This document shows, in pieces, positions 1 to 64,000 of a DNA stretch of 64,000 nucleotides. This stretch comes from an uncultured Candidatus Saccharibacteria bacterium (GTDB lineage: Bacteria > Patescibacteriota > Saccharimonadia > CAILAD01 > BJGX01). Location of the stretch: positions 35,347 through 99,346 of the forward strand of contig CAZKFZ010000001.1 of the NCBI GenBank assembly GCA_964552475.1. Direction: 5' to 3'. A program made the position numbers and the translations under genes. Every line of letters starts with the position of its first letter. The first letter of the stretch is position 1. Under the pieces are notes generated by a model. That model saw only the letters and a list, made by a program, of their open reading frames with translations, did no database searches and was not told the DNA's origin.

Positions 1-1044
1 GAGAATAAGACCAAATAGAGTAATAGTGTTTAGAGATATTCCAAATATATATAAAACACCTAGCGTCATGGTGAGTGTGCCTATCATACCAAGGGCCGCC
101 ACTATGCCAGCTCGCCAACTTATAAATAACATACAGACTAGCGCTACTATCAACAGCCCTTCTAACAGATTATCTTGCAAAAGATGAATTTGTTCTTTAA
201 TTGCGCTGGCTTGATCGGCGGCTACACTTCCGCTAATATCGCTAAACTCAGCCTGGCTATTTAGCTCGTCTAAGGCCGAACTTAGTTTTTCGTCAAACTT
301 AATTATATCGGTACCTTTAGGGTTTTTTATACCAATTATTACGCTACTTTCGGCTGGTGACAGTTCTGAATTTTGTCGAGTGGCTAAAAAATCAAAAGCT
401 TTTTGCTGTTTTACTTCTTGCCCAGTAAATGGATTGGTACCAACTTGAAAATTAGAGACCATCGTAGCAGTAGAGGGCGATATTTTGTTGTTTAATTTTG
501 CGACGTAGTTATTTGCTTGGGCCTCTAGTTGTTCAGGGTTAAGACTAGCGCTACGTACAGCCACCAAGGTGTCGTATTCGTTTAGAAATTTACTGGCATT
601 GATGGTTGTAAACTCTACCTTAGCTCCTTGAGGTAGGGAGTTATTTTTTTCTACTTGGTTTTTAATATCATTTGAGGCGGTATCGGCATTGGTACCATCG
701 GTGTATTGAACTACTATTGTAAAACCGTTATCTAAAGAAGTCGCGGTAGTTTTTTTTACCTTTGGGTTTTGTTTGGCCGTCTCTACAATTGGCTTAACTA
801 CCTCGCTATCAACCTTAGCTCTGTCGTTTACAAAATATGTGCCACTTACAGTACTAATTGGTACAGCCACGTCTGGAAAACCTTGACGTTGCATAAACTG
901 TAAATAACTAAGTAGCCCAAATATTACTATCACTACCCATACAACAGCGCTTATTCTAGGGTGGCGCACTGAGCGAAGCGATAGTTTTGCCAACCAGCCG
1001 GGCTTTTCACTTTTTAAATATTTATGATGGTTGGTGTTTTTCAT
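1..1044 (-). CDS. RND/MMPL-family efflux transporter permease, N-terminal part (5' partial, runs off the window)
   Basis: Reverse-strand frame is open from the ATG (rc of 1042-1044) to position 1. Translation MKNTNHHKYLKSEKPGWLAKLSLRSVRHPRISAVVWVVIVIFGLL...GVLYIFGISLNTITLFGLIL matches the AcrB-type N-terminus, TM1 and a TM-bundle motif (FGFSINTLTMFG-like). Absent from the ORF track because it reaches the edge. Confidence 0.7.
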   Translation of the reverse strand, partial: MKNTNHHKYLKSEKPGWLAKLSLRSVRHPRISAVVWVVIVIFGLLSYLQFMQRQGFPDVAVPISTVSGTYFVNDRAKVDSEVVKPIVETAKQNPKVKKTTATSLDNGFTIVVQYTDGTNADTASNDIKNQVEKNNSLPQGAKVEFTTINASKFLNEYDTLVAVRSASLNPEQLEAQANNYVAKLNNKISPSTATMVSNFQVGTNPFTGQEVKQQKAFDFLATRQNSELSPAESSVIIGIKNPKGTDIIKFDEKLSSALDELNSQAEFSDISGSVAADQASAIKEQIHLLQDNLLEGLLIVALVCMLFISWRAGIVAALGMIGTLTMTLGVLYIFGISLNTITLFGLIL

Positions 1045-1134
1045 AACTTAATAGTATTATCTCATAACGAGTAGCCAATCATAAAGCACAAGCAAGATGG
1101 ATGTTACAAGCAAATAATAGTACAATATATAAAT

Positions 1135-1527
1135 ATGAAGAAATTAAATAGTGTAAATCAACAAAAATTACTTATAGGCTTACTGATATTTAGTGGTTTA
1201 GCATCGGTAGCTGGTGGTATAGGTTTAATCACCGGCAAGGCGGGTGTGCCGAGCGTTTGGCTAGCATCTACGGGGTTTAATAGTTACTACTTTCCGGGCG
1301 TAATACTTATGGCAATAGTGGGTGGTAGCGCATTGCTCGCTGCAATAAGTTTATACAAAAAACAAGTTGGTGCAGGTATCGCTACGGTCTTGGCTGGTCT
1401 TATTATGTTAGTGTGGATAATTGGTGAGATAGCATCTATACGACACATTAATTTTTTACAGCTAGTATTTATTGTTATCGCTATCTCAATTATTGCTCTA
1501 GCACCGAGCGATAAAACAAAATCTTAA
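1135..1527 (+). CDS. small integral membrane protein (hypothetical)
   Basis: 130-aa ORF with about 4 hydrophobic helices and A-rich upstream context. Confidence 0.5.
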   Translation: MKKLNSVNQQKLLIGLLIFSGLASVAGGIGLITGKAGVPSVWLASTGFNSYYFPGVILMAIVGGSALLAAISLYKKQVGAGIATVLAGLIMLVWIIGEIASIRHINFLQLVFIVIAISIIALAPSDKTKS

Positions 1528-1534
1528 ATGTTAA

Positions 1535-1558
1535 AGCGCCCAGGGTTAGCTGGGCGCT
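1535..1558. terminator. GC-rich hairpin between convergent genes (putative bidirectional terminator)
   Basis: AGCGCCCAG-ggttag-CTGGGCGCT inverted repeat, 8 nt after the stop of the 1135-1527 gene and 20 nt before the stop of the minus-strand gene. The U-tract is weak. Confidence 0.45.
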
Positions 1559-1577
1559 TGGGTCTCAATCCTTTTAG

Positions 1578-2030
1578 TTAAAGAATTGGTTTGTGGGTGG
1601 GTGGTACCAACTCCGTGTTGGCCGCCTCCTCGTCGAGGTTTTGGGCGAGTTCTTCTAGTTCTTCTAGATCGTAGTTGGTGTATTTCTTCATTCTCGAAAT
1701 GATTAAACCCAACACCGAACAAACAAGCAGAGTGGTCGACATCACCAGTAAGATCACTCGCGGCAAGTTTGAAGGACTAGATACTTGATTGGTCCACCCA
1801 TAGGTGTCCACAATCACTTCGCTCTTGAAGTTGCTGTAGTAGTTGTTGCAATACCAAAGCACCGGGAAGATGAAAACTGCCAAGATCGCGTTGAAATTCC
1901 GCAATGAAGAGTGAAGCCGATCTAGCGACTCGTACTCAACTTCTTCAACTACTCGTAAGACCTTCTCATCGGTCCAATCGTTTGGAGTGTTCAACCTTTT
2001 CTCCTTATTGATAGGTGCGAACTGATACAT
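1578..2030 (-). CDS. hypothetical membrane protein
   Basis: 150-aa ORF with hydrophobic segments (FIFPVLWYC..., LLVMSTTLLVCSVLGLII). No recognisable motif. Confidence 0.5.
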   Translation of the reverse strand: MYQFAPINKEKRLNTPNDWTDEKVLRVVEEVEYESLDRLHSSLRNFNAILAVFIFPVLWYCNNYYSNFKSEVIVDTYGWTNQVSSPSNLPRVILLVMSTTLLVCSVLGLIISRMKKYTNYDLEELEELAQNLDEEAANTELVPPTHKPIL

Positions 2031-2082
2031 ATAATAGCATAAAAATACCTACTTTGTCAATAGGTTTTTAACTTCATTTAGT

Positions 2083-3138
2083 TTACAAACTATTTTTGAA
2101 AAAATTCACCAGTCGGCTATTTACTACTACTGCACTAACACTCAATTGGTGATCGTCACCTGGATAAGTGTAGTATTCTACTACCTTACCCGCAGCCTTT
2201 AGTGCGCTATCAAGACTCGCTGAAAAGCTTACCGGCACCGTGGTATCGCCAGTGGAGTGGTGTATTTGGCTTGGCCCAGTAATGCTACCCACATAGTTAA
2301 TAGCACTGACTGAGTTCCAAAAATCTGGGTTAGTTTTTGGAGTACCATATTGAGCCAGTAGTGCCTCTCGAGCTTGCTGAACAGTCGCTGGTAAATCGCT
2401 AGGCATTGGGCTGTTTGGCCAGTTGTATAATATGTCTTCTACACTACCCACTACACCGCTTAGGTAGGCAGTAGCTTTAATACTAGGGTTTACCACTGCT
2501 ACTCGCAAACTAGTATGCGCACCTAGGCTGTGCCCAAGTGTGCCCAAACGATTAGCATTAAGATTTAACACCGGGGTTTGAGCAATTGAGCTTATTAAAT
2601 TTAGATCGTCATAGGTATACACTGGTGAGAAGTGGCCGCCTTCTGGCACACCCTGACTACTACCATGGCCACGATAGTCTGGCTTTATTACTGCAATACC
2701 GTTACTAGTGAGCGCATTTGTTATACCACTATAGCTTCCGTCGTTAGTACGATACACGTTAGGGTTTATGTAGCCATGGTTAAGTATTACTATTGGCCAG
2801 CCACCAGCAGGAGCTGTGCCGTTTGGTGTAGTGAGTAGAGCGTATATTTTATAGCTATCAGACATGTACGATACTATGCTAGTGCTATTACCTAGTTGCT
2901 GTTCTACTACTATTGCACTACCCGGATAGCTACGAGCTTTTATGGCTTCAATCTGCAAGGGATTAAGTACTGGCGCGGGCGCAGGGTTGTTGGTTTGAGT
3001 ATTAGTGCTAGCTGGTGCCATAGCTTTTGGCGCCCGCCATCGCCAAACCAAAAACGCACTTAATAAAACAATAGCCACAAGCATTGCTGTTGCAATAGTG
3101 GTAGTCCAAAGCCTATTTTTTACCAAGAACTTTTGCAT
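2083..3138 (-). CDS. secreted alpha/beta-hydrolase fold esterase/peptidase
   Basis: 351 aa. N-terminal TM/signal (TTIATAMLVAIVLLSAFLVW). GHSLGAH nucleophile-elbow motif (GxSxG). Dienelactone-hydrolase/S9-like layout. Confidence 0.65.
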   Translation of the reverse strand: MQKFLVKNRLWTTTIATAMLVAIVLLSAFLVWRWRAPKAMAPASTNTQTNNPAPAPVLNPLQIEAIKARSYPGSAIVVEQQLGNSTSIVSYMSDSYKIYALLTTPNGTAPAGGWPIVILNHGYINPNVYRTNDGSYSGITNALTSNGIAVIKPDYRGHGSSQGVPEGGHFSPVYTYDDLNLISSIAQTPVLNLNANRLGTLGHSLGAHTSLRVAVVNPSIKATAYLSGVVGSVEDILYNWPNSPMPSDLPATVQQAREALLAQYGTPKTNPDFWNSVSAINYVGSITGPSQIHHSTGDTTVPVSFSASLDSALKAAGKVVEYYTYPGDDHQLSVSAVVVNSRLVNFFKNSL

Positions 3139-3199
3139 ATACCTTATTATAGCGCAAATATAAAAGCGACTAGTGCGAATGCGCTAGCCGCTTAAGTTA

Positions 3200-3499
3200 T
3201 TAGAACGAATCGAATGGATCCCAGCCACCACTTGGTTCTTTGGTAATGATCTCTTCGATCTGATTTTTAGCCCAAAGGGCCGGTGCACCGACCATGCTGG
3301 CACCAAAGAAGAGTAGTAACCAAGCGTACTCTTCAAACCATTGCTGTGCACCATCGACATTGTTATAGGCCCACAGGCCAATTCCAGCAACTACACCAAT
3401 CCAGAAGATCATTAGTAGAGAAAGACCAAGAATAGCTACACCATCACCCGTGGTTAGGGGTGGCCTAAGAGTGCTTTGTTCGCTTTTCGAGTCGGGCAA
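3200..3499 (-). CDS. small membrane protein (hypothetical)
   Basis: 99-aa ORF with two predicted TM helices. The overlapping 3184-3390 ORF is less protein-like. Confidence 0.45.
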   Translation of the reverse strand: MPDSKSEQSTLRPPLTTGDGVAILGLSLLMIFWIGVVAGIGLWAYNNVDGAQQWFEEYAWLLLFFGASMVGAPALWAKNQIEEIITKEPSGGWDPFDSF

Positions 3500-3635
3500 T
3501 TCTATGCTCCTTTTGGTACGTGGTTAGTTTTTTTACTAGACCTGCTGATGCATATATTATCATACTAAGTTATTTACGTCAATATTTAATAATGCTAGCA
3601 CTTACTTATTTCTCGTCTTAATAATTTTATTAAAG

Positions 3636-3666
3636 TAAAAAACCACGCAATGTTTAAAAATTGCGT
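3636..3666 (-). terminator. rho-independent terminator for the 3682-3933 gene
   Basis: Hairpin ACGCAAT-gtttaaaa-ATTGCGT followed on the minus strand by GGTTTTTTAC, 16 nt downstream of the stop. Confidence 0.55.
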
Positions 3667-3681
3667 AGTTTTAGTGTGGGT

Positions 3682-3933
3682 TTAATTTATCTTCTGCAAG
3701 AAGATACCGAATGCAATAAGAATAAGAGTTGGTAGCCAGAAAACACTATATAGAAAAATCTTCGCCAAGTATTTTGCTGTTAGCGCAGGAGGGTATAAGT
3801 GCGTAGGTATTTCTTCTTTTGAGCCAGCATATATTTTCTTTAGCCGTCTCACTTGTAGTGGACGACCTACGAGTATCCCAAAAAACATCCCGAGTGCACC
3901 AGCTATATAGACTGTAGCAACGAGCTCGAGCAT
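3682..3933 (-). CDS. small membrane protein (hypothetical)
   Basis: 83-aa ORF with two hydrophobic helices, followed by the terminator. Confidence 0.45.
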   Translation of the reverse strand: MLELVATVYIAGALGMFFGILVGRPLQVRRLKKIYAGSKEEIPTHLYPPALTAKYLAKIFLYSVFWLPTLILIAFGIFLQKIN

Positions 3934-4068
3934 TGTTAATTACCCCTGTTCTAGGTACACGGCCGGGTTTCATCCAGGCCGTCTTGTGCATATTATAATA
4001 CACTTTAAGTATTAAGTCAATATAATTAAATAACCCCAAGAAAGTTTATATTTCTTGGGGTGTAAGTG

Positions 4069-4584
4069 TTAGCTCACCGTGGTGAGATTATTTGTACCGT
4101 ACTGTTCGGCAGCTTTCTCGAGAGCTGTGAGCTCTCCCTTGAGTCGCTTCAACTCTTCGTTGCAACGGTTGATGTCGGTGACGTAGCCACCAAATGAAGC
4201 CCGATTTTTCTCGTAGGTACTACGTTTGATATGCACAGCCTTGATGGTGCTCGAAACAGTGTTTAGTTGTTGCAAAATACAAGCGGCGACCACTTGGCGC
4301 GAGTACTCGCCTAGACGAGTCATTAACTCGGGTCGCTCCTCAAACTGATCTACTAGCGCCAGTATGGCGTTAACTTCTACGTAGTGCTGAGTAGCTTGGC
4401 CTAGGCGAGCAACGGCTTGATCGATAGTACCTTCAAGTCTGTAGCTGCCCAGGTTGCGCAGTCGGTGGGCAATCACCATTAGGGTAATAACGATGGTAAC
4501 CACAGCTACCACAGCTAGGCTAGATAGTAGCGTTTCGGTACCTGTTAGGTCCATTCGCTTATCCTTTTCGTGTTGGGTGCTCAC
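4069..4584 (-). CDS. membrane-anchored coiled-coil protein (hypothetical)
   Basis: 171 aa. N-terminal TM (LLSSLAVVAVVTIVITLMVIA), the rest charged and helical. Confidence 0.5.
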   Translation of the reverse strand: MSTQHEKDKRMDLTGTETLLSSLAVVAVVTIVITLMVIAHRLRNLGSYRLEGTIDQAVARLGQATQHYVEVNAILALVDQFEERPELMTRLGEYSRQVVAACILQQLNTVSSTIKAVHIKRSTYEKNRASFGGYVTDINRCNEELKRLKGELTALEKAAEQYGTNNLTTVS

Positions 4585-4689
4585 TTTTGAACAGTCTGTT
4601 AGCTATTATACATAAATATGCCAAATAGTCAATGTAATTAAGTGCAGTCTGCTATAATAATACTTAAGATTAATTAAATAGGAGTAATT

Positions 4690-4899
4690 ATGGCAAAATC
4701 TACCAAAAATAAGGTAAAACAAAAAGCGTACGATGAAAGCACGATGGGCTTTGTGCTGTTTGTAGCTTGGTTTGGCGCCCTTTTTTACTTCGCCCATCAG
4801 GCTCAAGGCTTTGGTGGCTACATCCTAGCCTTTCTTAAGGCCTGTGTATGGCCAGCCTATCTTCTATATTACGCCTTACAAGCTTTAGGTGTAAGTTAG
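4690..4899 (+). CDS. small membrane protein (hypothetical)
   Basis: 69-aa ORF with GGAG RBS (aataggagtaattATG), two TM helices, and a terminator immediately downstream. Confidence 0.5.
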   Translation: MAKSTKNKVKQKAYDESTMGFVLFVAWFGALFYFAHQAQGFGGYILAFLKACVWPAYLLYYALQALGVS

Positions 4900-4900
4900 T

Positions 4901-4936
4901 AAAAAAGCCTATCTCATCTAAGAGATAGGCTTTTTT
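4901..4936. terminator. bidirectional rho-independent terminator
   Basis: AAAAAAGCCTATCTC-atctaa-GAGATAGGCTTTTTT. Perfect 11-bp stem flanked by an A-run and a T-run, between convergent genes. Confidence 0.75.
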
Positions 4937-4941
4937 GGTTT

Positions 4942-5307
4942 TTACCTACTCACTACTTCACCGGCGGCGGGCGCTCCAGCACAATTAGGCGAGTTGGGTA
5001 CAACTTCTAGGTTGGTTTCACTCCCGTAGACAATAATCACTCGTGTATTACCGTCACAAAAGATCTCAATATCACTGTAGTTGGTTGAGAAAGAAAAAAC
5101 CTCTGGGGTACCAGGCTCGGTAGGGTACAGTGGTTCGTCGTAGATCTCAGCATCTTGGTTTGGGTCTGGCACATCGCTCGTGGCATTGTTGCTGTTGGTG
5201 TTAGAACCAGAGTCGCTATCGCTACCACAAGCGGCCAGCGAGCCTATTAGTAGTACAGCGACAACTACACTCATTATTACAAATACAACACTTCGCCTGC
5301 TTGGCAT
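4942..5307 (-). CDS. lipoprotein (hypothetical)
   Basis: 121 aa. Signal peptide ending in lipobox LAAC|GSDSDSGS. Low-complexity S/D/N linker. Confidence 0.55.
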   Translation of the reverse strand: MPSRRSVVFVIMSVVVAVLLIGSLAACGSDSDSGSNTNSNNATSDVPDPNQDAEIYDEPLYPTEPGTPEVFSFSTNYSDIEIFCDGNTRVIIVYGSETNLEVVPNSPNCAGAPAAGEVVSR

Positions 5308-5433
5308 TGGTCTACTTTCTTCTATTAGGTTCTAAGTCGCTGTTATATTACTATAATATGTAGAGTATGTCAACAATAATACAAATTGCATTTCTGTAGA
5401 GTTATTAATGTATAAGTTGTAACATGGTAGTAA

Positions 5434-6303
5434 ATGACCAATACTACCAACCCCACCAAACAATCTAGTTCAAACCCGTCACAAACACCCACTACCAACC
5501 AAGATGGTAGCTACTCACATCCTTACAAAACTGTTTGTTTGCAAAAAGGTAGAAAAGTAAATCCCATAAGAGACGACATCAACGACGATGGTGGTGAGCC
5601 CCAAATACATCTCTTTTCGGCCGAAGATGCCTATGGCAAGTACGATATTCATAGGTACTATTTTACTTTTGAGCTACCCATTGCCAATCAACAGGTTTTT
5701 ATACGATCGCGTGCCTCTGGCAATCAATTTTTGCGTTTGCCTAGTCGGTCGCAAATATACAATGCCGAAGGCATTTTTGGCGACACCGCCGATCTGTACA
5801 TTGCCAAAGGCCAGCAAAACAACGCTCTCACTATTTTAGATCCCGACACCATGGCCGATATGCTCGAGCTACTTAAGACTTGCGATATAGAAATATATGG
5901 CCGTACTGTTTACATTGTCTACGGTGGTTTTAAAGAGAACGACCCTATAATGACAGAGGTAAAAAAGCTTGCGCAAGAGATGTATCGCGACGCCCAGAGG
6001 CGGCAAGATAAATCTAAGCCCTTGCCAGACGCCCACCTCGTAGAGAACCCACTCAAGTATTCTATTACCACAGCCGGCGGTACCAGCCCGGGCCGAATAG
6101 CCCAACTAGTTGCTATAATAGCCATTGGCTTTGTACTGGGGTTTTTCTTAAGAAAATATTTTGATCGTAGCACCTCTAAGCTAATTTTGCAGATTGTAGG
6201 TATAATATTTGGTATTACTATTATAATTATTGGCGAGAGGTTAGTTCGTCGCAGGCGCAACAAGTTAGATAGAGCTATCAAGCAAGACTTTAGCGATAAA
6301 TAG
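5434..6303 (+). CDS. hypothetical protein with C-terminal TM anchor
   Basis: 289-aa ORF. N-terminal T/S/N/P-rich region, C-terminal hydrophobic helix plus basic tail (RRRRNK). Confidence 0.5.
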   Translation: MTNTTNPTKQSSSNPSQTPTTNQDGSYSHPYKTVCLQKGRKVNPIRDDINDDGGEPQIHLFSAEDAYGKYDIHRYYFTFELPIANQQVFIRSRASGNQFLRLPSRSQIYNAEGIFGDTADLYIAKGQQNNALTILDPDTMADMLELLKTCDIEIYGRTVYIVYGGFKENDPIMTEVKKLAQEMYRDAQRRQDKSKPLPDAHLVENPLKYSITTAGGTSPGRIAQLVAIIAIGFVLGFFLRKYFDRSTSKLILQIVGIIFGITIIIIGERLVRRRRNKLDRAIKQDFSDK

Positions 6304-6364
6304 TCTTTTAAAAAGCACCTCTAATTGCTCTTGGTGCGTCTAGAAGAGTACAATAGGTAGTATT

Positions 6365-6712
6365 ATGGCAGAGATAAAAGATCTTCAAAAAGAAGTAGTT
6401 AAGTTTCGCGATGAGCGCGATTGGGCGCAATTTCATAACCCCAAAGATTCTGCAATTTCATTAGCGCTAGAGGCCGCCGAGGTACTCGAGCATTTTCAAT
6501 GGAAGAGTGCAGAGGAGATGCAGGCGCATGTAGAAATTAACAAGGTAGATGTGAGCGAAGAGCTAGCCGATGTTTTGTATTGGGTACTACTTATGTGTAA
6601 CGATTTAGATATTGATATATCTGAGGCTTTTATGGCTAAGCTCAAAAAGAATGCCAAGAAATACCCCATTGCTAAAGCAAAAGGAAATCATAAAAAATAT
6701 AGTGAGTTATAG
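6365..6712 (+). CDS. MazG-like nucleotide pyrophosphohydrolase (small all-alpha NTP-PPase)
   Basis: 115 aa. FRDERDWAQFHNPKD...EAAEVLEHFQWKS...ELADVLYWVLLMCNDLDIDI matches the MazG/YpjD-like core (EExxE/D acidic helices). Confidence 0.7.
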   Translation: MAEIKDLQKEVVKFRDERDWAQFHNPKDSAISLALEAAEVLEHFQWKSAEEMQAHVEINKVDVSEELADVLYWVLLMCNDLDIDISEAFMAKLKKNAKKYPIAKAKGNHKKYSEL

Positions 6713-6782
6713 CTGGCTCTATCTGTAGATCTGAAAAAGTGATATAATTGTGGCAAATTAAATCTGGAGCAAAGTATCAAGT

Positions 6783-9700
6783 ATGCCTGACAACTTACCC
6801 AAAATCAAAACTACGAAAGTAGTGTACCCGCAGATATATTCATATACTCTGCCTGAACATAAAGCCAATGAAGGCTCACAGAAGATAGGCTATACAGAAC
6901 GTAAAGATGTTGATGCTCGTATAAATGAACAAACTCACACTGCTGCAATTAAACTCAAGCCACAAAAGCTGTGGAGTGCACCATCTTTTTTTGCTGATAA
7001 TAAAAATGATTTCAACGACAAAACTTTTCATAAATTCTTAGTAAAAAATGGTGTAGAGAACAGGTTGGATTTGGGTAAGGAGTGGTTCTATTTTGATGGT
7101 ACGCCTGAGAAATCAAAAGAACTGTTTGATGCATTTCGTGAGCAAGGCTTTGCAGCTTTGCAAAATGTCGATAAAAAGATACCCTACTCTCTACGTACTG
7201 AGCAGCAAGCCGCAGTAACAATGGCAAAAAACTATTTTACAAAGCATAGTGGAGGTGAGGTATTATGGAATGCGAAGCCGAGATTTGGTAAAACTCTAGC
7301 TACGTACGATTTAGCCAAACAAATGCAAGCCAGAAAAGTATTGATTGTCACCAACCGACCTGCAATCGCTAACTCATGGCTGGATGATTTTGAGCAATTT
7401 GTCGAAGGTTATATGTTCATTTCTGAAACGTCTTCATTATCAAATCGCACCGCACTTACTAGAGAACAATTTGTCTCAACTTCTGTAGAGCTACCTCAAA
7501 TTACCTTTTTATCACTACAGGATATGAAAGGCTCAAGATATTTTGGTGGTGATTACGAAAAACTCGAGTGGGTTGCTGATCTCGAGTGGGATATGCTAGT
7601 GATCGATGAAGCCCATGAAGGGATCGATACAGAGCGTACTGACGCGGCCTTTGACATAGTCAAGCGAAAATATACACTGCATTTATCTGGCACGCCGTTT
7701 AAGGCTTTGGCAAATAATAAATTTCCTAAAGAAGCTATCTTTAATTGGACGTATCTTGATGAACAGAAAATCAAACAAGCAGAACTAGAAGAAAATGATA
7801 CGGGTGATCACACAGAACTACCAAACCTAAAGCTATATACATATAGAATTTCTGAGATGGTGGCGGATGAGGTGAATGAAGGAATAGAAATTGATAATGA
7901 AACACGTGATTTTGCATTTGATCTCAATGAATTTTTTGCTACTAAAGATCAGAAGTTTGTTCATGAAGAAGATGTACGGGAATTCTTAAAGAATCTTACT
8001 TCTAATACAAAATATCCTTTTTCAACCCCAGATCTACGTGAAGAACTACGCCATACATTTTGGTATGTTGGTAATAGAGTTGACTCAGTAAAAGCTCTTG
8101 AGCAGTTGTTAAAACAAGACGATATCCTTAAAGATTATAAGATAGTAGTAGCAGCCGGTGATGGTAAGTCATTTGAAGAAGAAGAAAATGACTTCTATGG
8201 CAACGAGAAATCGTTCGATAAAGTCAAGAAGGCTATTGCAGAAAACCCCAGAACCATTACTCTTTCTTGCGGTCAGCTCACAGCCGGTGTGACTATTAAA
8301 GAGTGGTCTGCCGTATTGATGCTTACCGATATAAAGACACCCGCTCAATATATGCAGGCAGCTTTTCGTGCTCAAAACCCACACAGATTTTATGAAGACG
8401 GTCAGCTAAAAGCAAAAGAATCTGCTTATCTATTTGACTTTGCACCAACAAGAGTATTGGAAATATACGACCAGTTTGCGAATGGATTGAATGGCAAAGC
8501 TGCTAATGGTGAAATAACAGAATCTGAACGCAAAGAAAATATCAAAGAGTTACTCAACTTTTTTCCTGTAATATCTGAAGATATAGATGGCAAGATGGTA
8601 GAGTTAGATGCAGAGAAGGTCCTTACATTCCCGAATGCACTAGCTGCAGCTGAAATCGTAAAAGCGCGCTTTATGACCAACTTGTTGTTCAATGACAATG
8701 TAAAAGGCGTATTTAGTTTTCCTAAAGAAGTAGAAGATATTCTCGACAAAATGCCAATAGAGAAAAACAAGCGTGCAGAAGTTGCTAAGAGTGTGCTAGA
8801 CCTTGATGATGCGCGTAAGTTTGAGCAGTCAAGAGAAGCCAAGATCAACGAAAACTCAGGTGTAATACTAGGCGAGAAGATATTCCGTTCGAATATCGAA
8901 CGAGTTGTAGACAACGCATTGAATGCCGAAACTACCGAAGAAATAATTGAAACATTGCCTGATAAGATTACCGAGCTAGCTGAGCCACTAATTGCAAAAT
9001 ACAAAGAAGTATACAAAGCAACAAACGCTGAGGTTGAAGAAATGAAAAAAGAAACAGATGAAAAGGTACGGCTAGTCGTTGCTGAATACGAAAGCTCTGA
9101 GATAAAAGACACGGCCAAGCTAAAAGAAAACCTTGCAAATGTAATTGAAAATGACCTGGTTATAGATAGAGTTGAACAAAAAGAAACAGAAGTAGTTGAG
9201 AAAGTTCAGAAGACAAAAGAAGAAGAAGTACGAGACCGTCTACGTTCGTTTACTCGCACTATACCAATGTTTATTATGGCGAACTCAACAAAAGAAACTA
9301 TCAACATAGATAATTTTGATGATCATATAGACGATAATGATTTTGAAGATCTTACCAATATCACTAAAGATGAGTTTTATAAGCTCAGAGATGGCTTTGA
9401 CTATGATGAGAATGGTGAACGCAAAACCTTTGGAGGGGTATTTGATCGCTACAAGTTCAATGCCTCAATAGCTGAGTTTGTAGCTGAGAAGCAAAAACGT
9501 GCTGACTACTTCAATACCCATGAGGATATATTCGAACTCATACCCAATCAGAAAAACAATCAGATATTTACACCTAGAAAAGTCGTGCAGATAATGATTA
9601 ACAGTTTAGAGAAAGAAAGCCCAGAACTTTTCGAAAGAACTGATAGTACTTTTATAGATCTATACATGAAGTCAGGTATGTATATTACTGAGATAGTCAA

Positions 9701-10997
9701 AAAGTTGTTTACCCATACTCGCAAGCACTATAATAGTGATACAGAGTGTTTAAAGCATATATTAGAAAATCAAGTATACGGTTTGGCACCCACCAAGGTG
9801 CTATATGATATTACCCAGTCGTATATATTTGGTTTCGATCAAAATAACAAAGTTAGTAACCACAATTTTGTTGAGCACGACTTACTGCCCGAGGCAAAAG
9901 ACGATACTGCAGCAAAGAAACTCGCACAATTATTTGGAAATGGAGGAAGTATGATGAAATTTGATGCCGTAGTGGGGAATCCACCGTATCAGGAAAATAG
10001 CGGAACAAGTGCCCGAGATGATGCTATATACAATTATTTTTACGACACTGCTGTACAGATAGCTGATAAATACTGCCTGATTTCGCCTGCACGCTTCTTA
10101 TTCAATGCCGGTAGTACCCCAAGACAATGGAATAAAAAAATGCTTAATGACACTCACTTGAAAATTATATCTTATGCGCACGACTCGTCAGCTGTTTTTC
10201 CTAATGTAGGTATTGCGGGTGGTGTAGTGATTATCTTTAGAGATGCTACTCAAGAATATGGAGCAATCGGTACATTTACAAGCTTTGATGAGCTAAATAG
10301 TATTGCGAGTAAAGTGAACACAGCCAGACAAGAAGCACTGACTAATATAATTTCAGGACGGGGTATATATAGGCTAACCCCGCAGCTGCATGAAGAACAC
10401 CCTGAAGTCAAAAATATGCAATCTGCTGGCCACAAAGACGATGTCGGGACGGGTGCATTTGATAAGTTTATCGGAATTATATTTTTTAAATCAAAACCGA
10501 ATGACGGAAAACATTACACACGCGTATACGGTAGGCTGGCCAATGAAAGAACTGATATGTGGATCAGGTCTGACTATATCAATAAACCATATGCAAATGA
10601 TAAGTATAGGGTCATTATTCCTAAAGCTTATGGTACTGGCATAACCGGAGTGGGTGTAACTGCAAGTTTGATTGGAAAACCTTTTGTTATTAAGCCTAAT
10701 GAAGCCTTTACAGAGATGTACATATCCATAGGCGATTTTGAGAGCGAACAAAGTGCTTTAAATGCTTTAAAATACGTAAAATCTAAGTTTGCGCGAGTGA
10801 TGCTAGCTGTCCTTAAGGTTACACAAGACAACACTAAAGAGAAATGGTCAAAAGTTCCACTCCAAGACTTCACATCGAACTCTGATATCGACTGGTCGAA
10901 ATCCATTCCAGAAATCGATCAGCAACTATATGCAAAGTATAAGTTATCAAAAGATGAAATAGAATTTATAGAGTCTCATGTTAAGCCCATGGTGTAG
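6783..10997 (+). CDS. single-polypeptide SNF2/DEAH-box helicase fused to Eco57I-type N6-adenine DNA methyltransferase (Type ISP-like restriction-modification or anti-restriction enzyme)
   Basis: 1404 aa. Helicase motifs: Walker A AKPRFGKT (motif I), VIDEAHEG (motif II DEAH), LHLSGTPF (motif III, SNF2/ResIII-like). A ~250-aa E/K-rich coiled-coil linker follows. MTase motifs: NQIFTPRKVV (motif X, FxxP) and VVGNPPYQ (motif IV NPPY, gamma-class N6-adenine). A ~250-aa C-terminal region could act as a target-recognition domain. The ~150-aa N-terminal domain has a possible GIY-YIG-like stretch (QIYSYTL...KIGYTERKDVDARINEQTH), unconfirmed. Confidence 0.8.
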   Translation: MPDNLPKIKTTKVVYPQIYSYTLPEHKANEGSQKIGYTERKDVDARINEQTHTAAIKLKPQKLWSAPSFFADNKNDFNDKTFHKFLVKNGVENRLDLGKEWFYFDGTPEKSKELFDAFREQGFAALQNVDKKIPYSLRTEQQAAVTMAKNYFTKHSGGEVLWNAKPRFGKTLATYDLAKQMQARKVLIVTNRPAIANSWLDDFEQFVEGYMFISETSSLSNRTALTREQFVSTSVELPQITFLSLQDMKGSRYFGGDYEKLEWVADLEWDMLVIDEAHEGIDTERTDAAFDIVKRKYTLHLSGTPFKALANNKFPKEAIFNWTYLDEQKIKQAELEENDTGDHTELPNLKLYTYRISEMVADEVNEGIEIDNETRDFAFDLNEFFATKDQKFVHEEDVREFLKNLTSNTKYPFSTPDLREELRHTFWYVGNRVDSVKALEQLLKQDDILKDYKIVVAAGDGKSFEEEENDFYGNEKSFDKVKKAIAENPRTITLSCGQLTAGVTIKEWSAVLMLTDIKTPAQYMQAAFRAQNPHRFYEDGQLKAKESAYLFDFAPTRVLEIYDQFANGLNGKAANGEITESERKENIKELLNFFPVISEDIDGKMVELDAEKVLTFPNALAAAEIVKARFMTNLLFNDNVKGVFSFPKEVEDILDKMPIEKNKRAEVAKSVLDLDDARKFEQSREAKINENSGVILGEKIFRSNIERVVDNALNAETTEEIIETLPDKITELAEPLIAKYKEVYKATNAEVEEMKKETDEKVRLVVAEYESSEIKDTAKLKENLANVIENDLVIDRVEQKETEVVEKVQKTKEEEVRDRLRSFTRTIPMFIMANSTKETINIDNFDDHIDDNDFEDLTNITKDEFYKLRDGFDYDENGERKTFGGVFDRYKFNASIAEFVAEKQKRADYFNTHEDIFELIPNQKNNQIFTPRKVVQIMINSLEKESPELFERTDSTFIDLYMKSGMYITEIVKKLFTHTRKHYNSDTECLKHILENQVYGLAPTKVLYDITQSYIFGFDQNNKVSNHNFVEHDLLPEAKDDTAAKKLAQLFGNGGSMMKFDAVVGNPPYQENSGTSARDDAIYNYFYDTAVQIADKYCLISPARFLFNAGSTPRQWNKKMLNDTHLKIISYAHDSSAVFPNVGIAGGVVIIFRDATQEYGAIGTFTSFDELNSIASKVNTARQEALTNIISGRGIYRLTPQLHEEHPEVKNMQSAGHKDDVGTGAFDKFIGIIFFKSKPNDGKHYTRVYGRLANERTDMWIRSDYINKPYANDKYRVIIPKAYGTGITGVGVTASLIGKPFVIKPNEAFTEMYISIGDFESEQSALNALKYVKSKFARVMLAVLKVTQDNTKEKWSKVPLQDFTSNSDIDWSKSIPEIDQQLYAKYKLSKDEIEFIESHVKPMV

Positions 10998-11000
10998 TTA

Positions 11001-11969
11001 GTGGTAGCCAAGCCTAGCATTGATATTTTTGAGAATTCTCTCCGCTCAAGAGGTAATTTACTAGATATATTACTTCTTGATCGTACTACTAAGAAAAATA
11101 TAATTTGGGCTACAGACTCATATAACAAAGCTCAAAAGAATAATAGTTTTTCACCGCGTAGGCAAATAAAACCAGAGCTTGTTACGGGCAAAGTTTATGG
11201 CCAACTTATACAACCAAGAGCTGCAAAACCACTATACGAGCAGCGTAAGCGTACCAAAGACAAAGCGGAGGTTTTCACACCATTACGTGTAGTAGACCAA
11301 ATGAACAAGCATATAGACTGGTCTAGTAGTTATCCACCAAACAAAGATAACTGGCAGGACTATGTGAAACAGCTAAAACTAGAGATAACATGTGGCGAAG
11401 CACCTTTTATGGTAGGAAGGTACAACCCAGATGCTCACACAGGTAAACTGATACAACTATACACTAAGACTGGCAAGCCAAACCGAGTAGGGTTTTTAGA
11501 TCGCAAGCTATACATAGTTTCAAAATATTGCAACAAGCATAGTCAGTGGGTACATTGGGCAAAAGAAGCATTTAAGGCAAGTTATGGATATGAGTGGCAG
11601 GGTGACAATATACTTATAGCTCGTGAGAATTTACTATATACATTTATAGATTTCTATGTAGATAAATTCAAACGTCGCCCATCGTTAAAATTACAAGAAG
11701 AGATTGCAGAGATAATAAGCTGGAATATATTTCAAATGGATGGGCTAAAATATGTAGTACCTATGAGCTGTAAACACATCAATAGAGTAATCCCCGGCGA
11801 GCTTACACTTTTTGGTGAGACACCAGACAGAGTAGAGAAAGACGAATGCGATGGATGTAAGTTACAAAAACCATACAAGCATAACGGTAAGTATGTAAAA
11901 ATAATGGATTGGGAGAAAAATACCACCATAAAGTTCGTTGATCTAATAACACAAAACGACGGCTTGTAA
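11001..11969 (+). CDS. hypothetical Cys-cluster protein translationally coupled to the helicase-MTase gene
   Basis: 322 aa. GTG start 3 nt after the upstream stop. Contains an AEVFTPLRVVDQM motif reminiscent of MTase motif X but no NPPY. C-terminal CKH...C-x2-C cluster (MSCKHIN...DECDGCK). Confidence 0.55.
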   Translation: MVAKPSIDIFENSLRSRGNLLDILLLDRTTKKNIIWATDSYNKAQKNNSFSPRRQIKPELVTGKVYGQLIQPRAAKPLYEQRKRTKDKAEVFTPLRVVDQMNKHIDWSSSYPPNKDNWQDYVKQLKLEITCGEAPFMVGRYNPDAHTGKLIQLYTKTGKPNRVGFLDRKLYIVSKYCNKHSQWVHWAKEAFKASYGYEWQGDNILIARENLLYTFIDFYVDKFKRRPSLKLQEEIAEIISWNIFQMDGLKYVVPMSCKHINRVIPGELTLFGETPDRVEKDECDGCKLQKPYKHNGKYVKIMDWEKNTTIKFVDLITQNDGL

Positions 11970-12052
11970 CCATCGTTTTGCTGGGAGGTGTAGCTTTTCT
12001 AGCGCTTTAGTACTGTCACTACCTAGCTCTCTATAAACCAGCTACTTTTCCA

Positions 12053-12277
12053 TTAACCTCTTGGTGGGAACGGGTCGTTACCGTAAGTCTCACGGTTTTC
12101 AATTGTACCATCTAATTTTTGAATAACTAATTCACTAGGTTGATTTTGTTTAGCAGTAAGTCTGCCTGTTTGCACAACTTTTATCTTTAGTGTATCCACG
12201 AAAAGTACCTTTTTATTATGTGTAAGCGCCCAGCTAGTTTTTGCTGGAGACACATAGTAGTATTTTCTCATCCACAC
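12053..12277 (-). CDS. hypothetical small protein
   Basis: 74-aa ORF, the only one in this gap, with no recognisable motif. The real start may be the second Met (MRKYYYV). Confidence 0.35.
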   Translation of the reverse strand: MWMRKYYYVSPAKTSWALTHNKKVLFVDTLKIKVVQTGRLTAKQNQPSELVIQKLDGTIENRETYGNDPFPPRG

Positions 12278-12531
12278 TCCTTTCTATTACAGAACAATGT
12301 TCACCCTCCCTGTAATTTACAAGGGTAGACTACGAAAGTCTAACGATATTATAGCAAAAATATACCGAACAATAAAATCATACACATCTTTAAATTTTAA
12401 GATCAGTTTTATGTAAATTGAATATAAAAATTACATAATCAACAGGGAATAGGTATAATATATTGTGTGGATATATAATATACAGAGTAATTTATATAAT
12501 TTAATATAAAGATTAAAAAAGGAATAAATAA

Positions 12532-12912
12532 ATGGCAAAGTATGTAGATGGGTTTGTACTAGTTGTGCCCAAAGGTAAAGAAACTGAGTACCAAGAAATG
12601 GCTAAAATGGGCAGAGACTCGTGGATGAAACACGGTGCTTTGCAATACTTTGAGTGCCGAGGTGACGACCTAGTACAACATGAGCAAGGCGACGAAAAAT
12701 CGCGAGATTTTAAAGAAATGGCTGGTGCGGGAGCCGACGAAAACGTATGGTTCTCTTTTATAGTTTTTAAATCTAAAGAGCATAGAGACGAAGTAAACAA
12801 AAAAGTAATGCAAGAGATGGGCGAGGAGTACAAAGACCAAACTGATTTTGAAATGCCCAACGACATGAAAAAAATGGCCTATGGCGGTTTTGAGGTTGTA
12901 GTAGAGGGTTAG
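12532..12912 (+). CDS. DUF1428 (YbaA-like) protein
   Basis: 126 aa. MAKYVDGFVLVVPKGKE...HGALQYFECRGDDL...KKMAYGGFEVVVEG matches the YbaA/DUF1428 fold end to end. AGGAA RBS. Confidence 0.8.
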   Translation: MAKYVDGFVLVVPKGKETEYQEMAKMGRDSWMKHGALQYFECRGDDLVQHEQGDEKSRDFKEMAGAGADENVWFSFIVFKSKEHRDEVNKKVMQEMGEEYKDQTDFEMPNDMKKMAYGGFEVVVEG

Positions 12913-12962
12913 TAAAAGAATCAATGATTGAATGTTCGTAGTATGTTTGGTATATTATATTT

Positions 12963-13790
12963 ATGAGCAACGAAACTAGCATAGCATTGTTTAATGACAA
13001 AGAAGTGCGCAAAACTCTGCATAAAAATGAGTGGTGGTTTTGTATTATTGACGTGGTAGAAATACTTACAGATTCTGTTGATGCTGGTGCATATTGGCGC
13101 AAACTTAAGCAAAGGCTTTTACAAGAGGGTGGCGACCAAACCGTGACAAATTGTCACAGTTTGAAAATGACAGCAAAAGACGGCAAACAACGCAACTTTG
13201 ATGCCATGAAGACAGAGGATATACTACGACTTATACAATCTATACCTTCACCCAAGGCCGAGCCGTTTAAGCGTTGGCTAGCACAAGTAGGTAGTGAGAG
13301 AATTGCTGAGATAGATAACCCCGAGCTTGCCACCGAACGTATGCGCAAGCTATATGAAGCCAAGGGGTACTCGAAAGGCTGGATAGATAAGCGTGTGCGA
13401 GGCATCAATGTACGAGACGAGCTAACAAGCGAATGGAAACAACGAGGCGTAAAAGAGGGCAGAGAGTACGCTATACTTACCAACGATATTTCAAAAGCAA
13501 CATTTGGTATGACAGCGACAGAATATAAAAAACATAAGAGCTTACAACTCGAGAATTTGCGTGATCATATGACAGATCTTGAGCTTATATTTACTATGCT
13601 TGGTGAAGCTGCCACTACAGAAATAGCGCGCAATAAAGATGCACAAGGTTTTTGGCAAAATAAAATGGCAGCTAATCAAGGCGGAAAGATAGCGGGTGAC
13701 GCGAGGGGCAAGCTAGAAAAAGAAAGTGGCAAAAGAGTTGTGAGTAAAGGTAACTACTTAGATAACAACGGCGCAAATAAACTCAAATAA
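12963..13790 (+). CDS. DinD/BRO-N-family protein (DNA-damage-inducible protein D-like)
   Basis: 275 aa. KRWLAQVGSERIAEIDNPELATERMRKLYEAKGYSKGWIDKRVRGI and the C-terminal ARNKDAQGFWQNKMAANQGGKIAGDARGKLEKESGKRVV resemble E. coli DinD and phage Bro-N/antirepressor proteins. Confidence 0.65.
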   Translation: MSNETSIALFNDKEVRKTLHKNEWWFCIIDVVEILTDSVDAGAYWRKLKQRLLQEGGDQTVTNCHSLKMTAKDGKQRNFDAMKTEDILRLIQSIPSPKAEPFKRWLAQVGSERIAEIDNPELATERMRKLYEAKGYSKGWIDKRVRGINVRDELTSEWKQRGVKEGREYAILTNDISKATFGMTATEYKKHKSLQLENLRDHMTDLELIFTMLGEAATTEIARNKDAQGFWQNKMAANQGGKIAGDARGKLEKESGKRVVSKGNYLDNNGANKLK

Positions 13791-13840
13791 CAAATTAGCA
13801 AAACGATACTTATCGCATTATTGATTGGTATAATAAAAAT

Positions 13841-14122
13841 ATGTCGTTTCAAGCCTACTTAGACAATATAGAAAAACAAACTGGCAAAACGCCGAATGAC
13901 TTTATTGCTATGGCCAAAACCAAAGGCTATGGTAAAGATACTAAGTCTAGCGAAATAATTGCTTGGCTTAAAGACGATTTTGGCTTGGGGCGTGGCCACG
14001 CCATGGCGCTAGTACATATAATAAAAAACGGTGCCAAAATAAGTGATAAACATGTGGGTTCGGCCGGTACTCATAGTGATGAAAGTGATACTCTACGGCT
14101 CGATGGCATTAAGAACCGATAG
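13841..14122 (+). CDS. DUF4287 domain protein
   Basis: 93 aa. MSFQAYLDNIEKQTGKTPNDF...IIAWLKDDFGLGRGHAMALVHII matches the DUF4287 signature. Confidence 0.7.
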   Translation: MSFQAYLDNIEKQTGKTPNDFIAMAKTKGYGKDTKSSEIIAWLKDDFGLGRGHAMALVHIIKNGAKISDKHVGSAGTHSDESDTLRLDGIKNR

Positions 14123-14143
14123 ACCTAGAACTATATTACAAAA

Positions 14144-14180
14144 AGAGCCCCGAGGTGAGTCGGGGACTCTCTCGGGGCTT
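14144..14180. terminator. GC-rich hairpin between convergent genes
   Basis: GAGCCCCGAG...CTCGGGGCT with a nested CCCCGAG/TCGGGG alternative. No clean U-tract. Confidence 0.35.
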
Positions 14181-14198
14181 GTGCGCCCATCTGGTGTA

Positions 14199-14621
14199 CT
14201 AGATACGAATAGAGAAATATGGCATGCCACCGGGTAGCATAGACCACATCTCCTTGGGAAGCTGGTAATGAACAAGGTCTAGCGCCACACCCATCACCAC
14301 TAGCTGTTCCATAATGGCATGCAAGCCAGTCCACAAGTTGCCGTGTCTATCGTTGCAGGCGTTGAGAAAGCTCCAGCCTCCACCACCGTTTTCGCGGAAC
14401 TCGTCGGGCAGTTCGGCCAGCAGAGCAGCAACTTCATCGCGATGACTCTCGAGGCGTTCGGGGTGAAGCCCGTAGTTGGCAACGATTCCCTCTACCATAA
14501 CGTGGTTGGAGGTATCCTCGCCGTCTTGGTAGAGACAGTCGAGAAAGATCTCTTCGACCTTCTTTGGGTTGAGCACCAAGGTATCGCTCACTTTGTATCC
14601 TTTCGCAGGTTTTTGGTACAC
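14199..14621 (-). CDS. hypothetical protein in a GC-rich patch
   Basis: 140-aa ORF with G/C-ending codons, unlike its neighbours. A similarly long ORF lies on the opposite strand (14319-14735). The minus frame was chosen because its translation is compositionally more protein-like. The strand is uncertain. Confidence 0.4.
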   Translation of the reverse strand: MYQKPAKGYKVSDTLVLNPKKVEEIFLDCLYQDGEDTSNHVMVEGIVANYGLHPERLESHRDEVAALLAELPDEFRENGGGGWSFLNACNDRHGNLWTGLHAIMEQLVVMGVALDLVHYQLPKEMWSMLPGGMPYFSIRI

Positions 14622-14789
14622 TCGGTTGAGACATGCGTTATTATACAGACTAGTATAGATTATGTCAAATATATTAGCTGGAGATGCAAAAATCTGCTAC
14701 ACACCCATACCACAAGGTGCAGTGCGTGTAGTTAGTTAATATAGTTAAACCAGGTGCTATAATATAAGTTATAAATAGGAGATCTCAAA

Positions 14790-15164
14790 ATGAAAATAGC
14801 CCAAAGTAATGTGGTGGCAAATGTAGCAGTAAAAGATATGGCCGAGAGCAAAAAGTTTTATGGTGAGACGTTGGGCCTCAAAGTAGACCAAGATGGCCCA
14901 GCTGGAGTAGCTTATAGCTGTGGAAGGGGCACATTGTTTGTATATGAGGCTCCAAGTGCTGGTAGTGGAGAGGCAACTTGTGCCACCTGGCAGGTAGAGG
15001 GTATAGAAGATGTAGTAAAAGAGCTGGCCGACAAAGGAGTGAAGTTTGAACACTACGAAATGCCCGGCGCACAGTGGCAAGGAGGTGTAGCGACTATGGG
15101 TAGTATGAAAGCTGCTTGGTTTAAAGACCCATCTGGCAATATTCTTGGTCTTTCAGAGATGTAG
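14790..15164 (+). CDS. VOC-family protein (glyoxalase/bleomycin-resistance fold)
   Basis: 124 aa. KKFYGETLGLKV...AWFKDPSGNILGL is typical of the glyoxalase I / VOC beta-alpha-beta-beta-beta module. GGAG RBS. Confidence 0.7.
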   Translation: MKIAQSNVVANVAVKDMAESKKFYGETLGLKVDQDGPAGVAYSCGRGTLFVYEAPSAGSGEATCATWQVEGIEDVVKELADKGVKFEHYEMPGAQWQGGVATMGSMKAAWFKDPSGNILGLSEM

Positions 15165-15181
15165 AAGGGTAACAAAAGATT

Positions 15182-15604
15182 ATGAACATGTTTAAACCTG
15201 TAAAGGCAAAAAATAGAGAAGAGTACATTAGCTCTTTAGTAGTGGAGAGAAAAGAAATAATTTTATCGCTAGATAAGCTTATTCAAAAGACCGTACCGGC
15301 CCTTAAGCCAAATTTTTTGTACAACATGCTGGGTTATGGTGAGTTTGACTATATTAATTACAAAAAAGATAAGATTAAATGGCCTATCATCGCTCTGGCT
15401 AGCCAAAAGAACTATGTGAGTTTGTACGTTTGTGCGTTGGTAGATGGAAAGTATTTGGCCGAAAAATACAAAGATGAGCTTGGCAAGGTAAGCGTAGGCA
15501 AGAGTTGTATAAAATTTAAGCGCCTTGCAGACCTTAATATCCATGTACTTAAAGAGCTATTAGTAGAAGCAGCTAAAAACCCGGGCTTAATAGTAAGTAA
15601 TTGA
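15182..15604 (+). CDS. DUF1801 (YdhG-like) domain protein
   Basis: 140 aa. EEYISSL...PALKPNFLYNMLGYGEF...YVSLYVC...IKFKRLADLNIHVLKELLVEA matches the YdhG/DUF1801 architecture. Confidence 0.65.
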   Translation: MNMFKPVKAKNREEYISSLVVERKEIILSLDKLIQKTVPALKPNFLYNMLGYGEFDYINYKKDKIKWPIIALASQKNYVSLYVCALVDGKYLAEKYKDELGKVSVGKSCIKFKRLADLNIHVLKELLVEAAKNPGLIVSN

Positions 15605-15895
15605 ATGTATAAATTTAGTACCAAAGTAAAAGTCTATCCAGGTGAGGCGGCTTGGTATTTTGCTACTCTACCAAAGAGTGTAGCTAGAGAGATAGACTTT
15701 AAACACGGCCACAGTAAGGCAGGCTTTGGCTCTTTACGCGTAAAGGTAAAAATAGGCACAACTAACTGGCAAACTTCAATTTTTACCGACACCAAAGCTA
15801 GTAGCTACATGTTGCCCTTAAAAGCTGAAGTGCGCAATGCAGAGAGTATAGAGGCAGGCGATACCGCGCAGATAGAGTTAGAAGTTTTAGTTTAG
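15605..15895 (+). CDS. DUF1905 domain protein
   Basis: 96 aa. MYKFSTKVKVYPGEAAWYFATLPKSVAREI matches the DUF1905 N-terminal signature. Start codon overlaps the upstream stop. Confidence 0.65.
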   Translation: MYKFSTKVKVYPGEAAWYFATLPKSVAREIDFKHGHSKAGFGSLRVKVKIGTTNWQTSIFTDTKASSYMLPLKAEVRNAESIEAGDTAQIELEVLV

Positions 15896-15896
15896 G

Positions 15897-16442
15897 TTAG
15901 TAAACTATTTTGAGCTGGCTGTTTGGCTCAATAACTGTAGTAAGGGCGTTGGGCGACTCTACACCATTAATATAAAAGCGCAATTGCTGTGCTGAGTTGG
16001 TACAAAAGGTTTGCTTGGTACCGGTAACTATACATTTGGTATCTACACTCATAGGTAGAGTAGTAAACAGATCACCCCAGGTAATGTTAGGTTTGGTAAC
16101 TACCACCTGTACCTGGCTAGAGCCTTCGGGCGGTATGTATACATCGGCCGATTTGTTGTGATAACGCGGGTCGGTAAATATGCGGGTTTCACCATTTATA
16201 ATAATTTGAAAAGTAGCTGTATATGGGGTAAATACCGGTACAGTCGTAGGTTGGCTATTGTTTTGGCTGGTGCTGGCTGGTGCAGTTGTTTTAGCTCTTG
16301 TGAGATACAAGTAGCCAGCAAGAACTATAATAATAGAAACAAAGATAGCAAAAGCTACTAAATACTTATTACTACGTCTTTTTTTTGCATTTTTCATACG
16401 GCTAGTATAGCAACAATTGGTAGTACATAAAACTATTGACAT
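15897..16442 (-). CDS. secreted/membrane-anchored hypothetical protein
   Basis: 181 aa. Basic N-terminus, one TM (LVAFAIFVSIIIVLAGYLYL), then a T/P/S-rich linker and a beta-rich C-terminal domain. Confidence 0.5.
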   Translation of the reverse strand: MSIVLCTTNCCYTSRMKNAKKRRSNKYLVAFAIFVSIIIVLAGYLYLTRAKTTAPASTSQNNSQPTTVPVFTPYTATFQIIINGETRIFTDPRYHNKSADVYIPPEGSSQVQVVVTKPNITWGDLFTTLPMSVDTKCIVTGTKQTFCTNSAQQLRFYINGVESPNALTTVIEPNSQLKIVY

Positions 16443-16464
16443 TTACGCTAGTTTGTGCTAGTAT
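16436..16464 (+). promoter_or_regulatory. sigma70-like promoter for the GC-rich gene at 16505
   Basis: TTGACA, 17 nt spacer, TAGTAT. A GAGAGA RBS sits 5 nt before the ATG at 16505. Confidence 0.5.
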
Positions 16465-16504
16465 AGTTAGGCTCAAGTAAATCTACTGAAAGAGAGATGA
16501 GCAC

Positions 16505-16921
16505 ATGAACATCGACATCAGTGATCTCGACCGTGCAGCCGTGTTGGCCGCGCTCTTCAATGGGGCACGGGCTCAGGGCCTCGGTTTCATCGCTCACCAG
16601 GACGGCGACATGACCGTCGAGCAGGCTCAGGCCATCCTCAACTCCGGTACGACCTACTTCGACTACCTGCAGGGTAGGGTGATGAAGGTCGACCTCTCCG
16701 GCGACTCGTTCGACCCCTGGGGCTACGACCGCGACAACGGCGAGGGCGCTGCCCACTCCGTCATCCGCTCGCTGCGGCAGACCGGCTCGGCCTCCAACGT
16801 GGAGACCAGGCATCTGCACCAGCACGGCATGGCCGCCGCAGCCGACGAGCTTCGGGAGCACTACGGCGACGATCTCGCCGACGAGCTGGTCGGCGCCCGC
16901 CGACCGGTCAGCGAAAGCTGA
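16505..16921 (+). CDS. hypothetical protein with high-GC (actinobacterial-like) codon usage
   Basis: 138-aa ORF with strong G/C third-position bias (atc gac ctc gcc ...), in sharp contrast to the ~40% GC neighbours. The translation is protein-like. The antisense ORF 16448-16960 is judged a high-GC artefact. Confidence 0.6.
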   Translation: MNIDISDLDRAAVLAALFNGARAQGLGFIAHQDGDMTVEQAQAILNSGTTYFDYLQGRVMKVDLSGDSFDPWGYDRDNGEGAAHSVIRSLRQTGSASNVETRHLHQHGMAAAADELREHYGDDLADELVGARRPVSES

Positions 16922-17095
16922 CAAAAAGGTTTGCCAGTTCCTTTCAAAAACTGGCTCCACCTAAGTGTTTAATGATATTAAATTGAAAATTTGGGTGGCA
17001 AAAGGTTCCTTGCTGAGTATTAATCTAATGCTAAGTAAGGAGCTTTTAGCAAATAAAAGCTTTGTACCTGTCCCCAAAAAAAAGGAAAATGCAAA

Positions 17096-17539
17096 ATGAG
17101 TCGACGCTCACTCATGCAGTTGTCGTTTGTGGTGTTTACTACCGCGCTCAGCGTGGCGTACTACCACATCTACATGTCGCTCGACACCTTGGCGCGTCAA
17201 GCGCTTATCGAGATGGGCGACACCACCTACTACCCGCCAGAGAATCAGCTCTGGGTAGCTACCAAGATCGTCGCAATCTCAGCTACCTTCGTGGGTGCTG
17301 GCATGGTGGCACTGATGTTTTTTGCCTACCTTCTCATTATGGCAATGTGCAACCAAGAGATCAACTCAGCCATTCGTGACTGCGAAGAACTTGGTGGCAC
17401 GCTCACCTCAGAACCCATTAAGGTGTGCCACTGGTACAGCTACGACTGGTCGCTAACCGGTGAGTTGCCCAGCGGCGAGGAGTACATTCGCTACAACGGC
17501 GACAACTTCTTCGAGGTTTTTCCGTTCGTACACCACTAG
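17096..17539 (+). CDS. hypothetical membrane protein (GC-rich)
   Basis: 147 aa. Three hydrophobic helices then a Cys-containing soluble tail. AGGAAA RBS. Elevated GC. Confidence 0.55.
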   Translation: MSRRSLMQLSFVVFTTALSVAYYHIYMSLDTLARQALIEMGDTTYYPPENQLWVATKIVAISATFVGAGMVALMFFAYLLIMAMCNQEINSAIRDCEELGGTLTSEPIKVCHWYSYDWSLTGELPSGEEYIRYNGDNFFEVFPFVHH

Positions 17540-17557
17540 GGCCAAGTAGGCCCGCAG

Positions 17558-17589
17558 GGCCCCAACAATTGTTGGGGCCCTTTACCTAT
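17558..17589. repeat. copy 1 of a 22-nt perfect palindrome plus conserved tail (terminator-like repeat element)
   Basis: GGCCCCAACAATTGTTGGGGCC followed by CTTTACCTAT. The same 32-nt element with one substitution recurs at 19803-19834. It can fold as a 9-bp stem, AATT loop and T-rich tail. Confidence 0.8.
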
Positions 17590-17597
17590 AAAACATC

Positions 17598-17626
17598 TTG
17601 CAAATTTATAAATTTACTAGTATAAT
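17598..17626 (+). promoter_or_regulatory. sigma70-like promoter for the flotillin-like gene
   Basis: TTGCAA, 17 nt spacer, TATAAT, about 45 nt upstream of the ATG at 17672. Confidence 0.55.
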
Positions 17627-17671
17627 ACTGCATCGGAATGTATTTCCTAAACGAAAGGTCCAACAAAGGAC

Positions 17672-19765
17672 ATGGTACCTTCCAATACATATGTACTAGG
17701 CGCATCTGAGGGACTCCCAATTGTGCCTATTGTGCTTGGAGTTGTTGCATTTATTGCGCTACTTATCGTGGCGCGATTTATCGTAAAGAGCTTCAATATG
17801 ATTGGCCCAGATGAGTTTGGGTTGGTAGAGAAGCGCCTGGGCAAGAAGTTGCCAGAGGGTCAGTTAATCGCTTTTAACGGCGAGGCCGGCTATCAGGCGG
17901 AGTTGCTTCAGCCAGGCTTACGCTTCAAGCTCTGGCCTCTGTATTGGGTCACTAAGTACCCTCTGGTGCAGGTTGCTGCCGGTGAGATTGGTCTTGTTGT
18001 GGCCCAGGCCGGTGGTGATTTACCCCCAGGCTTCAAGTCTGGTGTCTACAAAGACGAGTTTGGTCTTTTTGCCAACCTAGAAACGTTTATTCAGAACGGT
18101 GGACAGCGTGGCGTGCAGAGACAGGTTTTGCCTCCGGGTACAACCCAGCAGATGCACCCTATCGCATTCATTGTACGGACTCGGTCTGAGACTTTCGGCA
18201 CGGTTTTGTCGGAGTCGGCTGAGGAAGTGCTGAATAGAATTCCGCCCGAAAAATTGGTGCCGTTCACTATTGAACCCCAGGGTCATACCGACGTAGTGGG
18301 TGTGGTTACTACACTCGAAGGCGCTCCGGCCAAAGGCATCGCCAGTCGGCTTGGTAACTTCGACGATGTAGTAGAAGCTGAGGCAGCAGATACGGCGGCT
18401 AACACCATCATCACAACGGTGCTTGCGCCCAAAAACAACCTGCACAACAACTACCAGGATTTCCAGGCTTTTCTGGATGCTGGTGGGTGCATTGGCCTCC
18501 AGCACGATCCACTACTTTACGGGCAGTACATGCTAAACCCCTACCTGGTTTCAGTTGAGCTTCGCGAGATGCTCGTTGTGCGCCAGGGCGAGGTTGCTGT
18601 GGTTAAGGCCTACGTAGGCCTACCCACCGAAGATACGTCTGGCGAGGAGTTTAAGTTTGGCTCTATTGTAGAGCCAGGTCATCAGGGTATTTGGTCGGAG
18701 CCACTGCGCACCGGCAAGTACACCCTTAACCCACGCATTTACGAGGCCGAGATTGTACCGACCTCTATCCTTACACTCAACTGGGCCAATGCAACCAGCG
18801 AGGCTCACAACCTCGATGGTTCGTTGTCGTCGATTCACGCCAAGAGCAAGGAAGCGTTCGATTTTAGCATTGATCTGCAGGTGCAGATTCACGTGCCCGA
18901 CACTCGAGCACCCAAGGTTATTAGCATGGTTGGTACCATGCAGAACCTGGTTAATGAGGTTCTGCAGTCGGCGGTAGGCAACTACTTCCGTAATACACTG
19001 CAGTCTCTAGGCGCCGCTGAGTTCATTCAGAAGCGTGACGAAGTCCAGGCCCAGGCCGAGAACTACGTCATGGGTTACCTCTCGCGTTATGAGGTAGAGG
19101 TGCGCGGTGTTTACATCCAGGATGTGGTCTTCCCACCAGAGTTGGTAGAGGTGCTTACAACGCGAGAAATCGCAGCACAGCAGACTCAAACCTACCAGAG
19201 CCAGATGGTAGCCGAGCAGGCTCGAATTGACCTGGAGAACCAAAAGGGCGTGGCCGATGCCCAGGCCGATTTGGCAAGGGCTCGGGTTTCGGTGGATGTT
19301 AACGATGCCGAGGCTCAGGCTGCGGTTAAGCGTGCTGAAGGTGAGGCTGCGGTCGTGCGTCAACGCGGTCAGGCTGCTGCCGATGTTACAAAGCTGACAG
19401 GTGAGGCTGAGGCTGCTGCCACACAAGCTACTGGTTTGGCCGAGGCCAAGGCCACCGAGGCCAAGGGTCTCGCGGTCGCCAAGGGCTTCGATGCTCAGCA
19501 GCGGGCTATTGGCCGTCAGCAGACTGGTTTGGTTGCTGCACTCGAGCAGATTGGCAAGGGTGGAGTGGTACTCACTCCGCAGATTCAGGTTGGTGGTGAC
19601 TCAGTAGGCTCTGGTCTACTAAACACCCTAATGACCTTAGGTGTCGATAAGATGGTGAACGACAACGGCGAGGGTTCGCCCGAGCTGGAGGCCGTTGATG
19701 CGTCGTCCGATGCTGAAGCCTCGGCTGAGCCGAGCGATGAAGCACCGTCAACCAACGAAGACTAA
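17672..19765 (+). CDS. SPFH/band-7 flotillin-family protein
   Basis: 697 aa. N-terminal TM, SPFH core (KSFNMIGPDEFGLVEKRLGK...), long C-terminal A/E/Q-rich repeats (AEAQAAVKRAEGEAAVVRQRGQAAAD...) typical of flotillin. Acidic tail. Elevated GC. Confidence 0.75.
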   Translation: MVPSNTYVLGASEGLPIVPIVLGVVAFIALLIVARFIVKSFNMIGPDEFGLVEKRLGKKLPEGQLIAFNGEAGYQAELLQPGLRFKLWPLYWVTKYPLVQVAAGEIGLVVAQAGGDLPPGFKSGVYKDEFGLFANLETFIQNGGQRGVQRQVLPPGTTQQMHPIAFIVRTRSETFGTVLSESAEEVLNRIPPEKLVPFTIEPQGHTDVVGVVTTLEGAPAKGIASRLGNFDDVVEAEAADTAANTIITTVLAPKNNLHNNYQDFQAFLDAGGCIGLQHDPLLYGQYMLNPYLVSVELREMLVVRQGEVAVVKAYVGLPTEDTSGEEFKFGSIVEPGHQGIWSEPLRTGKYTLNPRIYEAEIVPTSILTLNWANATSEAHNLDGSLSSIHAKSKEAFDFSIDLQVQIHVPDTRAPKVISMVGTMQNLVNEVLQSAVGNYFRNTLQSLGAAEFIQKRDEVQAQAENYVMGYLSRYEVEVRGVYIQDVVFPPELVEVLTTREIAAQQTQTYQSQMVAEQARIDLENQKGVADAQADLARARVSVDVNDAEAQAAVKRAEGEAAVVRQRGQAAADVTKLTGEAEAAATQATGLAEAKATEAKGLAVAKGFDAQQRAIGRQQTGLVAALEQIGKGGVVLTPQIQVGGDSVGSGLLNTLMTLGVDKMVNDNGEGSPELEAVDASSDAEASAEPSDEAPSTNED

Positions 19766-19802
19766 TTCGTACCTAGTACATGTAGAATAAATTGTACCCA
19801 AA

Positions 19803-19834
19803 GGCCCCAACAATTGTTGGGGCCTTTTACCTAT
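19803..19834. repeat. copy 2 of the 22-nt perfect palindrome plus tail; also the likely terminator of the flotillin gene
   Basis: GGCCCCAACAATTGTTGGGGCC followed by TTTTACCTAT, 38 nt after the stop at 19765. Confidence 0.8.
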
Positions 19835-19972
19835 TTAAAATCCCAAAACACAAATATAACTATAATCTACTAGGTATAATGTAAGTTTTATAAAATCAAG
19901 ACTAAACTACCCTGGTCTATTTATAAGTAGTATAATATACATCAATACTAAAACAGTTAAGCTTTGTAAAAA

Positions 19973-20641
19973 ATGTATAATCTAATACCTAAAGAATTTC
20001 TAAGAATAATTTACTCGCAACACAGTAAAGAGTTGGGTAAAAATCTTGCTGGTATAGTGTTGTGCGGTAGTGCAGCCAACCATAGCCTAGATCGTGACTC
20101 CGATATAGACTATGTTGTGATAGTTAAAAATTTAGATAAAAATAGCTACAAAGTCTTGGCTGATTTACGGCTTGCACTAGAAAAGCAACTTGGTTTGCAG
20201 TGCAGTAATACTGTTGTTGAGTATCACTCTATTAGAGATTTAAAAAACAACTATATGTACTTAGACGGTAAAGCAGTACAAGCCTGTATTGACTCAAACG
20301 CACAAAATACTTTACTAAATAAGAGTTATGCCATACCTAAGCTAGATTCTAGTACGGTCCGAAAGTTTTCGGCTCTAGATTTTCATAAGCTAAAAGCTCT
20401 TACTATTAAACAACTAGTAAGAATGTCTAATCCAGCTAGCTACAGCGAGAGACGTAAAGTAATAAAATTAGCTTATATTTTATGTAAAGTTTATGCACAG
20501 GCTAGTACAACTACTCAAGAAAAAGAGTATATGGATAGCATTAGAGACTCACTAATGTCAATAAAAAACAATATTCGCAAATATAATGATAGTCAGCTTT
20601 TTGAGGTTATTGCTAGAATAATTTCTCTAAATCTTCACTAG
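19973..20641 (+). CDS. minimal nucleotidyltransferase (Pol-beta superfamily; KNTase/Lnu-like)
   Basis: 222 aa. LCGSAANHSLDRDSDIDYVVIV is the G[GS]-x(9-13)-D-x-[DE] nucleotidyltransferase signature. Helical C-terminal domain. Confidence 0.6.
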   Translation: MYNLIPKEFLRIIYSQHSKELGKNLAGIVLCGSAANHSLDRDSDIDYVVIVKNLDKNSYKVLADLRLALEKQLGLQCSNTVVEYHSIRDLKNNYMYLDGKAVQACIDSNAQNTLLNKSYAIPKLDSSTVRKFSALDFHKLKALTIKQLVRMSNPASYSERRKVIKLAYILCKVYAQASTTTQEKEYMDSIRDSLMSIKNNIRKYNDSQLFEVIARIISLNLH

Positions 20642-21698
20642 GCTCTATAAAAAATTTTAGTTTTTCCCATAATGACATTTGTGTATTTGCAAACAAATGA
20701 GAAAAAACAAGAGATAGTTTTTGGTCTTCAATACTCATCTTGCTTAGTATAAAAGTTGTAAGCAGGCGAAACGAAATCGCTAGACTGGCTTGATCTAAGT
20801 ATGTTTTATGGTTTGCAACACTTAGTTTATTTATGTAATACTCAACAAATTGCAAAACTAGTTCTTGCCTGCTTGAATCTATATTTACTTTAATATTATT
20901 ACTATATATAGAAAAACATTTTGGTTTGGTAGCTAGTTGTTGAGATGTTTCTTGGCTAGCCCATTTGGCATATTTTGGGCCAAAATAATTGCCGGCAAAT
21001 AAAGTATGCCATAAAAATGTAGCTATGTCGGTAGCAATATGATTAAACCCAGCACCCTCAAAATCAACTATCGCGCCGCTGGTAAAAATATTGCGCTCGT
21101 GTAAGTCTCCTTGAGAGGGAACACAAATACCCAAACTAAAATCCTGAACTCCAGTGGCGATGTTTGTAAAAAAATCCGACTCCAATTTGGTTTTATAATT
21201 GCCAATACTAGGTAGATAGTTATGAATATTGCTACTAAGTAAACTTTTTAACTCAGGCTTAAAAAGTCTAGGCAATCTATCTAAATAAAATAGCTGAGTA
21301 CCACCATTAGAGTTGGTTTTAGACCAATTGGTGTTGGCGATAGTAGCTAGCTCTTGCCACAGTGAACTTAAGTCTGGAGTTTGGCCTAGCGAGAGGGCAT
21401 CGCCAACAGTAGTGCTATTGGCGCCTACGTTTTGGTAGTGAATTTCTAAACCATCTTTGTTTATTGAGAGACGGTTTGGGATGTTTTTATAGTAATGGCT
21501 AATAAAATCGTAGCCATTTAGCTCTAAATTGAACTGCTTGGCAGAATCAAAACGTTTTGTCACCGTGGGCTGGTGACTGTTATTAAATTTGTTAGGCTTT
21601 ACACGAAGCATAATAAATAGTATAATATCGCATAATTTAACAATTATCAATATGGCTAAGACAATAATCGAAATTTCCGGTCCAGATTTTGTAGGCAA
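20613..21698 (-). CDS. APH/choline-kinase-family phosphotransferase
   Basis: Brenner motif GDLHERNIF (HGDLHxxN) and IVDFEGAGFNHIATDIA (DFE...D). The first Met gives 361 aa and overlaps the divergent kinase gene. The internal Met at 21611 (MLRVKP) gives 333 aa with no overlap and is the more likely start. Confidence 0.6.
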   Translation of the reverse strand: MPTKSGPEISIIVLAILIIVKLCDIILFIMLRVKPNKFNNSHQPTVTKRFDSAKQFNLELNGYDFISHYYKNIPNRLSINKDGLEIHYQNVGANSTTVGDALSLGQTPDLSSLWQELATIANTNWSKTNSNGGTQLFYLDRLPRLFKPELKSLLSSNIHNYLPSIGNYKTKLESDFFTNIATGVQDFSLGICVPSQGDLHERNIFTSGAIVDFEGAGFNHIATDIATFLWHTLFAGNYFGPKYAKWASQETSQQLATKPKCFSIYSNNIKVNIDSSRQELVLQFVEYYINKLSVANHKTYLDQASLAISFRLLTTFILSKMSIEDQKLSLVFSHLFANTQMSLWEKLKFFIEPSEDLEKLF

Positions 21699-22872
21699 AT
21701 CTACACAGGCCGAATTACTTACCTATGAGACCCAAGCTTTGCATGTACATAACTTCGGCTCTTTAGCTGGCTATTCTAAAAAAATGCCAGATAGTTTGAG
21801 CCCGCAAGAATTTTTTAAATGGTGGTTTGAAAAGAGTAGTTTTAATGAGCTTTGCAGTGCGCTAATAGATGCCTACAATAACAGGCTGGCTACCATAGAG
21901 AAAGCAGAAAATCTAGATATTGCAGTAGTAGAGAGAGGGCGAGATATGTTGCGAGCGCAACTAGTTGCAACCTTTTTAACCCGTGAAAACAAGAACACAA
22001 AAGACACAGTAGCACTAGAAAAAATTACCACAGCAGTTGAAAATAAGATCGCAAAATATATGGTAGATGTGCCTCGTGACAGTAGAGTAGAGATATTTTT
22101 AAAACCTTGCAAACCGTGGCAGAGTGAAATAGAGTGTTACCACAAAGTTTTACGATCGGCTCGTAGTGAAGGATCGAGTTTTAGCGGGAGCCAAAACAAG
22201 CTATATGCTAACTATCAAAAAAACTTAAGTACTGTTTTAGAGCTTCAAACAGAGAGTAATTCATCTATATTAGTTGATTGCCCGGCTGTTGATGTGCAAA
22301 ACGTTATTCGCGCACAAGTAAGGAAACATAATATACCACCGCTTTTTGCTAATAATCCGGTAATTGTTGGTTTGGCAGGCTTAAGCGAAACTGGCAAGGG
22401 CGCAGTAGCTCAGTTTTTGCAAGATAACTTTGCCTTTACCAGGCTTAAGATTGGTTTTTTTAACGAACACTCTCGCGACCATCAAAAAGCCTACGCCAAA
22501 CCATCAAAAACCGCGCTTACAATTACCCATTTTTTAGCAACCAATAGGCATATACAAAGAGCGACACTAGAGAGTTTGCACGGCACCGATATTAGCATAG
22601 CTCTTAAGCTAATATTAGGTGAACGTTGGGTGCCAACTCTACTGACGTCGCCAGATACTTTAAGAGTCCAGCGAAATAATAGCCAATTTACCAATACAGA
22701 CCCTACTAAGCTCAGACGTGATCAACAAAATAAAGACAAAACTAAGCTCAAGCAAGGATTGGCCGAGTATCAAGAGCATGCCGATATTGTAGTAGACAAC
22801 TCTGGTACAATAAAACAGACAGCTAACAAAATAGTAAAACATATAGGGCAAAAACGTGATAGAACCAAATAA
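21652..22872 (+). CDS. two-domain P-loop kinase (thymidylate-kinase-like N-terminal domain)
   Basis: IIEISGPDFVGKSTQAELL is a Walker A in Tmk-like context, with a VVERGRD lid-like segment. The second half has another Gly-rich loop (GLAGLSETGKGA). The ORF track starts at 21589; the start at 21652 (MAKTII) is preferred because it removes the overlap with the divergent gene. Confidence 0.5.
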   Translation: MAKTIIEISGPDFVGKSTQAELLTYETQALHVHNFGSLAGYSKKMPDSLSPQEFFKWWFEKSSFNELCSALIDAYNNRLATIEKAENLDIAVVERGRDMLRAQLVATFLTRENKNTKDTVALEKITTAVENKIAKYMVDVPRDSRVEIFLKPCKPWQSEIECYHKVLRSARSEGSSFSGSQNKLYANYQKNLSTVLELQTESNSSILVDCPAVDVQNVIRAQVRKHNIPPLFANNPVIVGLAGLSETGKGAVAQFLQDNFAFTRLKIGFFNEHSRDHQKAYAKPSKTALTITHFLATNRHIQRATLESLHGTDISIALKLILGERWVPTLLTSPDTLRVQRNNSQFTNTDPTKLRRDQQNKDKTKLKQGLAEYQEHADIVVDNSGTIKQTANKIVKHIGQKRDRTK

Positions 22873-23377
22873 CGAACCAAGAGAATTAGAATCGGGTGTT
22901 CAGCCACCTCCAGAGCCACTACTTAGATTGCAGGAAAAGTATGCCTTTATGCCCAGCCCTATTACTGAGAGACCCAAAAGATGCCGAGCGATTATATATA
23001 ATCAAACAGGTGATAAGGTTCTGGGTATAAATCGCGTCCGTCCTGGTAGAGACCCTTATGTGGTGTACCCTGGCGGCGGCTTAGAAGAATCAGACCAAAA
23101 AGCTGTTGATGGTATTTGGCGAGAGTTACAAGAAGAGCTTGGGATAAGTAGAGATGATATTATCCTAACTGGCTCAGTTATTGAGCTAGAAGGTGAGTTT
23201 TTTTACTTGGGCTATGAACGCCATAAAATAGTAAATCTAACTATTGGTGGTCCTGAGGCCGAGCGTGACACGGCGGTTTCGGGTAGTTATGAGCCAGCTT
23301 GGCACAACACCACCTCTCTAATAGTGGATAATATGTTTCCGTCTGAAATAAGCGAGAGAATTGAAGAAACTGCTTAA
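22856..23377 (+). CDS. Nudix hydrolase
   Basis: 173 aa. PGGGLEESDQKAVDGIWRELQEELGI is a complete Nudix box (Gx5Ex7REUxEExGU). Confidence 0.75.
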   Translation: MIEPNNEPRELESGVQPPPEPLLRLQEKYAFMPSPITERPKRCRAIIYNQTGDKVLGINRVRPGRDPYVVYPGGGLEESDQKAVDGIWRELQEELGISRDDIILTGSVIELEGEFFYLGYERHKIVNLTIGGPEAERDTAVSGSYEPAWHNTTSLIVDNMFPSEISERIEETA

Positions 23378-23387
23378 ATATAGCGTT

Positions 23388-23609
23388 TTATTCTACGGTA
23401 TCTTCAGATTCAACATGAGAAGATGATACGTGACTTTCGTCTTTAACCACATAAGCAACTATTAGTGCTAGTGGAAAGAAGAACAAACTAAAGACAAAGT
23501 ACCCCCAAAAACTGTGACCTTTACGACCAGCGACTCGGGCAGGCCAAAATGCAATAGCTATCCAAATAATACCGGCTATCACCCAATAAATTGCCTGAAA
23601 AAGACCCAT
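23388..23609 (-). CDS. small membrane protein (hypothetical)
   Basis: 73 aa with two TM helices. Confidence 0.45.
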   Translation of the reverse strand: MGLFQAIYWVIAGIIWIAIAFWPARVAGRKGHSFWGYFVFSLFFFPLALIVAYVVKDESHVSSSHVESEDTVE

Positions 23610-23701
23610 AATGTACTCCTAACCTATTAAATTATTACTACTATATTATACCATAAAGATATATCTACAACCTTAACACTCACTTAAACCAAAATTAAAA
23701 C

Positions 23702-23732
23702 AGCCTATCACCATCTATGAAGGTGATAGGCT
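23702..23732 (-). terminator. rho-independent terminator for the 23761-24228 gene
   Basis: AGCCTATCACC-atctatgaa-GGTGATAGGCT, perfect 11-bp stem. On the minus strand it is followed by GTTTTAATTTT. It shares its arm sequence with the 4901-4936 terminator. Confidence 0.6.
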
Positions 23733-23760
23733 TATTAAGTTTTAGTTAGCTTCCTTAAGC

Positions 23761-24228
23761 TTAGACGCGCTCTAGAAGGCTACAAACTCTCTCTTGTGAT
23801 GTCTGGTGCACTACACAGAGGCCGTAAAGAACCGAGACGAACGGGCGAGATACTGGGGTGTCAACCCTTAGCTTGTTGCCAGGGTTGAAATCGGTAAGTG
23901 GTCGCTCATAGCCATTGCCGTAGTTTGCGCGAATACGTTGTCTATAGCACTCGCTACCCACCATCTTCATAGTAGTTACCTGTACGCCATTTCGCACCCA
24001 GAATCGCACATTGGCTTGACAATACATTCCGCCATTATATACTCTGAACTTATAAAAAGGCGTATCGTAGGCGATCCTTTCCACGTGCTGGCCAGCCTGC
24101 ACTTCTGGTACAGACGACAAGCTTTCGTCTGCAGAGGTTTGTGCACTAGCCGACGGGCTAGGCAAGTTTGGTGCTAGTGTAAGCACCAGCGCCAAGGCTG
24201 TAAACAACAAAACACTCTTTGCTCGCAT
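23761..24228 (-). CDS. secreted hypothetical protein
   Basis: 155 aa. Signal peptide (LLFTALALVLTLAPNLPSPSASA), Cys-containing mature domain. Confidence 0.5.
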   Translation of the reverse strand: MRAKSVLLFTALALVLTLAPNLPSPSASAQTSADESLSSVPEVQAGQHVERIAYDTPFYKFRVYNGGMYCQANVRFWVRNGVQVTTMKMVGSECYRQRIRANYGNGYERPLTDFNPGNKLRVDTPVSRPFVSVLYGLCVVHQTSQERVCSLLERV

Positions 24229-24329
24229 TTCGTTACCTTTTTGGTAGGGGGCAATATTTTAGGTGCCACTTAACCCAGATATTTTAGCTTAAAACTCATT
24301 AATAGTCAAGTAAAATTCAAGCAAGTGGA

Positions 24330-24980
24330 TTAGCGCAAACTGCGCGACAACAATCGAGTAAGTAAAGGCATAGCAAAGAACAACATAAATGCTGCCTGAC
24401 CAATAAATATTGATCCCCCCACAACTAGTAGCGAGGTAACTACTGCGGCGGTGTTGCGGGCTTTGTTGTAGGCAATATCTTTATCGGTAAGGCTTTCGTC
24501 AAAACTAAAGTCGGTAGAGAGTGCATAGCGCCATTGCCAAGCACTCACAATCGTAATTAGTGCATAATTAATAGGCAGTAGCATTCTACCCAGCACCAAA
24601 CCACTGTAATTACCGGCTATGCTTGCTGTAAGAGGCATAAAAACTACCAACAGTAACCTGAAAGTATTAATAGCGACTAAGTGCATATCTACTTGTTTTA
24701 TTTTTTCAAACTGGCGCAAATGTACAGACCAGGCACTACCAAGCATTAAAAAACTCACCACAAAACTTACAAGCATTGTGGAGTTATTGGTAATGTTTTG
24801 CCAGAGCTGTGTGCTGGTGTTGGCGTTGCCAAATTCACCAAATTTGAGGCCCAAAACCAAGAGAGTCATAGCAATTGCAAATACACCGTCTGATAGTGCC
24901 TCTACTCTGCGTGTAGAATAAAATTGATTAGAGTTGGTGTCTTTTTTTACCATTAGTATTATTGTAACAATGTTTGGCAA
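24330..24980 (-). CDS. TMEM175/DUF1211-family membrane protein (putative K+ channel)
   Basis: 216 aa. RRVEALSDGVFAIAMTLLVLGLK matches the RxxxFSDGVFAIAxTLLV signature helix of the family, with 5-6 further TM segments. Confidence 0.65.
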   Translation of the reverse strand: MPNIVTIILMVKKDTNSNQFYSTRRVEALSDGVFAIAMTLLVLGLKFGEFGNANTSTQLWQNITNNSTMLVSFVVSFLMLGSAWSVHLRQFEKIKQVDMHLVAINTFRLLLVVFMPLTASIAGNYSGLVLGRMLLPINYALITIVSAWQWRYALSTDFSFDESLTDKDIAYNKARNTAAVVTSLLVVGGSIFIGQAAFMLFFAMPLLTRLLSRSLR

Positions 24981-25077
24981 TATTTGGCAGTATCACAGCA
25001 GGTACTTGCTAAAAGTGCATATTTATAGTATATTATTGTTGATTTTTTGATGCTTTCAAATTTGAAAGGTTTTAAAA

Positions 25078-25548
25078 GTGGACTATACCACAATATCAAG
25101 AAAAAGAACCTTACAGCAAAAGATGCGACGCATTCATTGGGGCATTAGCCGAGCCAAGAACAAAATTTTTGCAAACCTAAACGGATATTTTTGGATACCT
25201 TGTCCTATTTGTGGTACCCCTTTTGGTGGGCACGAATGGCAGAATGGTCAATCTATGAAACTCAAAGAAGGTAGCCAGACAAATCAGGGAATTTGCCCAC
25301 CATGTTCGTGGGAGTTGGGCGAAGAGTCTGCCCAGATTTGCGATGAGCTTGGGCACATGTTGGTGTCGTCTTGGAGCCCAGCCCAAAACCCAAGAGTTGA
25401 TGATGACGGCATTATGCATATTGTAATTGAATTTGATACGAGTAGAACGCCAGACCGAGTAATGTGTAGTCGTTGTTTTCGCTATTTTGACCCAGTTACC
25501 AATCAACCCTTACCTAGAAGTCTAAAAATCACTAGTTACAACAAGTAG
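25078..25548 (+). CDS. Cys-rich (zinc-ribbon-like) hypothetical protein
   Basis: 156 aa. CPICG...H, CPPCSWELGEE and CSRCFRY pairs. Terminator immediately downstream. Confidence 0.45.
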   Translation: MDYTTISRKRTLQQKMRRIHWGISRAKNKIFANLNGYFWIPCPICGTPFGGHEWQNGQSMKLKEGSQTNQGICPPCSWELGEESAQICDELGHMLVSSWSPAQNPRVDDDGIMHIVIEFDTSRTPDRVMCSRCFRYFDPVTNQPLPRSLKITSYNK

Positions 25549-25551
25549 CTT

Positions 25552-25580
25552 CAACCCCAGTTTGTCTGGGGTTTTTATTT
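25552..25580 (+). terminator. rho-independent terminator
   Basis: AACCCCAG-tttgt-CTGGGGTT followed by TTTATTTT, 4 nt after the stop. Confidence 0.7.
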
Positions 25581-25651
25581 TATTTATTCTTTTAAAAAGA
25601 GTATGATAGTACTTAAGTTTATATTAAAAGAATTAAAGATAGGTTTTAATT

Positions 25652-26155
25652 ATGGCAAAGAGAAAAAATAGTAACATTGGCAGTAAAATATCATCACTCG
25701 TACTACCTAGTATGTTTATATTGGCCTGGGTGTTTGCATTTAGTGGTATGTCGGCGCCAGGAGCAGTTTTGGGTGAGGGAGCGAATGTTAGTTATCTCAA
25801 GTGGATACTTTACTTTGCTGGCTGGGTGTTTTTGTTCTCTAGCATTATGCATTCGGTTTTTGCCAAGAAAATGGCTGCAAGTATTGGCTGGAAAACTAAT
25901 GGCTTTCAATACGAAATTGCTTTTGTAAGCCTAGGCTTGGCGCTTGGTTGTTTTTACGCTGTTTATTACGGGGTAGTAGAGGCTTGGGTAGCTATTAGTC
26001 TACCCGTAATATCATTCTTGTTTTTGGCTGGAGTTAATCACCTAATAGAAATTATTCGTAATAAAAACTATGCACCCAATAACACCCTAATACTAGTTTG
26101 GGATTTTGGTGTGCCACTCTCGCTAGTATTTTTATTACTATCGGTTGTTAAATAA
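25652..26155 (+). CDS. integral membrane protein (hypothetical)
   Basis: 167 aa, 5 TM helices. Its stop is 3 nt before the GTG of the next gene. Confidence 0.5.
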   Translation: MAKRKNSNIGSKISSLVLPSMFILAWVFAFSGMSAPGAVLGEGANVSYLKWILYFAGWVFLFSSIMHSVFAKKMAASIGWKTNGFQYEIAFVSLGLALGCFYAVYYGVVEAWVAISLPVISFLFLAGVNHLIEIIRNKNYAPNNTLILVWDFGVPLSLVFLLLSVVK

Positions 26156-26158
26156 TTT

Positions 26159-27154
26159 GTGGAACTTGTAGACGTACTAGATGAAAGTGGCAAGCCCACT
26201 GGCCAAAAAGCAACCATAGACGAGGTGTGTGACCAAGGTTATTGGCATAGCTCGGTTCACGCCATTATTATTACCAGCGATAATAAAATTGTGGCGCAAA
26301 AACGATCGCGTGAAATTATAATGAACCCCAATCTTATAGAATTATCAGCCGGAGGGGTAGTAAGCGCCGGTGAAAAGCCCGATCAAGCTATTAGGCGAGA
26401 AATAAAAGAGGAACTTGGTATCGATGTATTGGCTAGCGAAGTAATACCAATAAATATAAGAACCTATAATAAACACTACCCCAGACTCAATAAAACTGCT
26501 AAAACATTTTTACACACCTATGTAATAAAATTACAAAAACCAATTGCTCACACCCATTTACAGTCTAGTGAGTCAGCCCAGATTTACTTTTTGACGTTAC
26601 GAAATACTAAAAGACTAGTCAAACTCCATCGTTTAGTAAGAGTAGGTAGAGTTACGCCCTTTTATACCTATTGGAACTTCTCGTTAAATGAAGCCATTAA
26701 ATATATTCACCCAATTGTGCATTTTGTGTGTCGCGGTAATACTTTTAGAAGCCGTTTGGCAGAAGCTTATTTTAATAAAGTAAAAAGTGAGCGAATTAAG
26801 GTAATATCTAGTGGAATACAGGCTAGTGAAAACCAAAATGGGCACATAAGCTACTTGGGTAAATATATACTTAAAAAGCATCATTATAAAAACTACAAAA
26901 AAAGCTGGACCCAAACTACTCAAGCAAACATTGATGCCTCTACGATAGTTATTTTTGTCTCACCTACGGTATTTACTGACGCTCAAGATATGTTCGATTT
27001 GAGCGCCACGAAGTATCAAGTGTGGAGTATACCAGACGTACGCCAAGGTGAATACGCAAATAGCGAGGCCAAGGCAGAGGAAGTGTATAAGATGTTGGTT
27101 GGTAATATTAATAAACTAAAAGATCAAAGAGAGTTTAAGCATTTTCTACTATAA
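26159..27154 (+). CDS. fusion protein: N-terminal Nudix hydrolase plus C-terminal low-molecular-weight phosphotyrosine-phosphatase/ArsC-like domain
   Basis: 331 aa. Nudix box AGGVVSAGEKPDQAIRREIKEELGI. The C-terminal domain carries the P-loop VCRGNTFRSRLAEAYF (C-x5-R, LMW-PTP CxGNxCRS-like) and a downstream SIPDV acid-loop candidate. Confidence 0.65.
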   Translation: MELVDVLDESGKPTGQKATIDEVCDQGYWHSSVHAIIITSDNKIVAQKRSREIIMNPNLIELSAGGVVSAGEKPDQAIRREIKEELGIDVLASEVIPINIRTYNKHYPRLNKTAKTFLHTYVIKLQKPIAHTHLQSSESAQIYFLTLRNTKRLVKLHRLVRVGRVTPFYTYWNFSLNEAIKYIHPIVHFVCRGNTFRSRLAEAYFNKVKSERIKVISSGIQASENQNGHISYLGKYILKKHHYKNYKKSWTQTTQANIDASTIVIFVSPTVFTDAQDMFDLSATKYQVWSIPDVRQGEYANSEAKAEEVYKMLVGNINKLKDQREFKHFLL

Positions 27155-27183
27155 CTAGTAACTCAATAGTATTTTAATGACAC

Positions 27184-28809
27184 CTAGTATCTTATACTAC
27201 TGTATCTGATACCGCTTTCTTTTGGTGGTGTACTGGTGCTATCTACCACCATCCTACTGGCTACATTGTTAAAGACATCGTCAATGACAGCCCAATCCTT
27301 AACTTGACTGCGTGCTAAGTAAGCAATACCAGTTTTAGTACGTGTGCCGCTCCATTTGTTCTTTTTAAATAATATATTTTTTATCTCATACCCTGGCTCA
27401 AGAGTAGGGCGATCTTTTGCATACTTGTCGCCGAGAATAGCCAATTGCTGTACTTGCTCGTTTAGTATGAATGAATTATTTTCAATCCAGAAATTATTTG
27501 CTCTAAAAGACTGAGCCGTGTTGTCTGTGTATGAGTTACTTCGTATTTCAAGTACGGCATTTCTATTGTTACCACCTACAACCGTCATATTTGAGTTGTG
27601 TAGACGCACACTTCTTGCATCACCAACCGAGAAAAGAGCAACCTTTCTATATGATCCACTATCGTTGATATTTATATTATTAAACCCAATATCAACTGAG
27701 CGCTCACCAATATCAACCGGCCAAACTTCATTTAGATTACAACTTGAAGGATTTGCACAACCTTTTGGTATGTAACGTAAATTTATATTCTTAAATGAAC
27801 TTTGAGAAGAGGCCATTTTTATCTCTATAGCACGTCCGGTATACGTAGCATTAATATCAGAAAAAATATTTTTTACTAAGGCGTTCATGGCCATGGGTGT
27901 TACAATATTTTCAAAATCTACTTGCTTAACAAAACAGGCGTAACAAAGACTGCCACCTAGACCAGCCTCGCCACCACGAAAAGTGATACCACTTATTTCT
28001 ACCCACTGAGCAGCTTGCCATGGAATATCTTTACCCATAACATAGCTCCAGAATGGACTTCTTCCTTCTACTTTGCAAATCTGTGGGTTTGGAATAGCAT
28101 TAAGTGCTTTGTCGGCAAACTCTATTTTATTGCCATTAATAGCACGTATTTTATTAAACTGAACAAAGTCTGGTTGCTCGTAATCTCCTACTTTAAAACC
28201 TACCTCAGATCTGATACACGCTATCTCGCCAACAGCTAGCTTGCTAGCTTCATTGCTATTTTTTAGATTGAGTGATGTTGAATCTTTTGCCCAGCTAGTT
28301 TGGGCAACCGCTATATTGGTAAATACTTGATTTCTACCTTGTGCGTCGGTCGCATTTCGCTCATCAAATGCCCACGGGTGCGCTACCCCTAAAAGAATAT
28401 GGGTCATTTTATTTCGTCCATCTGGAGTATTAGGGGCAACATTTACAATAACAGATTGACCACGGGTACCTCTGAACTGCACAAACGACTTCATAATTAA
28501 TGGCCTTGTAATATTATAGGTACCTGGCGGCAATGTAAGTTCTTGGGAGCGGTTAGCGGCTGTGCCCGAGGCCGATACTGTGTCTATTGCTGTTTGTAAA
28601 GCCTCAGTATCGTCGGTAACACCGTTACCTACCGCCCCAAACTCCTTAACAGATCTCGGTGGAGCACTGGCGTTAGTTACAAAAAATACTAGAATGCCCA
28701 AAACAACAACAGTTCCTACTACAAACAAAATTTGCCAAGTCTTGAAACTAAAATTTCTTATAGTGGTTTTTTTATTGGTTCTCTTAGTTCTTTTTTTAGG
28801 CATAATCAC
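27184..28809 (-). CDS. secreted right-handed beta-helix protein (pectate-lyase-superfamily / tailspike-like glycosidase)
   Basis: 541 aa. Basic N-terminus plus TM/signal. VKEFGAVGNGVTDDTEALQTAIDT is the hallmark start of Pectate_lyase_3/GH28-like beta-helix domains. Confidence 0.65.
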   Translation of the reverse strand: MIMPKKRTKRTNKKTTIRNFSFKTWQILFVVGTVVVLGILVFFVTNASAPPRSVKEFGAVGNGVTDDTEALQTAIDTVSASGTAANRSQELTLPPGTYNITRPLIMKSFVQFRGTRGQSVIVNVAPNTPDGRNKMTHILLGVAHPWAFDERNATDAQGRNQVFTNIAVAQTSWAKDSTSLNLKNSNEASKLAVGEIACIRSEVGFKVGDYEQPDFVQFNKIRAINGNKIEFADKALNAIPNPQICKVEGRSPFWSYVMGKDIPWQAAQWVEISGITFRGGEAGLGGSLCYACFVKQVDFENIVTPMAMNALVKNIFSDINATYTGRAIEIKMASSQSSFKNINLRYIPKGCANPSSCNLNEVWPVDIGERSVDIGFNNININDSGSYRKVALFSVGDARSVRLHNSNMTVVGGNNRNAVLEIRSNSYTDNTAQSFRANNFWIENNSFILNEQVQQLAILGDKYAKDRPTLEPGYEIKNILFKKNKWSGTRTKTGIAYLARSQVKDWAVIDDVFNNVASRMVVDSTSTPPKESGIRYSSIRY

Positions 28810-28918
28810 TAGTTTAAGTGTTAGCGTTCTTAAACACTATTGTAGACCAATATATTCACAAGCACAAGTAGTATCGACAAAATAGGGTATAATAGAAGTA
28901 ATAAAAAAGGAGATATTT

Positions 28919-29173
28919 ATGGCCAATAAATCGCAGCGCACCGAAGAATTTAAGGTAAACGGTGAAGACCTACTTAAAAAAGTAAAAAATCTTATTGCCG
29001 AAGGAAATATTAGACGTATTACTATTCGCAACAAAGAAGGGAAAAGTATAGTAGAGCTTCCCCTTACAGTTGGTGTGGTAGGGGCAGTATTGGCGCCCCC
29101 ACTAGCTGCAGTAGGAGCTATTGCTGCTTTAGTAACAGAGTGCACAATTGTTGTGGAGAGAGAAGGTAAATAA
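28919..29173 (+). CDS. DUF4342 domain protein
   Basis: 84 aa. FKVNGEDLLKKVKNLIAEGNIRRITIRNKEGKSIVELPLTVGVVGAVLAPPLAAVGAIAALVTECTIVVER matches DUF4342 throughout. GGAG RBS. Confidence 0.7.
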   Translation: MANKSQRTEEFKVNGEDLLKKVKNLIAEGNIRRITIRNKEGKSIVELPLTVGVVGAVLAPPLAAVGAIAALVTECTIVVEREGK

Positions 29174-29184
29174 ATAAGTTTAGA

Positions 29185-29688
29185 ATGAAGCGGTCGGGGA
29201 AAAATACCAATTCGTCAAAAATCGTCGCTATATTTGTAGTGATTGTAATAATTTTTGCTATTTTTATTGCTTTGGCTATTGGTAGTTTTGTGTTGAGGTA
29301 CTACTCAAGCCCAGCTCTTAGAGATCAACAAAAAGTTACCACCGAAGTCGCTCTAGACATTGAGACCTATCCAGATTCCTATACTTCGTCGGGGTTGCCA
29401 CAATACCCAAATGCTAAACTTACTAATTTAAGCAAAAAAAACTCCACAGCAAAGGATGGTGTAAGTGTATTGCTATACTCTAATGATGCTCCGGCAGTTG
29501 TTGCCAAATATTATGACGAACAGCTAAAATCATTAGGTTGGAGTATGGCAGGATACACTAGTAAATACACAGACATGCCTTATTCACAAGAGTATAAAAA
29601 AGGCGATGAGTCGTTTATTGTCTTGGTTAACTCCTCAGACACTGGTGATTATAAAACTGCAATTTCAATAACCTGGAAAATATTCTAA
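29185..29688 (+). CDS. membrane-anchored hypothetical protein
   Basis: 167 aa. N-terminal TM, extracytoplasmic domain. Confidence 0.5.
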   Translation: MKRSGKNTNSSKIVAIFVVIVIIFAIFIALAIGSFVLRYYSSPALRDQQKVTTEVALDIETYPDSYTSSGLPQYPNAKLTNLSKKNSTAKDGVSVLLYSNDAPAVVAKYYDEQLKSLGWSMAGYTSKYTDMPYSQEYKKGDESFIVLVNSSDTGDYKTAISITWKIF

Positions 29689-29700
29689 TAAAAGGTAGTA

Positions 29701-30528
29701 ATGAGCTTATTTGGTAATTTTGGTGTTCAAACTATAAAGTGGTTGAAATCTATATTCAAGCCACGGCATTTACTTAACATTAAAATTATTGAAGGCCCTG
29801 GTGAGCCAATTGTTTTTTTACATGGCTTAGCGAGCAATATCGAGTTTTGGAATAATGTTGTAGAACCACTAAGAGGTCGGCACAAGATGGTGCTTGTAGA
29901 TTTGCTGGGTTTTGGTGCATCGCCTCGTCCTACCGATAGTGAATATACGGTAGATGATCATGTAGATGCTATTGTGCATACACTTAAAAAAGCGCACATA
30001 TGGCAAAGGTCTATAATAGTGTCGCATTCAATGGGAGGAATTATTGCAGCACGTTTCGCAGTTCGTTTTCCAGACAAAGTGAAAAATATGCTACTTTGCA
30101 GTATTCCAATTTATAAGCGATCTGAGCTTAACGATAAAAAACTTCTACAATGGCAGAGTACATCTGACGAGCTATACTTTAAAGCTTATAGAAAGTTACG
30201 AGCCAACCCAGACTGGGCCATTAAAGGCTCTGATATGCTGAAAAAACTAAATATTAAAGGTATGGATGTAACCACAGAAAGTTGGCCGGCTTTTCATGAG
30301 AGCCTACATAACACTATTGAGAAACAACGTACTAGTACTGATCTTGCAGGCCTTCACATCCCTATCAAAATTATTTACGGTAGATTTGACGTTTTGGTAG
30401 TGAGTCGTAATATTACAGCTTTGAGTAAAAACCACGCCAATATAACTGTTCGAAAAATTAATGCTGGCCACGAGCTAACACCAGGATTTAGTAAAATAAT
30501 TGTGGGTGAAATAGAAAAAATCATTTAA
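29701..30528 (+). CDS. alpha/beta hydrolase
   Basis: 275 aa. VFLHGL...VSHSMGG (GxSxG). C-terminal GHEL region typical of the fold. Confidence 0.7.
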   Translation: MSLFGNFGVQTIKWLKSIFKPRHLLNIKIIEGPGEPIVFLHGLASNIEFWNNVVEPLRGRHKMVLVDLLGFGASPRPTDSEYTVDDHVDAIVHTLKKAHIWQRSIIVSHSMGGIIAARFAVRFPDKVKNMLLCSIPIYKRSELNDKKLLQWQSTSDELYFKAYRKLRANPDWAIKGSDMLKKLNIKGMDVTTESWPAFHESLHNTIEKQRTSTDLAGLHIPIKIIYGRFDVLVVSRNITALSKNHANITVRKINAGHELTPGFSKIIVGEIEKII

Positions 30529-30542
30529 GCTATAATGTATAT

Positions 30543-32120
30543 ATGATTACACTAAGCAAATCTGAATATATAATGTATCTTAAGCATCCGGCGTGGTTGT
30601 GGCTAAAAAAACATGACAAAAAAATGTTGCCAGAAGTTGACGACAACCTACAGGCGCGTTTTGATGCCGGTAATTTGTTTGAAGAGTATGCCGAGAAACG
30701 TTTCAAAGATGTTTTACGAGTTGGTTTTAATGGCTATCAAGAATATTCGAGTATGCCCGAGCGTACCCAAAAGGCTCTCAAAGATGGCGCCAAAACACTA
30801 TCTCAAGGTAGATTTGAGGCTAATTTTGCTGGTGAGCAGATTACTTGTATTGTAGACATTGTTGAGTTGGTGGGGGATAAAACCTTCGATTTGTATGAGA
30901 TAAAATCTAGCACCAAAGTAAAGCCCGAACATATTGACGACCTGGCTTTTCAGGTAGTTGTGCTAGAGAGCGCCGGTTACAGCGTGAGAAATATTGGTGT
31001 AGTTTATTGCAATAACCAATATGTGCGTAGTGGCGCGCTAGATGAGCTCTCGCTGAGCGTAAAACAAGATGTAACTAGCAAGGTAGAACAAAAGCTTGAG
31101 TCTACCAAACGTAATATTGAGGCCGCACTAACGGTAGTTGGGGCTAGCGACATGCCAGACCCTACGCCTCGTCGCACCAAGATGGGGGCTATTAAAGACT
31201 GGTTAGAAATATATTTAGCCCTTAGACCCACTCAAGATAAATACTCTATTTACAATCTATGCTCGGCCGCGGCCGAACAATTGGGGCAACTAGAAGATTT
31301 GCATATTAGTAGTATTGCCGATATTCCAGATAATTTTGCTCTAAAACCCAAACAAAAAAGACAAGTAGAAGCTACCAAGCAAGCCAGCCCAATCGTAAAT
31401 ATTGCTAAAATTAAAAAATTTATAAATTCTTTGCAGTATCCATTGTACTTTTTAGACTACGAAACCCTCAGCTCTATCGTGCCGCCCTTTGATGGGCTCA
31501 AGCCGTTTGATCAACTACCCTTTCAGTACTCACTACACATTATACAAGAGCCAGGCGGCGATTTGTTGCACAAAGAGTTTTTGCATACACTCGCTACCAA
31601 CCCAGTACCAGAGCTGCTACAACAATTGCAAGCCGACATTGGTGAGTCTGGCACAGTTTTGGTATGGTGGGAGGGCTTTGAGAAGAGCTGTAATGAGCTA
31701 ATGGGTAAACTTATGCCCGAGCACCTTACTTTTTTAGAAGATGTTAATAGTCGAGTAATTGACTTAATGAAACCATTTAGTGAAGGTTACTATATAGATC
31801 GCGATTTTATGGGCTCGGCTAGTATCAAAAATGTTCTGCCAGTAATTGCGCCCGAACTAAGCTACAAAGACCTAGACATACAAGAGGGTGGCTCGGCCCA
31901 AAGACTATGGATGCAAGCCGTTTACGAAGATAAGTTCGACCAATCAGAGAAAGCAAAGCTAATGGAGAGCTTACGGCAGTATTGCGAGCTAGACACCTAC
32001 GCAATGGTACGAATTTTTGAGTTTTTAGTTGCCTTAGATGTTGGTGGTACTAAACCTAGAGGTGACTCTAGTGTAGGTCAAGTTACTAATCAAGATTTTG
32101 AACAACAACAGCTCTTTTAG
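30543..32120 (+). CDS. DUF2779-family protein (PD-(D/E)xK nuclease-like N-terminus plus C-terminal domain)
   Basis: 525 aa. LSKSEYIMYLKHPAWLWL start, DIVELVGDKTFDLYEIKSS (D...EIK nuclease-like motif), and C-terminal YPLYFLDYETLSSIVPPFDGLKPFDQLPFQYSLHI, all characteristic of DUF2779. Confidence 0.5.
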   Translation: MITLSKSEYIMYLKHPAWLWLKKHDKKMLPEVDDNLQARFDAGNLFEEYAEKRFKDVLRVGFNGYQEYSSMPERTQKALKDGAKTLSQGRFEANFAGEQITCIVDIVELVGDKTFDLYEIKSSTKVKPEHIDDLAFQVVVLESAGYSVRNIGVVYCNNQYVRSGALDELSLSVKQDVTSKVEQKLESTKRNIEAALTVVGASDMPDPTPRRTKMGAIKDWLEIYLALRPTQDKYSIYNLCSAAAEQLGQLEDLHISSIADIPDNFALKPKQKRQVEATKQASPIVNIAKIKKFINSLQYPLYFLDYETLSSIVPPFDGLKPFDQLPFQYSLHIIQEPGGDLLHKEFLHTLATNPVPELLQQLQADIGESGTVLVWWEGFEKSCNELMGKLMPEHLTFLEDVNSRVIDLMKPFSEGYYIDRDFMGSASIKNVLPVIAPELSYKDLDIQEGGSAQRLWMQAVYEDKFDQSEKAKLMESLRQYCELDTYAMVRIFEFLVALDVGGTKPRGDSSVGQVTNQDFEQQQLF

Positions 32121-32205
32121 TATTTAAAACACTACGTAAGCAAAATGAATTAAAACTATTGTAAACTTATGCGAGTTGTGACATAATAATAAGCAATTAG
32201 TAACG

Positions 32206-32240
32206 CAAGCGCGATATAATTGTCGCGCTGTTATTTTTTA
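32206..32240 (+). promoter_or_regulatory. palindromic element upstream of typA (terminator of the upstream gene, or operator overlapping a -10-like box)
   Basis: AGCGCG-atataattgt-CGCGCT followed by GTTATTTTTT. The loop contains a TATAAT. Confidence 0.35.
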
Positions 32241-32247
32241 GATTATT

Positions 32248-34074
32248 ATGAGTGACCAGACCCAAGACCCTCAAAAAATACGCAATATCGCCATTATTGC
32301 TCACGTAGACCATGGAAAAACCACCTTGGTAGATGGGTTATTAAAGCAATCGCAAACTTTTAGAGACAACCAAGCCGAAATGAGCCAAAGTCTCATAATG
32401 GACAGTGGCGACCAAGAGCGCGAGCGTGGCATTACTATTACTGCTAAAACTACTGCAGTGGTTCACGATCGCTATAGAATAAACATCATCGATACGCCTG
32501 GCCACGCTGATTTTAGTGGCGAGGTAGAACGTACCCTAAATATGGCCGACGGTTGTTTGCTAATAGTCGATGCCCAAGAAGGACCAATGCCACAAACCAA
32601 GTTTGTATTGCAAAAGGCTTTAGTGGGTAATCTTAAACCCATAGTAGTAATTAATAAAATAGATAAGCCAGGTAGTAGAGTAGCTGAGGTAGAAGAAGAG
32701 CTTGCCGACTTATTTCTAGAACTTGCCGTGCACGAAGATCAACTGCATTACCCTGTGTATTATGCTATAAGTCGTGAGGGTAAGGCTTGGCATGAGATCC
32801 CTAGTGACGTTAACACAGAGGCCAATTTAGATGTGTTATTTGATGCTATTGTAGAGCAGGTGCCAGCCCCAAAAGTAGAGTTAGATGGGCCTTTTCAAAT
32901 GCTTGTAACAGCACTGCGCTGGGATAACTTCAAAGGGAAATATGCTATTGGTAGAGTAAATAGGGGTAGCGTAAAGCCAGGTGAGGGAGTTGTGCTGTGT
33001 AAAAAAGACGGTTCGAAAACCAAAACTAGCATCGACAATGTATTTATAAGTAGAGGTCTTACCAGTGTAGAAGCCAAGGTCGCAATTGCTGGTGATATTG
33101 TACAGCTTACAGGTGTAGCCGATGCTCAAATTGGCGAAACTATTGCCGATATTAATAAACCCCAAGCTCTGCCAGTGCTAGAGGTAGAAGCCCCAACTCT
33201 CAAAATATATATAGGCCCCAACACTAGCCCTGTAAAAGGCACAGAAGGCGAGTTTACTACGTCACGCCAAATAGGCGATAGGCTACAAAAAGAACTCGAA
33301 ACCAATGTGGGCTTGCAAATAGAGCCAAGCGATATTGGGTATTTGGTGAGCGGTAGGGGCGAGCTGCACCTAAGCGTGCTTATTGAATCGCTAAGACGAG
33401 AAGGATTTGAGTTAGAGGTGGGTCGCCCGCAAGTGGTAACCAAACAAGAAGACGGCAAAACTATGGAGCCTGTAGAGGAGCTGATTATTGAAGTTCCGCC
33501 AGAAAATGTGGGTACAGTTCAAATGGAGTTGGGTACCCGTAGAGCCACACTAAAAGAACAATTTAGTAGCTCAAAAGGCGTATCAAAACTCGTGTACGAA
33601 CTACCTACTCGCGCGCTTCTTGGTCTGCGTAATGTACTAATGACTACCACTAAAGGTGCTGCGGTAATAAATAGTCTAATGATAGGTTACACCGAGCAGA
33701 CACCGGCACTCAAACAACTACGTAATGGTGCGCTTATATCTTTTGAGGCCGGTAGCGCCACAGCTTACTCACTACAAAAAGTAGAGGAGCGTGGTACATG
33801 TTTTGTAGAGCCAGGCCAAAAAGTCTATGCTGGGCAAATAATTGGTCTTAATAACCGCAGTGAAGATATGGAAATTAACATCTGTAAGGGTAAACAACTA
33901 ACCAATATGCGTACTAGCTCTAGTGACGGAGTGGTACAACTTATGCCAGCGGTAAAAATGAGCTTAGAGGAATGTATTGATTTTATAGAAGACGATGAAC
34001 TTTTAGAGGTCACACCAAAGTCGTTACGACTACGTAAGCGCGAACTCGACCCCAACAAGCGCAAACGCAAATAG
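32248..34074 (+). CDS. typA: translational GTPase TypA/BipA
   Basis: 608 aa. [20 protein letters not shown] (G1), DTPGHADF (G3), NKIDKP (G4). Collinear with BipA over its whole length. Confidence 0.9.
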
Positions 34075-34158
34075 TAATTATATATATTCTTATGCTTGAG
34101 TTTTACAGGAGTTTAGTTTAAAGTTGGTTTGTCTATATTAATTATCGGAAGGCTACCG

Positions 34159-34557
34159 ATGAGCAGTGACGACGTAGTAAAAGTTTGGGACAATACTGGT
34201 GGCGAGAGTCCAGACGAAAAACCACATAACTGGAGTCACGCAAAGACCCCTTGGCCAACTGGTCCATTTGACGGAATAGAGTACCTTTTTCCACCTGATG
34301 ACCCAAGGAGTAGGATACTTTTACGTGCAAAACAAAGAATGGACCTTGGCGATAAAGGTAGATGGGTGTTAGTAGAAGAGTTTGAAATTACTGCGATTCT
34401 GAATCTTAGGATTTGTCGTAGTTCTCATACATTTGCTCCAGCAGAATTAGATCTAACACATGACTTTACTGCATACTGTGTATTGCAAGCTGGTCACGCC
34501 GGTCATCATAGTAACGGCACTCTACGTTGGAGACCCCAACTGATTGTAGTCACTTAA
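34159..34557 (+). CDS. hypothetical protein
   Basis: The ORF track gives 34129-34557. The start at 34159 (MSSDDVV) is preferred because a GGAAGG RBS sits 6 nt upstream. No recognisable domain. Confidence 0.4.
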   Translation: MSSDDVVKVWDNTGGESPDEKPHNWSHAKTPWPTGPFDGIEYLFPPDDPRSRILLRAKQRMDLGDKGRWVLVEEFEITAILNLRICRSSHTFAPAELDLTHDFTAYCVLQAGHAGHHSNGTLRWRPQLIVVT

Positions 34558-34568
34558 GTTATAAACAG

Positions 34569-34595
34569 CTTACCACTTCGGTAGGCTCTTTTAAT
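34569..34595 (+). terminator. rho-independent terminator
   Basis: AGCTTACC-acttc-GGTAGGCT (one G-U pair) followed by CTTTT. Confidence 0.5.
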
Positions 34596-35757
34596 TGCCT
34601 ACAATGTAGAGTTCTTCTTCGGCGCGAGTTACTGCAGTGTAGAGCCAACGACGCCAGTCGTCGTCGCTCATTTGTGAAAATCTTTCTTCAAAAAGCAGCA
34701 CTCTTTGAGCCTGCGAGCCTTGAGCCTTGTGTACCGTAAGAGCATAACCAAAATCAAATAAGCCAATAAGGTCGGTTTTTTTACGCTTAGGCAAACGCGA
34801 CATGGTATTTAGTGCACCAAACTGCTCACGTGGTGCGTAGCCTTCAAACTTTGTTCCATCAAAATTGGCCTGCAGATACCACCATTGTTTTTTAATATCG
34901 TCATCGGCTTCGCCGATATATTTTATTACCCCAACTTGACCGTTACTAAGACCACTCTCGCGACTATTTCGCAAGCATACAATAGTGTCGCCAACCATAG
35001 GATTTGGCGACTCAAACTCTTTTAATTCTCTTATGTAGCTGTTGAGTTTTTGACGAGTATGATTGTAGCCACATAGCACTAAGCTGTCGTCGCCATGCCG
35101 GCGCAAAATCTCTTCTACAATCTCGCCAGTTTCACTATTCGATTTTTGTAATTTTTTAACTACTGGAGAGTAATTGGCTACCATTACCTCGCCATTTATA
35201 CGAGCATTGGTAGCAATCTTAATTATTGGGCTAGTGGCCGATTGTCTAAAGATTTGTTCTAAGCGAATTTGGGGCTCGGCCATAAGGTTGAAATCTGAGT
35301 TTATTGGGGGCAATTGTCCGTGATCACCAACAGCAAGTATAGGTATGCCAAAACTTAGCAAATCTTGCCATATGTCTTGGCCAATCATGCTGGCCTCATC
35401 AGCAATTATAAGGTCGTACTTAAGGCTTTCGCGCTTACGCCAACTAACAGGCTGATCTTTTTTAGAGTTTGAGTAATACATAAGCCCATGAATTGTAGAT
35501 ATAGAATCAACTCTTTTAGTAGCTTTTTGTGCTCGTAAGTGCTTTTTAAGTACCTGAGTAGCTTTACCAGTATAGGCAACAAAAGCCAAACGCATATCGG
35601 GCCGGTTCTTAGCGAGTATCTCGCGCAAAGCCGCAATAAGCGTGGTCTTGCCGGTACCAGCATAACCGCCTAGCGTTAAAAAGGGCTGGTCTTTTGATTT
35701 GAGCCAAGTGCCAATAGCACCCAAGGCCTCAGCTTGTTGAGTAGAAAGTTTTTGCAT
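34591..35757 (-). CDS. RecD/Pif1-like SF1 ATP-dependent DNA helicase
   Basis: 388 aa. Walker A GGYAGTGKTT, LIIADEASM (motif II) and C-terminal ALTVHKAQGSQAQRVLL (UvrD_C_2-like). Confidence 0.75.
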   Translation of the reverse strand: MQKLSTQQAEALGAIGTWLKSKDQPFLTLGGYAGTGKTTLIAALREILAKNRPDMRLAFVAYTGKATQVLKKHLRAQKATKRVDSISTIHGLMYYSNSKKDQPVSWRKRESLKYDLIIADEASMIGQDIWQDLLSFGIPILAVGDHGQLPPINSDFNLMAEPQIRLEQIFRQSATSPIIKIATNARINGEVMVANYSPVVKKLQKSNSETGEIVEEILRRHGDDSLVLCGYNHTRQKLNSYIRELKEFESPNPMVGDTIVCLRNSRESGLSNGQVGVIKYIGEADDDIKKQWWYLQANFDGTKFEGYAPREQFGALNTMSRLPKRKKTDLIGLFDFGYALTVHKAQGSQAQRVLLFEERFSQMSDDDWRRWLYTAVTRAEEELYIVGN

Positions 35758-35810
35758 TGAGTTTCTATTGTATCAGAAACTTTTAGATGCAGTTTGAAAT
35801 AATGTATATC

Positions 35811-36191
35811 CTAGTGTTGTTCGTGGGGGTCGGCCATGGCATCGGCTTTGGTGGCGTGAACGGTGCCGTCAGGGTGTTCGGGTGGTGAGTAAATAGTGTA
35901 GAGTTTGAGCTTGTCGTCGCCAGTATTTACAATATTGTGTTCTACGCCTGCCGGAATAATTACACAGCTACCATCTTCTAATACTGATTCCTCGCCGTTT
36001 AAGATAGCCTTAGCACTGCCTTTATCTACTCTTATAAACTGATCGTGCTCTGGGTGAGTTTCTAGGCCAATTTCTTCTCCTGCTTCTAGGCTCATCACCA
36101 CAAGTTGCATGTTTTTGGCGGTGTAAAGTACCTTGCGAAAATTGTCGTTTTCGAGAGTATCCTTTTCTATATTAGTTACAAATCCAGTCAT
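35811..36191 (-). CDS. cupin-domain protein
   Basis: 126 aa. GLETHPEHDQFIRVDKG...IIPAGVEHNIVN is a two-motif cupin signature. Confidence 0.7.
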   Translation of the reverse strand: MTGFVTNIEKDTLENDNFRKVLYTAKNMQLVVMSLEAGEEIGLETHPEHDQFIRVDKGSAKAILNGEESVLEDGSCVIIPAGVEHNIVNTGDDKLKLYTIYSPPEHPDGTVHATKADAMADPHEQH

Positions 36192-36285
36192 AATTGTACT
36201 CCTTATTTATCTATACTAATTATACCACAGCCTTGGTAATAGAACTTGTGCTACAATAACTAAATAAAACTAATGGAGGGTAATT

Positions 36286-37062
36286 ATGAGTGAATCTAAA
36301 ATTTCTTTTAGCAAACTTCGCAATCTCAATCTTGTTGCTGCAGGTTTGCATTTTGCCCAGGCTGGATTAATTCTGTACTTAAGCAAAAGTTTTACTTTGC
36401 CAGTAACGACTTCTTTTTTGCGATTTAATTATAATACTCAATCTTTAGAACCAGCTACAAAAACACTGTTTAATATCAACCTAGCATACTTGGTGGTGGC
36501 ATTTTTGTTTATGAGCGGCATTGCTCACCTAGTAATTACTACGGTTTGGCGCAAGGGCTATGAGGCCGATCTGGTAAAAGGTATTAACCGCGCCCGCTGG
36601 ATAGAATACAGCATTAGTGCCAGCACCATGATAGTGGCAATAGCCATGCTTACTGGTATATACGATATAGTAACGCTACTAGCGCTATTTGCACTAACAG
36701 CGGTAATGAACTTGTGTGGTCTAATAATGGAGGTACACAACCAGACTACCAAAAGAACCAACTGGTTGAGTTACTATGTTGGTTGTTTGGCCGGCATAGT
36801 GCCCTGGATAGGTATAGCGCTAACATTTTGGGCTTCGGCACAATTTAGTATTGGCGATGCCCAAATACCTACTTTTGTTTACTACATATTTGTTAGCTTG
36901 TTTATATTCTTTAACTGCTTTGCAATAAATATGGTGTTGCAATACAAAAAAATTGGTCCCTGGCGTGATTACTTATATGGAGAGAGGGTTTATATTATTC
37001 TTAGCTTAGTAGCCAAATCAGCCTTGGCTTGGCAAGTTTTTGCAGGTACGTTAAGACCATAA
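36286..37062 (+). CDS. heliorhodopsin (retinal-binding 7-TM photoreceptor, inverted topology)
   Basis: 258 aa, 7 hydrophobic helices. The stretches RWIEYSISASTMIVAIA, GCLAGIVPWIGI and GERVYIILSLVAKSALAWQVFAG (retinal Lys in TM7) match the conserved heliorhodopsin blocks as recalled from memory. GGAGGG RBS 7 nt upstream. Confidence 0.7.
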   Translation: MSESKISFSKLRNLNLVAAGLHFAQAGLILYLSKSFTLPVTTSFLRFNYNTQSLEPATKTLFNINLAYLVVAFLFMSGIAHLVITTVWRKGYEADLVKGINRARWIEYSISASTMIVAIAMLTGIYDIVTLLALFALTAVMNLCGLIMEVHNQTTKRTNWLSYYVGCLAGIVPWIGIALTFWASAQFSIGDAQIPTFVYYIFVSLFIFFNCFAINMVLQYKKIGPWRDYLYGERVYIILSLVAKSALAWQVFAGTLRP

Positions 37063-37120
37063 TATTTCATGCAAAATTTAATATAAATAAGAGACTATAC
37101 TTTGATATAATATAACTTCT

Positions 37121-38053
37121 ATGAGCGAAAAAACTAACAAAATTTATGACGTAATAATTATTGGCGCTGGCCCGGCTGGCTACACAGCAGCAATTTATGC
37201 TTCACGCGCTAATCTTGGTACGCTAATGATTGCTGGCGATACACCTGGTGGCCAACTGCTACTTACATCTGAGGTGGAGAACTTTCCTGGTTTTAAAGAC
37301 GGCATTATGGGCCCAGAGCTGATGGAGCAAATGAAGGCCCAGGCGCTACGATTTGGCACCGAATTTAGAGCCGACTTTGTAACCAAGATTGATTTAAAAG
37401 CTCAACCCAAAAAGATCTGGGTAGGCAATGATATGTATAGCGCCAAAACCGTTATTATATCAACTGGTGCAAGTGCTAACTGGCTGGGCCTAAAAAACGA
37501 ACAACGCCTAATGGGCAAGGGCATATCGGCCTGTGCTACTTGCGATGGTTTTTTCTTTACCGACAAGCACGTAGTAGTGGCTGGTGGTGGAGACAGTGCT
37601 ATGGAGGAAGCTCTCACATTAGCCAAATTTGCAAGTAAGGTAACTATTGTGCACCGCAGAGACGAATTTAGGGCGAGTAAGATTATGCAAGATCGTGTAA
37701 AAGAACACAAAAAAATTGATATTATTTGGAATGCTCAAGTAGTAGATGTGCTCGGCAAAGACTTTGTAGAGGGTGTAAGGCTCAAAGATACAGTAACTAG
37801 TAAAGAGCGCGACTTGGCTTGTGGCGGACTGTTTGTGGCTATTGGTCACACTCCAGCCACCAAGCTTTTTGATGGTGTACTAAATAGAGATGAAAAAGGC
37901 TATCTTACGCCCAAGGCTAATACTAGTACTGAAATACCTGGCGTATACGCTGCGGGTGATGTAGCTGACTCGCGCTATAGACAAGCAATTACCGCCGCTG
38001 GCGATGGTTGCCGTGCAGCACTAGAGGCCGAGCACTTTATTGCAAACCTTTAA
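37121..38053 (+). CDS. trxB: thioredoxin-disulfide reductase
   Basis: 310 aa. IIGAGPAGYTAAIYASRANL (FAD), redox-active CATCDG, GGGDSAMEEA (NADPH) and YAAGDVAD. Confidence 0.9.
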   Translation: MSEKTNKIYDVIIIGAGPAGYTAAIYASRANLGTLMIAGDTPGGQLLLTSEVENFPGFKDGIMGPELMEQMKAQALRFGTEFRADFVTKIDLKAQPKKIWVGNDMYSAKTVIISTGASANWLGLKNEQRLMGKGISACATCDGFFFTDKHVVVAGGGDSAMEEALTLAKFASKVTIVHRRDEFRASKIMQDRVKEHKKIDIIWNAQVVDVLGKDFVEGVRLKDTVTSKERDLACGGLFVAIGHTPATKLFDGVLNRDEKGYLTPKANTSTEIPGVYAAGDVADSRYRQAITAAGDGCRAALEAEHFIANL

Positions 38054-38091
38054 TTGCTTACTATTGTTGTAACAAAGTATAATATTATTAG

Positions 38092-38571
38092 ATGGCAGAT
38101 ATTGTTATAAAAAAAATACCAATTTTTCATAGTGGCAGACTATATTATCTTTTTGATCAAGCGCTTGAAAAAGATTTTGCCTATTTTTCACCCTCTTATC
38201 GTCAAAATGTGCGCCGTACCAATAATATTAATAAACTTAGGCTAGGTACTATTCATCCTTACAGGCTGTTTATGGGAGTGTATCAGAACAATGAATTAAA
38301 AGGCTATTCTATATCTGGAATTCAAAAAAGTAATATGAGAGCTTTTTTATATTGGCTCTATATAGTACCGGCACTAAGAAAAAAACAACTCGGTCAGTTA
38401 CTGCTGAGCGAAACAGAGAGGGGACTAAAAGCCAAGAAGGTTGACTCAATCGAACTAGTAACTCACAATCAACAGCTTTTCTATGAACGATCTGGCTATG
38501 ATATTAATAAAATTCTTACAGAGGTAGATACAGACGTAGACATGTATCTAATGTCTAAGGTGGGTATATGA
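38092..38571 (+). CDS. GNAT-family N-acetyltransferase (putative)
   Basis: 159 aa. LYIVPALRKKQLGQLLL (acetyl-CoA P-loop-like R/Q-x-x-G-x-G/A) and C-terminal YERSGY. Confidence 0.5.
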   Translation: MADIVIKKIPIFHSGRLYYLFDQALEKDFAYFSPSYRQNVRRTNNINKLRLGTIHPYRLFMGVYQNNELKGYSISGIQKSNMRAFLYWLYIVPALRKKQLGQLLLSETERGLKAKKVDSIELVTHNQQLFYERSGYDINKILTEVDTDVDMYLMSKVGI

Positions 38572-40025
38572 AAAAAGTGTCGCACAAAAGAACTACTCAC
38601 CAACATAAGAGTACCTCACACTTGGTTACTACAGCGCAAAAGCCTACTAAAAGCAAAATAAGTAAAAAATTTTATATAATTATTGCAGTAGAAATAGTTC
38701 TTATGATTGCTATTGCCGGTTTTCTTAGATGGCAAGCGTACAAGAACTCAAACAAAGTTATTTACTCGCCACCCGCCAAACAACTTGAATCTACCAAGCC
38801 TCCCAAAATTGACACAGGTAAGATAGTTTCTAGCGAACCTGCGCAAAACTTTACAGCCGCTCAAACACTAGAACGTATTAAGCAAACTAATCGTAATTTT
38901 GACTTACCAGTTACGCAAGGTCACACCAAACAAACCTACGTATATACCAGTTCTGATGGCATAGTAAATGACGTGCCAATTTATGCTAGAGTATATATTC
39001 CTTCAAATATAGGCACAAAAAAACTACCAGTTTTAGCGTTTGCACCAGGTACAATCGGTATTGGAGACGCTTGTGGAGGCAGTTTAGAGCAACCCGCTAA
39101 ACGCAACTGGGCAAATTATGATAGTTTGATGGCTGCCTATGCCAGCCAAGGCTATATGGTGGTTATTACCGATTACGAGGGCTTGCGTGACCCCAATAGA
39201 ATTCATCATTATATGGTGGGTGATATTGAAGGCAGAGCCGTATTAGATAGTATTCGCTCACTTGAAAATCTTGAGTTGTCAAAGAACAGTATCGATGAAA
39301 ATGTTGTATTTACTGGTGGTTATAGTCAAGGTGGACATGCTGCTTTTTGGGCCGACGCGATTGCCTCTAAATATGCACCAGACATCAAATTACGTGGTGC
39401 AATTGGTTTTGGCCCGGTGACTAGCGTAAACGAAACCCTTACCGATGCCATCACCAATAACGCCAATATAAACTGGTTTGGACCATTTGTACTCACAAGC
39501 TATCAAGATTGGTACAAGCGAGAGTATCCAGTAAATAGAATACTTTTGCCGCAGTGGACTAAGTCTCTTCAGACCGACGTGTCGCGCGAGTGTATTGACA
39601 CAGTTAACAGATATTGGCCAAATAATCTTGGCGTAAATAGATCGGCAAATATTTATACCCAAGAGTTTATATCTGCTGCCAAAACTGGAAATCTCGCCAG
39701 TAATAAAATATATGCTCAATTTATGGCCGACATGGAAAGTAACATTGTGGGCCCAATAAAAACTGATACACCCAAACTTATTAATCAAGGTATGCATGAT
39801 AACGTAGTATTGCCTCGCCAAAACCAAGCTGGCTATGCCAGATTATGTGCGGCAGGAAATACAACCAACCTTAAAGAGTACACTACCAGTAAGTATGCAA
39901 TACAAAGTTATAACCCCCAAGGGCTCGTTGATCATTACCAGACTATGAATGCGAGTTTTAGAGACACTCTTGTCTGGATGAGTGAGCGTATAAGCGGTGT
40001 TATTGTCTCTGGCTCTTGCAAATAA
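38568..40025 (+). CDS. secreted lipase-family alpha/beta hydrolase
   Basis: 485 aa. N-terminal TM/signal. GGYSQGGHAA (GxSxG). Size and layout resemble the secretory lipase (LIP) family. Start overlaps the upstream stop (ATGA). Confidence 0.6.
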   Translation: MKKVSHKRTTHQHKSTSHLVTTAQKPTKSKISKKFYIIIAVEIVLMIAIAGFLRWQAYKNSNKVIYSPPAKQLESTKPPKIDTGKIVSSEPAQNFTAAQTLERIKQTNRNFDLPVTQGHTKQTYVYTSSDGIVNDVPIYARVYIPSNIGTKKLPVLAFAPGTIGIGDACGGSLEQPAKRNWANYDSLMAAYASQGYMVVITDYEGLRDPNRIHHYMVGDIEGRAVLDSIRSLENLELSKNSIDENVVFTGGYSQGGHAAFWADAIASKYAPDIKLRGAIGFGPVTSVNETLTDAITNNANINWFGPFVLTSYQDWYKREYPVNRILLPQWTKSLQTDVSRECIDTVNRYWPNNLGVNRSANIYTQEFISAAKTGNLASNKIYAQFMADMESNIVGPIKTDTPKLINQGMHDNVVLPRQNQAGYARLCAAGNTTNLKEYTTSKYAIQSYNPQGLVDHYQTMNASFRDTLVWMSERISGVIVSGSCK

Positions 40026-40122
40026 GTAATATAGAAGCTCGTGCATTACATTACTTGAACAATTTTTAGACGTTTGCTATTATACTTAACTACAAAGTAT
40101 AGTACCTATAGAAAGAGATAAA

Positions 40123-40524
40123 ATGCGACTTAAGTCAAGGGTACAACTTACCCGTATGGTCAAAAGAGTTGTGTCGGAATATCGCATAGACAATACCAAT
40201 TTACCAATTGATGTGGCTACAGAAATTAAACGCCCCTCTCTTAAAAAAGAGTGGACATGGCATGCCTGGTACATACATCAAGATGATAAACCTAATGAAA
40301 ATGGTTTTTGGAAAAGAGCTTTTACACTACACATGTGTGTACGTGGAGGACTTATTCCTAATCCATTTTCTTGGGGCGAAAGTTCCGTAGGTGGAACTTG
40401 TAGGAGTGAAAAGGAAGCCAATATCCAATCAGCATATGCAAAGACTCTATTGCTCGAAGCTATTGCACCAATTCATGCTCTGAGCGTATATCACGAACTC
40501 AGCGAAGAGAGTGTAATGTCGTGA
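40123..40524 (+). CDS. hypothetical protein, paralog A of a tandem pair
   Basis: 133 aa. Shares VKRxV, TEIK, WxW and QSAYAxxL blocks with the next gene. Confidence 0.5.
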   Translation: MRLKSRVQLTRMVKRVVSEYRIDNTNLPIDVATEIKRPSLKKEWTWHAWYIHQDDKPNENGFWKRAFTLHMCVRGGLIPNPFSWGESSVGGTCRSEKEANIQSAYAKTLLLEAIAPIHALSVYHELSEESVMS

Positions 40525-40886
40525 ACTTCTATACAAAGTGGCGTCTGCATCGAGCTGTTAAACGAGCTGTAAAGACCTACAATATTTACTACAGTTACCC
40601 ACCACACAGTGTAAGAACTGAGATCAAAATAATTGGTAAAAGGTGGTGTTGGGAGACTAGGTTTATAGAAGATCCTAACAAACGGGGTAGTATGCGTGAG
40701 GTTTTTAGAACTATGTATGGGTATCACAGCTTAGGCTTGAGCCATAGCGGGGTGGTTGGTAACTCTGTAAGAAGTAAACAAAAGGCCCTTGTTCAATCTG
40801 CATATGCCGAAAAACTTATGAATATAGCTTTGTCGCAAGAATTACTACCCAAGGTAGCACAATATCGTTTTATTACCGATAGTTAA
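40521..40886 (+). CDS. hypothetical protein, paralog B of a tandem pair
   Basis: 121 aa. GTG start overlapping the upstream stop (GTGA). The same conserved blocks as paralog A. Confidence 0.5.
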   Translation: MNFYTKWRLHRAVKRAVKTYNIYYSYPPHSVRTEIKIIGKRWCWETRFIEDPNKRGSMREVFRTMYGYHSLGLSHSGVVGNSVRSKQKALVQSAYAEKLMNIALSQELLPKVAQYRFITDS

Positions 40887-40890
40887 AATA

Positions 40891-40918
40891 AAACCACCAT
40901 ATACTTGGTGGTTTTTTA
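40891..40918. terminator. bidirectional rho-independent terminator
   Basis: AAAACCACCA-tatact-TGGTGGTTTTTT between the convergent paralog-B and rplU genes. Confidence 0.75.
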
Positions 40919-40937
40919 CTTTTACGTTATTAGTATT

Positions 40938-41246
40938 TTAGGCCTTTATATCGGTAATAGTAATCGCTGAGTACTTTTGACGGTGGCCCGTTTTGGTACT
41001 TTGGCGTTTTTTGGCCTTGTAGTGCAAAATAACTTGTTTTTTACCTTTTACAATTTCATCAGCAACAGTAGCCTTAACTACTGCTCCCGACACTATTGGC
41101 TTACCAACTTTTACGTTTTCACCATCAATTAAAAGAAGCGGTTTAAACTCCACAGCAGGTTTATCGTTATGTAAAAGCTCTACCTCAAGGGTTTGGCCTT
41201 TTTCTACTAAGTATTGTTTTGATCCGGTTTCTATTACTGCTAACAT
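40938..41246 (-). CDS. rplU: 50S ribosomal protein L21
   Basis: 102 aa. MLAVIETGSKQYLVEKGQTLEVE...GHRQKYSAITITDI matches the L21 consensus (GGKQ, GHRQ). Confidence 0.85.
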   Translation of the reverse strand: MLAVIETGSKQYLVEKGQTLEVELLHNDKPAVEFKPLLLIDGENVKVGKPIVSGAVVKATVADEIVKGKKQVILHYKAKKRQSTKTGHRQKYSAITITDIKA

Positions 41247-41441
41247 GACTTTTTATAAATATCTACTTTAAGATCTTTCTTATCTATTACTAAGGCATTA
41301 TTTTAGCAAAATATAGTAAGTTTGTAAAGTATAAATCTAAAGATTAACCTGTTCGAAAGGTGTTCGTATTATTTGAAATAACTCTTAAACTTATGCTAAA
41401 ATTAACTTAACAATAATACTGCGAGGGAGGAAAAACAAAAA

Positions 41442-42212
41442 GTGGCGCATTGTATTGCAATTGCGAATCAAAAAGGAGGTGTTGGCAAAACCACAACCGC
41501 AATTAACCTAGCGGCCTATTTGGCAAAAATGGGTCGATCAACTCTCTTAATCGACCTCGATCCACAAGGAAACAGTAGTAGCGGGTTGGGCATAAATAAA
41601 GCTGAAGTGAGTCAAACTGTTTACGATGTACTTCGTGGAAGTGCAAACATTATGCAAAGTCTGGTAAAAACGCAGTACAGTGGCTTGAGTGTGTTACCTG
41701 CCAACTCAGATTTGGCAGCAGCCGAGATTGAACTTGCCGCTCGTCCCCATAGAGAATTTGTTTTAAAAACAGCCCTGCAAAGCCTTAATTTTGAATATAT
41801 TATTATTGATTGTCCGCCATCGCTTGGACTACTTACTATTAACGGCTTGGTAGCTGCTCAAATGCTAATTATACCCGCCCAGGCAGAATATTATGCTTTA
41901 GAAGGCCTTGGCCAGCTATTAAACACTGTAAAGAGAGTTCGTTCGGCTCTCAATCCTAGTTTGAAGTTATTGGGTGTTGTGGTAACAATGCACGATGGTC
42001 GCACTAGCCTTAGCTCGGCGGTTATGGCCGAACTAAACAAGCATTTTGGTAAGCTTTTATTTGACACCACTATACCACGCAATATACGATTAGCAGAAGC
42101 ACCATCGCATGGTAAACCCATTTATGCTTATGACCGTTTCTGTAGAGGTGCATTTGCTTATAAAAAACTTTCAAAGGAGGTGAGTCGTCGTGTCGAACAA
42201 CCCAACCAGTAA
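41442..42212 (+). CDS. parA: chromosome-partitioning ATPase ParA/Soj
   Basis: 256 aa. Deviant Walker A IANQKGGVGKTTTAINLAA, IIDCPPSLG. GTG start with GAGGGAGG RBS. Confidence 0.9.
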   Translation: MAHCIAIANQKGGVGKTTTAINLAAYLAKMGRSTLLIDLDPQGNSSSGLGINKAEVSQTVYDVLRGSANIMQSLVKTQYSGLSVLPANSDLAAAEIELAARPHREFVLKTALQSLNFEYIIIDCPPSLGLLTINGLVAAQMLIIPAQAEYYALEGLGQLLNTVKRVRSALNPSLKLLGVVVTMHDGRTSLSSAVMAELNKHFGKLLFDTTIPRNIRLAEAPSHGKPIYAYDRFCRGAFAYKKLSKEVSRRVEQPNQ

Positions 42213-43110
42213 CAGTCGTCTTGGTAAAGGCCTAGACTCACTTATACCTAGTCAAATTGGTGAAGTAGACGAATTTGCAGCACCTAGCTTACCCGAACAA
42301 GTTAGAGTAAGTAGCAAAACCGTTACCGAAGTACCGATTGAAAATATTGATGCTAATCCTTATCAACCACGCACCGAGTTTGAACAAGCAGAACTGCAGG
42401 AGCTGGCAGATAGTATTAAAGAACATGGCATTATTCAGCCTTTAATTGTAACCGCCGAGAACGACTGGAAATACAAGTTGGTCGCGGGTGAAAGGCGGTT
42501 AAGAGCTGCTAAAATCGCTGGCCTCACCCAGGTACCAGTTATTGTTCGTACCTATAACGAACAGCAACAACTAGAAGTTGCTCTTATCGAAAATGTGCAG
42601 AGATCCGATCTCAAACCTCTAGAAGAATCGGTGGCTTATCAAAAGCTTGTTGACCAGTTCAATATGACCCATGAGCAGATTGGTAAGGCGGTAGGTAAAG
42701 CAACTTCTACAATTACCAATATTATTCGCTTGCAAAATCTTACTCATAAAGCCAAGACTGCACTTAATGACGGAATAATCACCGAAGGGCATGCTAGAAC
42801 CCTACTATCTTTAACCGACCCCATTAAACAAGATCAGTTTTTGAACTATATAATTAAGCACAACCTCACCGTTAGGCATGCCGAGACACTAATTAGAGAA
42901 TTCAAGGGCGGGGTAGAAATAAAACGTAGCAAGGTAAAAGAAGCTGAGGCACCTCAGCGCAAACTCACCCAAGACTTAGGCAAATATCTAGGCACCAAGG
43001 TAAGTCTACACAAGACAGCCAAAGGTGGTAAATTACAAATAGAATACTATTCAGATGAAGAGTTGGCTAGAATATTCTCTCAAATCACTGGTTCTGAACC
43101 CAGTATTTAG
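42190..43110 (+). CDS. parB: chromosome-partitioning protein ParB/Spo0J
   Basis: 306 aa. GKGLDSLIP, NPYQPR, GERRLRAAKIAG ParB box. The HTH region overlaps the parA 3' end. Confidence 0.9.
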   Translation: MSNNPTSNSRLGKGLDSLIPSQIGEVDEFAAPSLPEQVRVSSKTVTEVPIENIDANPYQPRTEFEQAELQELADSIKEHGIIQPLIVTAENDWKYKLVAGERRLRAAKIAGLTQVPVIVRTYNEQQQLEVALIENVQRSDLKPLEESVAYQKLVDQFNMTHEQIGKAVGKATSTITNIIRLQNLTHKAKTALNDGIITEGHARTLLSLTDPIKQDQFLNYIIKHNLTVRHAETLIREFKGGVEIKRSKVKEAEAPQRKLTQDLGKYLGTKVSLHKTAKGGKLQIEYYSDEELARIFSQITGSEPSI

Positions 43111-43142
43111 TATTTAAAGTTGTCTTACAATTTAATTTTGGT

Positions 43143-43958
43143 TTAATAACTAGGGTCGGTCACTAGCTTGAGAGTATTGACAGGGAGTAGACGCAAACTG
43201 GCAAAACCAGTAATGTTACTTTGTGGTAATTGACCCCACTCACGTGAGTCAAAGCTTCCACCCGGGCTTCGATTGTCTCCCATTACAAATACCATGCCTG
43301 GTTCTACTATCTCGTCTATGTCACCTTGTGTAGTAAATTGGGGGTCTATATATGATTCTTTTAAAACCATTCCCTCGGGGTGTTCGGTGTTATAGATAGT
43401 TACCACACCATTTTTTAGCGTAACGCGCTCGCCCGGCAAGGCAATGGCGCGCTTAATAAAGAAAGTTTCGGGTGCTTTAGGATATCTAAAAACCAGTACA
43501 TCACCGCGTTTAATGTTTATTTCTTTTTGTCCGAAAAACTTACCAACATCATACATAGTTAGCGGAATTTTTGAGATTATTAAATAGTCATTATCGTGAA
43601 AACCAGGCTCCATACTGCTACCCGATACATAAAAAGCTTGAAATATAAAATTCTGAATAATTAATACTATTGCAATAGTAACACCTGCCCATATTAGTAG
43701 CTCCTTAATGATTGAGCGTTTTTTTTCTGGCTCTGGTTCTTCTAATTGATTGTTATTTGGCTCATGAAGGCTATTAATATCTTCATCGTAGCGCTCATTT
43801 TCTGTTACCATTATGTGGTTTTTAATGTGGTCGCTTGGCTCGTCTTCTTTTTCGGCACGTGGCTTAATAGGTACACCAAGTTGAATATTTTGTGGTTCAG
43901 TGTGGTGAGTCTGCTTTTCATCGCCATCAACATTAGGGGTTTGGTTTTTACTGTCCAT
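43143..43958 (-). CDS. lepB: signal peptidase I
   Basis: 271 aa. TM anchor, GSSMEPGF (Ser box), RGDVLVF, KRAIALPGE (Lys box) and GDNRSPGGSFDSREWG. Long acidic N-terminal extension. Confidence 0.85.
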   Translation of the reverse strand: MDSKNQTPNVDGDEKQTHHTEPQNIQLGVPIKPRAEKEDEPSDHIKNHIMVTENERYDEDINSLHEPNNNQLEEPEPEKKRSIIKELLIWAGVTIAIVLIIQNFIFQAFYVSGSSMEPGFHDNDYLIISKIPLTMYDVGKFFGQKEINIKRGDVLVFRYPKAPETFFIKRAIALPGERVTLKNGVVTIYNTEHPEGMVLKESYIDPQFTTQGDIDEIVEPGMVFVMGDNRSPGGSFDSREWGQLPQSNITGFASLRLLPVNTLKLVTDPSY

Positions 43959-44065
43959 TTATAGTATTATACGCAGATACAGACAATAAAGTCGAGTACA
44001 ATGTTTTTTGTTGTACATATCAATACGGTAATAACTAACATCATAATGGCCTTATATTAATAAAT

Positions 44066-45415
44066 ATGAAATTACAAAGAAAAAATAGTAAAGATGAGTC
44101 CGTTAAGAAAAAAAGAATCTGGTTAAGAGTAGTACTGGCTGTACTACTTGTTGGAGTGTTAGCAACGGGCGCGTATGCTTATCGTACCTACCAGACAATT
44201 AGTAAAGTAATACAAAAAAACACCGGTACTGTCGCGGAGGGTTTGAAAGCCGAAGATATAAAACCCGAAACTCTTAAAGGTGAGGGAGCTGGTAGAGTAA
44301 ATATTTTATTGATGGGTGTAGGTGATGTAGGGCATGAAGGTGAGCAACTTAGCGACACTCTAATAGTCGCAAGTTATGATCCCAAGACTCACGACGTTGC
44401 TATGCTCGGAATACCAAGAGACTTATACGTAAAAATTGGCAACAACGGATTCAGTAAAATAAACAATGCCAATGCTTTTGGCGAGCAAAACAAAAAAGGT
44501 GGTGGACCTGAGCTAGCTAAACAGACTGTCTCAGACGTCCTTGGCATACCTATTCATTACTACATTCGAACCGACTTTACGGCATTAAAACAAACTGTAG
44601 ATATGGTGGGTGGCGTAGATGTGGTAGTCAAAGAAAGCTTGGTTGATCCAGATTACCCCTGCAGTAAGAATGAAGGCATGGTTTGTGGATTTAGTTTACA
44701 AGCTGGACCCCAACATCTCAATGGTAGTGCAGCTCTTAAATATGCTCGATGTCGAAAGGGCAATTGTGGTGATGACTTTGGCCGTGCAAGCCGACAACAA
44801 GATGTTATTGTGGCGTTACGAGAAAAGGCCGAGAAGCAAAACATTCTAAAAAACCCAGCTAAAATCAACGAACTACTCGGTATAGTCGGTGAAAATGTCA
44901 GAACCGACCTGCAACTAAAAGAAATTGAAAGACTAGCACAAATTGCTCGCGAGGTAGATACTAGTAAAATAGTCACCCATGTTCTAGATAACACCACAAA
45001 TAATTTGGTAGTAACCGATACTATTGGAGGCGCTAGTGTGGTTGTGCCAAGTACTGGCGTGGGAAAATATGCCGCTATACAGACCTATGTAAGGAGTATA
45101 TTTATAGATGGATATATAAAACAAGAAGCCGCCTCTATACAAATCGCCAATGGTACACCTAATGAGTTAAAGGCAAAGCTAGCCTATGAGCTACTAAAAA
45201 GCTATAATTATAATGTAATAGGTATTGTTGCGGCACCGACGAGCACGGTAAAGAATACGCAAATTGTCGACAATACTGGTGGAAAAAAGCCCTACACGTT
45301 GCAGTATTTAGAGAAGCGACTGGGTGTTACTGCTACAGTTGTTGAGCCATTGAATGGCACGATTCCACCGGCCGATATTAGCGTAATAATTGGAGCAGAT
45401 TATCAAACTCAGTGA
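44066..45415 (+). CDS. LytR-CpsA-Psr (LCP) family cell-wall glycopolymer transferase
   Basis: 449 aa. TM anchor, VNILLMGVGDVGHEGEQLSDTLIVASYDP...LGIPRDLYVKI is the LCP core. C-terminal LytR_C-like domain. Confidence 0.8.
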   Translation: MKLQRKNSKDESVKKKRIWLRVVLAVLLVGVLATGAYAYRTYQTISKVIQKNTGTVAEGLKAEDIKPETLKGEGAGRVNILLMGVGDVGHEGEQLSDTLIVASYDPKTHDVAMLGIPRDLYVKIGNNGFSKINNANAFGEQNKKGGGPELAKQTVSDVLGIPIHYYIRTDFTALKQTVDMVGGVDVVVKESLVDPDYPCSKNEGMVCGFSLQAGPQHLNGSAALKYARCRKGNCGDDFGRASRQQDVIVALREKAEKQNILKNPAKINELLGIVGENVRTDLQLKEIERLAQIAREVDTSKIVTHVLDNTTNNLVVTDTIGGASVVVPSTGVGKYAAIQTYVRSIFIDGYIKQEAASIQIANGTPNELKAKLAYELLKSYNYNVIGIVAAPTSTVKNTQIVDNTGGKKPYTLQYLEKRLGVTATVVEPLNGTIPPADISVIIGADYQTQ

Positions 45416-46211
45416 TCAACTAAAACGAATAGAAGTTTTTACCCACGACCAACGACTTATTTTGGCCGCAGGTTCTGGCTTAACTATTTTGTCAATTGCC
45501 TTATTGTATTATTCTGCATACCCAATACTAATACTGCCCTTGGCGATTACCGTGAATTATTGGGTGTTAAGCAGAATATTAATTAGCCCTAAAAGGGCTC
45601 ATATACTAGCATCACTTATAAGGCCAAGCATGTGGTTACTTTTTTTGTATGGATACATATATACCATACATGTGATTTTCTTAATACCAATAGGCTGGTT
45701 TATACTGCTATGTATTTTGGTAGGTGTGGGCTATATGGGTCTACTTTTACAAGAGGTACGCAACAAACCAAATGTAATTTTTGTGAATATCTTGCACGTT
45801 GTACTACTCACTCTTGGTCTTAGCCTGGCTAGTCTTATGTTGGCATATTGGCACTGGCCGGTGGTACTTGTTATGTTGGGTGTATGGCTGAGTATGTTCT
45901 TCTTATCTCTTGCTTGGCTACTAAGTTTCACGAACAAACCCTATGTTATAGCAAGTGTGTGGTCGTTAATTGTGCTAGAAATATTTTGGATAACTACTCT
46001 TTGGATAAACCTATATCACATACCTCAGACCAACCTACTGCTTAGCCAGTCTTCTCTCGTTGTGGCCGCACTTGCGTATGGTTTTGGCGGTCTTTACTAC
46101 CATTTTAAAGAAAATACTTTACGAAGAAGTCTTCTTTTTGAATACATTAGTGTTACCGCAGTGGTGTTTATTGCCCTACTACTGCTTAGTAAGTGGGCGG
46201 TAGCCCTATAG
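45390..46211 (+). CDS. polytopic membrane protein (hypothetical)
   Basis: 273 aa, 7 or more TM helices. Overlaps the LCP 3' end. Confidence 0.5.
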   Translation: MEQIIKLSDQLKRIEVFTHDQRLILAAGSGLTILSIALLYYSAYPILILPLAITVNYWVLSRILISPKRAHILASLIRPSMWLLFLYGYIYTIHVIFLIPIGWFILLCILVGVGYMGLLLQEVRNKPNVIFVNILHVVLLTLGLSLASLMLAYWHWPVVLVMLGVWLSMFFLSLAWLLSFTNKPYVIASVWSLIVLEIFWITTLWINLYHIPQTNLLLSQSSLVVAALAYGFGGLYYHFKENTLRRSLLFEYISVTAVVFIALLLLSKWAVAL

Positions 46212-46266
46212 AATATAATGTATGACTTAAGGCAATTCTCAGATATTTTTTGTTATTATATGTAAT

Positions 46267-47418
46267 ATGTCACAAGAAAATAAGCAACATAACAACTCTC
46301 ATAGAAAAAACAGTATTATAAAATACGCAATTATTTTGGTGTTAGCATCTTTGTTATTTGGATTTGTTGGCGCTGCTGGTTTTAATTGGTGGGGCACTCA
46401 TCAACCCAATTCAAGATTTGGCACTTCACAGAGCAAGAACGTAGTTATAAGTGAACAAAACGCAACTATTAATGTTGCAAAAAAGGTAAGCCCAAGCGTA
46501 GTAAGTATCACTACCTCCACTATTGGTAGTGATGTGTTTGGTAGAAGTACTCAGGGTAAAGGGGCTGGTACCGGTATAGTAATATCGGCCGATGGATTAA
46601 TACTTACCAATAAGCACGTAGTGGAGAGTGGTAGTTCTTTCGTGATAGTAAGATATGATGGTCAAGAGTACTCAAAGGTAAAGCTTGTAGCTAAAGATCC
46701 TGTTAACGACATAGCATTTTTAAAAGTTGAAGGTGTAAGCGATTTAGTGCCGGCCGAGATCGGCGATAGCAGTAAGGTAGAGGTGGGGTCATTTGTAGTT
46801 GCAATTGGTAATGCCCTAGGTCAGTTTCAAAATACTGTTACAACCGGCGTTATTTCTGGCAAGTCGCGCCCTATTACAGCCGCCGATGGTGGTGGTACTG
46901 AAAGTCTTCAGAATCTATTCCAAACCGATGCAGCTATCAATCCTGGCAACTCTGGCGGACCACTTGTAAATGTAGAAGGCCAGGTAATTGGTATTAACAC
47001 GGCAGTAGCAGGTGAGGGCTCACAAAATATTGGCTTTGCCATACCAATAAATGAGGTTAAACGAGATATTTCGACAGTAGAGCAAAATGGCAAAATCGTG
47101 CGAGCTTTTGTAGGGGTTCGATATGTGGCTATCACACCTGAAATTGCCAAGGCCAATAATCTCGGCGTAGATTATGGCGCTTACATACAGGGTAGTCAAG
47201 GAGAGAGTGGCGTGCAAAGTGGGAGTCCGGCCGACAAAGCAGGCTTAAAAGATGACGACATTATTTTAAAAGTTGATGGTACAAAAATAGATGCTAGTAA
47301 TTCACTCTCAAGCTTGGTCAATCAGCATAACGTAGGTGATACCGTTACTCTTACAATCTATAGAGATGGTAAAGAAAGCCAAGTAAAAGTCACGTTGGCC
47401 GAAGCACCACAAAACTAG
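46267..47418 (+). CDS. htrA: HtrA/DegP-family serine protease with PDZ domain
   Basis: 383 aa. TM anchor, LTNKHVV (His), DIAFLKV (Asp), GNSGGPLVN (Ser), C-terminal PDZ. Confidence 0.85.
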   Translation: MSQENKQHNNSHRKNSIIKYAIILVLASLLFGFVGAAGFNWWGTHQPNSRFGTSQSKNVVISEQNATINVAKKVSPSVVSITTSTIGSDVFGRSTQGKGAGTGIVISADGLILTNKHVVESGSSFVIVRYDGQEYSKVKLVAKDPVNDIAFLKVEGVSDLVPAEIGDSSKVEVGSFVVAIGNALGQFQNTVTTGVISGKSRPITAADGGGTESLQNLFQTDAAINPGNSGGPLVNVEGQVIGINTAVAGEGSQNIGFAIPINEVKRDISTVEQNGKIVRAFVGVRYVAITPEIAKANNLGVDYGAYIQGSQGESGVQSGSPADKAGLKDDDIILKVDGTKIDASNSLSSLVNQHNVGDTVTLTIYRDGKESQVKVTLAEAPQN

Positions 47419-47430
47419 TATTATTTAGAA

Positions 47431-48252
47431 CTACAATTTTTTAAATCCTAAAATAAGATAGTCTTCTAAGGCAAGTCTCAACCCTATCTTTGAAGCAATT
47501 TCTTTTAATTTGTCGTGCTGCCAGGGGTCCGATTCGTGATATACAAGTGTACCCTTTTTTAAGTGTCCAGGAATCTGCATATAAAACTTTCTGTAGAGGT
47601 CTAGCCCATCTCCAGAGCCACCAAAGAGCGCTATAGATGGTTCTTTTTTTACCTCTGGCTTCATTTGTGGTAAAAAATCTTTAGAGACATAGGGTAGATT
47701 GGTAACAATAGTGTCGAATCTATCTTTAATATTTTCAAAAATATCACTTAACACAAATTCTATTTTATTGTCTTTACCTAGTATCTTTATGGCATTAGTC
47801 TTTGCAACATTTAGTGCATCGGCAGACACTTCGGTTGCGGTAATTTTAATATCGGGGCGGTGTTTGGCAATAGCAATTGCGATAGCACCAGAACCAGTAC
47901 CTATGTCTATTAGCTTAGATCTATTGGGTGCAAATTCTACAGCTTGTTCTACGATCAATTCGGTTTCTACTCTCGGTGCAAGCACTCTATTGTCTACATA
48001 GAAATCAATACCATAAAATTCTATTCTATTGGTAATATAACACACTGGTTCGCGTGCTAATCTGCGTGAAACATAATCGTTATAGGTAGATATTTCACCA
48101 TCTGATAGCTCTCTGTTGTTGTGGGCTATTAAATATTCGCGAGGTTGGTCAAGCACATGCGCGAGCAAAAGCTCGGCATCAAGGCGCGGTGAGGGTATTT
48201 TTTCAGATTTAAACTTACTCTCGGTATTTATAATAGCTTCTTGGATGATCAA
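47431..48252 (-). CDS. prmC: release-factor glutamine N5-methyltransferase PrmC/HemK
   Basis: 273 aa. DIGTGSGAIAIAIA (SAM motif I), IVTNLPYV (NPPY-type motif IV), directly downstream of prfA on the same strand. Confidence 0.8.
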   Translation of the reverse strand: MIIQEAIINTESKFKSEKIPSPRLDAELLLAHVLDQPREYLIAHNNRELSDGEISTYNDYVSRRLAREPVCYITNRIEFYGIDFYVDNRVLAPRVETELIVEQAVEFAPNRSKLIDIGTGSGAIAIAIAKHRPDIKITATEVSADALNVAKTNAIKILGKDNKIEFVLSDIFENIKDRFDTIVTNLPYVSKDFLPQMKPEVKKEPSIALFGGSGDGLDLYRKFYMQIPGHLKKGTLVYHESDPWQHDKLKEIASKIGLRLALEDYLILGFKKL

Positions 48253-48266
48253 ATTTTATTACTCAC

Positions 48267-49322
48267 TCAGTCTTTAAGGGCTTTATCTACAGCGGCACTA
48301 CGCAATGCTTCAAAAATAATATCAAGATCTCCATCAATTATTTTAGCCAAACCATGCGTAGTAAAAGATATTCTATGATCAGTTACTCGGTCTTGCGGGA
48401 AATTATAGGTACGAATTTTTTCAGACCTATCGCCGGTTCCTATTTGCATACGACGATTTTCCCCGAGTTGTTTGGCTTCTTCTTGCTGTTGTTGGTCTAG
48501 TAGACGAGAACGTAGTACACTCATGGCCTTTAATTTATTTTTTAGTTGTGACTTTTCATCTTGGCAAGTTGCTACAATTCCAGTAGGGATATGGGTAATA
48601 CGTACCGCGCTATCGGTGGTATTAACGCTTTGTCCGCCATGACCACCACTTCTAAAAACGTCTATACGTAAATCGGCTGGGTTTATTTCTATCTCAGACT
48701 CTTCGGCCTCAGGTAGTACAGCAACTGTAGCGGTACTAGTGTGTATACGACCAGCACTTTCGGTAGCTGGAATACGTTGCACTCTATGCACACCACTCTC
48801 GTATTTAAGTAACCCATAAGCTCTATCACCACTAATAAGTACTATTACTTCTTTGTAGCCACCACTACTACCAAGACTTTCGCTAAGTAATTCCACTTTA
48901 AGACCGTGAGTTTCACCATAACGTGTGTACATACGTAGCAACTCACCAGCAAACAGGCTAGATTCATCTCCCCCAGCACCTGCACGGATTTCTACAATTG
49001 CGTTTTTGTACTCATTAGGGTCGGTGGGCAATAAAGCTACCTTAGCTTCGGCAATTAAATTTTCTAGTTTTGGACCTAAGTCGCTCAACGTCTCTTCGGC
49101 CAAATCTTTCATTTCGGGCTCACTTAACATCTGTTTAGCTTCAGCAATATCATTTTGAGTCTTTTGAATTTGCAAAAATAGCTCTAATTTAGCTTTAATA
49201 TCGCGTTGTTTATTGACAATTGCTGAAGCTCTGGGGCTGGCATAGATGTCTGGTTTGGCGAGTTCTGCCTCGACTTCTTTAAGGCCTTCTTGTAGTTTGA
49301 TTATCTGATCTTTAGTTTCCAT
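48267..49322 (-). CDS. prfA: peptide chain release factor 1
   Basis: 351 aa. RIPATES (PxT codon-recognition tripeptide, RF1-type) and [24 protein letters not shown] (GGQ). Confidence 0.9.
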
Positions 49323-49387
49323 AGTTTAAATAAAAAACAACTGCTTATATTATACTCTATAGCAGTTATTTATTAAGAATATATTAG

Positions 49388-49741
49388 TTATTTGTCGGTA
49401 GTATTTTTATCTTTTAATGCTTCTTTGGTTGAAGTAGTATTTTGTTTACTAATTTGTTCGTCGGCTTTCAGCATAGCCTCAGCTTCGGCCTTGTTTAGGG
49501 CTTTTTGACCCTTTTTAGTAAGAGCGTCTTTTTTGGCGTTAGCGGCAGCTTGCTTAGCCTTAAACCTATCTACTCGCCCAGCGGTATCTACTAGTTTTTG
49601 CTTGCCGGTATAAAAGGGGTGGCAATTACTACAAACATCTACATGTATTTCAGAAACAGTACTGTTTGAATCAAAAGTAGTACCACAACCTGCACAGGTT
49701 ACTTTGGTTTTTACATAATCTGGATGAATTTTGGCTTTCAT
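49388..49741 (-). CDS. rpmE: 50S ribosomal protein L31 with a Lys/Ala-rich C-terminal extension
   Basis: MKAKIHPDY...CAGCG...[12 protein letters not shown]...GRVDRF is the L31 zinc-ribbon core. The ORF track starts at 49801, but the 49741 ATG gives the canonical N-terminus and avoids the upstream terminator hairpin. About 50 extra C-terminal residues are rich in K, A and E. Confidence 0.8.
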
Positions 49742-49781
49742 ATCTATAGAATAATAGCATATTGATAAGATAAAAACAAGT

Positions 49782-49836
49782 CTAAAATGAATAAACCCCA
49801 CCTTGTTTTAGTTACTTTACTAACAAGATGGGGTGG
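49782..49836 (-). terminator. terminator hairpin for the 49857-50567 gene
   Basis: CCCCACCTTGTT...AACAAGATGGGG long stem (one mismatch) with a U-rich run after it on the minus strand. Confidence 0.5.
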
Positions 49837-49856
49837 TGGGCCTTTAAGCTCCATTA

Positions 49857-50567
49857 CTATATTTCTATACCAGCTTCCGCAGCATACTGGTCGAAGTTGG
49901 GTGCAGATCGATAGTTCAATGGAATATCTTGTCCTGCACCAGACCGTATGCCTTCGATGAGCATATTGGCATATTCACGTGGTGTTATGGTATTGCTACC
50001 AATAATTCGGTCGAGGTACTCTGGGTGAGTTAGAGCTCTGGGATAGAAGTGACTGATAGCTAGGCTAAATAAGTCTCTATCAAGATCTCTGAACTTTTGT
50101 GAGTACTCGATGTACGCCACTGCATCTTGAACTGCCTCTGGTGCATCACGCGCCTCGGCGTATTCAATTGCAGGCGGGAACAAATATTTTGCTCCGTTTT
50201 CTTGCCCTGGCACTCCGTTCCACGTTCCATAAGTGTACTGGTACTTGCCCGTTGCCGATGAGCCTGGAGCGTCTGCCAACGGGTTGCCTCGACTTTCATT
50301 GTAAGCGATTACTTGTAGAAACCGCTCAACTTCGTTTACCGTAATCTCTGGTGCTTCAAACTCAGATGATGAGCCAGCTTCAGTATCTGTGGCTTCTTCA
50401 TTACTTTGAGTATCTATGCTTTGGCTTGGCAGGTACGGCTTGGGCCATATCCACGAAACAAGCATAGGAAAAATGCAAAAAAAGATAACTACACCCACTA
50501 CCTTTTTTAGGTAATATTCTTTGGTGTACGTATCTTTATTAATACCTCTTGCTATACTGCTAGTCAT
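49857..50567 (-). CDS. membrane-anchored transglycosylase-like (Rpf/SLT-related) protein, divergent
   Basis: 236 aa. TM anchor, then AYNESRGNP...GSSATGKYQYTYGTWNG, which resembles the catalytic-Glu region and GxxQ...TW block of Rpf/lysozyme-like transglycosylases. Native low-GC composition. Confidence 0.5.
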   Translation of the reverse strand: MTSSIARGINKDTYTKEYYLKKVVGVVIFFCIFPMLVSWIWPKPYLPSQSIDTQSNEEATDTEAGSSSEFEAPEITVNEVERFLQVIAYNESRGNPLADAPGSSATGKYQYTYGTWNGVPGQENGAKYLFPPAIEYAEARDAPEAVQDAVAYIEYSQKFRDLDRDLFSLAISHFYPRALTHPEYLDRIIGSNTITPREYANMLIEGIRSGAGQDIPLNYRSAPNFDQYAAEAGIEI

Positions 50568-50856
50568 CCGATTTCAGGTTGAGAGCTCGTAAGACGAAGT
50601 ACAACAGAAACAGGCCAGACAAACCAAGCCCAACACAGATCAACACTTGGTATGCAACGTGGTGATATTGTTGTACCTGGGTGTGATTTGCATGCGCAAA
50701 GATGTTAAACCACCTAATTGCGCATCCTGCGAAGAGCAGGCAAATTACCAAGAGATAGGCGGTGAGTTTGGTAAAAACAGTATGCGCAACATTGAGTGCA
50801 AACGTTTTACAGATCGTCGCCATGTTCTTATTGAGATCAACTCCTGGCTGAGCCAT
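50560..50856 (-). CDS. small membrane protein (hypothetical)
   Basis: 98 aa with two TM helices. 8-nt overlap with the downstream gene. Confidence 0.45.
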   Translation of the reverse strand: MAQPGVDLNKNMATICKTFALNVAHTVFTKLTAYLLVICLLFAGCAIRWFNIFAHANHTQVQQYHHVAYQVLICVGLGLSGLFLLYFVLRALNLKSDD

Positions 50857-50974
50857 TTTGTTCTCCTTTTGAGAAATGTATAGGGTGCTAGTTGATTATT
50901 ATGCTATAAAGCAAACAAATCTTGGTTATTTTAGCACTAAAAACAATAATAGTCAATAGTCGTATCAAGTTGGC

Positions 50975-53698
50975 TTGATAAGTTATCTTGTAAAAGAGTA
51001 CAATCATAAGCATATTATGAAAACAACTACATCACATGATGATTTTGATAAAAAAGCTAATTTGACAAATAAGTCGCATAGTGAAGATATTCAAGGTAGT
51101 GCATCTATCAAAAAATCGCATCACCATCTTCTTAAAGAGCACTCTAGACACAAAAAGCATCGAAATCGCCTGCTTATAGTGTTGTGTATATTACTAGCAA
51201 TACTTACAGTGGTGGCTATTTTAGCAGCCATAAGATTTTACAAAATAAGAACAGCCCGAAACGACGCTTCAAAATCTCTTCAAAATGCCGTCAATCTCAA
51301 CCAAGCCTCAAAAAGCGTTCAGGTAATACACTCAAAACTAGGCTTTATGCTAAGTTACAGCAAGCAAATTTTGTCCGCCAACGCTACAATATTGCAAAAT
51401 GACGAAAAGACAGTAATAGTAACTGGCGACGATCTCAGTAAGTCTGACGACTACTCTATAGTAAATATCTATCCAAATAGCGCCGAACAAACCACTTTTC
51501 TAGATAGCCAAAGCATTAAAGTTACCGAACTTCAATTTTCTACCAATAACAGGAAAAACTTTTTTGATCTACGCAAAGAACAATTTGGTAACTTGAGCGA
51601 TCTAGACTTAACTATAAAGCATTTTGCACCGAAGGCAGACGACAAAACAACTGTAGAGCTTACTAAGCAAGAAGACGTAACTATCGCCGGCACAAACTAT
51701 AAAAAATTAACCTACAATATTACAAATACAGAATTTATTACCACAACAAATACCACTGTTCAGTATATAACGGTCCAAAATAGCCGGCCCTATGTAATAA
51801 GTATCAAAAATACCAACTTAGCCGATAGCGCACAATTGGCGAATCTCGAGGCAGTTCTTGAGACTGTTCAATACTCAAAGCCAGACAGTGATGCCAAATT
51901 TGTGAACCTTAGCCTACCTGGCGATATTGCTCTGGCTGCTAACACTGATACCACCAGTTCGCATTCAGAAATGCAACACCATAGTACTACTAACATTGTT
52001 TCGTCACAAACTACCAAAACTATCACCGACTTGGTGAATGAGACTGCGTTAAGAGTAGTAGCCAAAAACCAACCCGCCGTTGTGCGTATAGGTTCAATTA
52101 TCTGTATGAATTTTAGTATATTGTCGCCCAACAAACAGGTTGGGTTTAGTGCTTCTGATGCTTGTAATGCTGTGGCTGGTAGTGGTGCGATTGTTTCGAG
52201 CGATGGGTATATAAGCACTAACGGTCATGTCGTAACCGATATTCCAGCAAGGGTATTACAAACCTATCTAGTTTTGTCGTCTAATGCCAAGAACTTTGAA
52301 CCTTTAAAAAACTACCTAAAGTATCTTGTGAGCGCAAATATTATGAGTGCCAGCCAAGTAGATGCCTTGGTGACTGCACTTGCCAAGAATGACCCAACGG
52401 CGTCAGAAAAAATACTACAATCTACACTACTAATACCACCGGCAAATTTTCAAGTTACAAAAACCACCAGTCAATTTGGTGTACAGTTAAGTAACGAGCC
52501 TTTAAAAGTTACAATTAATGGTAGTAATCTTAGTTTTATAAATACCAGCACAAATGTTGTGGCGAAGCTAATTGGAGAAGATTTTGATGAAAGTTCTTTG
52601 CAACAAGAAGTGGCCGATCTAAGTAATTCTACCAGTTCTGACGTTGCACTACTAAAAATTGAAGGCAATAATTTTCCAGTTGCCAATCTAGGAACTATTG
52701 ATGAACTAAAAACTGCCAGCATTGTTACGGCTATGGGGTTTCCTGGATTTGTAGATGGCGGACTAACTACCAAGCAAACCACCACTATTCCTTCGGCTAC
52801 GCAAGGTAGGGTAGAAAACATTATTTTTGATTCGAAGACTAAACAGCGTAAAATTATCGAAACTACCGTACCAATAGCCGAGGGTAATTCTGGTGGACCT
52901 GGTTTTGCTGAGTCGGGGAATATTGTTGGCTTAGCTACGTATGCATTGCCATCTTCAGACCTAGAATCTGGTGTAAGTAAATTTTCCTCTGGCGGAATAC
53001 TGCGCGATATAGCTGATTTTAAGGCATTGCTTAGCAAAAAGAATATTACCTTAAATACCACTAGCCCAACCTCACAGTCATGGTTTGCTGGCATAGATGC
53101 TTTTGCGCAAGCTCATTATTCTAAAGCGTCACAGTATTTTGCCGAATCTCAAAAACAATATCCTGCAAACTATTTAGCAGCAGGTCTAATCTCTACAGCC
53201 AATTCAAAAGTTGCAGCCGGACAAGATTTACAAGAGACATCAAACACCACCATTTACTTGGTACTCGGTATAATTGTGGTGCTTATTGTGGCAATTATTG
53301 TTGTGGTAGTTGCTATTATGCATCATCATAAAAAAGCTAAGTTTATCGCGAATACTCTACCGCCCACAAACGATAGTGCTGCAGTTTCGCAGGCCATGAC
53401 AGGTGCAACACAAAATACTGCTAGCCCGAATAATTTACCCACTCAAACAACTACTGGATTAGATCCTATGGGTAGCGACAAGACCGTTACATTTGCTCCC
53501 TCAGCTAGCCTACAAACTCAGCAACCACAGCCTCCACAAGCGCCTACTACTCCACCATTACCATCTAATGAGCAATCTCTACATCCACAGCAATCTCAAC
53601 AAGAACTCCAGCAGCAAAATTCGCCTATCAATATTCCGCCGGATCCTCCAAACAGCGCCAAACCTAACGACCCAAAGCCCAACCAACTAGATAACTAG
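50975..53698 (+). CDS. two-TM membrane-anchored trypsin-like (S1) serine protease with a Pro/Gln-rich C-terminal tail
   Basis: 907 aa. TM1 (LLIVLCILLAILTVVAILAAI). Full triad in context: STNGHVV (His), SDVALLKI (Asp), AEGNSGGPGF (Ser). TM2 (IYLVLGIIVVLIVAIIVVVVAI). C-terminal tail PQPPQAPTTPPLP...QQ. Confidence 0.7.
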   Translation: MISYLVKEYNHKHIMKTTTSHDDFDKKANLTNKSHSEDIQGSASIKKSHHHLLKEHSRHKKHRNRLLIVLCILLAILTVVAILAAIRFYKIRTARNDASKSLQNAVNLNQASKSVQVIHSKLGFMLSYSKQILSANATILQNDEKTVIVTGDDLSKSDDYSIVNIYPNSAEQTTFLDSQSIKVTELQFSTNNRKNFFDLRKEQFGNLSDLDLTIKHFAPKADDKTTVELTKQEDVTIAGTNYKKLTYNITNTEFITTTNTTVQYITVQNSRPYVISIKNTNLADSAQLANLEAVLETVQYSKPDSDAKFVNLSLPGDIALAANTDTTSSHSEMQHHSTTNIVSSQTTKTITDLVNETALRVVAKNQPAVVRIGSIICMNFSILSPNKQVGFSASDACNAVAGSGAIVSSDGYISTNGHVVTDIPARVLQTYLVLSSNAKNFEPLKNYLKYLVSANIMSASQVDALVTALAKNDPTASEKILQSTLLIPPANFQVTKTTSQFGVQLSNEPLKVTINGSNLSFINTSTNVVAKLIGEDFDESSLQQEVADLSNSTSSDVALLKIEGNNFPVANLGTIDELKTASIVTAMGFPGFVDGGLTTKQTTTIPSATQGRVENIIFDSKTKQRKIIETTVPIAEGNSGGPGFAESGNIVGLATYALPSSDLESGVSKFSSGGILRDIADFKALLSKKNITLNTTSPTSQSWFAGIDAFAQAHYSKASQYFAESQKQYPANYLAAGLISTANSKVAAGQDLQETSNTTIYLVLGIIVVLIVAIIVVVVAIMHHHKKAKFIANTLPPTNDSAAVSQAMTGATQNTASPNNLPTQTTTGLDPMGSDKTVTFAPSASLQTQQPQPPQAPTTPPLPSNEQSLHPQQSQQELQQQNSPINIPPDPPNSAKPNDPKPNQLDN

Positions 53699-53699
53699 C

Positions 53700-54086
53700 T
53701 TATTTGGCAGCTTCGGGTTTTCCGATTTTGGCTTGTAAAACTACCGCACGAGTTTCACCGAGATCATCGGTTACCTGTGTGGCATTGGTCTCTTTGTAAT
53801 GGCTAATGAGATAGTGACTAAGTATTTCTTGTAGGTCTTTTAGCTTAAGCCGTTCGTCATCGAGATCAGCGCTAACTTTCTGGTAATCTTTGTCGTCTAA
53901 AAGAGCTTTTTTGGCTGCCAATCGCTTCTCGCTAAGCGCTTTTATCTCTTCGGCTAATTGCTTGTATTCATCGTTTTGCTCGGTTACGTCTTTTAGCTGT
54001 TCTCTCAAGGTCTTTACCTTGTTTTGAGTATCTCGTATTTCTGGCATTAAGTGATGTATAGCTTCGAGTGGCGTTCGGTCTTCCAT
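53700..54086 (-). CDS. coiled-coil hypothetical protein
   Basis: 128 aa, highly charged with heptad-like repeats. Confidence 0.45.
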   Translation of the reverse strand: MEDRTPLEAIHHLMPEIRDTQNKVKTLREQLKDVTEQNDEYKQLAEEIKALSEKRLAAKKALLDDKDYQKVSADLDDERLKLKDLQEILSHYLISHYKETNATQVTDDLGETRAVVLQAKIGKPEAAK

Positions 54087-54165
54087 GTTTGTATTCCTAT
54101 TGTTAATTTATATAAGTTTTGATTTTATCAAAATAGAACTCGATTATAACAAACTTATGCTACAC

Positions 54166-54194
54166 TTGCCAAAAGTATATAATAATGCTACAAT
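54166..54194 (+). promoter_or_regulatory. sigma70-like promoter
   Basis: TTGCCA, 17 nt spacer, TACAAT. GAGG RBS before the ATG at 54226. Confidence 0.5.
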
Positions 54195-54225
54195 ATGTCG
54201 AGTGCCCTTAGATCAGAGGTAAAAA

Positions 54226-54657
54226 ATGACAAAGGCGTACCCTGATGGATACCTTAACCCAACAGATATAGAAGTTTACTATGAAATGAATTCTGAACTC
54301 TATGATGCGATAATGGATGCTTTGAAGAATATGCCCGATGGCGTAATTTCGGCTTGGGACCTAGTTCATAGAAGTGAAGTGTATACAAAGTACGGTGAAA
54401 GGTCGGTTATTGCTCTTATGTCTTTGGAATCGCTCGGTCTTCTTCGATCAGTGATTAAGAAAAGGGCAATACGCCAGGATCGTTGGCGGCAATTTAAAAA
54501 CTGGAAGACAATCCAGAACGCACTTGCTTTTTTTAAAGCAATCTTGCCACACAGGCTAAAGGATAGCTCTGACCTTATTGGTTACCAAGTTACCCGAAAA
54601 GGCATAGATTTAATACAGATTCGTTATGTAGAAGGTAAATTCCCACCGAATCATTGA
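54226..54657 (+). CDS. hypothetical protein
   Basis: 143-aa ORF with promoter and RBS. No recognisable motif. Confidence 0.5.
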   Translation: MTKAYPDGYLNPTDIEVYYEMNSELYDAIMDALKNMPDGVISAWDLVHRSEVYTKYGERSVIALMSLESLGLLRSVIKKRAIRQDRWRQFKNWKTIQNALAFFKAILPHRLKDSSDLIGYQVTRKGIDLIQIRYVEGKFPPNH

Positions 54658-54772
54658 AAGCACACCACTCCCCTGATAAATTCAGGGGAGTTATTTATAC
54701 AACCCAACATTGCGTCAATTGACTCTGTATTGGTGTGTGAGATACGATAAGTGATATAAGTGGAGCAAACAT

Positions 54773-55606
54773 ATGACAATGCCCATAGATCTAGTTCTTG
54801 TTCGTCACGGTCAAAGTGAAGGCAATGTTGCAGTTAAGACTGCTGAGTCTGGTGATAATCGTCATTTTACTGAGGAGTATCGCAGAAGACACAATTCGGT
54901 TTTGCGATTGTCGGACAAAGGCATTGCGCAAGCTAAATCTGCTGGCGATTTTATAAAACAGCATGTAGGTGACATGTTTGATAGACAATACATGTCGCAC
55001 TACTTGCGTGCTCAAGAGACAGCTCTACATTTAAATTTGCCCAATGAGCGCTGGCGAGAAGATATATTTATTCGCGAAAGGAGTTGGGGTGATTTCGATA
55101 GCATACCAGCCGATGAGCGCGAACAGGTTAGTGTACGCGCGGCAATCGAAAAAGATACCAATCCATTTTATTGGCGACCACCCAATGGCGAATCTATTGC
55201 CGATGTTGCTCAGAGACTAAAATCAACCATTATAGACACCCTGCACCGAGAATGCAGCGATATGCGGGTGGTTATGGTTTGTCATGGCGAAATAATGTGG
55301 GCATTTAGATTTTTACTTGAGGGTATGACGGTTGGATATTATCACAAAACTGAAGCTAGCCGCGACCCCAAAAATCGAATGCGTAATTGCCAGGTGTTGT
55401 GGTATACGCGTCGTGATAGTAGTGCTAGAGTAACACCTAAGTTTCAAAGTGTTACTATGGTGTGCCCGTGGGATTACGACCCCAAAACTTTTAAAGATCA
55501 GCTAACACTAGATATTAATTACGAACATGGTCGAGGCAACGTATCTACTGCACAGATTAGTAAATTACTCAATGATCATCCTAGAATAATTAATGACCAA
55601 ATTTGA
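54773..55606 (+). CDS. histidine-phosphatase (phosphoglycerate-mutase-like) family protein
   Basis: 277 aa. LVLVRHGQSEGN (RHG motif), downstream His in VCHGEIMWAF. Confidence 0.75.
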   Translation: MTMPIDLVLVRHGQSEGNVAVKTAESGDNRHFTEEYRRRHNSVLRLSDKGIAQAKSAGDFIKQHVGDMFDRQYMSHYLRAQETALHLNLPNERWREDIFIRERSWGDFDSIPADEREQVSVRAAIEKDTNPFYWRPPNGESIADVAQRLKSTIIDTLHRECSDMRVVMVCHGEIMWAFRFLLEGMTVGYYHKTEASRDPKNRMRNCQVLWYTRRDSSARVTPKFQSVTMVCPWDYDPKTFKDQLTLDINYEHGRGNVSTAQISKLLNDHPRIINDQI

Positions 55607-55690
55607 TATTGTATTTGCAATTACATAAATAATACAGTATAATATCTTAATAGATTTTGTACCTGTTAATTAAGAGAAAAGAGGACATAA

Positions 55691-56020
55691 GTGGCTACTA
55701 TTAGAGATAGTTGCCAAGCCTGTGGCGAAGTCGAATTTACATCTGATGATATTCAGGTAAAAATTGAAAATCAGGATGGTTCAGGCAGTTACATATTTGT
55801 TTGTCCTAGGTGCCAAGAGTTAGTTATTAAGTCGGCCAATTCTAAGACCATCGACCTGCTTATGGCGAGTGGAGTAGAGGAAGTAGATATTCCACTAGAG
55901 TTTTTAGAACCAAAAGACGGTTTGCCAGTCTGCCATGACGATCTCATTGATTTTCATGATCATTTAGACCATCTGCCCACTAATTGGATCGATGAGCTTG
56001 TACCACATCATACCGAATAA
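55691..56020 (+). CDS. zinc-ribbon hypothetical protein
   Basis: 109 aa. CQACGE...CPRCQE Cys pairs. Acidic, His-rich C-terminus. Confidence 0.45.
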   Translation: MATIRDSCQACGEVEFTSDDIQVKIENQDGSGSYIFVCPRCQELVIKSANSKTIDLLMASGVEEVDIPLEFLEPKDGLPVCHDDLIDFHDHLDHLPTNWIDELVPHHTE

Positions 56021-56063
56021 ATATCCCGAGCAAATAATGCTCGGGATTTTAATATTGAACCAA

Positions 56064-56762
56064 TTAAATTCTCACCTGTGCATTGTGGGCAATTTGCACA
56101 ACAGTCTCAATATCGTCGGTGATTGTATACAGACTAGTATCTTCGGGGTCTATAGCCATAAGGTCTGGCGAGAGCATTTGGGTTTGGTGCAAGCCAATAT
56201 CGATTGGCTCCCAAAACTTAGCGCCCACACAAACGATAGGTACGGTATGAATCTTGTGGTTTTGTACTAGAGACAAGATCTCATAAAATTCATTGAGCGT
56301 GCCATATCCACCGGGAAAAAATATATACAAACGAGCTGCAAAAGCCATAACTACCTTACGAGTGAAAAAGTAATGAAAAGGTAGCGCTACGGTTTGGTAA
56401 GGGTTCGACTTTTGTTCTTTGGGCAATTCAATGTTTAGTCCTATAGAATGTCCGCCCGCCTCTTTTGCGCCGCGATTAGCGGCTTCCATTATGCCGGGGC
56501 CACCACCAGTGAGAACAGTATAATCTAACTCTTTTACTAGTCTATAAGCAATCTTTCGCGCCTTAATGTATTCTGGGTGATTCTCCTTTACTCGAGCTGA
56601 GCCAAATATTGTAACTTTTTTTGGATAGCGCTGAACAATATTTAGGCCCTGGCTAATTTCTTCATTAATAAGACAGACTTTTTCACTAGTTTCGTCGTTG
56701 GTTTTGCTATCGCAACTAGTCATTATTTCTTCGAGGGTATGGGGTTTGAAGGCATTGTCCAT
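56064..56762 (-). CDS. LOG-family (TIGR00730) Rossmann-fold nucleotide-binding protein
   Basis: 232 aa. VTIFGSARV, TGGGPGIMEAANRGA, PGGYGTLNEF (PGGxGTxxE). Confidence 0.8.
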   Translation of the reverse strand: MDNAFKPHTLEEIMTSCDSKTNDETSEKVCLINEEISQGLNIVQRYPKKVTIFGSARVKENHPEYIKARKIAYRLVKELDYTVLTGGGPGIMEAANRGAKEAGGHSIGLNIELPKEQKSNPYQTVALPFHYFFTRKVVMAFAARLYIFFPGGYGTLNEFYEILSLVQNHKIHTVPIVCVGAKFWEPIDIGLHQTQMLSPDLMAIDPEDTSLYTITDDIETVVQIAHNAQVRI

Positions 56763-56898
56763 GTTTAAATATTATATTGCTTACGGTATAAAAAATCTAG
56801 TCAAACCTCTCAATGTCTAGACACTTTTACCTTGACTATAGCACTAAATTGTAGTAATATTACGTCAGTTCGCCCAATCAGGCGATAGAGATAGTACT

Positions 56899-57711
56899 TT
56901 GAAAAAACCGAAAGGCGAAAAAGTGCCTACCAACAAATTAATTCGCGGTGAGGTTTTTAGAGGATCTACAGACGAGTGCTTTAAGGCATTTGTGAATAGA
57001 TTTGATAAGCCTCGCGAACAAAAGCTGTTTGCTCAGCTAATTAATGTTAGCTACCACTCTACATTAAGAGTATGGATTCGTAATGGTTTCAACACTCAGG
57101 GTGAGATTCTGTTGCGTGTTCGCGTAGTGCTAGAGCTATTTGGCTACAATTGTACGGAATGGGAAGATCTTGCCGACGAAGACAGAATAATTGCCTATGC
57201 AGTTGGTCTTGGTGTGTGTAGTGCTGCAGATGCTAGTGAGGCTCTAGCCTATGCTAGAACTAAGCAGTATCTAAGGTACATCCTACAAAGAACTGGACGC
57301 ACCAAAGACAAGGACGAGTTGGCTAAAGTATATGCTGAGATTGTCTTTTCAACAACTCAGCTACACATCGCCGAGTTTTGGGATAATGATGTAAAACAAA
57401 GCCCGGTGCTCTATAGAGCTAAGCCAGTTGCAACTAATGACGAATCAACTCTTATCGTATCTGCCCCAGACGAGACAACTCTATCTGTAGCAGAAGTTGA
57501 GAATGTCTTTGTTGCTTCGGTACAGGCTCTTTTACCTCTGGCTCGCTACTTCAATAGCGACGCGGTGAGCGAAGAGCAGCGTCGAGGCTTAAGAAAACGC
57601 GTAGGTTACGACGGTATTAGCGAGCTTAGTAGCTTGTTTGATTCACTCAGTAACGAACAAAGTCGTCGCAAGATTCGTGCCAACAGGAGCGAAGAGAGGA
57701 TTGTACGCTGA
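56899..57711 (+). CDS. HTH (XRE-like) domain protein, translationally coupled to a GHKL ATPase
   Basis: 270 aa. QKLFAQLINVSYHSTLRVWIRNG looks like a helix-turn-helix. TTGACT, 17 nt spacer, TAATAT promoter-like element at 56832-56860. Stop overlaps the next start (TGATG). Confidence 0.5.
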   Translation: MKKPKGEKVPTNKLIRGEVFRGSTDECFKAFVNRFDKPREQKLFAQLINVSYHSTLRVWIRNGFNTQGEILLRVRVVLELFGYNCTEWEDLADEDRIIAYAVGLGVCSAADASEALAYARTKQYLRYILQRTGRTKDKDELAKVYAEIVFSTTQLHIAEFWDNDVKQSPVLYRAKPVATNDESTLIVSAPDETTLSVAEVENVFVASVQALLPLARYFNSDAVSEEQRRGLRKRVGYDGISELSSLFDSLSNEQSRRKIRANRSEERIVR

Positions 57712-59378
57712 TGGCTAAACTCAAACCTCACGTAGGAGCGGCCATTATGGCCGCGGCCGAAACTTACCCATACGTATTTGCGGTTATCCTAGAGGCTATC
57801 CAGAACGCCATGGATGCCGATGCTCAGAACGTTTGGGTAGATATCAATCGTAAGAAGCGTGAAGTTCGCGTTTACGACGATGGCGTAGGTGTTACCAAAG
57901 AGAAGTTCGATATTGCTTTGCAAACCGTTGGACGAAGCATTAAGGGTGAGCAAGTAGATGCCTATGGTCAATTTGGCCGCGGCTTGGTGGCTCCTTTGGG
58001 CAAGTGTGATTACTTCACATTTACTTCTAATGGTCTGGAGTGGACCTTTGTTACCGAAGACATCGAAAACTCGGCTGACGAAGTGGATGTTCCCGAAAAA
58101 GAAGTAGAGATTGTTTTTTCTAAGAGTCAACAAAAACGTCAAAAACACCCAGTAAACCCCAATTGGCGTACCCGCATGGTGATGTATGGTGTCACCAAAG
58201 ACCGCAAGACGTCGGAGTTTGATGTGAACAAGTTGGCTGCTACCGCGGTTACCAACTTCCGCACCAAGATGCTTCGAAACGAAACAGTCTTGCGCTTTAC
58301 CGTACAACCCCTGAAGGGCCCAGAATACACCTTTACAACGGTGGCTGAGCCTTATAGTGGCACTAAGCTTGATCCGTTCGTTTTCGAGCCGAGGCGAGAC
58401 AAATTGGTAGAGATCAAGCTGTTCTTGGCACTTCATATTGAAGGTAAGTATAGCGGTAGTGTTTCTACTGGTACCCTGGCTACACCTTACCGCGTACCAT
58501 TTGAGACTCTCTTAAAAAACCAAAGAAGCCTTACAGATCTACTAGACGACGAGATCGTTCAGGCGCTTTGTTCGGGAATTTTTGAAGGAGAGTTGCTTAG
58601 CAACACTCTTACTTTGAGCCCCGAGCGAGTAAGCTATGAAGACAACGATGGTTTTGTAGAGTTCTGTATGGCACTAGAGAACTGGTATGAGCATACTGGT
58701 AGGGAATACTACCAAGAGGCTCTTAGCCGAGAAGACTCTGAAAGATTTGAAAAAAATGCCGAAAAAGCTTTAGATGCTCTCAACAAGCTTTTTGAAGACC
58801 CATCTATGAGAATGTATGCTGATCTCGTTGGTCGGTTTCCTGCCGATCTCCCTGGTACAGGGGCGCAAGGCCCCGACCCAACCGGTGACGACGAAGAAAC
58901 TGATGTGCCTGCCAGCAAAACACCTAGCCCAAAGAAGACCGGTGAGGGTGGTAGCCCTGGTGGCGGAAACGGTACTGGAGGCGACAACCCAACACCTGGC
59001 GGTGGGGGTGGTGGTAAAAATGGAGGAAATGGTCGAACCACCGATGGTGGCGAAACAAAGGTTCCGGATCCATCTGGTAAGGAGCGTAAAACCGTCAAGG
59101 CGAAGTCGTTTGGCTTGCGCCTAGGTGAAACTCAACACCTAAGTGGACCTTGGCAACTAGATTTACGAGTTGGTGTTTTGTGGATTAACACCAAGCACCC
59201 CTTGTACTTACAGTGCGCCGACTACAGTCGAAACCCCGACCTTTGTATTCGTCGCTATCAACAGCACGTGGCCATTCAGGCTCTTAGCCTGCATTGTTCA
59301 CCTGAAGAATCACAAAAGCACGCAGCCGAGGTGCTCGACACCGAGCTTGCTGCCTTTGTTATCTTGCTAACTCAGTAG
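57711..59378 (+). CDS. MORC/MutL-like GHKL (Bergerat-fold) ATPase, HATPase_c_3-type
   Basis: 555 aa. N-box ILEAIQNAMDA, G1 VYDDGVGVT, G2 YGQFGRGLVAPLGKCDYFTFTS. C-terminal Gly-rich low-complexity segment (GEGGSPGGGNGTGGDNPTPGGGGGGKNGGNG). No MutL endonuclease motif. Confidence 0.7.
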   Translation: MAKLKPHVGAAIMAAAETYPYVFAVILEAIQNAMDADAQNVWVDINRKKREVRVYDDGVGVTKEKFDIALQTVGRSIKGEQVDAYGQFGRGLVAPLGKCDYFTFTSNGLEWTFVTEDIENSADEVDVPEKEVEIVFSKSQQKRQKHPVNPNWRTRMVMYGVTKDRKTSEFDVNKLAATAVTNFRTKMLRNETVLRFTVQPLKGPEYTFTTVAEPYSGTKLDPFVFEPRRDKLVEIKLFLALHIEGKYSGSVSTGTLATPYRVPFETLLKNQRSLTDLLDDEIVQALCSGIFEGELLSNTLTLSPERVSYEDNDGFVEFCMALENWYEHTGREYYQEALSREDSERFEKNAEKALDALNKLFEDPSMRMYADLVGRFPADLPGTGAQGPDPTGDDEETDVPASKTPSPKKTGEGGSPGGGNGTGGDNPTPGGGGGGKNGGNGRTTDGGETKVPDPSGKERKTVKAKSFGLRLGETQHLSGPWQLDLRVGVLWINTKHPLYLQCADYSRNPDLCIRRYQQHVAIQALSLHCSPEESQKHAAEVLDTELAAFVILLTQ

Positions 59379-59388
59379 TTAATACACA

Positions 59389-59418
59389 AGCCCCTAGGAC
59401 ATTATTCTAGGGGCTTTT
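59389..59418 (+). terminator. rho-independent terminator
   Basis: AGCCCCTAG-gacattatt-CTAGGGGCT followed by TTTT, 11 nt after the stop. Confidence 0.7.
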
Positions 59419-59430
59419 ACTTATGTGGCA

Positions 59431-59459
59431 TTGACATACACCAATTTTGTTGCTACAAT
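59431..59459 (+). promoter_or_regulatory. consensus sigma70 promoter
   Basis: TTGACA, 17 nt spacer, TACAAT, 43 nt upstream of the 59502 start. Confidence 0.6.
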
Positions 59460-59501
59460 CTCAAAGACCATTTTGTCGGGTGAATTGCCCGCAGAACAAA
59501 G

Positions 59502-60167
59502 GTGGATCTTTTGACAGATAAGAAGAAAACTAGACTTCACAACGAAGATGAGTGGATTAAGATACTTAACAAGGTCTTAAGGGCCCTACAAGCCATGCCG
59601 GGCGATGAGTCTGGTAACCGAGTATTTACCCTCAGAGAACTCCTAGAGCCACTTGATCTATATGGCCACAGAGCTACTATTTCGCGCCATCTTAGCTATA
59701 TGCGAGTGATGGTAAAGGGCGATAAGCAGCCTACTGGCAGATATTTATGGCACGTAGACATGACCAAGAAGCGCATTACCGCTAACGATCTTCGAAATGC
59801 ACGCGAGCGTCACACCAAGAGAATCTATGCAACTCAAAACATCAAGCCAAAAACTAGAGCGCCTAAGAAGCCGGTAAAGACACAGTCGAGTCCGGGAGTG
59901 GTTGATGCAACTGCAAAGTCAGAAGGTGTTGAACCAGCAGAAGACGCAAATGATGGTTTTCCAAACCTTGTGGCTTTGGCATCTGAGCTTCAGGCTAAGG
60001 TAGACGAAATCGTAAGCAGGCTCCGCGCTTTGAATGCTGAGATTGTAGCAGAAGAGAGGTCCCTTGCTGCCAAGCGTACGCTTTACGCAGAGCTGGAGTC
60101 GGAATATATTCCGCTCAGCGAAGCTGTTCGGAATGCTACAGCTAGCTTAATGAAAGCTAGCTCGTAA
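59502..60167 (+). CDS. hypothetical protein (basic N-terminal region, coiled-coil C-terminus)
   Basis: 221 aa. GTG start at 59502, or TTG at 59511. Own promoter and terminator. Confidence 0.5.
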   Translation: MDLLTDKKKTRLHNEDEWIKILNKVLRALQAMPGDESGNRVFTLRELLEPLDLYGHRATISRHLSYMRVMVKGDKQPTGRYLWHVDMTKKRITANDLRNARERHTKRIYATQNIKPKTRAPKKPVKTQSSPGVVDATAKSEGVEPAEDANDGFPNLVALASELQAKVDEIVSRLRALNAEIVAEERSLAAKRTLYAELESEYIPLSEAVRNATASLMKASS

Positions 60168-60174
60168 ACCCCGC

Positions 60175-60201
60175 AAAACCCCTACTACCGTAGGGGTTTT
60201 T
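60175..60201 (+). terminator. rho-independent terminator
   Basis: AACCCCTAC-tacc-GTAGGGGTT followed by TTT. Confidence 0.7.
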
Positions 60202-60250
60202 ACTTTGCCAAAAACACTACATATAGCATTAAAAACTTGTGCTTTAGCTA

Positions 60251-60280
60251 TTTACAAGCTTATTTGCAAAGGCGTATAAT
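60251..60280 (+). promoter_or_regulatory. sigma70-like promoter for the small ORF
   Basis: TTTACA, 18 nt spacer, TATAAT. Confidence 0.5.
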
Positions 60281-60344
60281 CATAAGCACGAACATGTTTA
60301 GTAAGTAGCTAAACATTAAATAAAACAAAAGGAGGGTTATTTAA

Positions 60345-60443
60345 GTGCCAGAAACGAACAAGATCAACGATGAAGAGTGGGATAAACCCATGGTTTGCCC
60401 GATAAACCCAGAAGAATTGGCCGAATGTGAGGTTTGCCAGTAG
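60345..60443 (+). CDS. 32-aa Cys-containing small protein (not in the ORF track)
   Basis: GGAGG RBS 9 nt before the GTG. Translation VPETNKINDEEWDKPMVCPINPEELAECEVCQ (C-x9-C-x2-C). Own promoter upstream and a terminator 55 nt downstream. Confidence 0.45.
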   Translation: MPETNKINDEEWDKPMVCPINPEELAECEVCQ

Positions 60444-60497
60444 CTTCTAAAGTTAAGAAAAGCGCATTACATTGAATTTATACTAAAAAGAGATAGT

Positions 60498-60525
60498 AAA
60501 AAAGACCAGTTATCTGGTCTTTTTT
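60498..60525. terminator. bidirectional rho-independent terminator
   Basis: AAAAAGACCAG-ttat-CTGGTCTTTTTT. Confidence 0.7.
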
Positions 60526-60537
60526 AGTAGATAAAAT

Positions 60538-60576
60538 AAAAATACCCAATTCTATTTAGAATAGGGTATTGTTTTT
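60538..60576. terminator. hairpin terminator for the minus-strand pyrE-like gene
   Basis: ATACCCAATTCTA/TAGAATAGGGTAT imperfect inverted repeat flanked by A- and T-runs, immediately downstream of the 60583 stop. Confidence 0.45.
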
Positions 60577-60582
60577 ATTCAC

Positions 60583-61317
60583 TTAAAGGAGCTCTACAAA
60601 ACCACCAGGATAGTTGGGGTTGTCTAGTCGCCACGCTTGGCCCTTGCCAAGAGCTGGGTCAACAACCATAGGTGTATGCGATTCACATAGCGGGCATTCA
60701 CCGGCATCAAATTGTTGCATGTTGATATTAACTACGGCGTAAAGATACGGTACGCCCAAGTCTTCTGCAGTAACGCCGCCACGACTCACAAAGCAGACCA
60801 CACCAATTACGTTACCGCCAGCTTGGCGAACACATTCAATTACCTCTAGTGTGCTAGTACCAGAATTGAGTACATCTTCAACCACCAGTACACTTTTACC
60901 ATCGCAAGCCTTAGCAAAACCGGTGCGTTCTAAGGCAAAAGTGCCATCAGATAGCTTGTCGGCAAAAACGTGCAAAACTTGGTCAGGAAAAGACCCGGGT
61001 CGCGTGCCCATATCGGCATTTTTATAGGCTATTCGCTCATTGTATTTATCGGCAACCATCAAACCAAAGCTAATTGCGCCCACCGCTGGGTCGGCAACAA
61101 CATCTGGAATGTAATGTCTGGTGTCGCCAATGGCGCGTACCATCTTGGTTGCGATAGTCGCAATAGCTACAGGTTGGTACAATACAGGGTCAACATTGAT
61201 ATAGGCATGTCCATGCTTGCCAGACTTATATACAAAATGTTTACCCTCAAATACTAAACAACCAAAGTTGCTTAGCATATCTTGAGTTTGTTGTGATAAT
61301 GCGCCTCGGCTAGACAT
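60583..61317 (-). CDS. pyrE: orotate phosphoribosyltransferase-like type I PRTase
   Basis: 244 aa. VLVVEDVLNSGTS (PRPP-binding motif). N-terminal FEGKHFVYKSGKHGHAYIN is similar to the OPRTase N-terminus. Adjacent to pyrF. C-terminal extension with CPLC. Confidence 0.65.
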   Translation of the reverse strand: MSSRGALSQQTQDMLSNFGCLVFEGKHFVYKSGKHGHAYINVDPVLYQPVAIATIATKMVRAIGDTRHYIPDVVADPAVGAISFGLMVADKYNERIAYKNADMGTRPGSFPDQVLHVFADKLSDGTFALERTGFAKACDGKSVLVVEDVLNSGTSTLEVIECVRQAGGNVIGVVCFVSRGGVTAEDLGVPYLYAVVNINMQQFDAGECPLCESHTPMVVDPALGKGQAWRLDNPNYPGGFVELL

Positions 61318-61319
61318 TC

Positions 61320-62186
61320 TTATGGTCTCCGTTCGTTGAGGTGGAACTGAATTTGCTGAGTAAGTTTGTAAGTCTCAGCCCTAGCGACTTCAGCAAAATC
61401 CTTACCACTACTGGCAAAAATAATACCCCTACTAGAGTTAATTACAAATCCTCCCTCATCTGTAGCTGCATTAAGCACCGAAGCTTTTAATTCGCCACCT
61501 TGGGCACCAACGCCTGGTATAAGCAGAGGAGTAGTAGGAGCATACAATCTGACTTCGGCAATCTCTTGAGGAGTGGTAGCACCGGTCACTAGACCGCAGT
61601 TGTGGTTCGTATTCCAAGATGTCTCTACTCTATATGCCACCTCGGTAAACACTCTAACGCCCCGGGCATTGTCCATACCACTTAGCTCTAAGTCTTGAAA
61701 CTCATCTGCACCATCGTTACTAGTGCGACAAAGTACAAAGATTAGTTTATCAGGATTGTCCAAGAAGGGCTGATTAGCCACTAGTCCCATGTAGCTGTGA
61801 ATTGTAAGAGCATCGGCCCCACAAAACTCAAAAGCGAACTGAACATAGCCCAAGTTCGTATTGCCAATATCGCCAAACTTGGCATCGAGAATTACTACTA
61901 CATCTGGGAATCTTGCATGTATATATGCAATAGTTTCTCTAAGAGCCTCAAGCCCGTCGGGGTTGTACAGATAGAAAGCAAGGTTGAGCTTAAAAGCTGC
62001 AGCCATGTTACCATTAGCATCGCTAATTTGTTGATTGAACTCAACTTGCTCGTCTGCACCCACTGGCCATGGATTCCTATTAGCAATATGATCAGGCAGT
62101 TTAGAAATATCGCTATCTAAACCAACACATACAAACTTGCCTTCAGCCCATTTGGCCTTTAGCTTATCTAATGCTGTTGTCACCAA
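61320..62186 (-). CDS. pyrF: orotidine-5'-phosphate decarboxylase (type 2, long form)
   Basis: 288 aa. FVCVGLDSD, ILDAKFGDIGNT (catalytic Lys), PGVGAQGG. Confidence 0.75.
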   Translation of the reverse strand: MVTTALDKLKAKWAEGKFVCVGLDSDISKLPDHIANRNPWPVGADEQVEFNQQISDANGNMAAAFKLNLAFYLYNPDGLEALRETIAYIHARFPDVVVILDAKFGDIGNTNLGYVQFAFEFCGADALTIHSYMGLVANQPFLDNPDKLIFVLCRTSNDGADEFQDLELSGMDNARGVRVFTEVAYRVETSWNTNHNCGLVTGATTPQEIAEVRLYAPTTPLLIPGVGAQGGELKASVLNAATDEGGFVINSSRGIIFASSGKDFAEVARAETYKLTQQIQFHLNERRP

Positions 62187-62309
62187 TTAGCCTTTCGTTT
62201 GAAGGTACGGATAAATCTTGTATATTGTTACAACTATAGGCTTAAACATCAAGCATGAGCTTAATGGTGTCTTGAATAATAATAGCCGAGGTGCTACATT
62301 AGAGCTGTT

Positions 62310-62786
62310 TTGTACGTAAAAAAAGCGGAGAGTGTTGTGTCTGATTGTACCGAGGTAATTGCCAAGGCCCGAGAGCGAAGTTTGGCTGTAGTGTTAGAAA
62401 AAGACGACTTGGGCCACGAAATGCGCGACAAGTGGGCTATTGCTCGCTCTAGGCTAGGCCTAAGTGATCCAATAGGTGTTCGAGACTTTCAAGCGGAAAT
62501 TACAGCATCTTTTAAGCCCTACATAGGGCAAAGGTGTACTGTTCGACATCCTAATCCTTCTAAGCCTAGCCATACCAACTATTCCACCATGGGCTGGTTG
62601 TGGCGAGTAGAATTTGTAGGCAACGTACCTGGAGAGGCAGCCTACTTAGTTGTGGCTACTAGCATTCGCGAGCTACCCAATTACAAAACTAAGGCGCTAG
62701 CAGTGGCGCGTATTGCATTTTCTACCATTACTGCAGTAGAGTTTGATCTCTCAGATTGGTGGCTAGATTTCGACTATCGGCTCTAG
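62310..62786 (+). CDS. hypothetical protein
   Basis: The ORF track starts at TTG 62310. GTG at 62337 (VSDCTEV) with a GGAGAG RBS 5 nt upstream is the more likely start. Confidence 0.45.
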   Translation: MYVKKAESVVSDCTEVIAKARERSLAVVLEKDDLGHEMRDKWAIARSRLGLSDPIGVRDFQAEITASFKPYIGQRCTVRHPNPSKPSHTNYSTMGWLWRVEFVGNVPGEAAYLVVATSIRELPNYKTKALAVARIAFSTITAVEFDLSDWWLDFDYRL

Positions 62787-62827
62787 GTGTAACAACCTAG
62801 AGCTTTTTATATACAAAAAGCCCCCGT

Positions 62828-62856
62828 TTATAGGGAGCTTTTTGCTTTTGTTTTAG
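62828..62856. terminator. imperfect hairpin with T-run between convergent genes
   Basis: AGCCCCC-gtttat-AGGGAGCT followed by TTTTT. Confidence 0.35.
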
Positions 62857-62878
62857 CTTATCTGTTTAGAACAGCTGC

Positions 62879-63484
62879 TTATAACAATCCAAGCTTACGC
62901 GCACAGGCAGGCCATGGAGACCAACCGCGAGCGGCTTGAGTGGCACGAGCCTTGGCATCTTGCACCTCTGGAGGAGCAAGGTCAGGGCGGGCATAGCCAC
63001 CGTAGTTACCCCAGGTACGCATATCGTACTGGTAGGCACCATAGTAACCGTTACCGGTGTTTTTGTTATAGTCACCACCAGCTTCACAGTATCGTAACTG
63101 AGCAAAAGCGTCGTCACCACCGATAACCAGTTTAGCCTTAGCTGGAGCAGCACTTACGCGCGCAACAGTAGCAGCTTGGTTGGCAGCAGCTTGAGCTTCT
63201 GCAGCTTTTTGGGCTTCAGCAGCTTTGGCAGCTTGAGCGGCCTTAAGAGGAGCAACGACATCAGTGTCGAATGATCCCTTATTGGCTTTTAGCTCAAGAG
63301 CACCAGGAGCTTTTGTGTTAATTGTCAATGTGTAGTTACTTGGTACAACAGTTGTGGCTTCGGCAGCCTTAGCTGTTTCGGTGAGTGGTACTTGTACCGT
63401 GGCAATCACCTGTTGTGCAATCATTGCGATAGCAATGGCTGCTTGGGGTATTAGGCGCATAGTTGTTGAATACGTCGATCTCAA
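62879..63484 (-). CDS. resuscitation-promoting-factor (Rpf) family muralytic transglycosylase, membrane-anchored
   Basis: 201 aa. TM anchor, Ala-rich linker (AAQAAKAAEAQKAAEAQAAANQAA), C-terminal LRYCEAGGDYNKNTGNGYYGAYQYDMRTWGNYGG...GWSPWPACARKLGL, a near-consensus Rpf domain (CESGG...NTGNGYYGGLQF..TW...GW..WP.C..KLGL). Locally GC-enriched, partly from Ala codons. Confidence 0.8.
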   Translation of the reverse strand: MRSTYSTTMRLIPQAAIAIAMIAQQVIATVQVPLTETAKAAEATTVVPSNYTLTINTKAPGALELKANKGSFDTDVVAPLKAAQAAKAAEAQKAAEAQAAANQAATVARVSAAPAKAKLVIGGDDAFAQLRYCEAGGDYNKNTGNGYYGAYQYDMRTWGNYGGYARPDLAPPEVQDAKARATQAARGWSPWPACARKLGLL

Positions 63485-63817
63485 TAAATTGAGAGTGGCG
63501 GTTCAGCTGACGCGTCGTACTCCTTTCGATTAATGTTATTTCAACTGTCCTGTACAGGGTCTTAAATAAGGCCCATCTACAGAACGACCGCTAGTATACC
63601 AAACATAAGCACTTTTGTCAATAGTTATTTTGTGAATTATACGTATCTACAGGTTAGATATTAAGTACCATTTATGCTTGACAGACTAAAATAGCCTTAA
63701 AATCACATAAATAACAAATACTGGTAATATGTTATAATTGGGTTATCTAATCGCACCTATAGATATAAGGAGAACGTCCTTGCTATACAATGAGACCAAC
63801 TCAAACGTGGTGGAGTT

Positions 63818-64000
63818 ATGGAAGATACTCTAAAAACCATCCATACCTCTGGGGGTAGATTGCCAGCTACTGCTGAGATTCTTGCTCTAGATACAGAAGA
63901 CTCAATAAAACTAAAGCTTATTAAGTCTAAACGGGTATTTTGGATTGCTTTTACTGCGCAGATCGTAATTCTTATTATCATAACTTCAGTGTCTATTTCT
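63818..64000 (+). CDS. hypothetical membrane protein, 5' part (3' partial at window edge)
   Basis: GGTGGAG RBS then ATG. MEDTLKTIHTSGGRLPATAEILALDTEDSIKLKLIKSKRVFWIAFTAQIVILIIITSVSIS, open to the end of the window. Confidence 0.4.
   Translation, partial: MEDTLKTIHTSGGRLPATAEILALDTEDSIKLKLIKSKRVFWIAFTAQIVILIIITSVSIS

Follow-up and report, generated by a model that had tools for sequence, protein, structure and literature searches.

Four adjacent genes in the window, which is the whole stretch of 64,000 nt of Saccharibacteria DNA that was analysed, encode proteins that are inherited together and show purifying selection; some are fused or coupled in translation, and all have kept their catalytic residues. 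We tentatively suggest, at somewhat less than an even chance, that they form one accessory module, specific to Saccharibacteria and with a fused form in Streptomyces-like actinobacteria, that acts on a nucleoside, a nucleotide or a ribose-type small molecule. The earlier note had named the folds correctly. The first protein is a minimal nucleotidyltransferase (NTase) of the Pol-beta type and the second a small-molecule kinase that resembles protein kinases; they are followed by a P-loop kinase of two domains, one of them Tmk-like, and by a Nudix hydrolase. Of the note's two interpretations, an accessory pathway that modifies nucleotides or cofactors fits better than the inactivation of antibiotics.

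Organization and conservation of the cassette

The gene for the NTase of the Pol-beta superfamily (19973..20641, + strand, 222 aa) and that for the protein-kinase-like (ELK) small-molecule kinase (20613..21611, − strand, 332 aa) are convergent and share 29 nt at their 3′ ends (20613..20641). A divergent intergenic region of 40 bp (21612..21651) separates the kinase gene from the P-loop kinase gene (21652..22872, + strand, 406 aa), which overlaps by 17 nt with the gene of a MutT-type Nudix hydrolase (22856..23377, + strand, 173 aa). All four open reading frames are present where they had previously been placed. The kinase and P-loop genes had also been described as divergent with overlapping candidate starts; the divergence stands, but the overlapping starts are an artefact of the longest-ORF starts at 21589 and 21698. 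In public gene calls the kinase starts at 21611 and the P-loop protein at 21652, and homologues match both end to end. The starts of the longest ORFs, which would give the kinase an apparent transmembrane N-terminus, were rejected: the shorter genes are favoured by the public calls, by the alignments of homologues and by promoter-like sites. These sites lie back to back and reach into the flanking coding sequences, with TTTACA-17-TATAAT on the + strand (21598-21626, 11/12 match) and TTGATA-17-TATTAT on the − strand (21650-21622, 10/12 match). The 29-nt and 17-nt overlaps are genuine, and the latter couples translation of the Nudix protein to that of the P-loop protein. Across 10 loci the divergent gap measures 34-77 nt, with a TAGTATAAT-like box repeated in several, and the convergent overlap of the NTase and kinase genes was found in 10/10 loci examined (4-119 nt).

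The NTase gene is flanked by a Band_7 gene and the kinase gene. The GC island beside which the cassette was said to lie is real, with a GC content of 0.49-0.53 at 16-20 kb versus 0.33 at 20-21 kb. An RM/Bro-N variable region borders the cassette. Scans of the 64,000-nt window for tRNAs and Rfam families found nothing; a canonical tmk is not present within the window either, an absence that carries no weight.

Synteny of all four genes holds in about 10 independent loci, among which identity falls to about 30%. The order NTase and kinase (convergent), P-loop kinase (divergent from the kinase) and Nudix has the same geometry in the window and in L004, L008, L005/17, L010, L012/13, L014, L015, L016 and L018. 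Because of this synteny and a dN/dS of 0.09-0.17 (cassette against two relatives), the arrangement is beyond chance. The P-loop kinase is fused to the Nudix in three proteins (P0028, P0030, P0032) and elsewhere to the NTase, whose portion matches Pfam NTP_transf_2 at 23.7 bits. A GTGA overlap couples this second fusion to an ELK-like kinase in L027, and a distant ELK-family member occurs in the operon of fusion P0042 (hhalign probability 92%). In L011 an NTase-family member lies between two Nudix genes and a P-loop gene. The two independent gene fusions show that the NTase, kinase and P-loop families work together. These three families share the same rarity and the same distribution; that of the NTase is closed, with about 31 representatives among 1.84 billion.

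Besides Saccharibacteria, the sole other carriers found were Streptomyces-like actinobacteria, which have the P-loop–NTase fusion and the kinase, and this suggests gene flow between the actinobacterial host phylum and its Saccharibacteria epibionts. The cassette is distributed very patchily, and insertion of a recombinase has turned some copies into pseudogenes. A phage origin of the cassette was rejected: no relatives of the kinase were found in IMG/VR and none of the actinobacterial fusion among 50,697 phage genomes, and the single hit was to a distant P-loop relative from an actinobacterial provirus.

The accessory gene that most constantly accompanies the cassette encodes an adenosine-deaminase-family protein; in six lineages it is the next gene upstream of the NTase. 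Its catalytic motifs are all intact, with Thr in place of the Asp that binds the 5′-OH in classical ADA. Three lineages have a linked gene for a DHQ-synthase-like sugar-phosphate cyclase, and phosphoribosyltransferases occur in two loci; a radical SAM gene is among the heterogeneous non-core neighbours. Elsewhere in the window no genes for A_deaminase, DHQS-like, methyltransferase or phosphoribosyltransferase proteins were found.

Catalytic motifs and nearest relatives of the enzymes

The N-terminal catalytic core of the NTase comprises G32-S33, D44xD46 and D98, and the GS...DxD motif reported earlier is present as hG[S]...DxD (G32/S33, D44, D46). With 24.3 bits (cut-off 21), the match to Pfam NTP_transf_2 places the protein in the Pol-beta-type superfamily; G32, D44 and D46 are invariant across 31 family sequences, 16 of which match this model at E<=1. 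The hG[GS]...DxD core is common to ANT(3″)(9), ANT(4′)/KNTase and MntA-type NTases, and the combination of this core with a helical C-terminal half resembles the ANT enzymes. However, the NTase can be aligned with ANT and MntA enzymes over the first ~60-90 residues only, and no relatives of its C-terminal helical half were detectable. The profile matched PDB entries over the first ~90 residues only (MNT-type 9xbd_E, 1e-8; ANT(3″) 6sxj, 2e-5). NCBIfam models of the ANT/Lnu type gave 12-24 bits against cut-offs of 193-560, again over the first ~60-80 residues only: ANT_9 reached 23.9 bits (cut-off 340) and the ANT(3″) models 12-17 bits (193-500), with residues 17-83 aligned. The MntA model NF047752 scored 21.4 bits against a cut-off of 60, the flanking genes include no HEPN toxin partner, and neither an Rx4-6H motif nor a conserved His was found in the C-terminal half. 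An MNT-HEPN type VII toxin–antitoxin pair (MntA/HepT) was rejected in view of the missing HEPN partner and the MntA score below threshold.

For the kinase, the earlier note had listed HGDLHxxN and DFE. The DFE motif is present, but the catalytic loop actually reads S-Q-G-D-L-H-E-R-N, with Q instead of H before GD. In the family this position varies ([Q/H/N/L]GD) and D169 is invariant; the further invariants are K19, E30, [Q/H]GDxHxxN (D169, N174), D183-F-E185, G103-G104-T105 and NYFGPxYAxW. A Gly-rich loop holds ATP in nearly all protein-kinase-like enzymes. Here a GxGNxN or GxGxxG loop was found in 0 of 21 family members, and there is no room for one because only 5-18 residues precede the invariant β3 Lys; in the AF2 model the N-lobe consists of three strands and αC.

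The structures nearest to the kinase, by two methods, are methylthioribose (MTR) kinases; maltokinase, N-acetylhexosamine kinase and glucosamine kinase rank lower, and APHs rank well below the MTR kinases. The best PDB sequence match is Plasmodium ChoK, confined to the catalytic segment (E 1e-3 with the single sequence, 5e-6 with the profile). The choline/ethanolamine kinase family PF01633 gave 14.8-15.3 bits against a cut-off of 29, Pfam APH (PF01636) also stayed below its cut-off, and no NCBIfam model, AMR models included, matched. The kinase has the overall fold of MtnK, the HGD-type catalytic loop (D169) and the DXE Mg-binding motif (D183-F-E185). However, identity to MtnK and 5-deoxyribose kinase, which act in methionine and 5′-deoxyadenosine salvage, is only ~10%. 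The defining motifs of MtnK include a Gly-rich loop GXGNXN between β1 and β2, and its twin-Arg RR motif binds ribose O2/O3 (PMC2194712). Both are absent from the kinase: the RR motif is not conserved in the family, which has only the single invariant arginines R248 and R282. Unlike MtnK, the kinase has an invariant Asn (N174) five residues after the catalytic Asp, as in APH, ChoK and PKA, and its genomic partners are unrelated to MtnA/MtnB. Orthology to MtnK was therefore rejected on the G-loop and RR motifs, and for the same reason a ribose substrate would be an analogy only.

The P-loop protein consists of a Tmk-like N-domain (about residues 1-225, SGxDxxGKSTQ) and an AdkA/Cmk/CoaE-like C-domain (about residues 235-406, GLSExGKS and ADIVVDNS); the two match Tmk and AdkA/Cmk/UMPK/CoaE at superfamily level. 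The P-loop and fold of the N-domain are of the Tmk type, whereas no Tmk model in Pfam or NCBIfam was reported at E<=1. In contrast to thymidylate kinase and phage dNMP kinases, the protein is marked by an invariant WW(F) motif and by long helical insertions, and its Tmk-like half never occurs without a second kinase domain joined to it. The C-domain is related to the AdkA-like kinase SSO1041 (uncharacterised family UPF0200), cytidylate kinase and dephospho-CoA kinase, but all scores are under family thresholds (TIGR00152, 15 vs 65.6). Shikimate, gluconate and dephospho-CoA kinases have the NMP-kinase fold as well. The CoaE-like C-domain prompted us to consider CoA salvage by a kinase, a PPAT-like NTase, the CoaE-like domain and a CoA-Nudix; this route leaves the Tmk-like domain and the deaminase unexplained, and we judge it only remotely possible. 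No CoA-Nudix motif was seen in the cassette.

The Nudix protein scores 30.7 bits with Pfam NUDIX PF00293 (cut-off 21.1), and its Nudix box (RELQEELGI) agrees with GX5EX7REUXEEXGU. G73-G75, R89, E90, E93 and E94 are invariant in the family; the GX5E Glu is not conserved, being Q in the window and V in L005. The best PDB matches of the profile are MutT and NTP pyrophosphohydrolases. None of the four proteins exceeded the threshold of a core-enzyme family. Neither of the findings that the earlier note had named as refuting its interpretation, a HEPN partner or a match to core enzymes, was therefore made.

Possible pathway and alternative explanations

The likeness of the kinase to MTR kinases, the Tmk and AdkA/Cmk/UMPK/CoaE matches, the MutT-like Nudix, the deaminase and the phosphoribosyltransferases point to nucleotide or ribose chemistry. 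In such a pathway the substrate of the kinase would contain ribose, being a nucleoside or a 5-substituted ribose, and the kinase would phosphorylate one of its hydroxyl groups. Further phosphates could then come from the Tmk-like and AdkA/Cmk-like domains, which would convert NMP to NDP and perhaps to NTP, after which the NTase would move NMP from the resulting or a standard NTP onto an acceptor hydroxyl. The Nudix, fused or coupled to the kinases, could hydrolyse NTP or NDP-X to NMP and in this way set the direction or clean the pool. In a presumed ancestral, fuller form the adenosine-deaminase-family enzyme would act first, on an adenine-containing substrate; the window would then hold a reduced four-gene version without the deaminase and the DHQ-synthase-like gene.

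A comparable logic is known from the sanitation of N6-methyl-(d)ATP, in which adenosine-deaminase-like ADAL1 provides a step, and from the dCTPase and dNMP kinase of T4. MTH1, a Nudix enzyme, takes part in this sanitation as outlined in PMC7152754. The cassette may likewise combine a MutT-type NTP pyrophosphohydrolase, an ADA-family deaminase and NMP kinases that work on one nucleotide pool. The likeness is in logic only; the window is without the deaminase, and nothing in the MTH1/ADAL1 or T4 pathways corresponds to the NTase or the ELK kinase. Several considerations weigh against a nucleotide or ribose module. All family assignments are at superfamily level only, and a Nudix in series with an NMP kinase would give a futile cycle unless their specificities differ. 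To our knowledge, no metabolic pathway of this kind involves a Pol-beta NTase.

Some of the heterogeneous neighbours point instead to sugar activation or DNA modification. In a salvage route for sugars or cyclitols, following AmgK/MurU or NahK logic, the ELK kinase would form an anomeric phosphate and the NTase an NDP-sugar, the P-loop domains would regenerate NTP from NMP/NDP freed by glycosyltransferases, the Nudix would hydrolyse excess NDP-sugar and the DHQ-synthase-like enzyme would supply or consume a sugar phosphate. The closest structural relatives of the kinase are indeed anomeric sugar kinases, the sugar-phosphate cyclase recurs, and glycosyltransferases or methyltransferases lie near several cassettes (GT2 in L010, GT9 with a TylF-like methyltransferase in L025, GT4 in L014, methyltransferases in L012/L016). 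AmgK/MurU, NahK/GlmU and LicA/LicC likewise pair an ELK-fold small-molecule kinase gene with a nucleotidyltransferase gene, but their NTases are Rossmann-like sugar- or choline-phosphate nucleotidylyltransferases without P-loop or Nudix partners. All sugar-1-phosphate nucleotidylyltransferases that we know of have another fold than the Pol-beta/MNT/ANT type found here. Moreover, the glycosyltransferases are of differing families, unconserved and absent from the window, and the deaminase partner is unexplained, so that sugar activation is unlikely. A role in conflict is in our view quite unlikely. The cassette would then be an anti-phage, counter-defence or toxin–antitoxin-like system, perhaps exchanged among actinobacterial hosts, their phages and their epibionts, and on infection it would change or use up nucleotides, or attach a nucleotide or phosphate to a target. 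The patchy distribution and the pseudogenised copies would fit it. So would the RM/Bro-N region at the window cassette, a type I RM and a Shedu-like gene no more than 10 kb away in L004, the prophage-adjacent actinobacterial fusion 3 kb from phage capsid genes (IMG/VR contig) and a Mom-family gene adjoining the cassette in L026. Against PADLOC-DB 2.0, however, the kinase and P-loop proteins had 0 matches, and those of the NTase (26.7 bits to candidate PDC-S09) and the Nudix (E 0.005 to PDC-S07) are marginal; known anti-phage defence systems were rejected for want of a significant match. The missing toxin partner and Rx4-6H motif, the lack of a recognisable sensor domain and the absence of kinase relatives from IMG/VR and of relatives of the actinobacterial fusion from the 50,697 phage genomes argue in the same direction, as do the L005 and L012 cassettes, which lie amid housekeeping genes (ArgRS, PriA, RecJ) and are co-transcribed with the deaminase.

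Inactivation of antibiotics was the other interpretation of the earlier note: an ANT-like NTase and an APH-like kinase would modify an aminoglycoside, lincosamide or nucleoside antibiotic of the actinobacterial host, and the Nudix, ancestrally with the deaminase, would detoxify analogue nucleotides. In its favour, Saccharibacteria live on actinobacteria, and no carriers were found besides these epibionts and Streptomyces-like bacteria. The N-terminus of the NTase can be aligned with ANT(3″)/(9) and ANT(4′), the catalytic Asn and DFE of the kinase are of the APH/ChoK type, and nucleoside-analogue detoxification would make sensible use of the deaminase and Nudix. Nevertheless, an ANT/APH resistance pair was rejected as a family assignment. 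With the ANT models only the generic catalytic core aligns, far under the cut-offs, the kinase stays under the APH and ChoK cut-offs and is structurally closer to MTR kinases, and fusion and synteny tie both proteins to nucleotide enzymes. We know of no resistance genes with an obligatory link to two NMP-kinase-fold domains, and relatives of the actinobacterial fusion were not found on resistance-type plasmids, only as fragments on Streptomyces megaplasmids. Resistance is thus very unlikely, and motif evidence alone is insufficient to annotate such genes as aminoglycoside-resistance determinants.

Implications for Saccharibacteria

A literature search for the four-gene combination, or for Saccharibacteria with these enzymes, returned nothing relevant, and the NTase, kinase and P-loop families are tiny, unannotated and in no published description that we found. 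Although we consider it improbable, the cassette could represent an undescribed multi-enzyme system, common to Streptomyces-like actinobacteria and their Saccharibacteria epibionts, that makes or destroys a non-canonical nucleotide or nucleotide conjugate, with the kinase as a new variant of the protein-kinase fold. The molecule made or destroyed could, for instance, be a nucleotide with a modified adenine or ribose that serves as a signal, as a precursor of DNA or RNA modification, or as a weapon among host, epibiont and phage. A kinase without a Gly-rich loop is of structural interest in its own right. Saccharibacteria have minimal genomes and obtain nucleotides and cofactors from actinobacterial hosts. 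In such a genome a conserved four-enzyme module under purifying selection likely marks a specific metabolic dependency or interaction of these bacteria.

Enzymes of the cassette

The cassette is a single, selected, multi-enzyme module. Its four genes encode a nucleotidyltransferase (NTase; 19973-20641, plus strand, 222-aa ORF), a protein-kinase-like small-molecule kinase (ELK; minus strand, start at 21611, end at 20613), a two-domain P-loop protein (plus strand, start at 21652, end at 22872) and a Nudix protein (22856-23377, plus strand, 173-aa ORF). All four were found exactly where the earlier note had placed them. The overlapping candidate starts it described for the kinase and P-loop genes came from taking each ORF at its maximum length; in public assemblies the recorded proteins are 332 and 406 aa long, respectively, and homologues match these from end to end. 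The two genes are separated by a 40-bp gap with two back-to-back promoter-like sites (11/12 and 10/12 matches). There is a 29-nt overlap between the NTase and kinase genes, at their convergent 3' ends, and one of 17 nt between the P-loop and Nudix genes. A scan of the whole window gave no tRNA or Rfam features.

The catalytic loop of the kinase, previously read as HGDLH, is SQGDLHERN. Sequence profiles of APH and choline kinase matched the catalytic segment only, below threshold, and none of the NCBIfam models matched. An AF2 model of high confidence was obtained (pLDDT 90.9). Structure comparison put 5-methylthioribose (MTR) kinase, MtnK, first, with LxmK (17.4) and PsiK (16.5) next and choline-kinase-family proteins (10.7-14.2) and APHs (9.8-12.9) after them; independently, Foldseek placed 15 MTR-kinase chains on top (E about 1e-6), with the next match some 1000-fold behind. 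MtnK is defined by a GXGNXN G-loop, a GD catalytic loop, a DXE and an RR motif (PMC2194712). The kinase shares the GD loop and DXE motif but lacks the G-loop and RR motifs, and an Asn of the APH/PKA type is kept; its overall shape is MtnK-like and its Mg ligation ChoK/APH-like. Because only 5-18 residues precede the invariant beta3 Lys in 21/21 family members, the beta1/Gly-loop/beta2 hairpin is wholly missing. The kinase is therefore a new ELK family, which has its own invariant motifs GGT and NYFGPxYAxW.

The AF2 model of the P-loop protein (pLDDT 89.8) contains two NMP-kinase-fold domains, in agreement with profile searches. It stays below the thresholds of the Tmk, Cmk and CoaE families in Pfam and NCBIfam. 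The two Walker A lysines are invariant, as are several arginines, so both domains look active. The Nudix protein exceeds the Pfam threshold, retains the REx2EE residues and has MutT-type NTP pyrophosphohydrolases as nearest profile. The NTase passes the Pfam NTP_transf_2 threshold (24.3 vs 21), with profile matches confined to the first ~90 residues (MNT-type NTase, 1e-8; ANT(3''), 2e-5; ANT(4'), about 0.01), and lies far under the cut-offs of the ANT and MntA NCBIfam models. Profile searches detected no relative of its C-terminal half, in which K100, Q103, K172 and Q176 are invariant and K146 and R150 nearly so.

Distribution and gene fusions

When one genome for each of 185,579 GTDB species was scanned with the kinase profile, only two species gave a match, both labelled 'uncultured Candidatus Saccharibacteria bacterium'. 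One of them, locus L008, shares synteny with the window across the Band_7 gene, cassette and TMEM175 gene, which assigns the window to a Saccharibacteria genome. The kinase, P-loop and NTase families are tiny and co-distributed, with 23 clusters for the kinase (5.8 billion proteins), 19 clusters for the P-loop protein and 31 representatives for the NTase (1.84 billion). The order NTase -> <- kinase, P-loop -> Nudix is found in the window and in the related loci L004, L008, L005/L017, L010, L012/L013, L014, L015, L016 and L018, and holds at protein identities as low as about 30%. The convergent NTase/kinase overlap (4-119 nt) occurs in 10/10 loci, and the divergent kinase/P-loop gap measures 34-77 nt, with a TAGTATAAT-like box inside it in several. 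Subsets exist as well: the L006/L007/L020 lineage has Nudix -> kinase alone, and L011 has Nudix-NTase-Nudix-P-loop without the kinase. For the four window genes compared with L004 and L008, dN/dS is 0.09-0.17, values that are approximate because dS is near saturation. The four genes are functional, but their rate of evolution exceeds that of the neighbouring Band_7 and TMEM175 genes.

The Nudix-kinase subtype also has decayed copies, L009 (6683-8697), L022, L023 and L024, in which an inserted serine-recombinase-like gene interrupts the ELK kinase gene in its 5' part; the kinase is truncated beside a convergent Nudix gene and in two cases also frameshifted.

Two independent gene fusions bind the cassette components together. 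P-loop and Nudix are joined in P0028, P0030 and P0032. In high-GC (64-73% GC) Streptomyces-like relatives, an NTase domain is fused to the C-terminus of the P-loop protein, as seen from the NTP_transf_2 match in locus L027 (Pfam, 23.7 bits, residues 430-475) and the GS...WSDLDL motif in P0041 and P0042. This fusion gene overlaps (GTGA) that of a distant ELK-like kinase, likewise without G-loop; in L025 such a kinase (hhalign probability 92%) shares an operon with the fusion gene.

Surroundings of these pairs vary. In L027 (3455-11760), phage genes for major capsid E and head decoration are 3 kb away from the pair, L025 has DUF4254, phosphoribosyltransferase, GT9 and TylF-like methyltransferase companions, and a Mom-family protein is encoded at the L026 fusion locus. 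Fragments also occur on Streptomyces megaplasmids.

Neighbouring and accessory genes

The 'GC island' that the earlier note placed left of the cassette (16000-20000) has a GC content of 0.49-0.53 against about 0.40, and the step at its right edge, to 0.33 at 20-21 kb, was confirmed. Most of it is an SPFH/Band_7 gene (17672-19765, 697-aa product), followed by a clean hairpin terminator at 19803-19828 (also given as 19803-19824). The Band_7 protein has 87% identity in L004 and L008, above the conservation of the adjacent cassette. Further left, at 6783-13790, lies a variable, defence-like region with a 1404-aa ResIII helicase plus Eco57I-type methylase (type IIG/ISP-like restriction-modification enzyme), a 322-aa partner ORF and a Bro-N domain protein. 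Right of the cassette are a TMEM175-family potassium-channel homologue (24330-24980, minus strand; 83.5 bits; 95% identity in L004 and L008), a zinc-ribbon protein (25078-25548, plus strand; DZR_2, below threshold), a 331-aa fusion of NUDIX (Pfam, 44 bits) and a low-molecular-weight phosphatase/ArsC-like domain (LMWPc, 31.8 bits) at 26159-27154 (plus strand), a further Nudix at 3 kb from the cassette that is conserved in L004, and a DUF2779 protein (30543-32120, plus strand; 127.8 bits).

The Band_7 gene holds the upstream position in the window, L004 and L008 clade; six independent lineages at greater distance have an adenosine-deaminase-family gene directly upstream of the NTase gene, with a SAM methyltransferase gene in between in 2/6. 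A DHQ-synthase-like gene follows the Nudix gene in two lineages. The most distant low-GC locus, L011 (446-2184), has radical-SAM (apparently split) and SPASM-domain ORFs and a DHQ-synthase-like fragment ahead of its cassette genes. None of these accessory genes (deaminase, methyltransferase, DHQ-synthase-like) has a homologue anywhere in the window. The deaminase and the DHQ-synthase-like enzyme are both divergent (deaminase, 136-148 bits vs the TIGR01430 cut-off of 216.6; DHQ-synthase-like protein, 188-194 bits vs 305 for aroB). The deaminases (L005 11583-12497, L012 2478-3416, L010, L014, L015) retain the HxH, HAGE, H and TDDP motifs and all have HxHLTG. The Thr of HxHLTG stands where classical adenosine deaminase (ADA) has an Asp for binding the ribose 5'-OH, a replacement which may point to a substrate with a modified or phosphorylated 5' position.

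Possible function of the module

All components fall in superfamilies whose members act on nucleotides or phosphorylated small molecules. We tentatively suggest, with slightly less than even confidence, that what the module processes is a metabolite containing ribose or adenine. The MtnK-like kinase would phosphorylate the substrate, the Tmk-like and AdkA/Cmk-like domains would phosphorylate it further, the NTase would transfer an NMP, and the MutT-like Nudix would hydrolyse the product back to the monophosphate; ancestrally, deamination may have preceded these steps. The Nudix/kinase pairing recalls phage nucleotide-pool conversion, which employs a pyrophosphatase and a dNMP kinase. For a MutT-type Nudix with an ADA-family deaminase, there is a precedent in the sanitation of N6-methyl-dATP by MTH1 (PMC7152754) and ADAL1.

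Activation of a sugar or cyclitol in the AmgK/MurU manner would fit the resemblance of the kinase to anomeric kinases, the DHQ-synthase-like gene and the scattered glycosyltransferases, but is unlikely in view of the Pol-beta fold of the NTase and the deaminase partner. Still less probable is a conflict system: the patchy distribution, the pseudogenes, the restriction-modification/Bro-N surroundings of the window cassette, the provirus-adjacent relative L027 and the Mom-family neighbour in L026 argue for it, whereas PADLOC gave no significant matches, there is no recognisable sensor, and no phage-borne copies were found for the kinase in IMG/VR or for the P-loop-NTase fusion in 50,697 phage genomes. 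A catalogued defence system was rejected on the same PADLOC search, and a toxin-antitoxin pair on the MntA NCBIfam model, far below its cut-off. Antibiotic inactivation, which the earlier note had considered beside a nucleotide-modifying pathway, has only a slim chance of being correct; a recognisable resistance pair was rejected since the NTase and kinase fail the NCBIfam ANT and AMR-type models.

The cassette proteins are unnamed in source databases, and a literature search found no paper on this gene combination. The folds are known, but the families, their fusions and the kinase without a Gly-loop seem not to have been described before, and neither does the module as a whole.

What the first reader, a model, noticed from the sequence alone, without database searches (positions are those of the whole stretch)
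26159..27154. Nudix hydrolase fused to a low-molecular-weight PTP/ArsC-like phosphatase domain
One polypeptide combines an intact Nudix box with a C-x5-R P-loop (VCRGNTFRSRLAEAYF) of the LMW phosphatase fold. A pyrophosphohydrolase plus a phosphatase in cis suggests sequential processing of a nucleotide-linked substrate, such as removing a nucleotide cap and then the remaining phosphate, or ADP-ribose-phosphate turnover. The gene is tightly linked to a 5-TM membrane protein upstream (3-nt gap, GTG start). A second standalone Nudix lies 3 kb upstream.
Basis: seen in the sequence. Interest (0 to 1): 0.55.

Follow-up and report, generated by a model that had tools for sequence, protein, structure and literature searches.

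The report
Nudix–LMW phosphatase fusion of Saccharibacteria
The gene really does encode one protein joining a Nudix pyrophosphatase to a small cysteine phosphatase, both apparently active; it is the rarer, reversed-order form of an unstudied two-domain protein common in Saccharibacteria, probably removing phosphates from a nucleotide-type molecule in two steps.

Summary
Observation confirmed. ORF 26159..27154 (+, GTG, 331 aa) passes Pfam cut-offs for NUDIX (res 30-144) and LMWPc (res 187-281). It has a canonical Nudix box, a C-x5-R-S loop (C191/R197/S198) and a conserved Asp (D293). It is not an assembly artefact: the same architecture occurs in 26 proteins at 39-100% identity from independent assemblies, and dN/dS is about 0.08 in each domain. 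An exhaustive profile search showed the pair is common in Saccharibacteria in the opposite order (LMWPc->Nudix, at least 144 clusters), sitting in a housekeeping slot (rsmD-like - fusion - hisS - tig - clpP). Both sites are intact in 26/26 same-order and 120/126 permuted proteins. One Saccharimonadia lineage fuses the same Nudix subfamily to a HAD-IA phosphatase instead. The Nudix domain is YfcD/DR_0079-like, not an IPP isomerase. The phosphatase is nearest YwlE and is not a thioredoxin-type ArsC. The 3-nt link to the DUF6790 membrane gene is not conserved and coincides with a 3.75-kb indel. Best reading: a two-step pyrophosphatase-then-phosphatase acting on a small phosphorylated molecule, substrate unknown. 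Main rival: a nucleotide-modulated protein phosphatase like mycobacterial MutT1. No literature on this fusion was found. Moderate interest; new variant of a known kind.

The parts
26159..27154 (+). Whole ORF, 331 aa, GTG start: Nudix-LMWPc two-domain protein. No N-terminal hydrophobic segment, so presumably cytoplasmic.
   Evidence: 100% identical protein P0001 in NCBI/Logan; AF2 model pLDDT 87.5, pTM 0.81
26159..26710 (+). Nudix domain, residues 1-184. YfcD/DR_0079/IDI-like subfamily, including a subfamily-specific C-terminal extension (about residues 145-184; L145, L153, H157, G163, Y169 conserved).
26351..26422 (+). Nudix box G65..I88 (GGVVSAGEKPDQAIRREIKEELGI), canonical GX5EX7REUXEEXGU.
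   Evidence: read; E72/R80/E81/E84/E85 intact in 26/26 same-order and 145/146 permuted fusions
26711..27124 (+). LMW phosphatase (LMWPc) domain, residues 185-322, joined to the Nudix domain without a detectable linker.
   Evidence: Foldseek to B. subtilis ArsC 1jl3, TM (target-normalised) 0.80; profile nearest YwlE, E 1e-11
26729..26752 (+). P-loop C191-R-G-N-T-F-R197-S198 (C-x5-R-S), the nucleophile Cys and phosphate-binding Arg.
   Evidence: read; invariant in 26/26 same-order fusions
27035..27037 (+). Codon GAC for D293, candidate general-acid Asp (W289-S-I-P-D293-V).
   Evidence: invariant; aligns to the residue just before the conserved Pro of 1y1l (WHIENP); equivalence to ArsC Asp105 is inferred
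25652..26155 (+). Upstream neighbour: DUF6790 membrane protein, 167 aa, stop 3 nt before the GTG. Probably co-transcribed here, but not a conserved partner.
   Evidence: context comparison; indel junction

Best explanation
The ORF encodes a cytoplasmic bifunctional hydrolase. Residues 1-184 are a YfcD/DR_0079-type Nudix pyrophosphohydrolase with a canonical metal-binding Nudix box. Residues 185-322 are a low-molecular-weight cysteine phosphatase with nucleophile C191, phosphate-binding R197/S198 and acid D293. Shown here: both domains and all catalytic motifs are present and under equal purifying selection, and the pairing recurs in both orders across Saccharibacteria. Inferred: the two activities act in sequence on one small molecule. 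The Nudix domain would cut a diphosphate linkage (a nucleoside di- or triphosphate or an NDP-X compound) to leave a phosphomonoester. The phosphatase domain would then remove the remaining phosphate through a phospho-cysteine intermediate, giving the unphosphorylated product plus Pi. The most likely substrate class is a (deoxy)nucleoside di/triphosphate taken to the nucleoside, for nucleotide house-cleaning or salvage in an organism with a reduced genome. This is a weak guess that rests only on DR_0079 being the nearest characterised Nudix relative.
For: Domain calls above curated cut-offs. Confident two-domain model, pLDDT 87.5 and pTM 0.81, with essentially no linker. Catalytic residues intact in 26/26 Nudix->LMWPc and 120/126 LMWPc->Nudix proteins. 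dN/dS 0.084 in each domain against the 86% relative. Both domain orders exist, and unbootstrapped NJ trees place them in separate clades with a third small group among standalone proteins, suggesting more than one fusion event. The same Nudix subfamily is fused to a HAD-IA hydrolase, a fold typical of small-molecule phosphatases, in a Ca. Saccharimonadia MAG seen in two assemblies. The same LMWPc subfamily is fused to a NudE/AdpP-like Nudix in P0172. The permuted form sits in a conserved housekeeping slot next to rsmD-like, hisS, tig and clpP, which fits a core metabolic role. Nearest solved Nudix relatives are YfcD (E 4e-18) and DR_0079 (E 5e-13); DR_0079 is described as a pyrimidine nucleoside di/triphosphate pyrophosphatase (PMC5389931).
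Against: No biochemical data exist for any member, and no literature on the fusion was found. The nearest solved relatives of the phosphatase domain are YwlE protein-arginine phosphatases, not small-molecule phosphatases. The one characterised Nudix+phosphatase fusion, MutT1, uses its phosphatase domain on proteins. Five of 126 permuted proteins have lost the Cys or Asp while keeping the Nudix box, and several more divergent ones have no recognisable P-loop, so the phosphatase step is dispensable in some lineages. No split Nudix + LMWPc gene pairs were found next to each other in about 60 standalone-Nudix and 4 standalone-LMWPc loci. The HAD-Nudix fusion is a single lineage. I could not obtain model coordinates, so the relative position of the two active sites is unknown.
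Confidence: 0.45

Rival explanations
1. A nucleotide-modulated protein phosphatase. The LMWPc domain would dephosphorylate phospho-proteins (pArg, pTyr or similar). The Nudix domain would either sanitise nucleotides independently or sense a nucleotide and tune the phosphatase, as reported for mycobacterial MutT1.
For: The LMWPc subfamily profile is nearest to YwlE arginine phosphatases (E 1e-11), ahead of LMW-PTPs and ArsC. [quoted passage not shown] The window protein has Thr at the P-loop position that, from my own knowledge of Fuhrmann et al. 2013, favours pArg in YwlE.
Against: That P-loop position varies freely among homologues (T/I/V/A/K/E/L/M/S/R). The residues after the acid Asp, which from my own knowledge form the aromatic walls of the phospho-amino-acid pocket in LMW-PTPs (DPYY) and YwlE (DPFG), are not conserved here. 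A HAD-IA domain replaces LMWPc in one lineage. No kinase partner is seen in any neighbourhood.
Confidence: 0.2
2. The LMWPc domain is mainly a phosphate-binding or structural accessory of the Nudix enzyme, holding an extra phosphate on the Nudix substrate. Any phosphatase chemistry would be secondary.
For: Some permuted relatives keep an intact Nudix box but have lost the nucleophile Cys or the whole P-loop (P0081, P0094, P0106, P0109, P0119, P0282, P0304). The high pTM suggests a fixed interface. The MutT1 paper cites earlier work in which the C-terminal domain contributes structurally to an N-terminal-domain activity.
Against: C191, R197, S198 and D293 are invariant in all 26 same-order proteins and in 95% of complete permuted ones. 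The LMWPc domain has dN/dS as low as the Nudix domain. Conservation of the nucleophile Cys and acid Asp is not needed for binding alone.
Confidence: 0.12
3. Two unrelated activities that merely share a polypeptide for co-expression, with no shared substrate.
For: No conserved operon partners or split gene pairs tie the two families together outside the fusions. Nudix domains are fused to many things, for example the tandem Nudix and HTH-Nudix proteins.
Against: The same two narrow subfamilies are joined in both orders. A phosphatase of another fold is fused to the same Nudix subfamily. There is no linker and the inter-domain model is confident.
Confidence: 0.15
4. An arsenate reductase (ArsC) domain fused to a Nudix protein, for arsenic detoxification.
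For: Weak sequence and good fold similarity to ArsC.
Against: The domain has no cysteine other than C191, so the resolving Cys pair of thioredoxin-type ArsC is absent (read). NCBIfam ArsC models score 22-25 bits against cut-offs of 157-215. No ars genes appear in any neighbourhood. A single-Cys, thiol-cofactor-dependent reductase cannot be formally excluded.
Confidence: 0.03

Closest known systems
Mycobacterial MutT1 (Nudix N-terminal domain + SixA-like RHG histidine-phosphatase C-terminal domain)
   Same: One polypeptide with an N-terminal Nudix hydrolase and a C-terminal phosphatase; both sites are catalytically competent (PMC12407098).
   Different: The phosphatase fold is unrelated: histidine-phosphatase RHG motif against a Cys-based C-x5-R LMWPc. 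The Nudix subfamily differs: MutT-like against YfcD/DR_0079-like. MutT1's phosphatase acts on phospho-proteins. There is no sequence relationship beyond the Nudix fold.
E. coli YfcD (PDB 2fkb) and D. radiodurans DR_0079 (1q27/2o5f), IDI-like clade of Nudix hydrolases
   Same: Best sequence and fold matches to residues 1-184: profile E 4e-18 and 5e-13; Foldseek target-normalised TM 0.70-0.74. They share the N-terminal beta-hairpin and the KRS...P...GG lead-in to the Nudix box.
   Different: They are single-domain proteins. The NCBIfam YfcD equivalog scores 41 bits against a cut-off of 152. The family here has its own C-terminal extension (H157, G163, Y169). I found no defined YfcD substrate in the searched literature.
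YwlE protein-arginine phosphatase / LMW-PTP / ArsC superfamily (Pfam PF01451)
   Same: C-x5-R-S P-loop, SSG motif (SAG in relatives), a conserved Asp on the following loop, same fold.
   Different: Phe or Tyr replaces the second P-loop Cys. An extra Arg follows R-S (RSR). A WTQTT motif replaces the His/Arg region. The Asp is followed by V/I/L, not Pro. No aromatic pocket residues and no resolving cysteines. It forms its own subfamily, with standalone members in Levyibacteriota, Uhrbacteria and a Bacteroidetes MAG.
LMWPc->Nudix proteins of Candidatus Saccharimonadales (auto-annotated by JGI as 'protein-tyrosine-phosphatase/8-oxo-dGTP pyrophosphatase MutT', by NCBI as 'NUDIX domain-containing protein')
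   Same: The same two domain subfamilies and the same catalytic residues, in the same bacterial class.
   Different: Opposite domain order, only 30-34% identity, and a different genomic slot (rsmD-like/hisS against TMEM175/DUF6790/pectate-lyase-like block).
Type 1 isopentenyl-diphosphate isomerase (the label some databases give to family members)
   Same: Related Nudix-type fold; weak HMM similarity.
   Different: The IDI catalytic Cys aligns to Ala64 and the SHP His is absent (alignment with 2pny). A full hydrolase-type REx2EE box is present. IDI models score 15-30 bits against cut-offs of 106-127. The IDI label is a misannotation.

Membership tests
Nudix hydrolase superfamily (PF00293) | Score above Pfam gathering cut-off | tested here: met
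   44 bits against 21.1
Nudix hydrolase superfamily (PF00293) | Nudix box GX5EX7REUXEEXGU with the metal-binding Glu residues | tested here: met
   G65..I88 read; E72, R80, E81, E84, E85 invariant
Nudix hydrolase superfamily (PF00293) | Nudix alpha/beta/alpha fold | tested here: met
   AF2 model matches 2fkb, 2o5f, 1hx3, 3r03 and others at probability 1.00
Nudix hydrolase superfamily (PF00293) | Mg/Mn-dependent pyrophosphohydrolase activity | not testable with these tools
   needs an enzyme assay
YfcD equivalog (NCBIfam NF011922) | Score above curated cut-off | tested here: not met
   41 bits against 152; related subfamily only
Type 1 IPP isomerase | Catalytic Cys (TxxC-x-HP motif) and family HMM cut-off | tested here: not met
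   Cys position is Ala64 in the alignment with 2pny; NF002995 29.9 bits against 127 and TIGR02150 15.4 against 105.8
LMW phosphatase / ArsC superfamily (PF01451) | Score above Pfam gathering cut-off | tested here: met
   31.8 bits against 23.2
LMW phosphatase / ArsC superfamily (PF01451) | C-x5-R-(S/T) P-loop at the N-terminus of the domain | tested here: met
   C191-RGNTF-R197-S198; invariant in 26/26
LMW phosphatase / ArsC superfamily (PF01451) | General-acid Asp on the loop after the last strand (D-P motif) | tested here: inconclusive
   D293 is invariant and aligns to the residue before the conserved Pro of 1y1l. It is followed by Val, not Pro. Equivalence to ArsC Asp105 rests on the W-x3-D register recalled from memory.
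LMW phosphatase / ArsC superfamily (PF01451) | Rossmann-like LMW-PTP fold | tested here: met
   Foldseek 1jl3_A target-normalised TM 0.80, 1jf8 0.76
Thioredoxin-coupled ArsC (pI258 type) | Resolving cysteine pair (Cys82/Cys89) and family HMM cut-off | tested here: not met
   no Cys other than C191 in residues 185-331; TIGR02691 22.9 bits against 174.3
YwlE-type protein arginine phosphatase | Conserved P-loop Thr (C-x-G-N-T-C-R-S) and activity on phospho-arginine | tested here: inconclusive
   Thr195 is present in the window protein but the column varies among homologues. YwlE is the nearest solved relative at profile level. Activity is not testable here.
MutT1-type Nudix + histidine phosphatase | C-terminal RHG histidine-phosphatase domain | tested here: not met
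   the C-terminal domain is LMWPc; only an analogy in architecture
Anti-phage defence systems (PADLOC) | Match to a defence-system protein model with system context | tested here: not met
   only a generic Nudix-domain match to candidate PDC-S07 over residues 32-110, no partner genes; the permuted form lies in a housekeeping block

The most novel reading that the evidence does not exclude
The LMW cysteine-phosphatase fold, known for protein phosphatases and arsenate reductases, here acts as the second step of a dedicated small-molecule pathway. A Saccharibacteria-wide, near-core enzyme would strip a nucleotide or nucleotide-linked cofactor down to its unphosphorylated form in two coupled steps, with the phosphatase module exchangeable (LMWPc in either position, or HAD). 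If that reaction is part of how these epibionts process nucleotides or cofactors taken from their hosts, it would fill a gap in the metabolism of an uncultivated-majority phylum.
Probability: 0.3. Interest if true: 0.6.

Novelty: new variant of a known kind. Interest (0 to 1): 0.4.

Why it matters
Saccharibacteria have very small genomes, so a two-domain enzyme kept in most of them, in a housekeeping gene block and under strong purifying selection, probably does something they depend on. Its function is nonetheless unknown, and some public labels are wrong (isopentenyl-diphosphate isomerase) or generic. The architecture gives a directly testable biochemical hypothesis: pyrophosphatase followed by phosphatase. 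The natural variants provide built-in controls: reversed order, a HAD replacement, and dead P-loops. If the phosphatase acts on a small molecule, that would extend the known chemistry of the LMW-PTP/ArsC fold. If it acts on proteins, it would be a second, convergent example of the MutT1 design. On present evidence it is a solid but not startling lead.

Tried and rejected
1. DUF6790 as a functional partner: rejected. The adjacency is not conserved, and the junction coincides with a 3.75-kb indel relative to the 86% relative.
2. Arsenate reductase: rejected. There are no resolving cysteines, the scores are far below cut-offs, and there are no ars genes.
3. IPP isomerase, a database label for some members: rejected. 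The catalytic Cys is absent and a hydrolase-type Nudix box is present.
4. Anti-phage defence: only a generic Nudix match in PADLOC.
5. Misassembly or frameshift: rejected by many independent full-length homologues and by dN/dS.
6. Search for split gene pairs (standalone Nudix next to standalone LMWPc): none in the loci fetched.
7. Metagenome scan for more HAD-Nudix fusions: only HAD relatives, with no Nudix of this subfamily in 80 loci and 2634 ORFs. The fusion itself was then confirmed in two NCBI assemblies.
8. The genome-collection scan used a generic Nudix-box pattern and mostly returned ordinary Nudix genes.
9. The AlphaFold-database fold library was unavailable, and model coordinates could not be read, so the active-site geometry was not assessed.
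10. Literature: no paper combines Nudix with LMWPc; Saccharibacteria + Nudix gave nothing relevant; I found no defined substrate for YfcD.
11. The window holds no tRNA or Rfam RNA. It lacks the recG/rsmD/hisS/tig block, so I could not test whether the reversed gene displaces the common one.

Full report
**1. The observation**

The window has an uninterrupted ORF at 26159..27154 (+), 331 aa, starting with GTG. Pfam places a NUDIX domain at residues 30-144 (44 bits, cut-off 21.1) and an LMWPc domain at residues 187-281 (31.8 bits, cut-off 23.2). Read directly from the sequence:
- G65-GVVSAGEKPDQAIRREIKEELG-I88 is a canonical Nudix box.
- VCRGNTFRSRLAEAYF (residues 190-205) holds a C-x5-R-S loop (C191, R197, S198).

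The upstream ORF 25652..26155 stops 3 nt before the GTG and is a DUF6790 membrane protein. A standalone Nudix ORF lies at 22856..23377. Every factual element of the finding is therefore correct.

**2. It is a real gene under selection, not an artefact**

- A word-indexed search of 5.8 billion proteins found the identical protein and about 20 clusters with the same order at 39-86% identity. They come from NCBI, JGI, ENA and Logan assemblies, and the named ones are Saccharibacteria or Patescibacteria.
- Their N-termini (MELVDVLD) support the GTG start.
- Against the 86% relative, dN/dS is 0.084 in the Nudix part and 0.084 in the LMWPc part.
- AlphaFold2 on a 21-sequence alignment gives pLDDT 87.5 and pTM 0.81. 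The Nudix domain ends in a helix at residue 183 and the first strand of the phosphatase starts at 186, so there is essentially no linker.

**3. The wider family changes the picture**

Two hits in the first search carried the same domains in the opposite order. An exhaustive HMMER search of 1.84 billion cluster representatives, using the family profile, gave 66 hits below 1e-30:
- five representatives with Nudix->LMWPc;
- about 35 with LMWPc->Nudix;
- standalone Nudix proteins of 185-197 aa that include the same C-terminal extension;
- standalone LMWPc proteins of 140-160 aa.

A further search with an alignment of the permuted proteins returned at least 144 clusters at 90% identity. The named ones are Candidatus Saccharimonadales. 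JGI already labels them 'protein-tyrosine-phosphatase/8-oxo-dGTP pyrophosphatase MutT', and NCBI labels them 'NUDIX domain-containing protein'. The window gene is therefore the rarer, reversed arrangement of a common Saccharibacteria protein.

The permuted form sits in a conserved housekeeping block across members only 40-65% identical: recG, a 264-aa ORF, an rsmD-like methyltransferase, the fusion, hisS, tig, clpP. The window does not include that block and has no second copy of either domain.

**4. Active sites**

I aligned 172 fused proteins to domain HMMs.
- All 26 same-order proteins keep C191, G193, N194, R197, S198, D293 and E72, R80, E81, E84, E85.
- Among 126 permuted proteins with a complete LMWPc domain, 120 keep both sets, five have lost the Cys or Asp but keep the Nudix box, and one has lost both.
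- A few more divergent representatives have no recognisable P-loop.

So both chemistries are normally maintained, but the phosphatase can be lost.

**5. Which subfamilies**

Nudix domain:
- Best matches are YfcD (2fkb; profile E 4e-18), DR_0079 (E 5e-13) and then IPP isomerases.
- It fails every NCBIfam equivalog cut-off.
- It is not an isomerase. In the alignment with human IDI2 the catalytic Cys falls on Ala64 and the adjacent His is missing, while the hydrolase-type REx2EE box is complete.
- DR_0079 is described as a pyrimidine nucleoside di/triphosphate pyrophosphatase (PMC5389931).
- I found no defined substrate for YfcD.

Phosphatase domain:
- It belongs to a distinct LMWPc subfamily with motifs HFVCxGNT[FY]RSRLAE, SSG, WTQTT and WxIxD.
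- At profile level it is nearest to YwlE arginine phosphatases (E 1e-11), then LMW-PTPs and ArsC.
- By fold it superposes on ArsC (target-normalised TM 0.80).
- It has no cysteine other than C191, so it cannot be a thioredoxin-type ArsC.
- D293 aligns to the residue before the conserved Pro in 1y1l. Its equivalence to the ArsC/LMW-PTP acid Asp is inferred from that register.

**6. Evidence bearing on mechanism**

For sequential action on one small molecule:
- The same two narrow subfamilies are fused in both orders. Unbootstrapped NJ trees put the window clade, the main permuted clade and a third small group (P0061, P0070, P0063) in different places among standalone proteins, which hints at more than one fusion event.
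- P0096 (HSX02985.1, Ca. Saccharimonadia) fuses the same Nudix subfamily, extension included, to an N-terminal HAD-IA hydrolase. It is present in two NCBI assemblies.
- P0172 fuses the same LMWPc subfamily to a NudE/AdpP-like Nudix, although those NCBIfam matches are below the curated cut-offs.

Recurrent pairing of a pyrophosphatase with phosphatases of unrelated folds is what a two-step dephosphorylation would predict.

Against, or for the rivals:
- The closest solved phosphatase relatives act on proteins.
- In mycobacterial MutT1, the one studied Nudix+phosphatase fusion, the phosphatase domain dephosphorylates sensor kinases. [quoted passage not shown]
- Some lineages have dead P-loops.
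- No adjacent split gene pairs were found.
- The HAD fusion is a single lineage, and a metagenome scan found no more.

**7. Gene neighbourhood**

- DUF6790 is directly upstream only in the window and in the P0008 lineage.
- In the 86% relative a P-type ATPase and a small ORF lie in between.
- In the P0003, P0007 and P0015 lineages, and around all permuted genes seen, DUF6790 is absent.
- DNA alignment shows the window matching the relative up to the DUF6790 stop (26154) and again from codon 2 of the fusion (26162). A 3.75-kb segment is missing in between.

The genes around the fusion form a loosely syntenic lineage block rather than an operon: TMEM175, DUF6790, pectate-lyase-like, DUF4342, AF_1845, an alpha/beta hydrolase and DUF2779.

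**8. Verdict**

A bifunctional enzyme with both sites active is very likely. Sequential small-molecule processing is the best-supported mechanism (about 0.45) but is untested, and the substrate is unknown. A MutT1-like protein phosphatase is the main rival (about 0.2).

No paper on this fusion was found in the searchable library, although pipelines already give it two-part names. I rate it a new variant of a known kind (Nudix + phosphatase bifunctional proteins), of moderate interest.

Noticed in passing
window 22856..23377 (+): The standalone Nudix has a non-canonical box, G-GLEES-D-QKAVDGIW-RE-LQ-EE-L-G-I, that is GX5DX8REX2EEXGU. This is the elongated Asp variant that PMC5389931 describes for the NUDT16/X29 snoRNA-decapping enzymes. 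Pfam also gives a weak Nudt16-like hit (17.3 bits, below the cut-off of 27).
   Followed up: partly
window 21589..22872 (+): A 427-aa ORF with two P-loop kinase-like modules (GPDFVGKST near the N-terminus, GLSETGKG near residue 260). Only weak AAA_18 and PRK08233 matches. Its end overlaps the start of the standalone Nudix ORF by 17 nt, which suggests a nucleotide-kinase-like/Nudix operon.
   Followed up: partly
window 16000..20000: A GC-rich island (51% against about 40% elsewhere) holding a 697-aa SPFH/Band_7 protein (17672..19765) and a 138-aa ORF with no family match. Possibly horizontally acquired.
   Followed up: partly
window 26078..26130 vs L008 3973..4025: A 53-nt stretch at the 3' end of the DUF6790 gene is 79% identical to intergenic DNA downstream of the P-type ATPase in the 86% relative. 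It may mark the breakpoint of the 3.75-kb indel that brings DUF6790 and the fusion gene together.
   Followed up: no
public annotations of P0003, P0063, P0218, P0266, P0282, P0299, P0300: Members of this fusion family are labelled 'isopentenyl-diphosphate Delta-isomerase' by NCBI or JGI. The catalytic Cys and His of IDI are absent, so this is a misannotation.
   Followed up: yes
proteins P0128, P0136, P0118, P0132, P0121, P0161: Relatives of the same Nudix subfamily occur as tandem double or triple Nudix proteins, and as HTH_3 + double Nudix proteins.
   Followed up: no
L014 6399..8379 (Levyibacteriota contig): About 1 kb downstream of a standalone LMWPc of this subfamily lies a run of nucleotide-metabolism-type genes: a YfbR-like HD phosphohydrolase, a HIT family protein and a His_Phos_1 phosphatase. 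This is a weak hint of a nucleotide context for the phosphatase subfamily.
   Followed up: no
window 1..64000: No tRNA, tmRNA or Rfam family reaches threshold anywhere in the 64 kb.
   Followed up: yes
protein P0196 (454 aa, NCBI, contig 118 kb): A more distant IDI-like Nudix fused to a C-terminal region with a weak PP2C_2 match (20.5 bits, below the cut-off of 24). This may be a third phosphatase fold joined to this kind of Nudix.
   Followed up: no

Follow-up and report, generated by a model that had tools for sequence, protein, structure and literature searches.

A TaHeR-like heliorhodopsin, probably loaded with salvaged retinal, encoded beside trxB in a Candidatus Saccharibacteria bacterium

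Introduction

Heliorhodopsins (HeRs) have been reported as restricted to monoderms (bioRxiv 10.1101/356287). A survey of 1326 CPR genomes yielded 98 heliorhodopsins, of which Saccharimonadia accounted for 80; SLVAK was the commonest TM7 motif among the CPR proteins, for which a role in oxidative stress was proposed (Chiriac et al. 2022, PMC9166423). Rhodopsin-bearing Saccharibacteria whose genomes are 79-98% complete were found to be without blh, and it was proposed that their retinal is derived from the host (Jaffe et al. 2022, PMC9296517). TaHeR is cited in that work as the rhodopsin of a microbe without a retinal pathway, with fast binding of retinal through an opening in the protein. Three HeR partners have been shown experimentally, namely glutamine synthetase (PMC9529153), photolyase (PMC9769723) and an ABC multidrug transporter (PMC11109279), and genes for thioredoxin, peroxidase and catalase are enriched near HeRs (PMC8612252).

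Here we follow up an original prediction, made from DNA sequence, that a heliorhodopsin gene is present in a 64-kb stretch of a Candidatus Saccharibacteria genome. The whole of this stretch is referred to below as the window, and all positions are counted from its first base.

Results

An intact gene of the heliorhodopsin family

The predicted gene corresponds to a single open reading frame with an ATG start. The three sequence blocks quoted in the original prediction, RWIEYSISASTM, GCLAGIVPWIGI and GERVYIILSLVAKSALAWQ, are all found in its translation. The gene and its putative start signals are as follows.

36249..36257, plus strand: TGcTACAAT, an extended -10-like element and inferred promoter, spotted by eye
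36275..36279, plus strand: GGAGG ribosome-binding site, 6 nt 5' of the HeR ATG, read from the sequence
36286..37062, plus strand: HeR gene, 258 aa (PF18761, NF038020, PDB 6is6, AlphaFold model and residue map)

The -10-like element is located about 30 nt upstream of HeR, inside a 94-bp AT-rich divergent intergenic region. A sigma-70 consensus scan in which a -35 hexamer was required called no promoter upstream of HeR, this element included, and the promoter-like sites that it returned were no more numerous than in shuffled sequence. We also compared the gene with its counterpart in L082 (GCA_964481235.1), which is the nearest of the relatives that have a long contig. The two genes are 87.3% identical at the DNA level, and their codon differences comprise 77 synonymous and 12 nonsynonymous changes, so that the HeR is under purifying selection. 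The reading frame is a real gene and not a chance ORF.

The encoded protein matched the Pfam Heliorhodopsin family PF18761 across the entire profile (1-242 of 242; E=2.4e-97, 325.5 bits against a cutoff of 26.7), as well as the NCBIfam HeR equivalog NF038020 (338.6 bits against a cutoff of 100). The best match among solved structures was TaHeR (6IS6/7U55; E=2e-86, about 60% identity), followed by 48C12 (6SU3/9LJJ/6UH3; E about 1e-57, 45% identity). The assignment to the heliorhodopsins that was made originally is therefore borne out by both family profiles and by the solved members. About 8000 homologs were retrieved from the protein collection at E<=1e-10, and close homologs in NCBI are already labelled 'heliorhodopsin HeR [Patescibacteria group bacterium]'.

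An AlphaFold2 model, constructed with 25 homologs as input (mean pLDDT 87.1, pTM 0.82), contained seven helices and a long AB beta-hairpin with strands at residues 37-48 and 53-65. By Foldseek, this model superposed on TaHeR with TM scores of 0.86-0.90 (0.87-0.90 for 6is6/7u55) and on 48C12 with scores of 0.83-0.87. Superposition on type-1 rhodopsins was poorer (TMq <=0.67, TMt <=0.73, rmsd 6-9 A). The type-1 microbial rhodopsin family PF01036 gave no match in the HeR protein at E<=0.01. A type-1 identity was excluded on the basis of this absent match, the presence of SxxxK instead of DxxxK in the seventh helix, and the poorer fold superposition.

Retinal pocket and predicted topology

The numbering of 48C12 was transferred onto the window HeR through HMMER alignments, using the residue lists of PMC7049168. 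K244 corresponds to the Schiff-base lysine (K241 in 48C12, K238 in TaHeR); it falls inside the model helix spanning residues 229-255 (TM7) and is invariant in the 25 homologs. The counterion E107 is located in TM3 at the same position as E107 of 48C12. S240 corresponds to S237 of 48C12, such that the motif S240xxxK244 reads SLVAK, with Ser and not Asp four residues before the lysine. The serines that stabilise the counterion in 48C12 (S76 and S111) are kept as S77 and S111. The Schiff-base cavity is identical, being composed of H22, H81, N101, Y108, N15, E233, R104 and Y92 (H23, H80, N101, Y108, N16, E230, R104 and Y92 in 48C12). Also conserved are the E149 region, the hydrophobic barrier L12/L96/L227 and the pi-bulge P172, all in 48C12 numbering. 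In total, 43 of the 51 structurally named residues of 48C12 are identical in the window HeR.

Where the protein departs from 48C12, it exhibits the states of TaHeR: Q213M, I142N, N138T, S112A and F162Y. Met at 213 together with Asn at 142 (48C12 numbering) defines the subfamily-3-type pocket of Kovalev, whereas the mostly viral subfamily 2 is marked by Glu at 202, His at 162/166 and loss of P172 (PMC7049168). The marks of subfamily 2 are absent from the window HeR, which has L205, Y163/C167 and a retained P173. The substitutions Q213M, I142N, N138T and S112A place the protein in the TaHeR-like group and not in subfamily 1, to which 48C12 belongs. The criteria given for a lateral fenestration and carotenoid site are aromatic residues at 162/206, small residues at 166/210, G169 and N207 in 48C12 numbering (bioRxiv 10.1101/2025.11.27.691015); the corresponding TM5/TM6 positions of the window HeR (Y163, C167, G170, F209, N210 and A213) are permissive in all six cases.

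Lysine and arginine residues number 13 on the side formed by the N-terminus and loops 2-3, 4-5 and 6-7, and 4 on the other side. This distribution predicts an inverted topology with a cytoplasmic N-terminus, as anticipated in the original prediction. Two further expectations were upheld by alignment to 48C12, in that the TM7 lysine aligns with K241 within the model helix and the Glu counterion is present as E107. Alignment and model together show the complete architecture of the family, with seven transmembrane helices, the AB beta-hairpin, K244, E107, S240xxxK244, the Schiff-base cavity, E149 and an N-in distribution of charge.

Assignment to Saccharibacteria and probable vertical inheritance

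When one genome was scanned for each species, 594 HeR relatives were recovered. The best 80 of these 594, whose identities are 56-68% (74% for a partial gene), derive almost entirely from MAGs of Candidatus Saccharibacteria/Saccharimonadia, with a few from Dojkabacteria, Woykebacteria, Dehalococcoidales, Thermoplasmatales and others. The nearest species-representative HeR is 68% identical, and the 74% value belongs to the partial gene in L012. Backbone genes of the window match the same MAGs, and in the same order, with identities of 82-83% for TypA, 81-82% for TrxB and 54-62% for LIP, ParA and ParB. In a neighbor-joining tree, the window HeR nested with those syntenic Saccharibacteria MAGs, a placement that favors vertical descent inside one Saccharibacteria subclade over a recent transfer. 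The HeR relatives, the matching backbone genes and the tree together assign the window to Candidatus Saccharibacteria. Horizontal transfer from archaea, a possibility prompted by TaHeR being the best match in the PDB, was rejected on account of this nesting and the backbone synteny.

A HeR with 95% identity is found in the fully syntenic NCBI MAG GCA_964481235.1 (L082). Its nucleotide identity to the window, about 86%, suggests a related but different species. The exact window HeR protein was found elsewhere only on a 7.2-kb Logan contig. LytR-CpsA-Psr proteins and sortases are typical of Gram-positive-type envelopes. A LytR-CpsA-Psr protein is encoded in the window, and sortase genes are present in related loci; judged from sequence, the LytR-CpsA-Psr gene fits an envelope of this type, in line with the report that HeRs are restricted to monoderms.

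Retinal supply

The 64-kb window contains 63 non-overlapping ORFs that are 110 aa or longer, among which Pfam searches returned no match to SQS_PSY, Amino_oxidase/CrtI, Lycopene_cycl, BCD/Blh or RPE65, and the original statement that no retinal genes occur in the window thus held. About 23 window ORFs match no family; relaxed NCBIfam scans of the family-less ORFs of 270-430 aa likewise gave no carotenoid-related match. Carotenoid and retinal genes were also absent from the recurrent neighbors in 80 HeR loci (1420 ORFs). The window result, covering 64 kb, by itself says little about retinal genes in the whole genome. Given that the organism is a Saccharibacteria-type CPR bacterium, a reading in which an episymbiont salvages its retinal is reasonable. 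By analogy with its relatives, the cell probably makes no retinal and the apoprotein is probably loaded with retinal of exogenous origin.

Genomic context of the HeR gene

The genes flanking HeR are listed below.

35811..36191, minus strand: Cupin_2 monocupin, 126 aa, divergent from HeR (PF07883, E=5.4e-16)
37121..38053, plus strand: TrxB, low-molecular-weight thioredoxin-disulfide reductase, 310 aa (TIGR01292, Pyr_redox_2)
38092..38571, plus strand: GNAT acetyltransferase (family match)
38568..40025, plus strand: LIP-family secretory lipase (family match)

The matches to PF07883 and TIGR01292 confirm the cupin and trxB that had been named as flanking genes. TrxB scored 404.2 bits against the TIGR01292 equivalog (cutoff 343.45), matched Pyr_redox_2 at E=3.8e-52 and contains a CATC active site. 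HeR, trxB, GNAT and LIP follow one another on a single strand, separated by 58, 38 and -4 bp, and terminator prediction found none between HeR and trxB. The shared strand, the short gaps and the lack of a predicted terminator make co-transcription of HeR and trxB plausible.

Direct adjacency of HeR and trxB was found, among the loci compared, only in the window and in its 95% relative (GCA_964481235.1). TrxB is located 890 bp from HeR in L012 and about 4 kb from it in L041. In L007 the distance is about 4.7 kb and the two genes are on opposite strands, and in L033 and L035 they are separated by a helicase gene. The string TrxB-GNAT-LIP is a conserved unit in relatives, even where HeR is not directly upstream. 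Being limited to the closest relatives, the adjacency argues only weakly for a functional connection, and it may be incidental.

To survey neighbors more broadly, 1420 ORFs from 80 HeR loci (the best 80 of the 594 relatives) were clustered. No neighbor was common to most of these loci, and the top clusters consisted of housekeeping synteny blocks together with MsrA and TrxB. MsrA is a thioredoxin-dependent enzyme. It (PF01625; representative E=9.7e-60) is encoded no more than 3 kb from HeR in 8 of the 80 loci (L024, L050, L056, L065, L069, L073, L075 and L078), one of which is from a Thermoplasmatales archaeon MAG, and is thereby a second thiol-redox repair gene that recurs near HeR. This recurrence agrees with the published enrichment of redox genes and with the proposed oxidative-stress role, without going beyond either.

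Homologs of the cupin adjoin HeR in three contexts that have no other shared synteny: the window and L082, L038 (cupin 586 bp upstream of HeR) and L059 (cupin 9 bp downstream). Orientations differ among these contexts, and the numbers are too small for an association to be called. The best solved relative of the window cupin is BH2720 (2oa2; E=3.4e-33), a structural-genomics protein. The idea that the cupin might be a retinal-forming dioxygenase was dropped, as it is a BH2720-like monocupin that adjoins HeR in only three contexts.

Of the 80 loci, 20 have genes for ABC-transporter ATPases at 10 kb or less from HeR (L016, L019, L022, L023, L051, L055 and 14 others) and 6 have ABC-2 permeases, which recalls the published pairing of HeR with an ABC transporter (PMC11109279). 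The surroundings of the window HeR include no nearby ABC transporter gene. None of the genes for glutamine synthetase, photolyase or an ABC multidrug transporter is adjacent to it.

Other features of the window

Scans for tRNA, rRNA and Rfam families returned nothing in the 64 kb, which is otherwise gene-dense chromosomal DNA carrying parAB, prfA, prmC, rpmE and typA. Four other regions of the window are listed below.

6783-13790: a defence-type island (lowered GC of 0.38, strongly positive AT skew) encoding three proteins, namely a fusion of a helicase with an Eco57I-type type IIG restriction-methyltransferase (1404 aa; padloc E=3.3e-46), a type II methyltransferase of 322 aa (E=2.6e-88) and a BRO-N / PDC-S13 protein of 275 aa (E=3.9e-120)
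16000-20000: a block with GC of 0.50-0.52, against about 0.40 elsewhere, encoding a 697-aa SPFH/Band_7 protein (17672..19765) and three ORFs without a Pfam family; probably horizontally acquired DNA
34129-34557: a 142-aa TTG-start ORF without a family, between typA and a RecD-like helicase; absent from L082 (86% identical), which has a 161-aa His_Phos_1-like gene at this place; the site is a small variable one, or else the ORF may not be a true gene
57711-59378: a protein of 555 aa that begins with a HATPase_c_3 (GHKL ATPase) domain and weakly matches the padloc model TmtA; GC is raised in this block (0.476), and the 270-aa ORF before the gene is without a family

Discussion

Together, the sequence, the structural model and the analogy to characterized relatives make it very likely that this gene encodes a functional TaHeR-like HeR, with a Kovalev subfamily-3-type pocket, of a Candidatus Saccharibacteria bacterium, and that the protein acts as a light sensor or regulator using salvaged retinal. 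By homology to 48C12 and TaHeR, it would insert with its N-terminus inside and C-terminus outside and bind all-trans retinal at K244, with E107 as the counterion. Green light (about 540-550 nm) would isomerise the retinal to the 13-cis form, upon which the Schiff-base proton would move to the internal cytoplasmic cavity with no net transport. A long-lived state, on the scale of seconds, would then modulate a partner protein, so that the HeR would serve as a sensor or regulator and not as a pump. Exogenous retinal, and perhaps a xanthophyll antenna, would enter via the TM5/TM6 fenestration, the source being the host or the surroundings. More speculatively, since trxB is located 58 bp downstream and is probably co-transcribed, the output may be tied to protection from light-associated oxidative damage; that TrxB would connect it to thiol-redox defence is possible and weakly supported.

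A stronger version of this last idea would make the HeR a dedicated light-dependent regulator of TrxB, encoded in a HeR-TrxB operon and tuning thiol-redox to light by direct binding. The common strand, the 58-bp gap without a predicted terminator and the retention of this arrangement in the 95% relative are in its favor, as are MsrA near HeR in 8 other loci, the enrichment of redox proteins near HeRs (PMC8612252) and the precedent for HeR regulation of operon neighbors (PMC9529153, PMC9769723, PMC11109279). We nevertheless regard it as unlikely, given that immediate adjacency is seen in one shallow lineage only and differs in L012, L033/L035, L041 and L007, that TrxB-GNAT-LIP is a conserved unit with or without HeR, and that TrxB falls outside the ten published groups of frequent neighbors (PMC11109279). 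A bolder extension, in which a co-transcribed HeR directly gates TrxB or the downstream GNAT or lipase as a light-switched thiol-redox defence with the cupin as a further component, appears quite improbable. If true, gating of TrxB would add a new HeR-partner pair to those with glutamine synthetase, photolyase and ABC transporters, and would serve an episymbiont that has almost no regulatory repertoire.

It is likewise improbable that the HeR functions as a two-chromophore light harvester, with an exogenous xanthophyll at the fenestration, rather than as a sensor. Non-viral HeRs are not known to have an energy-converting output. All six carotenoid-site positions are permissive and xanthophyll recruitment was recently proposed for most HeRs, but that proposal is based on structures, sequence analysis and docking (bioRxiv 10.1101/2025.11.27.691015); moreover, a bound xanthophyll would be compatible with the sensor explanation and does not exclude it. 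Ion transport, as in the viral V2HeR3, is very unlikely on residue grounds, and a viral-type ion-transporting HeR was set aside: L205, Y163/C167 and P173 depart from the subfamily 2 features, and H22/H81 are kept. The closest characterized relatives, TaHeR and 48C12, reportedly transport no ions (Pushkarev 2018; Shihoya 2019). What speaks for transport is membership of the same superfamily, in which proton transport is described for some viral HeRs, V2HeR3 among them (PMC12873467). Least of all do we expect a decaying relic whose apoprotein is useless without a retinal supply. The window has no retinal pathway, nor has one been described from the lineage (PMC9296517), but the intact frame, the strong ribosome-binding site, the full conservation of catalytic and pocket residues, the ratio of 77 synonymous to 12 nonsynonymous differences against a diverged relative and the wide retention of HeR across Saccharibacteria MAGs render decay extremely unlikely.

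Because both the heliorhodopsins of CPR bacteria (PMC9166423) and retinal salvage (PMC9296517) have been published, the finding is already known. Apart from being correctly annotated, the gene does little more than enlarge the catalogued set of Saccharibacteria HeRs by one, in agreement with what has been published on retinal-auxotrophic, rhodopsin-carrying CPR bacteria. The one mildly useful lead is the local HeR-trxB tandem, together with MsrA near HeR in other lineages. It is consistent with the proposed, unproven link of HeRs to protection from light-induced oxidative stress and provides a simple pair for biochemical testing.

Comparison with known rhodopsins

The SacRs described by Jaffe et al. 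2022 (PMC9296517) share the host lineage of the window HeR and the same logic of retinal auxotrophy and salvage. They belong to another family, have DxxxK and not SxxxK, and differ further in being outward proton pumps and in their opposite membrane orientation; no SacR gene was found in the 64-kb window.

With 48C12, the founding member of the family (PDB 6SU3, 6SU4, 6UH3, 9LJJ), the window HeR shares E107, K241, S237, H23/H80, E149, E230 and P172 in 48C12 numbering, whereas its pocket differs by Q213M, I142N, N138T and S112A. TaHeR, from Thermoplasmatales archaeon SG8-52-1 (PDB 6IS6, 7U55, 7CLJ), is about 60% identical over 248 aligned residues and has in common with the window HeR the counterion Glu, the Schiff-base Lys, SLVAK and A112/T138/N142/M216, as well as Tyr at the first aromatic position of the fenestration. 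Its source organism is likewise cited as being without a retinal pathway, with retinal captured through an opening (PMC9296517). The two proteins differ in host, Saccharibacteria as opposed to an archaeon, and in the extracellular TM5-TM6 loop, which is 7 residues longer in the window HeR than in TaHeR (WASAQFSIGDAQIP), a length typical of Saccharibacteria homologs.

The CPR heliorhodopsins of Chiriac et al. 2022 belong to the same lineage and family, carry the same SLVAK motif and show no difference of substance from the window HeR. The oxidative-stress role proposed for them fits the TrxB neighbor seen in the window (PMC9166423).
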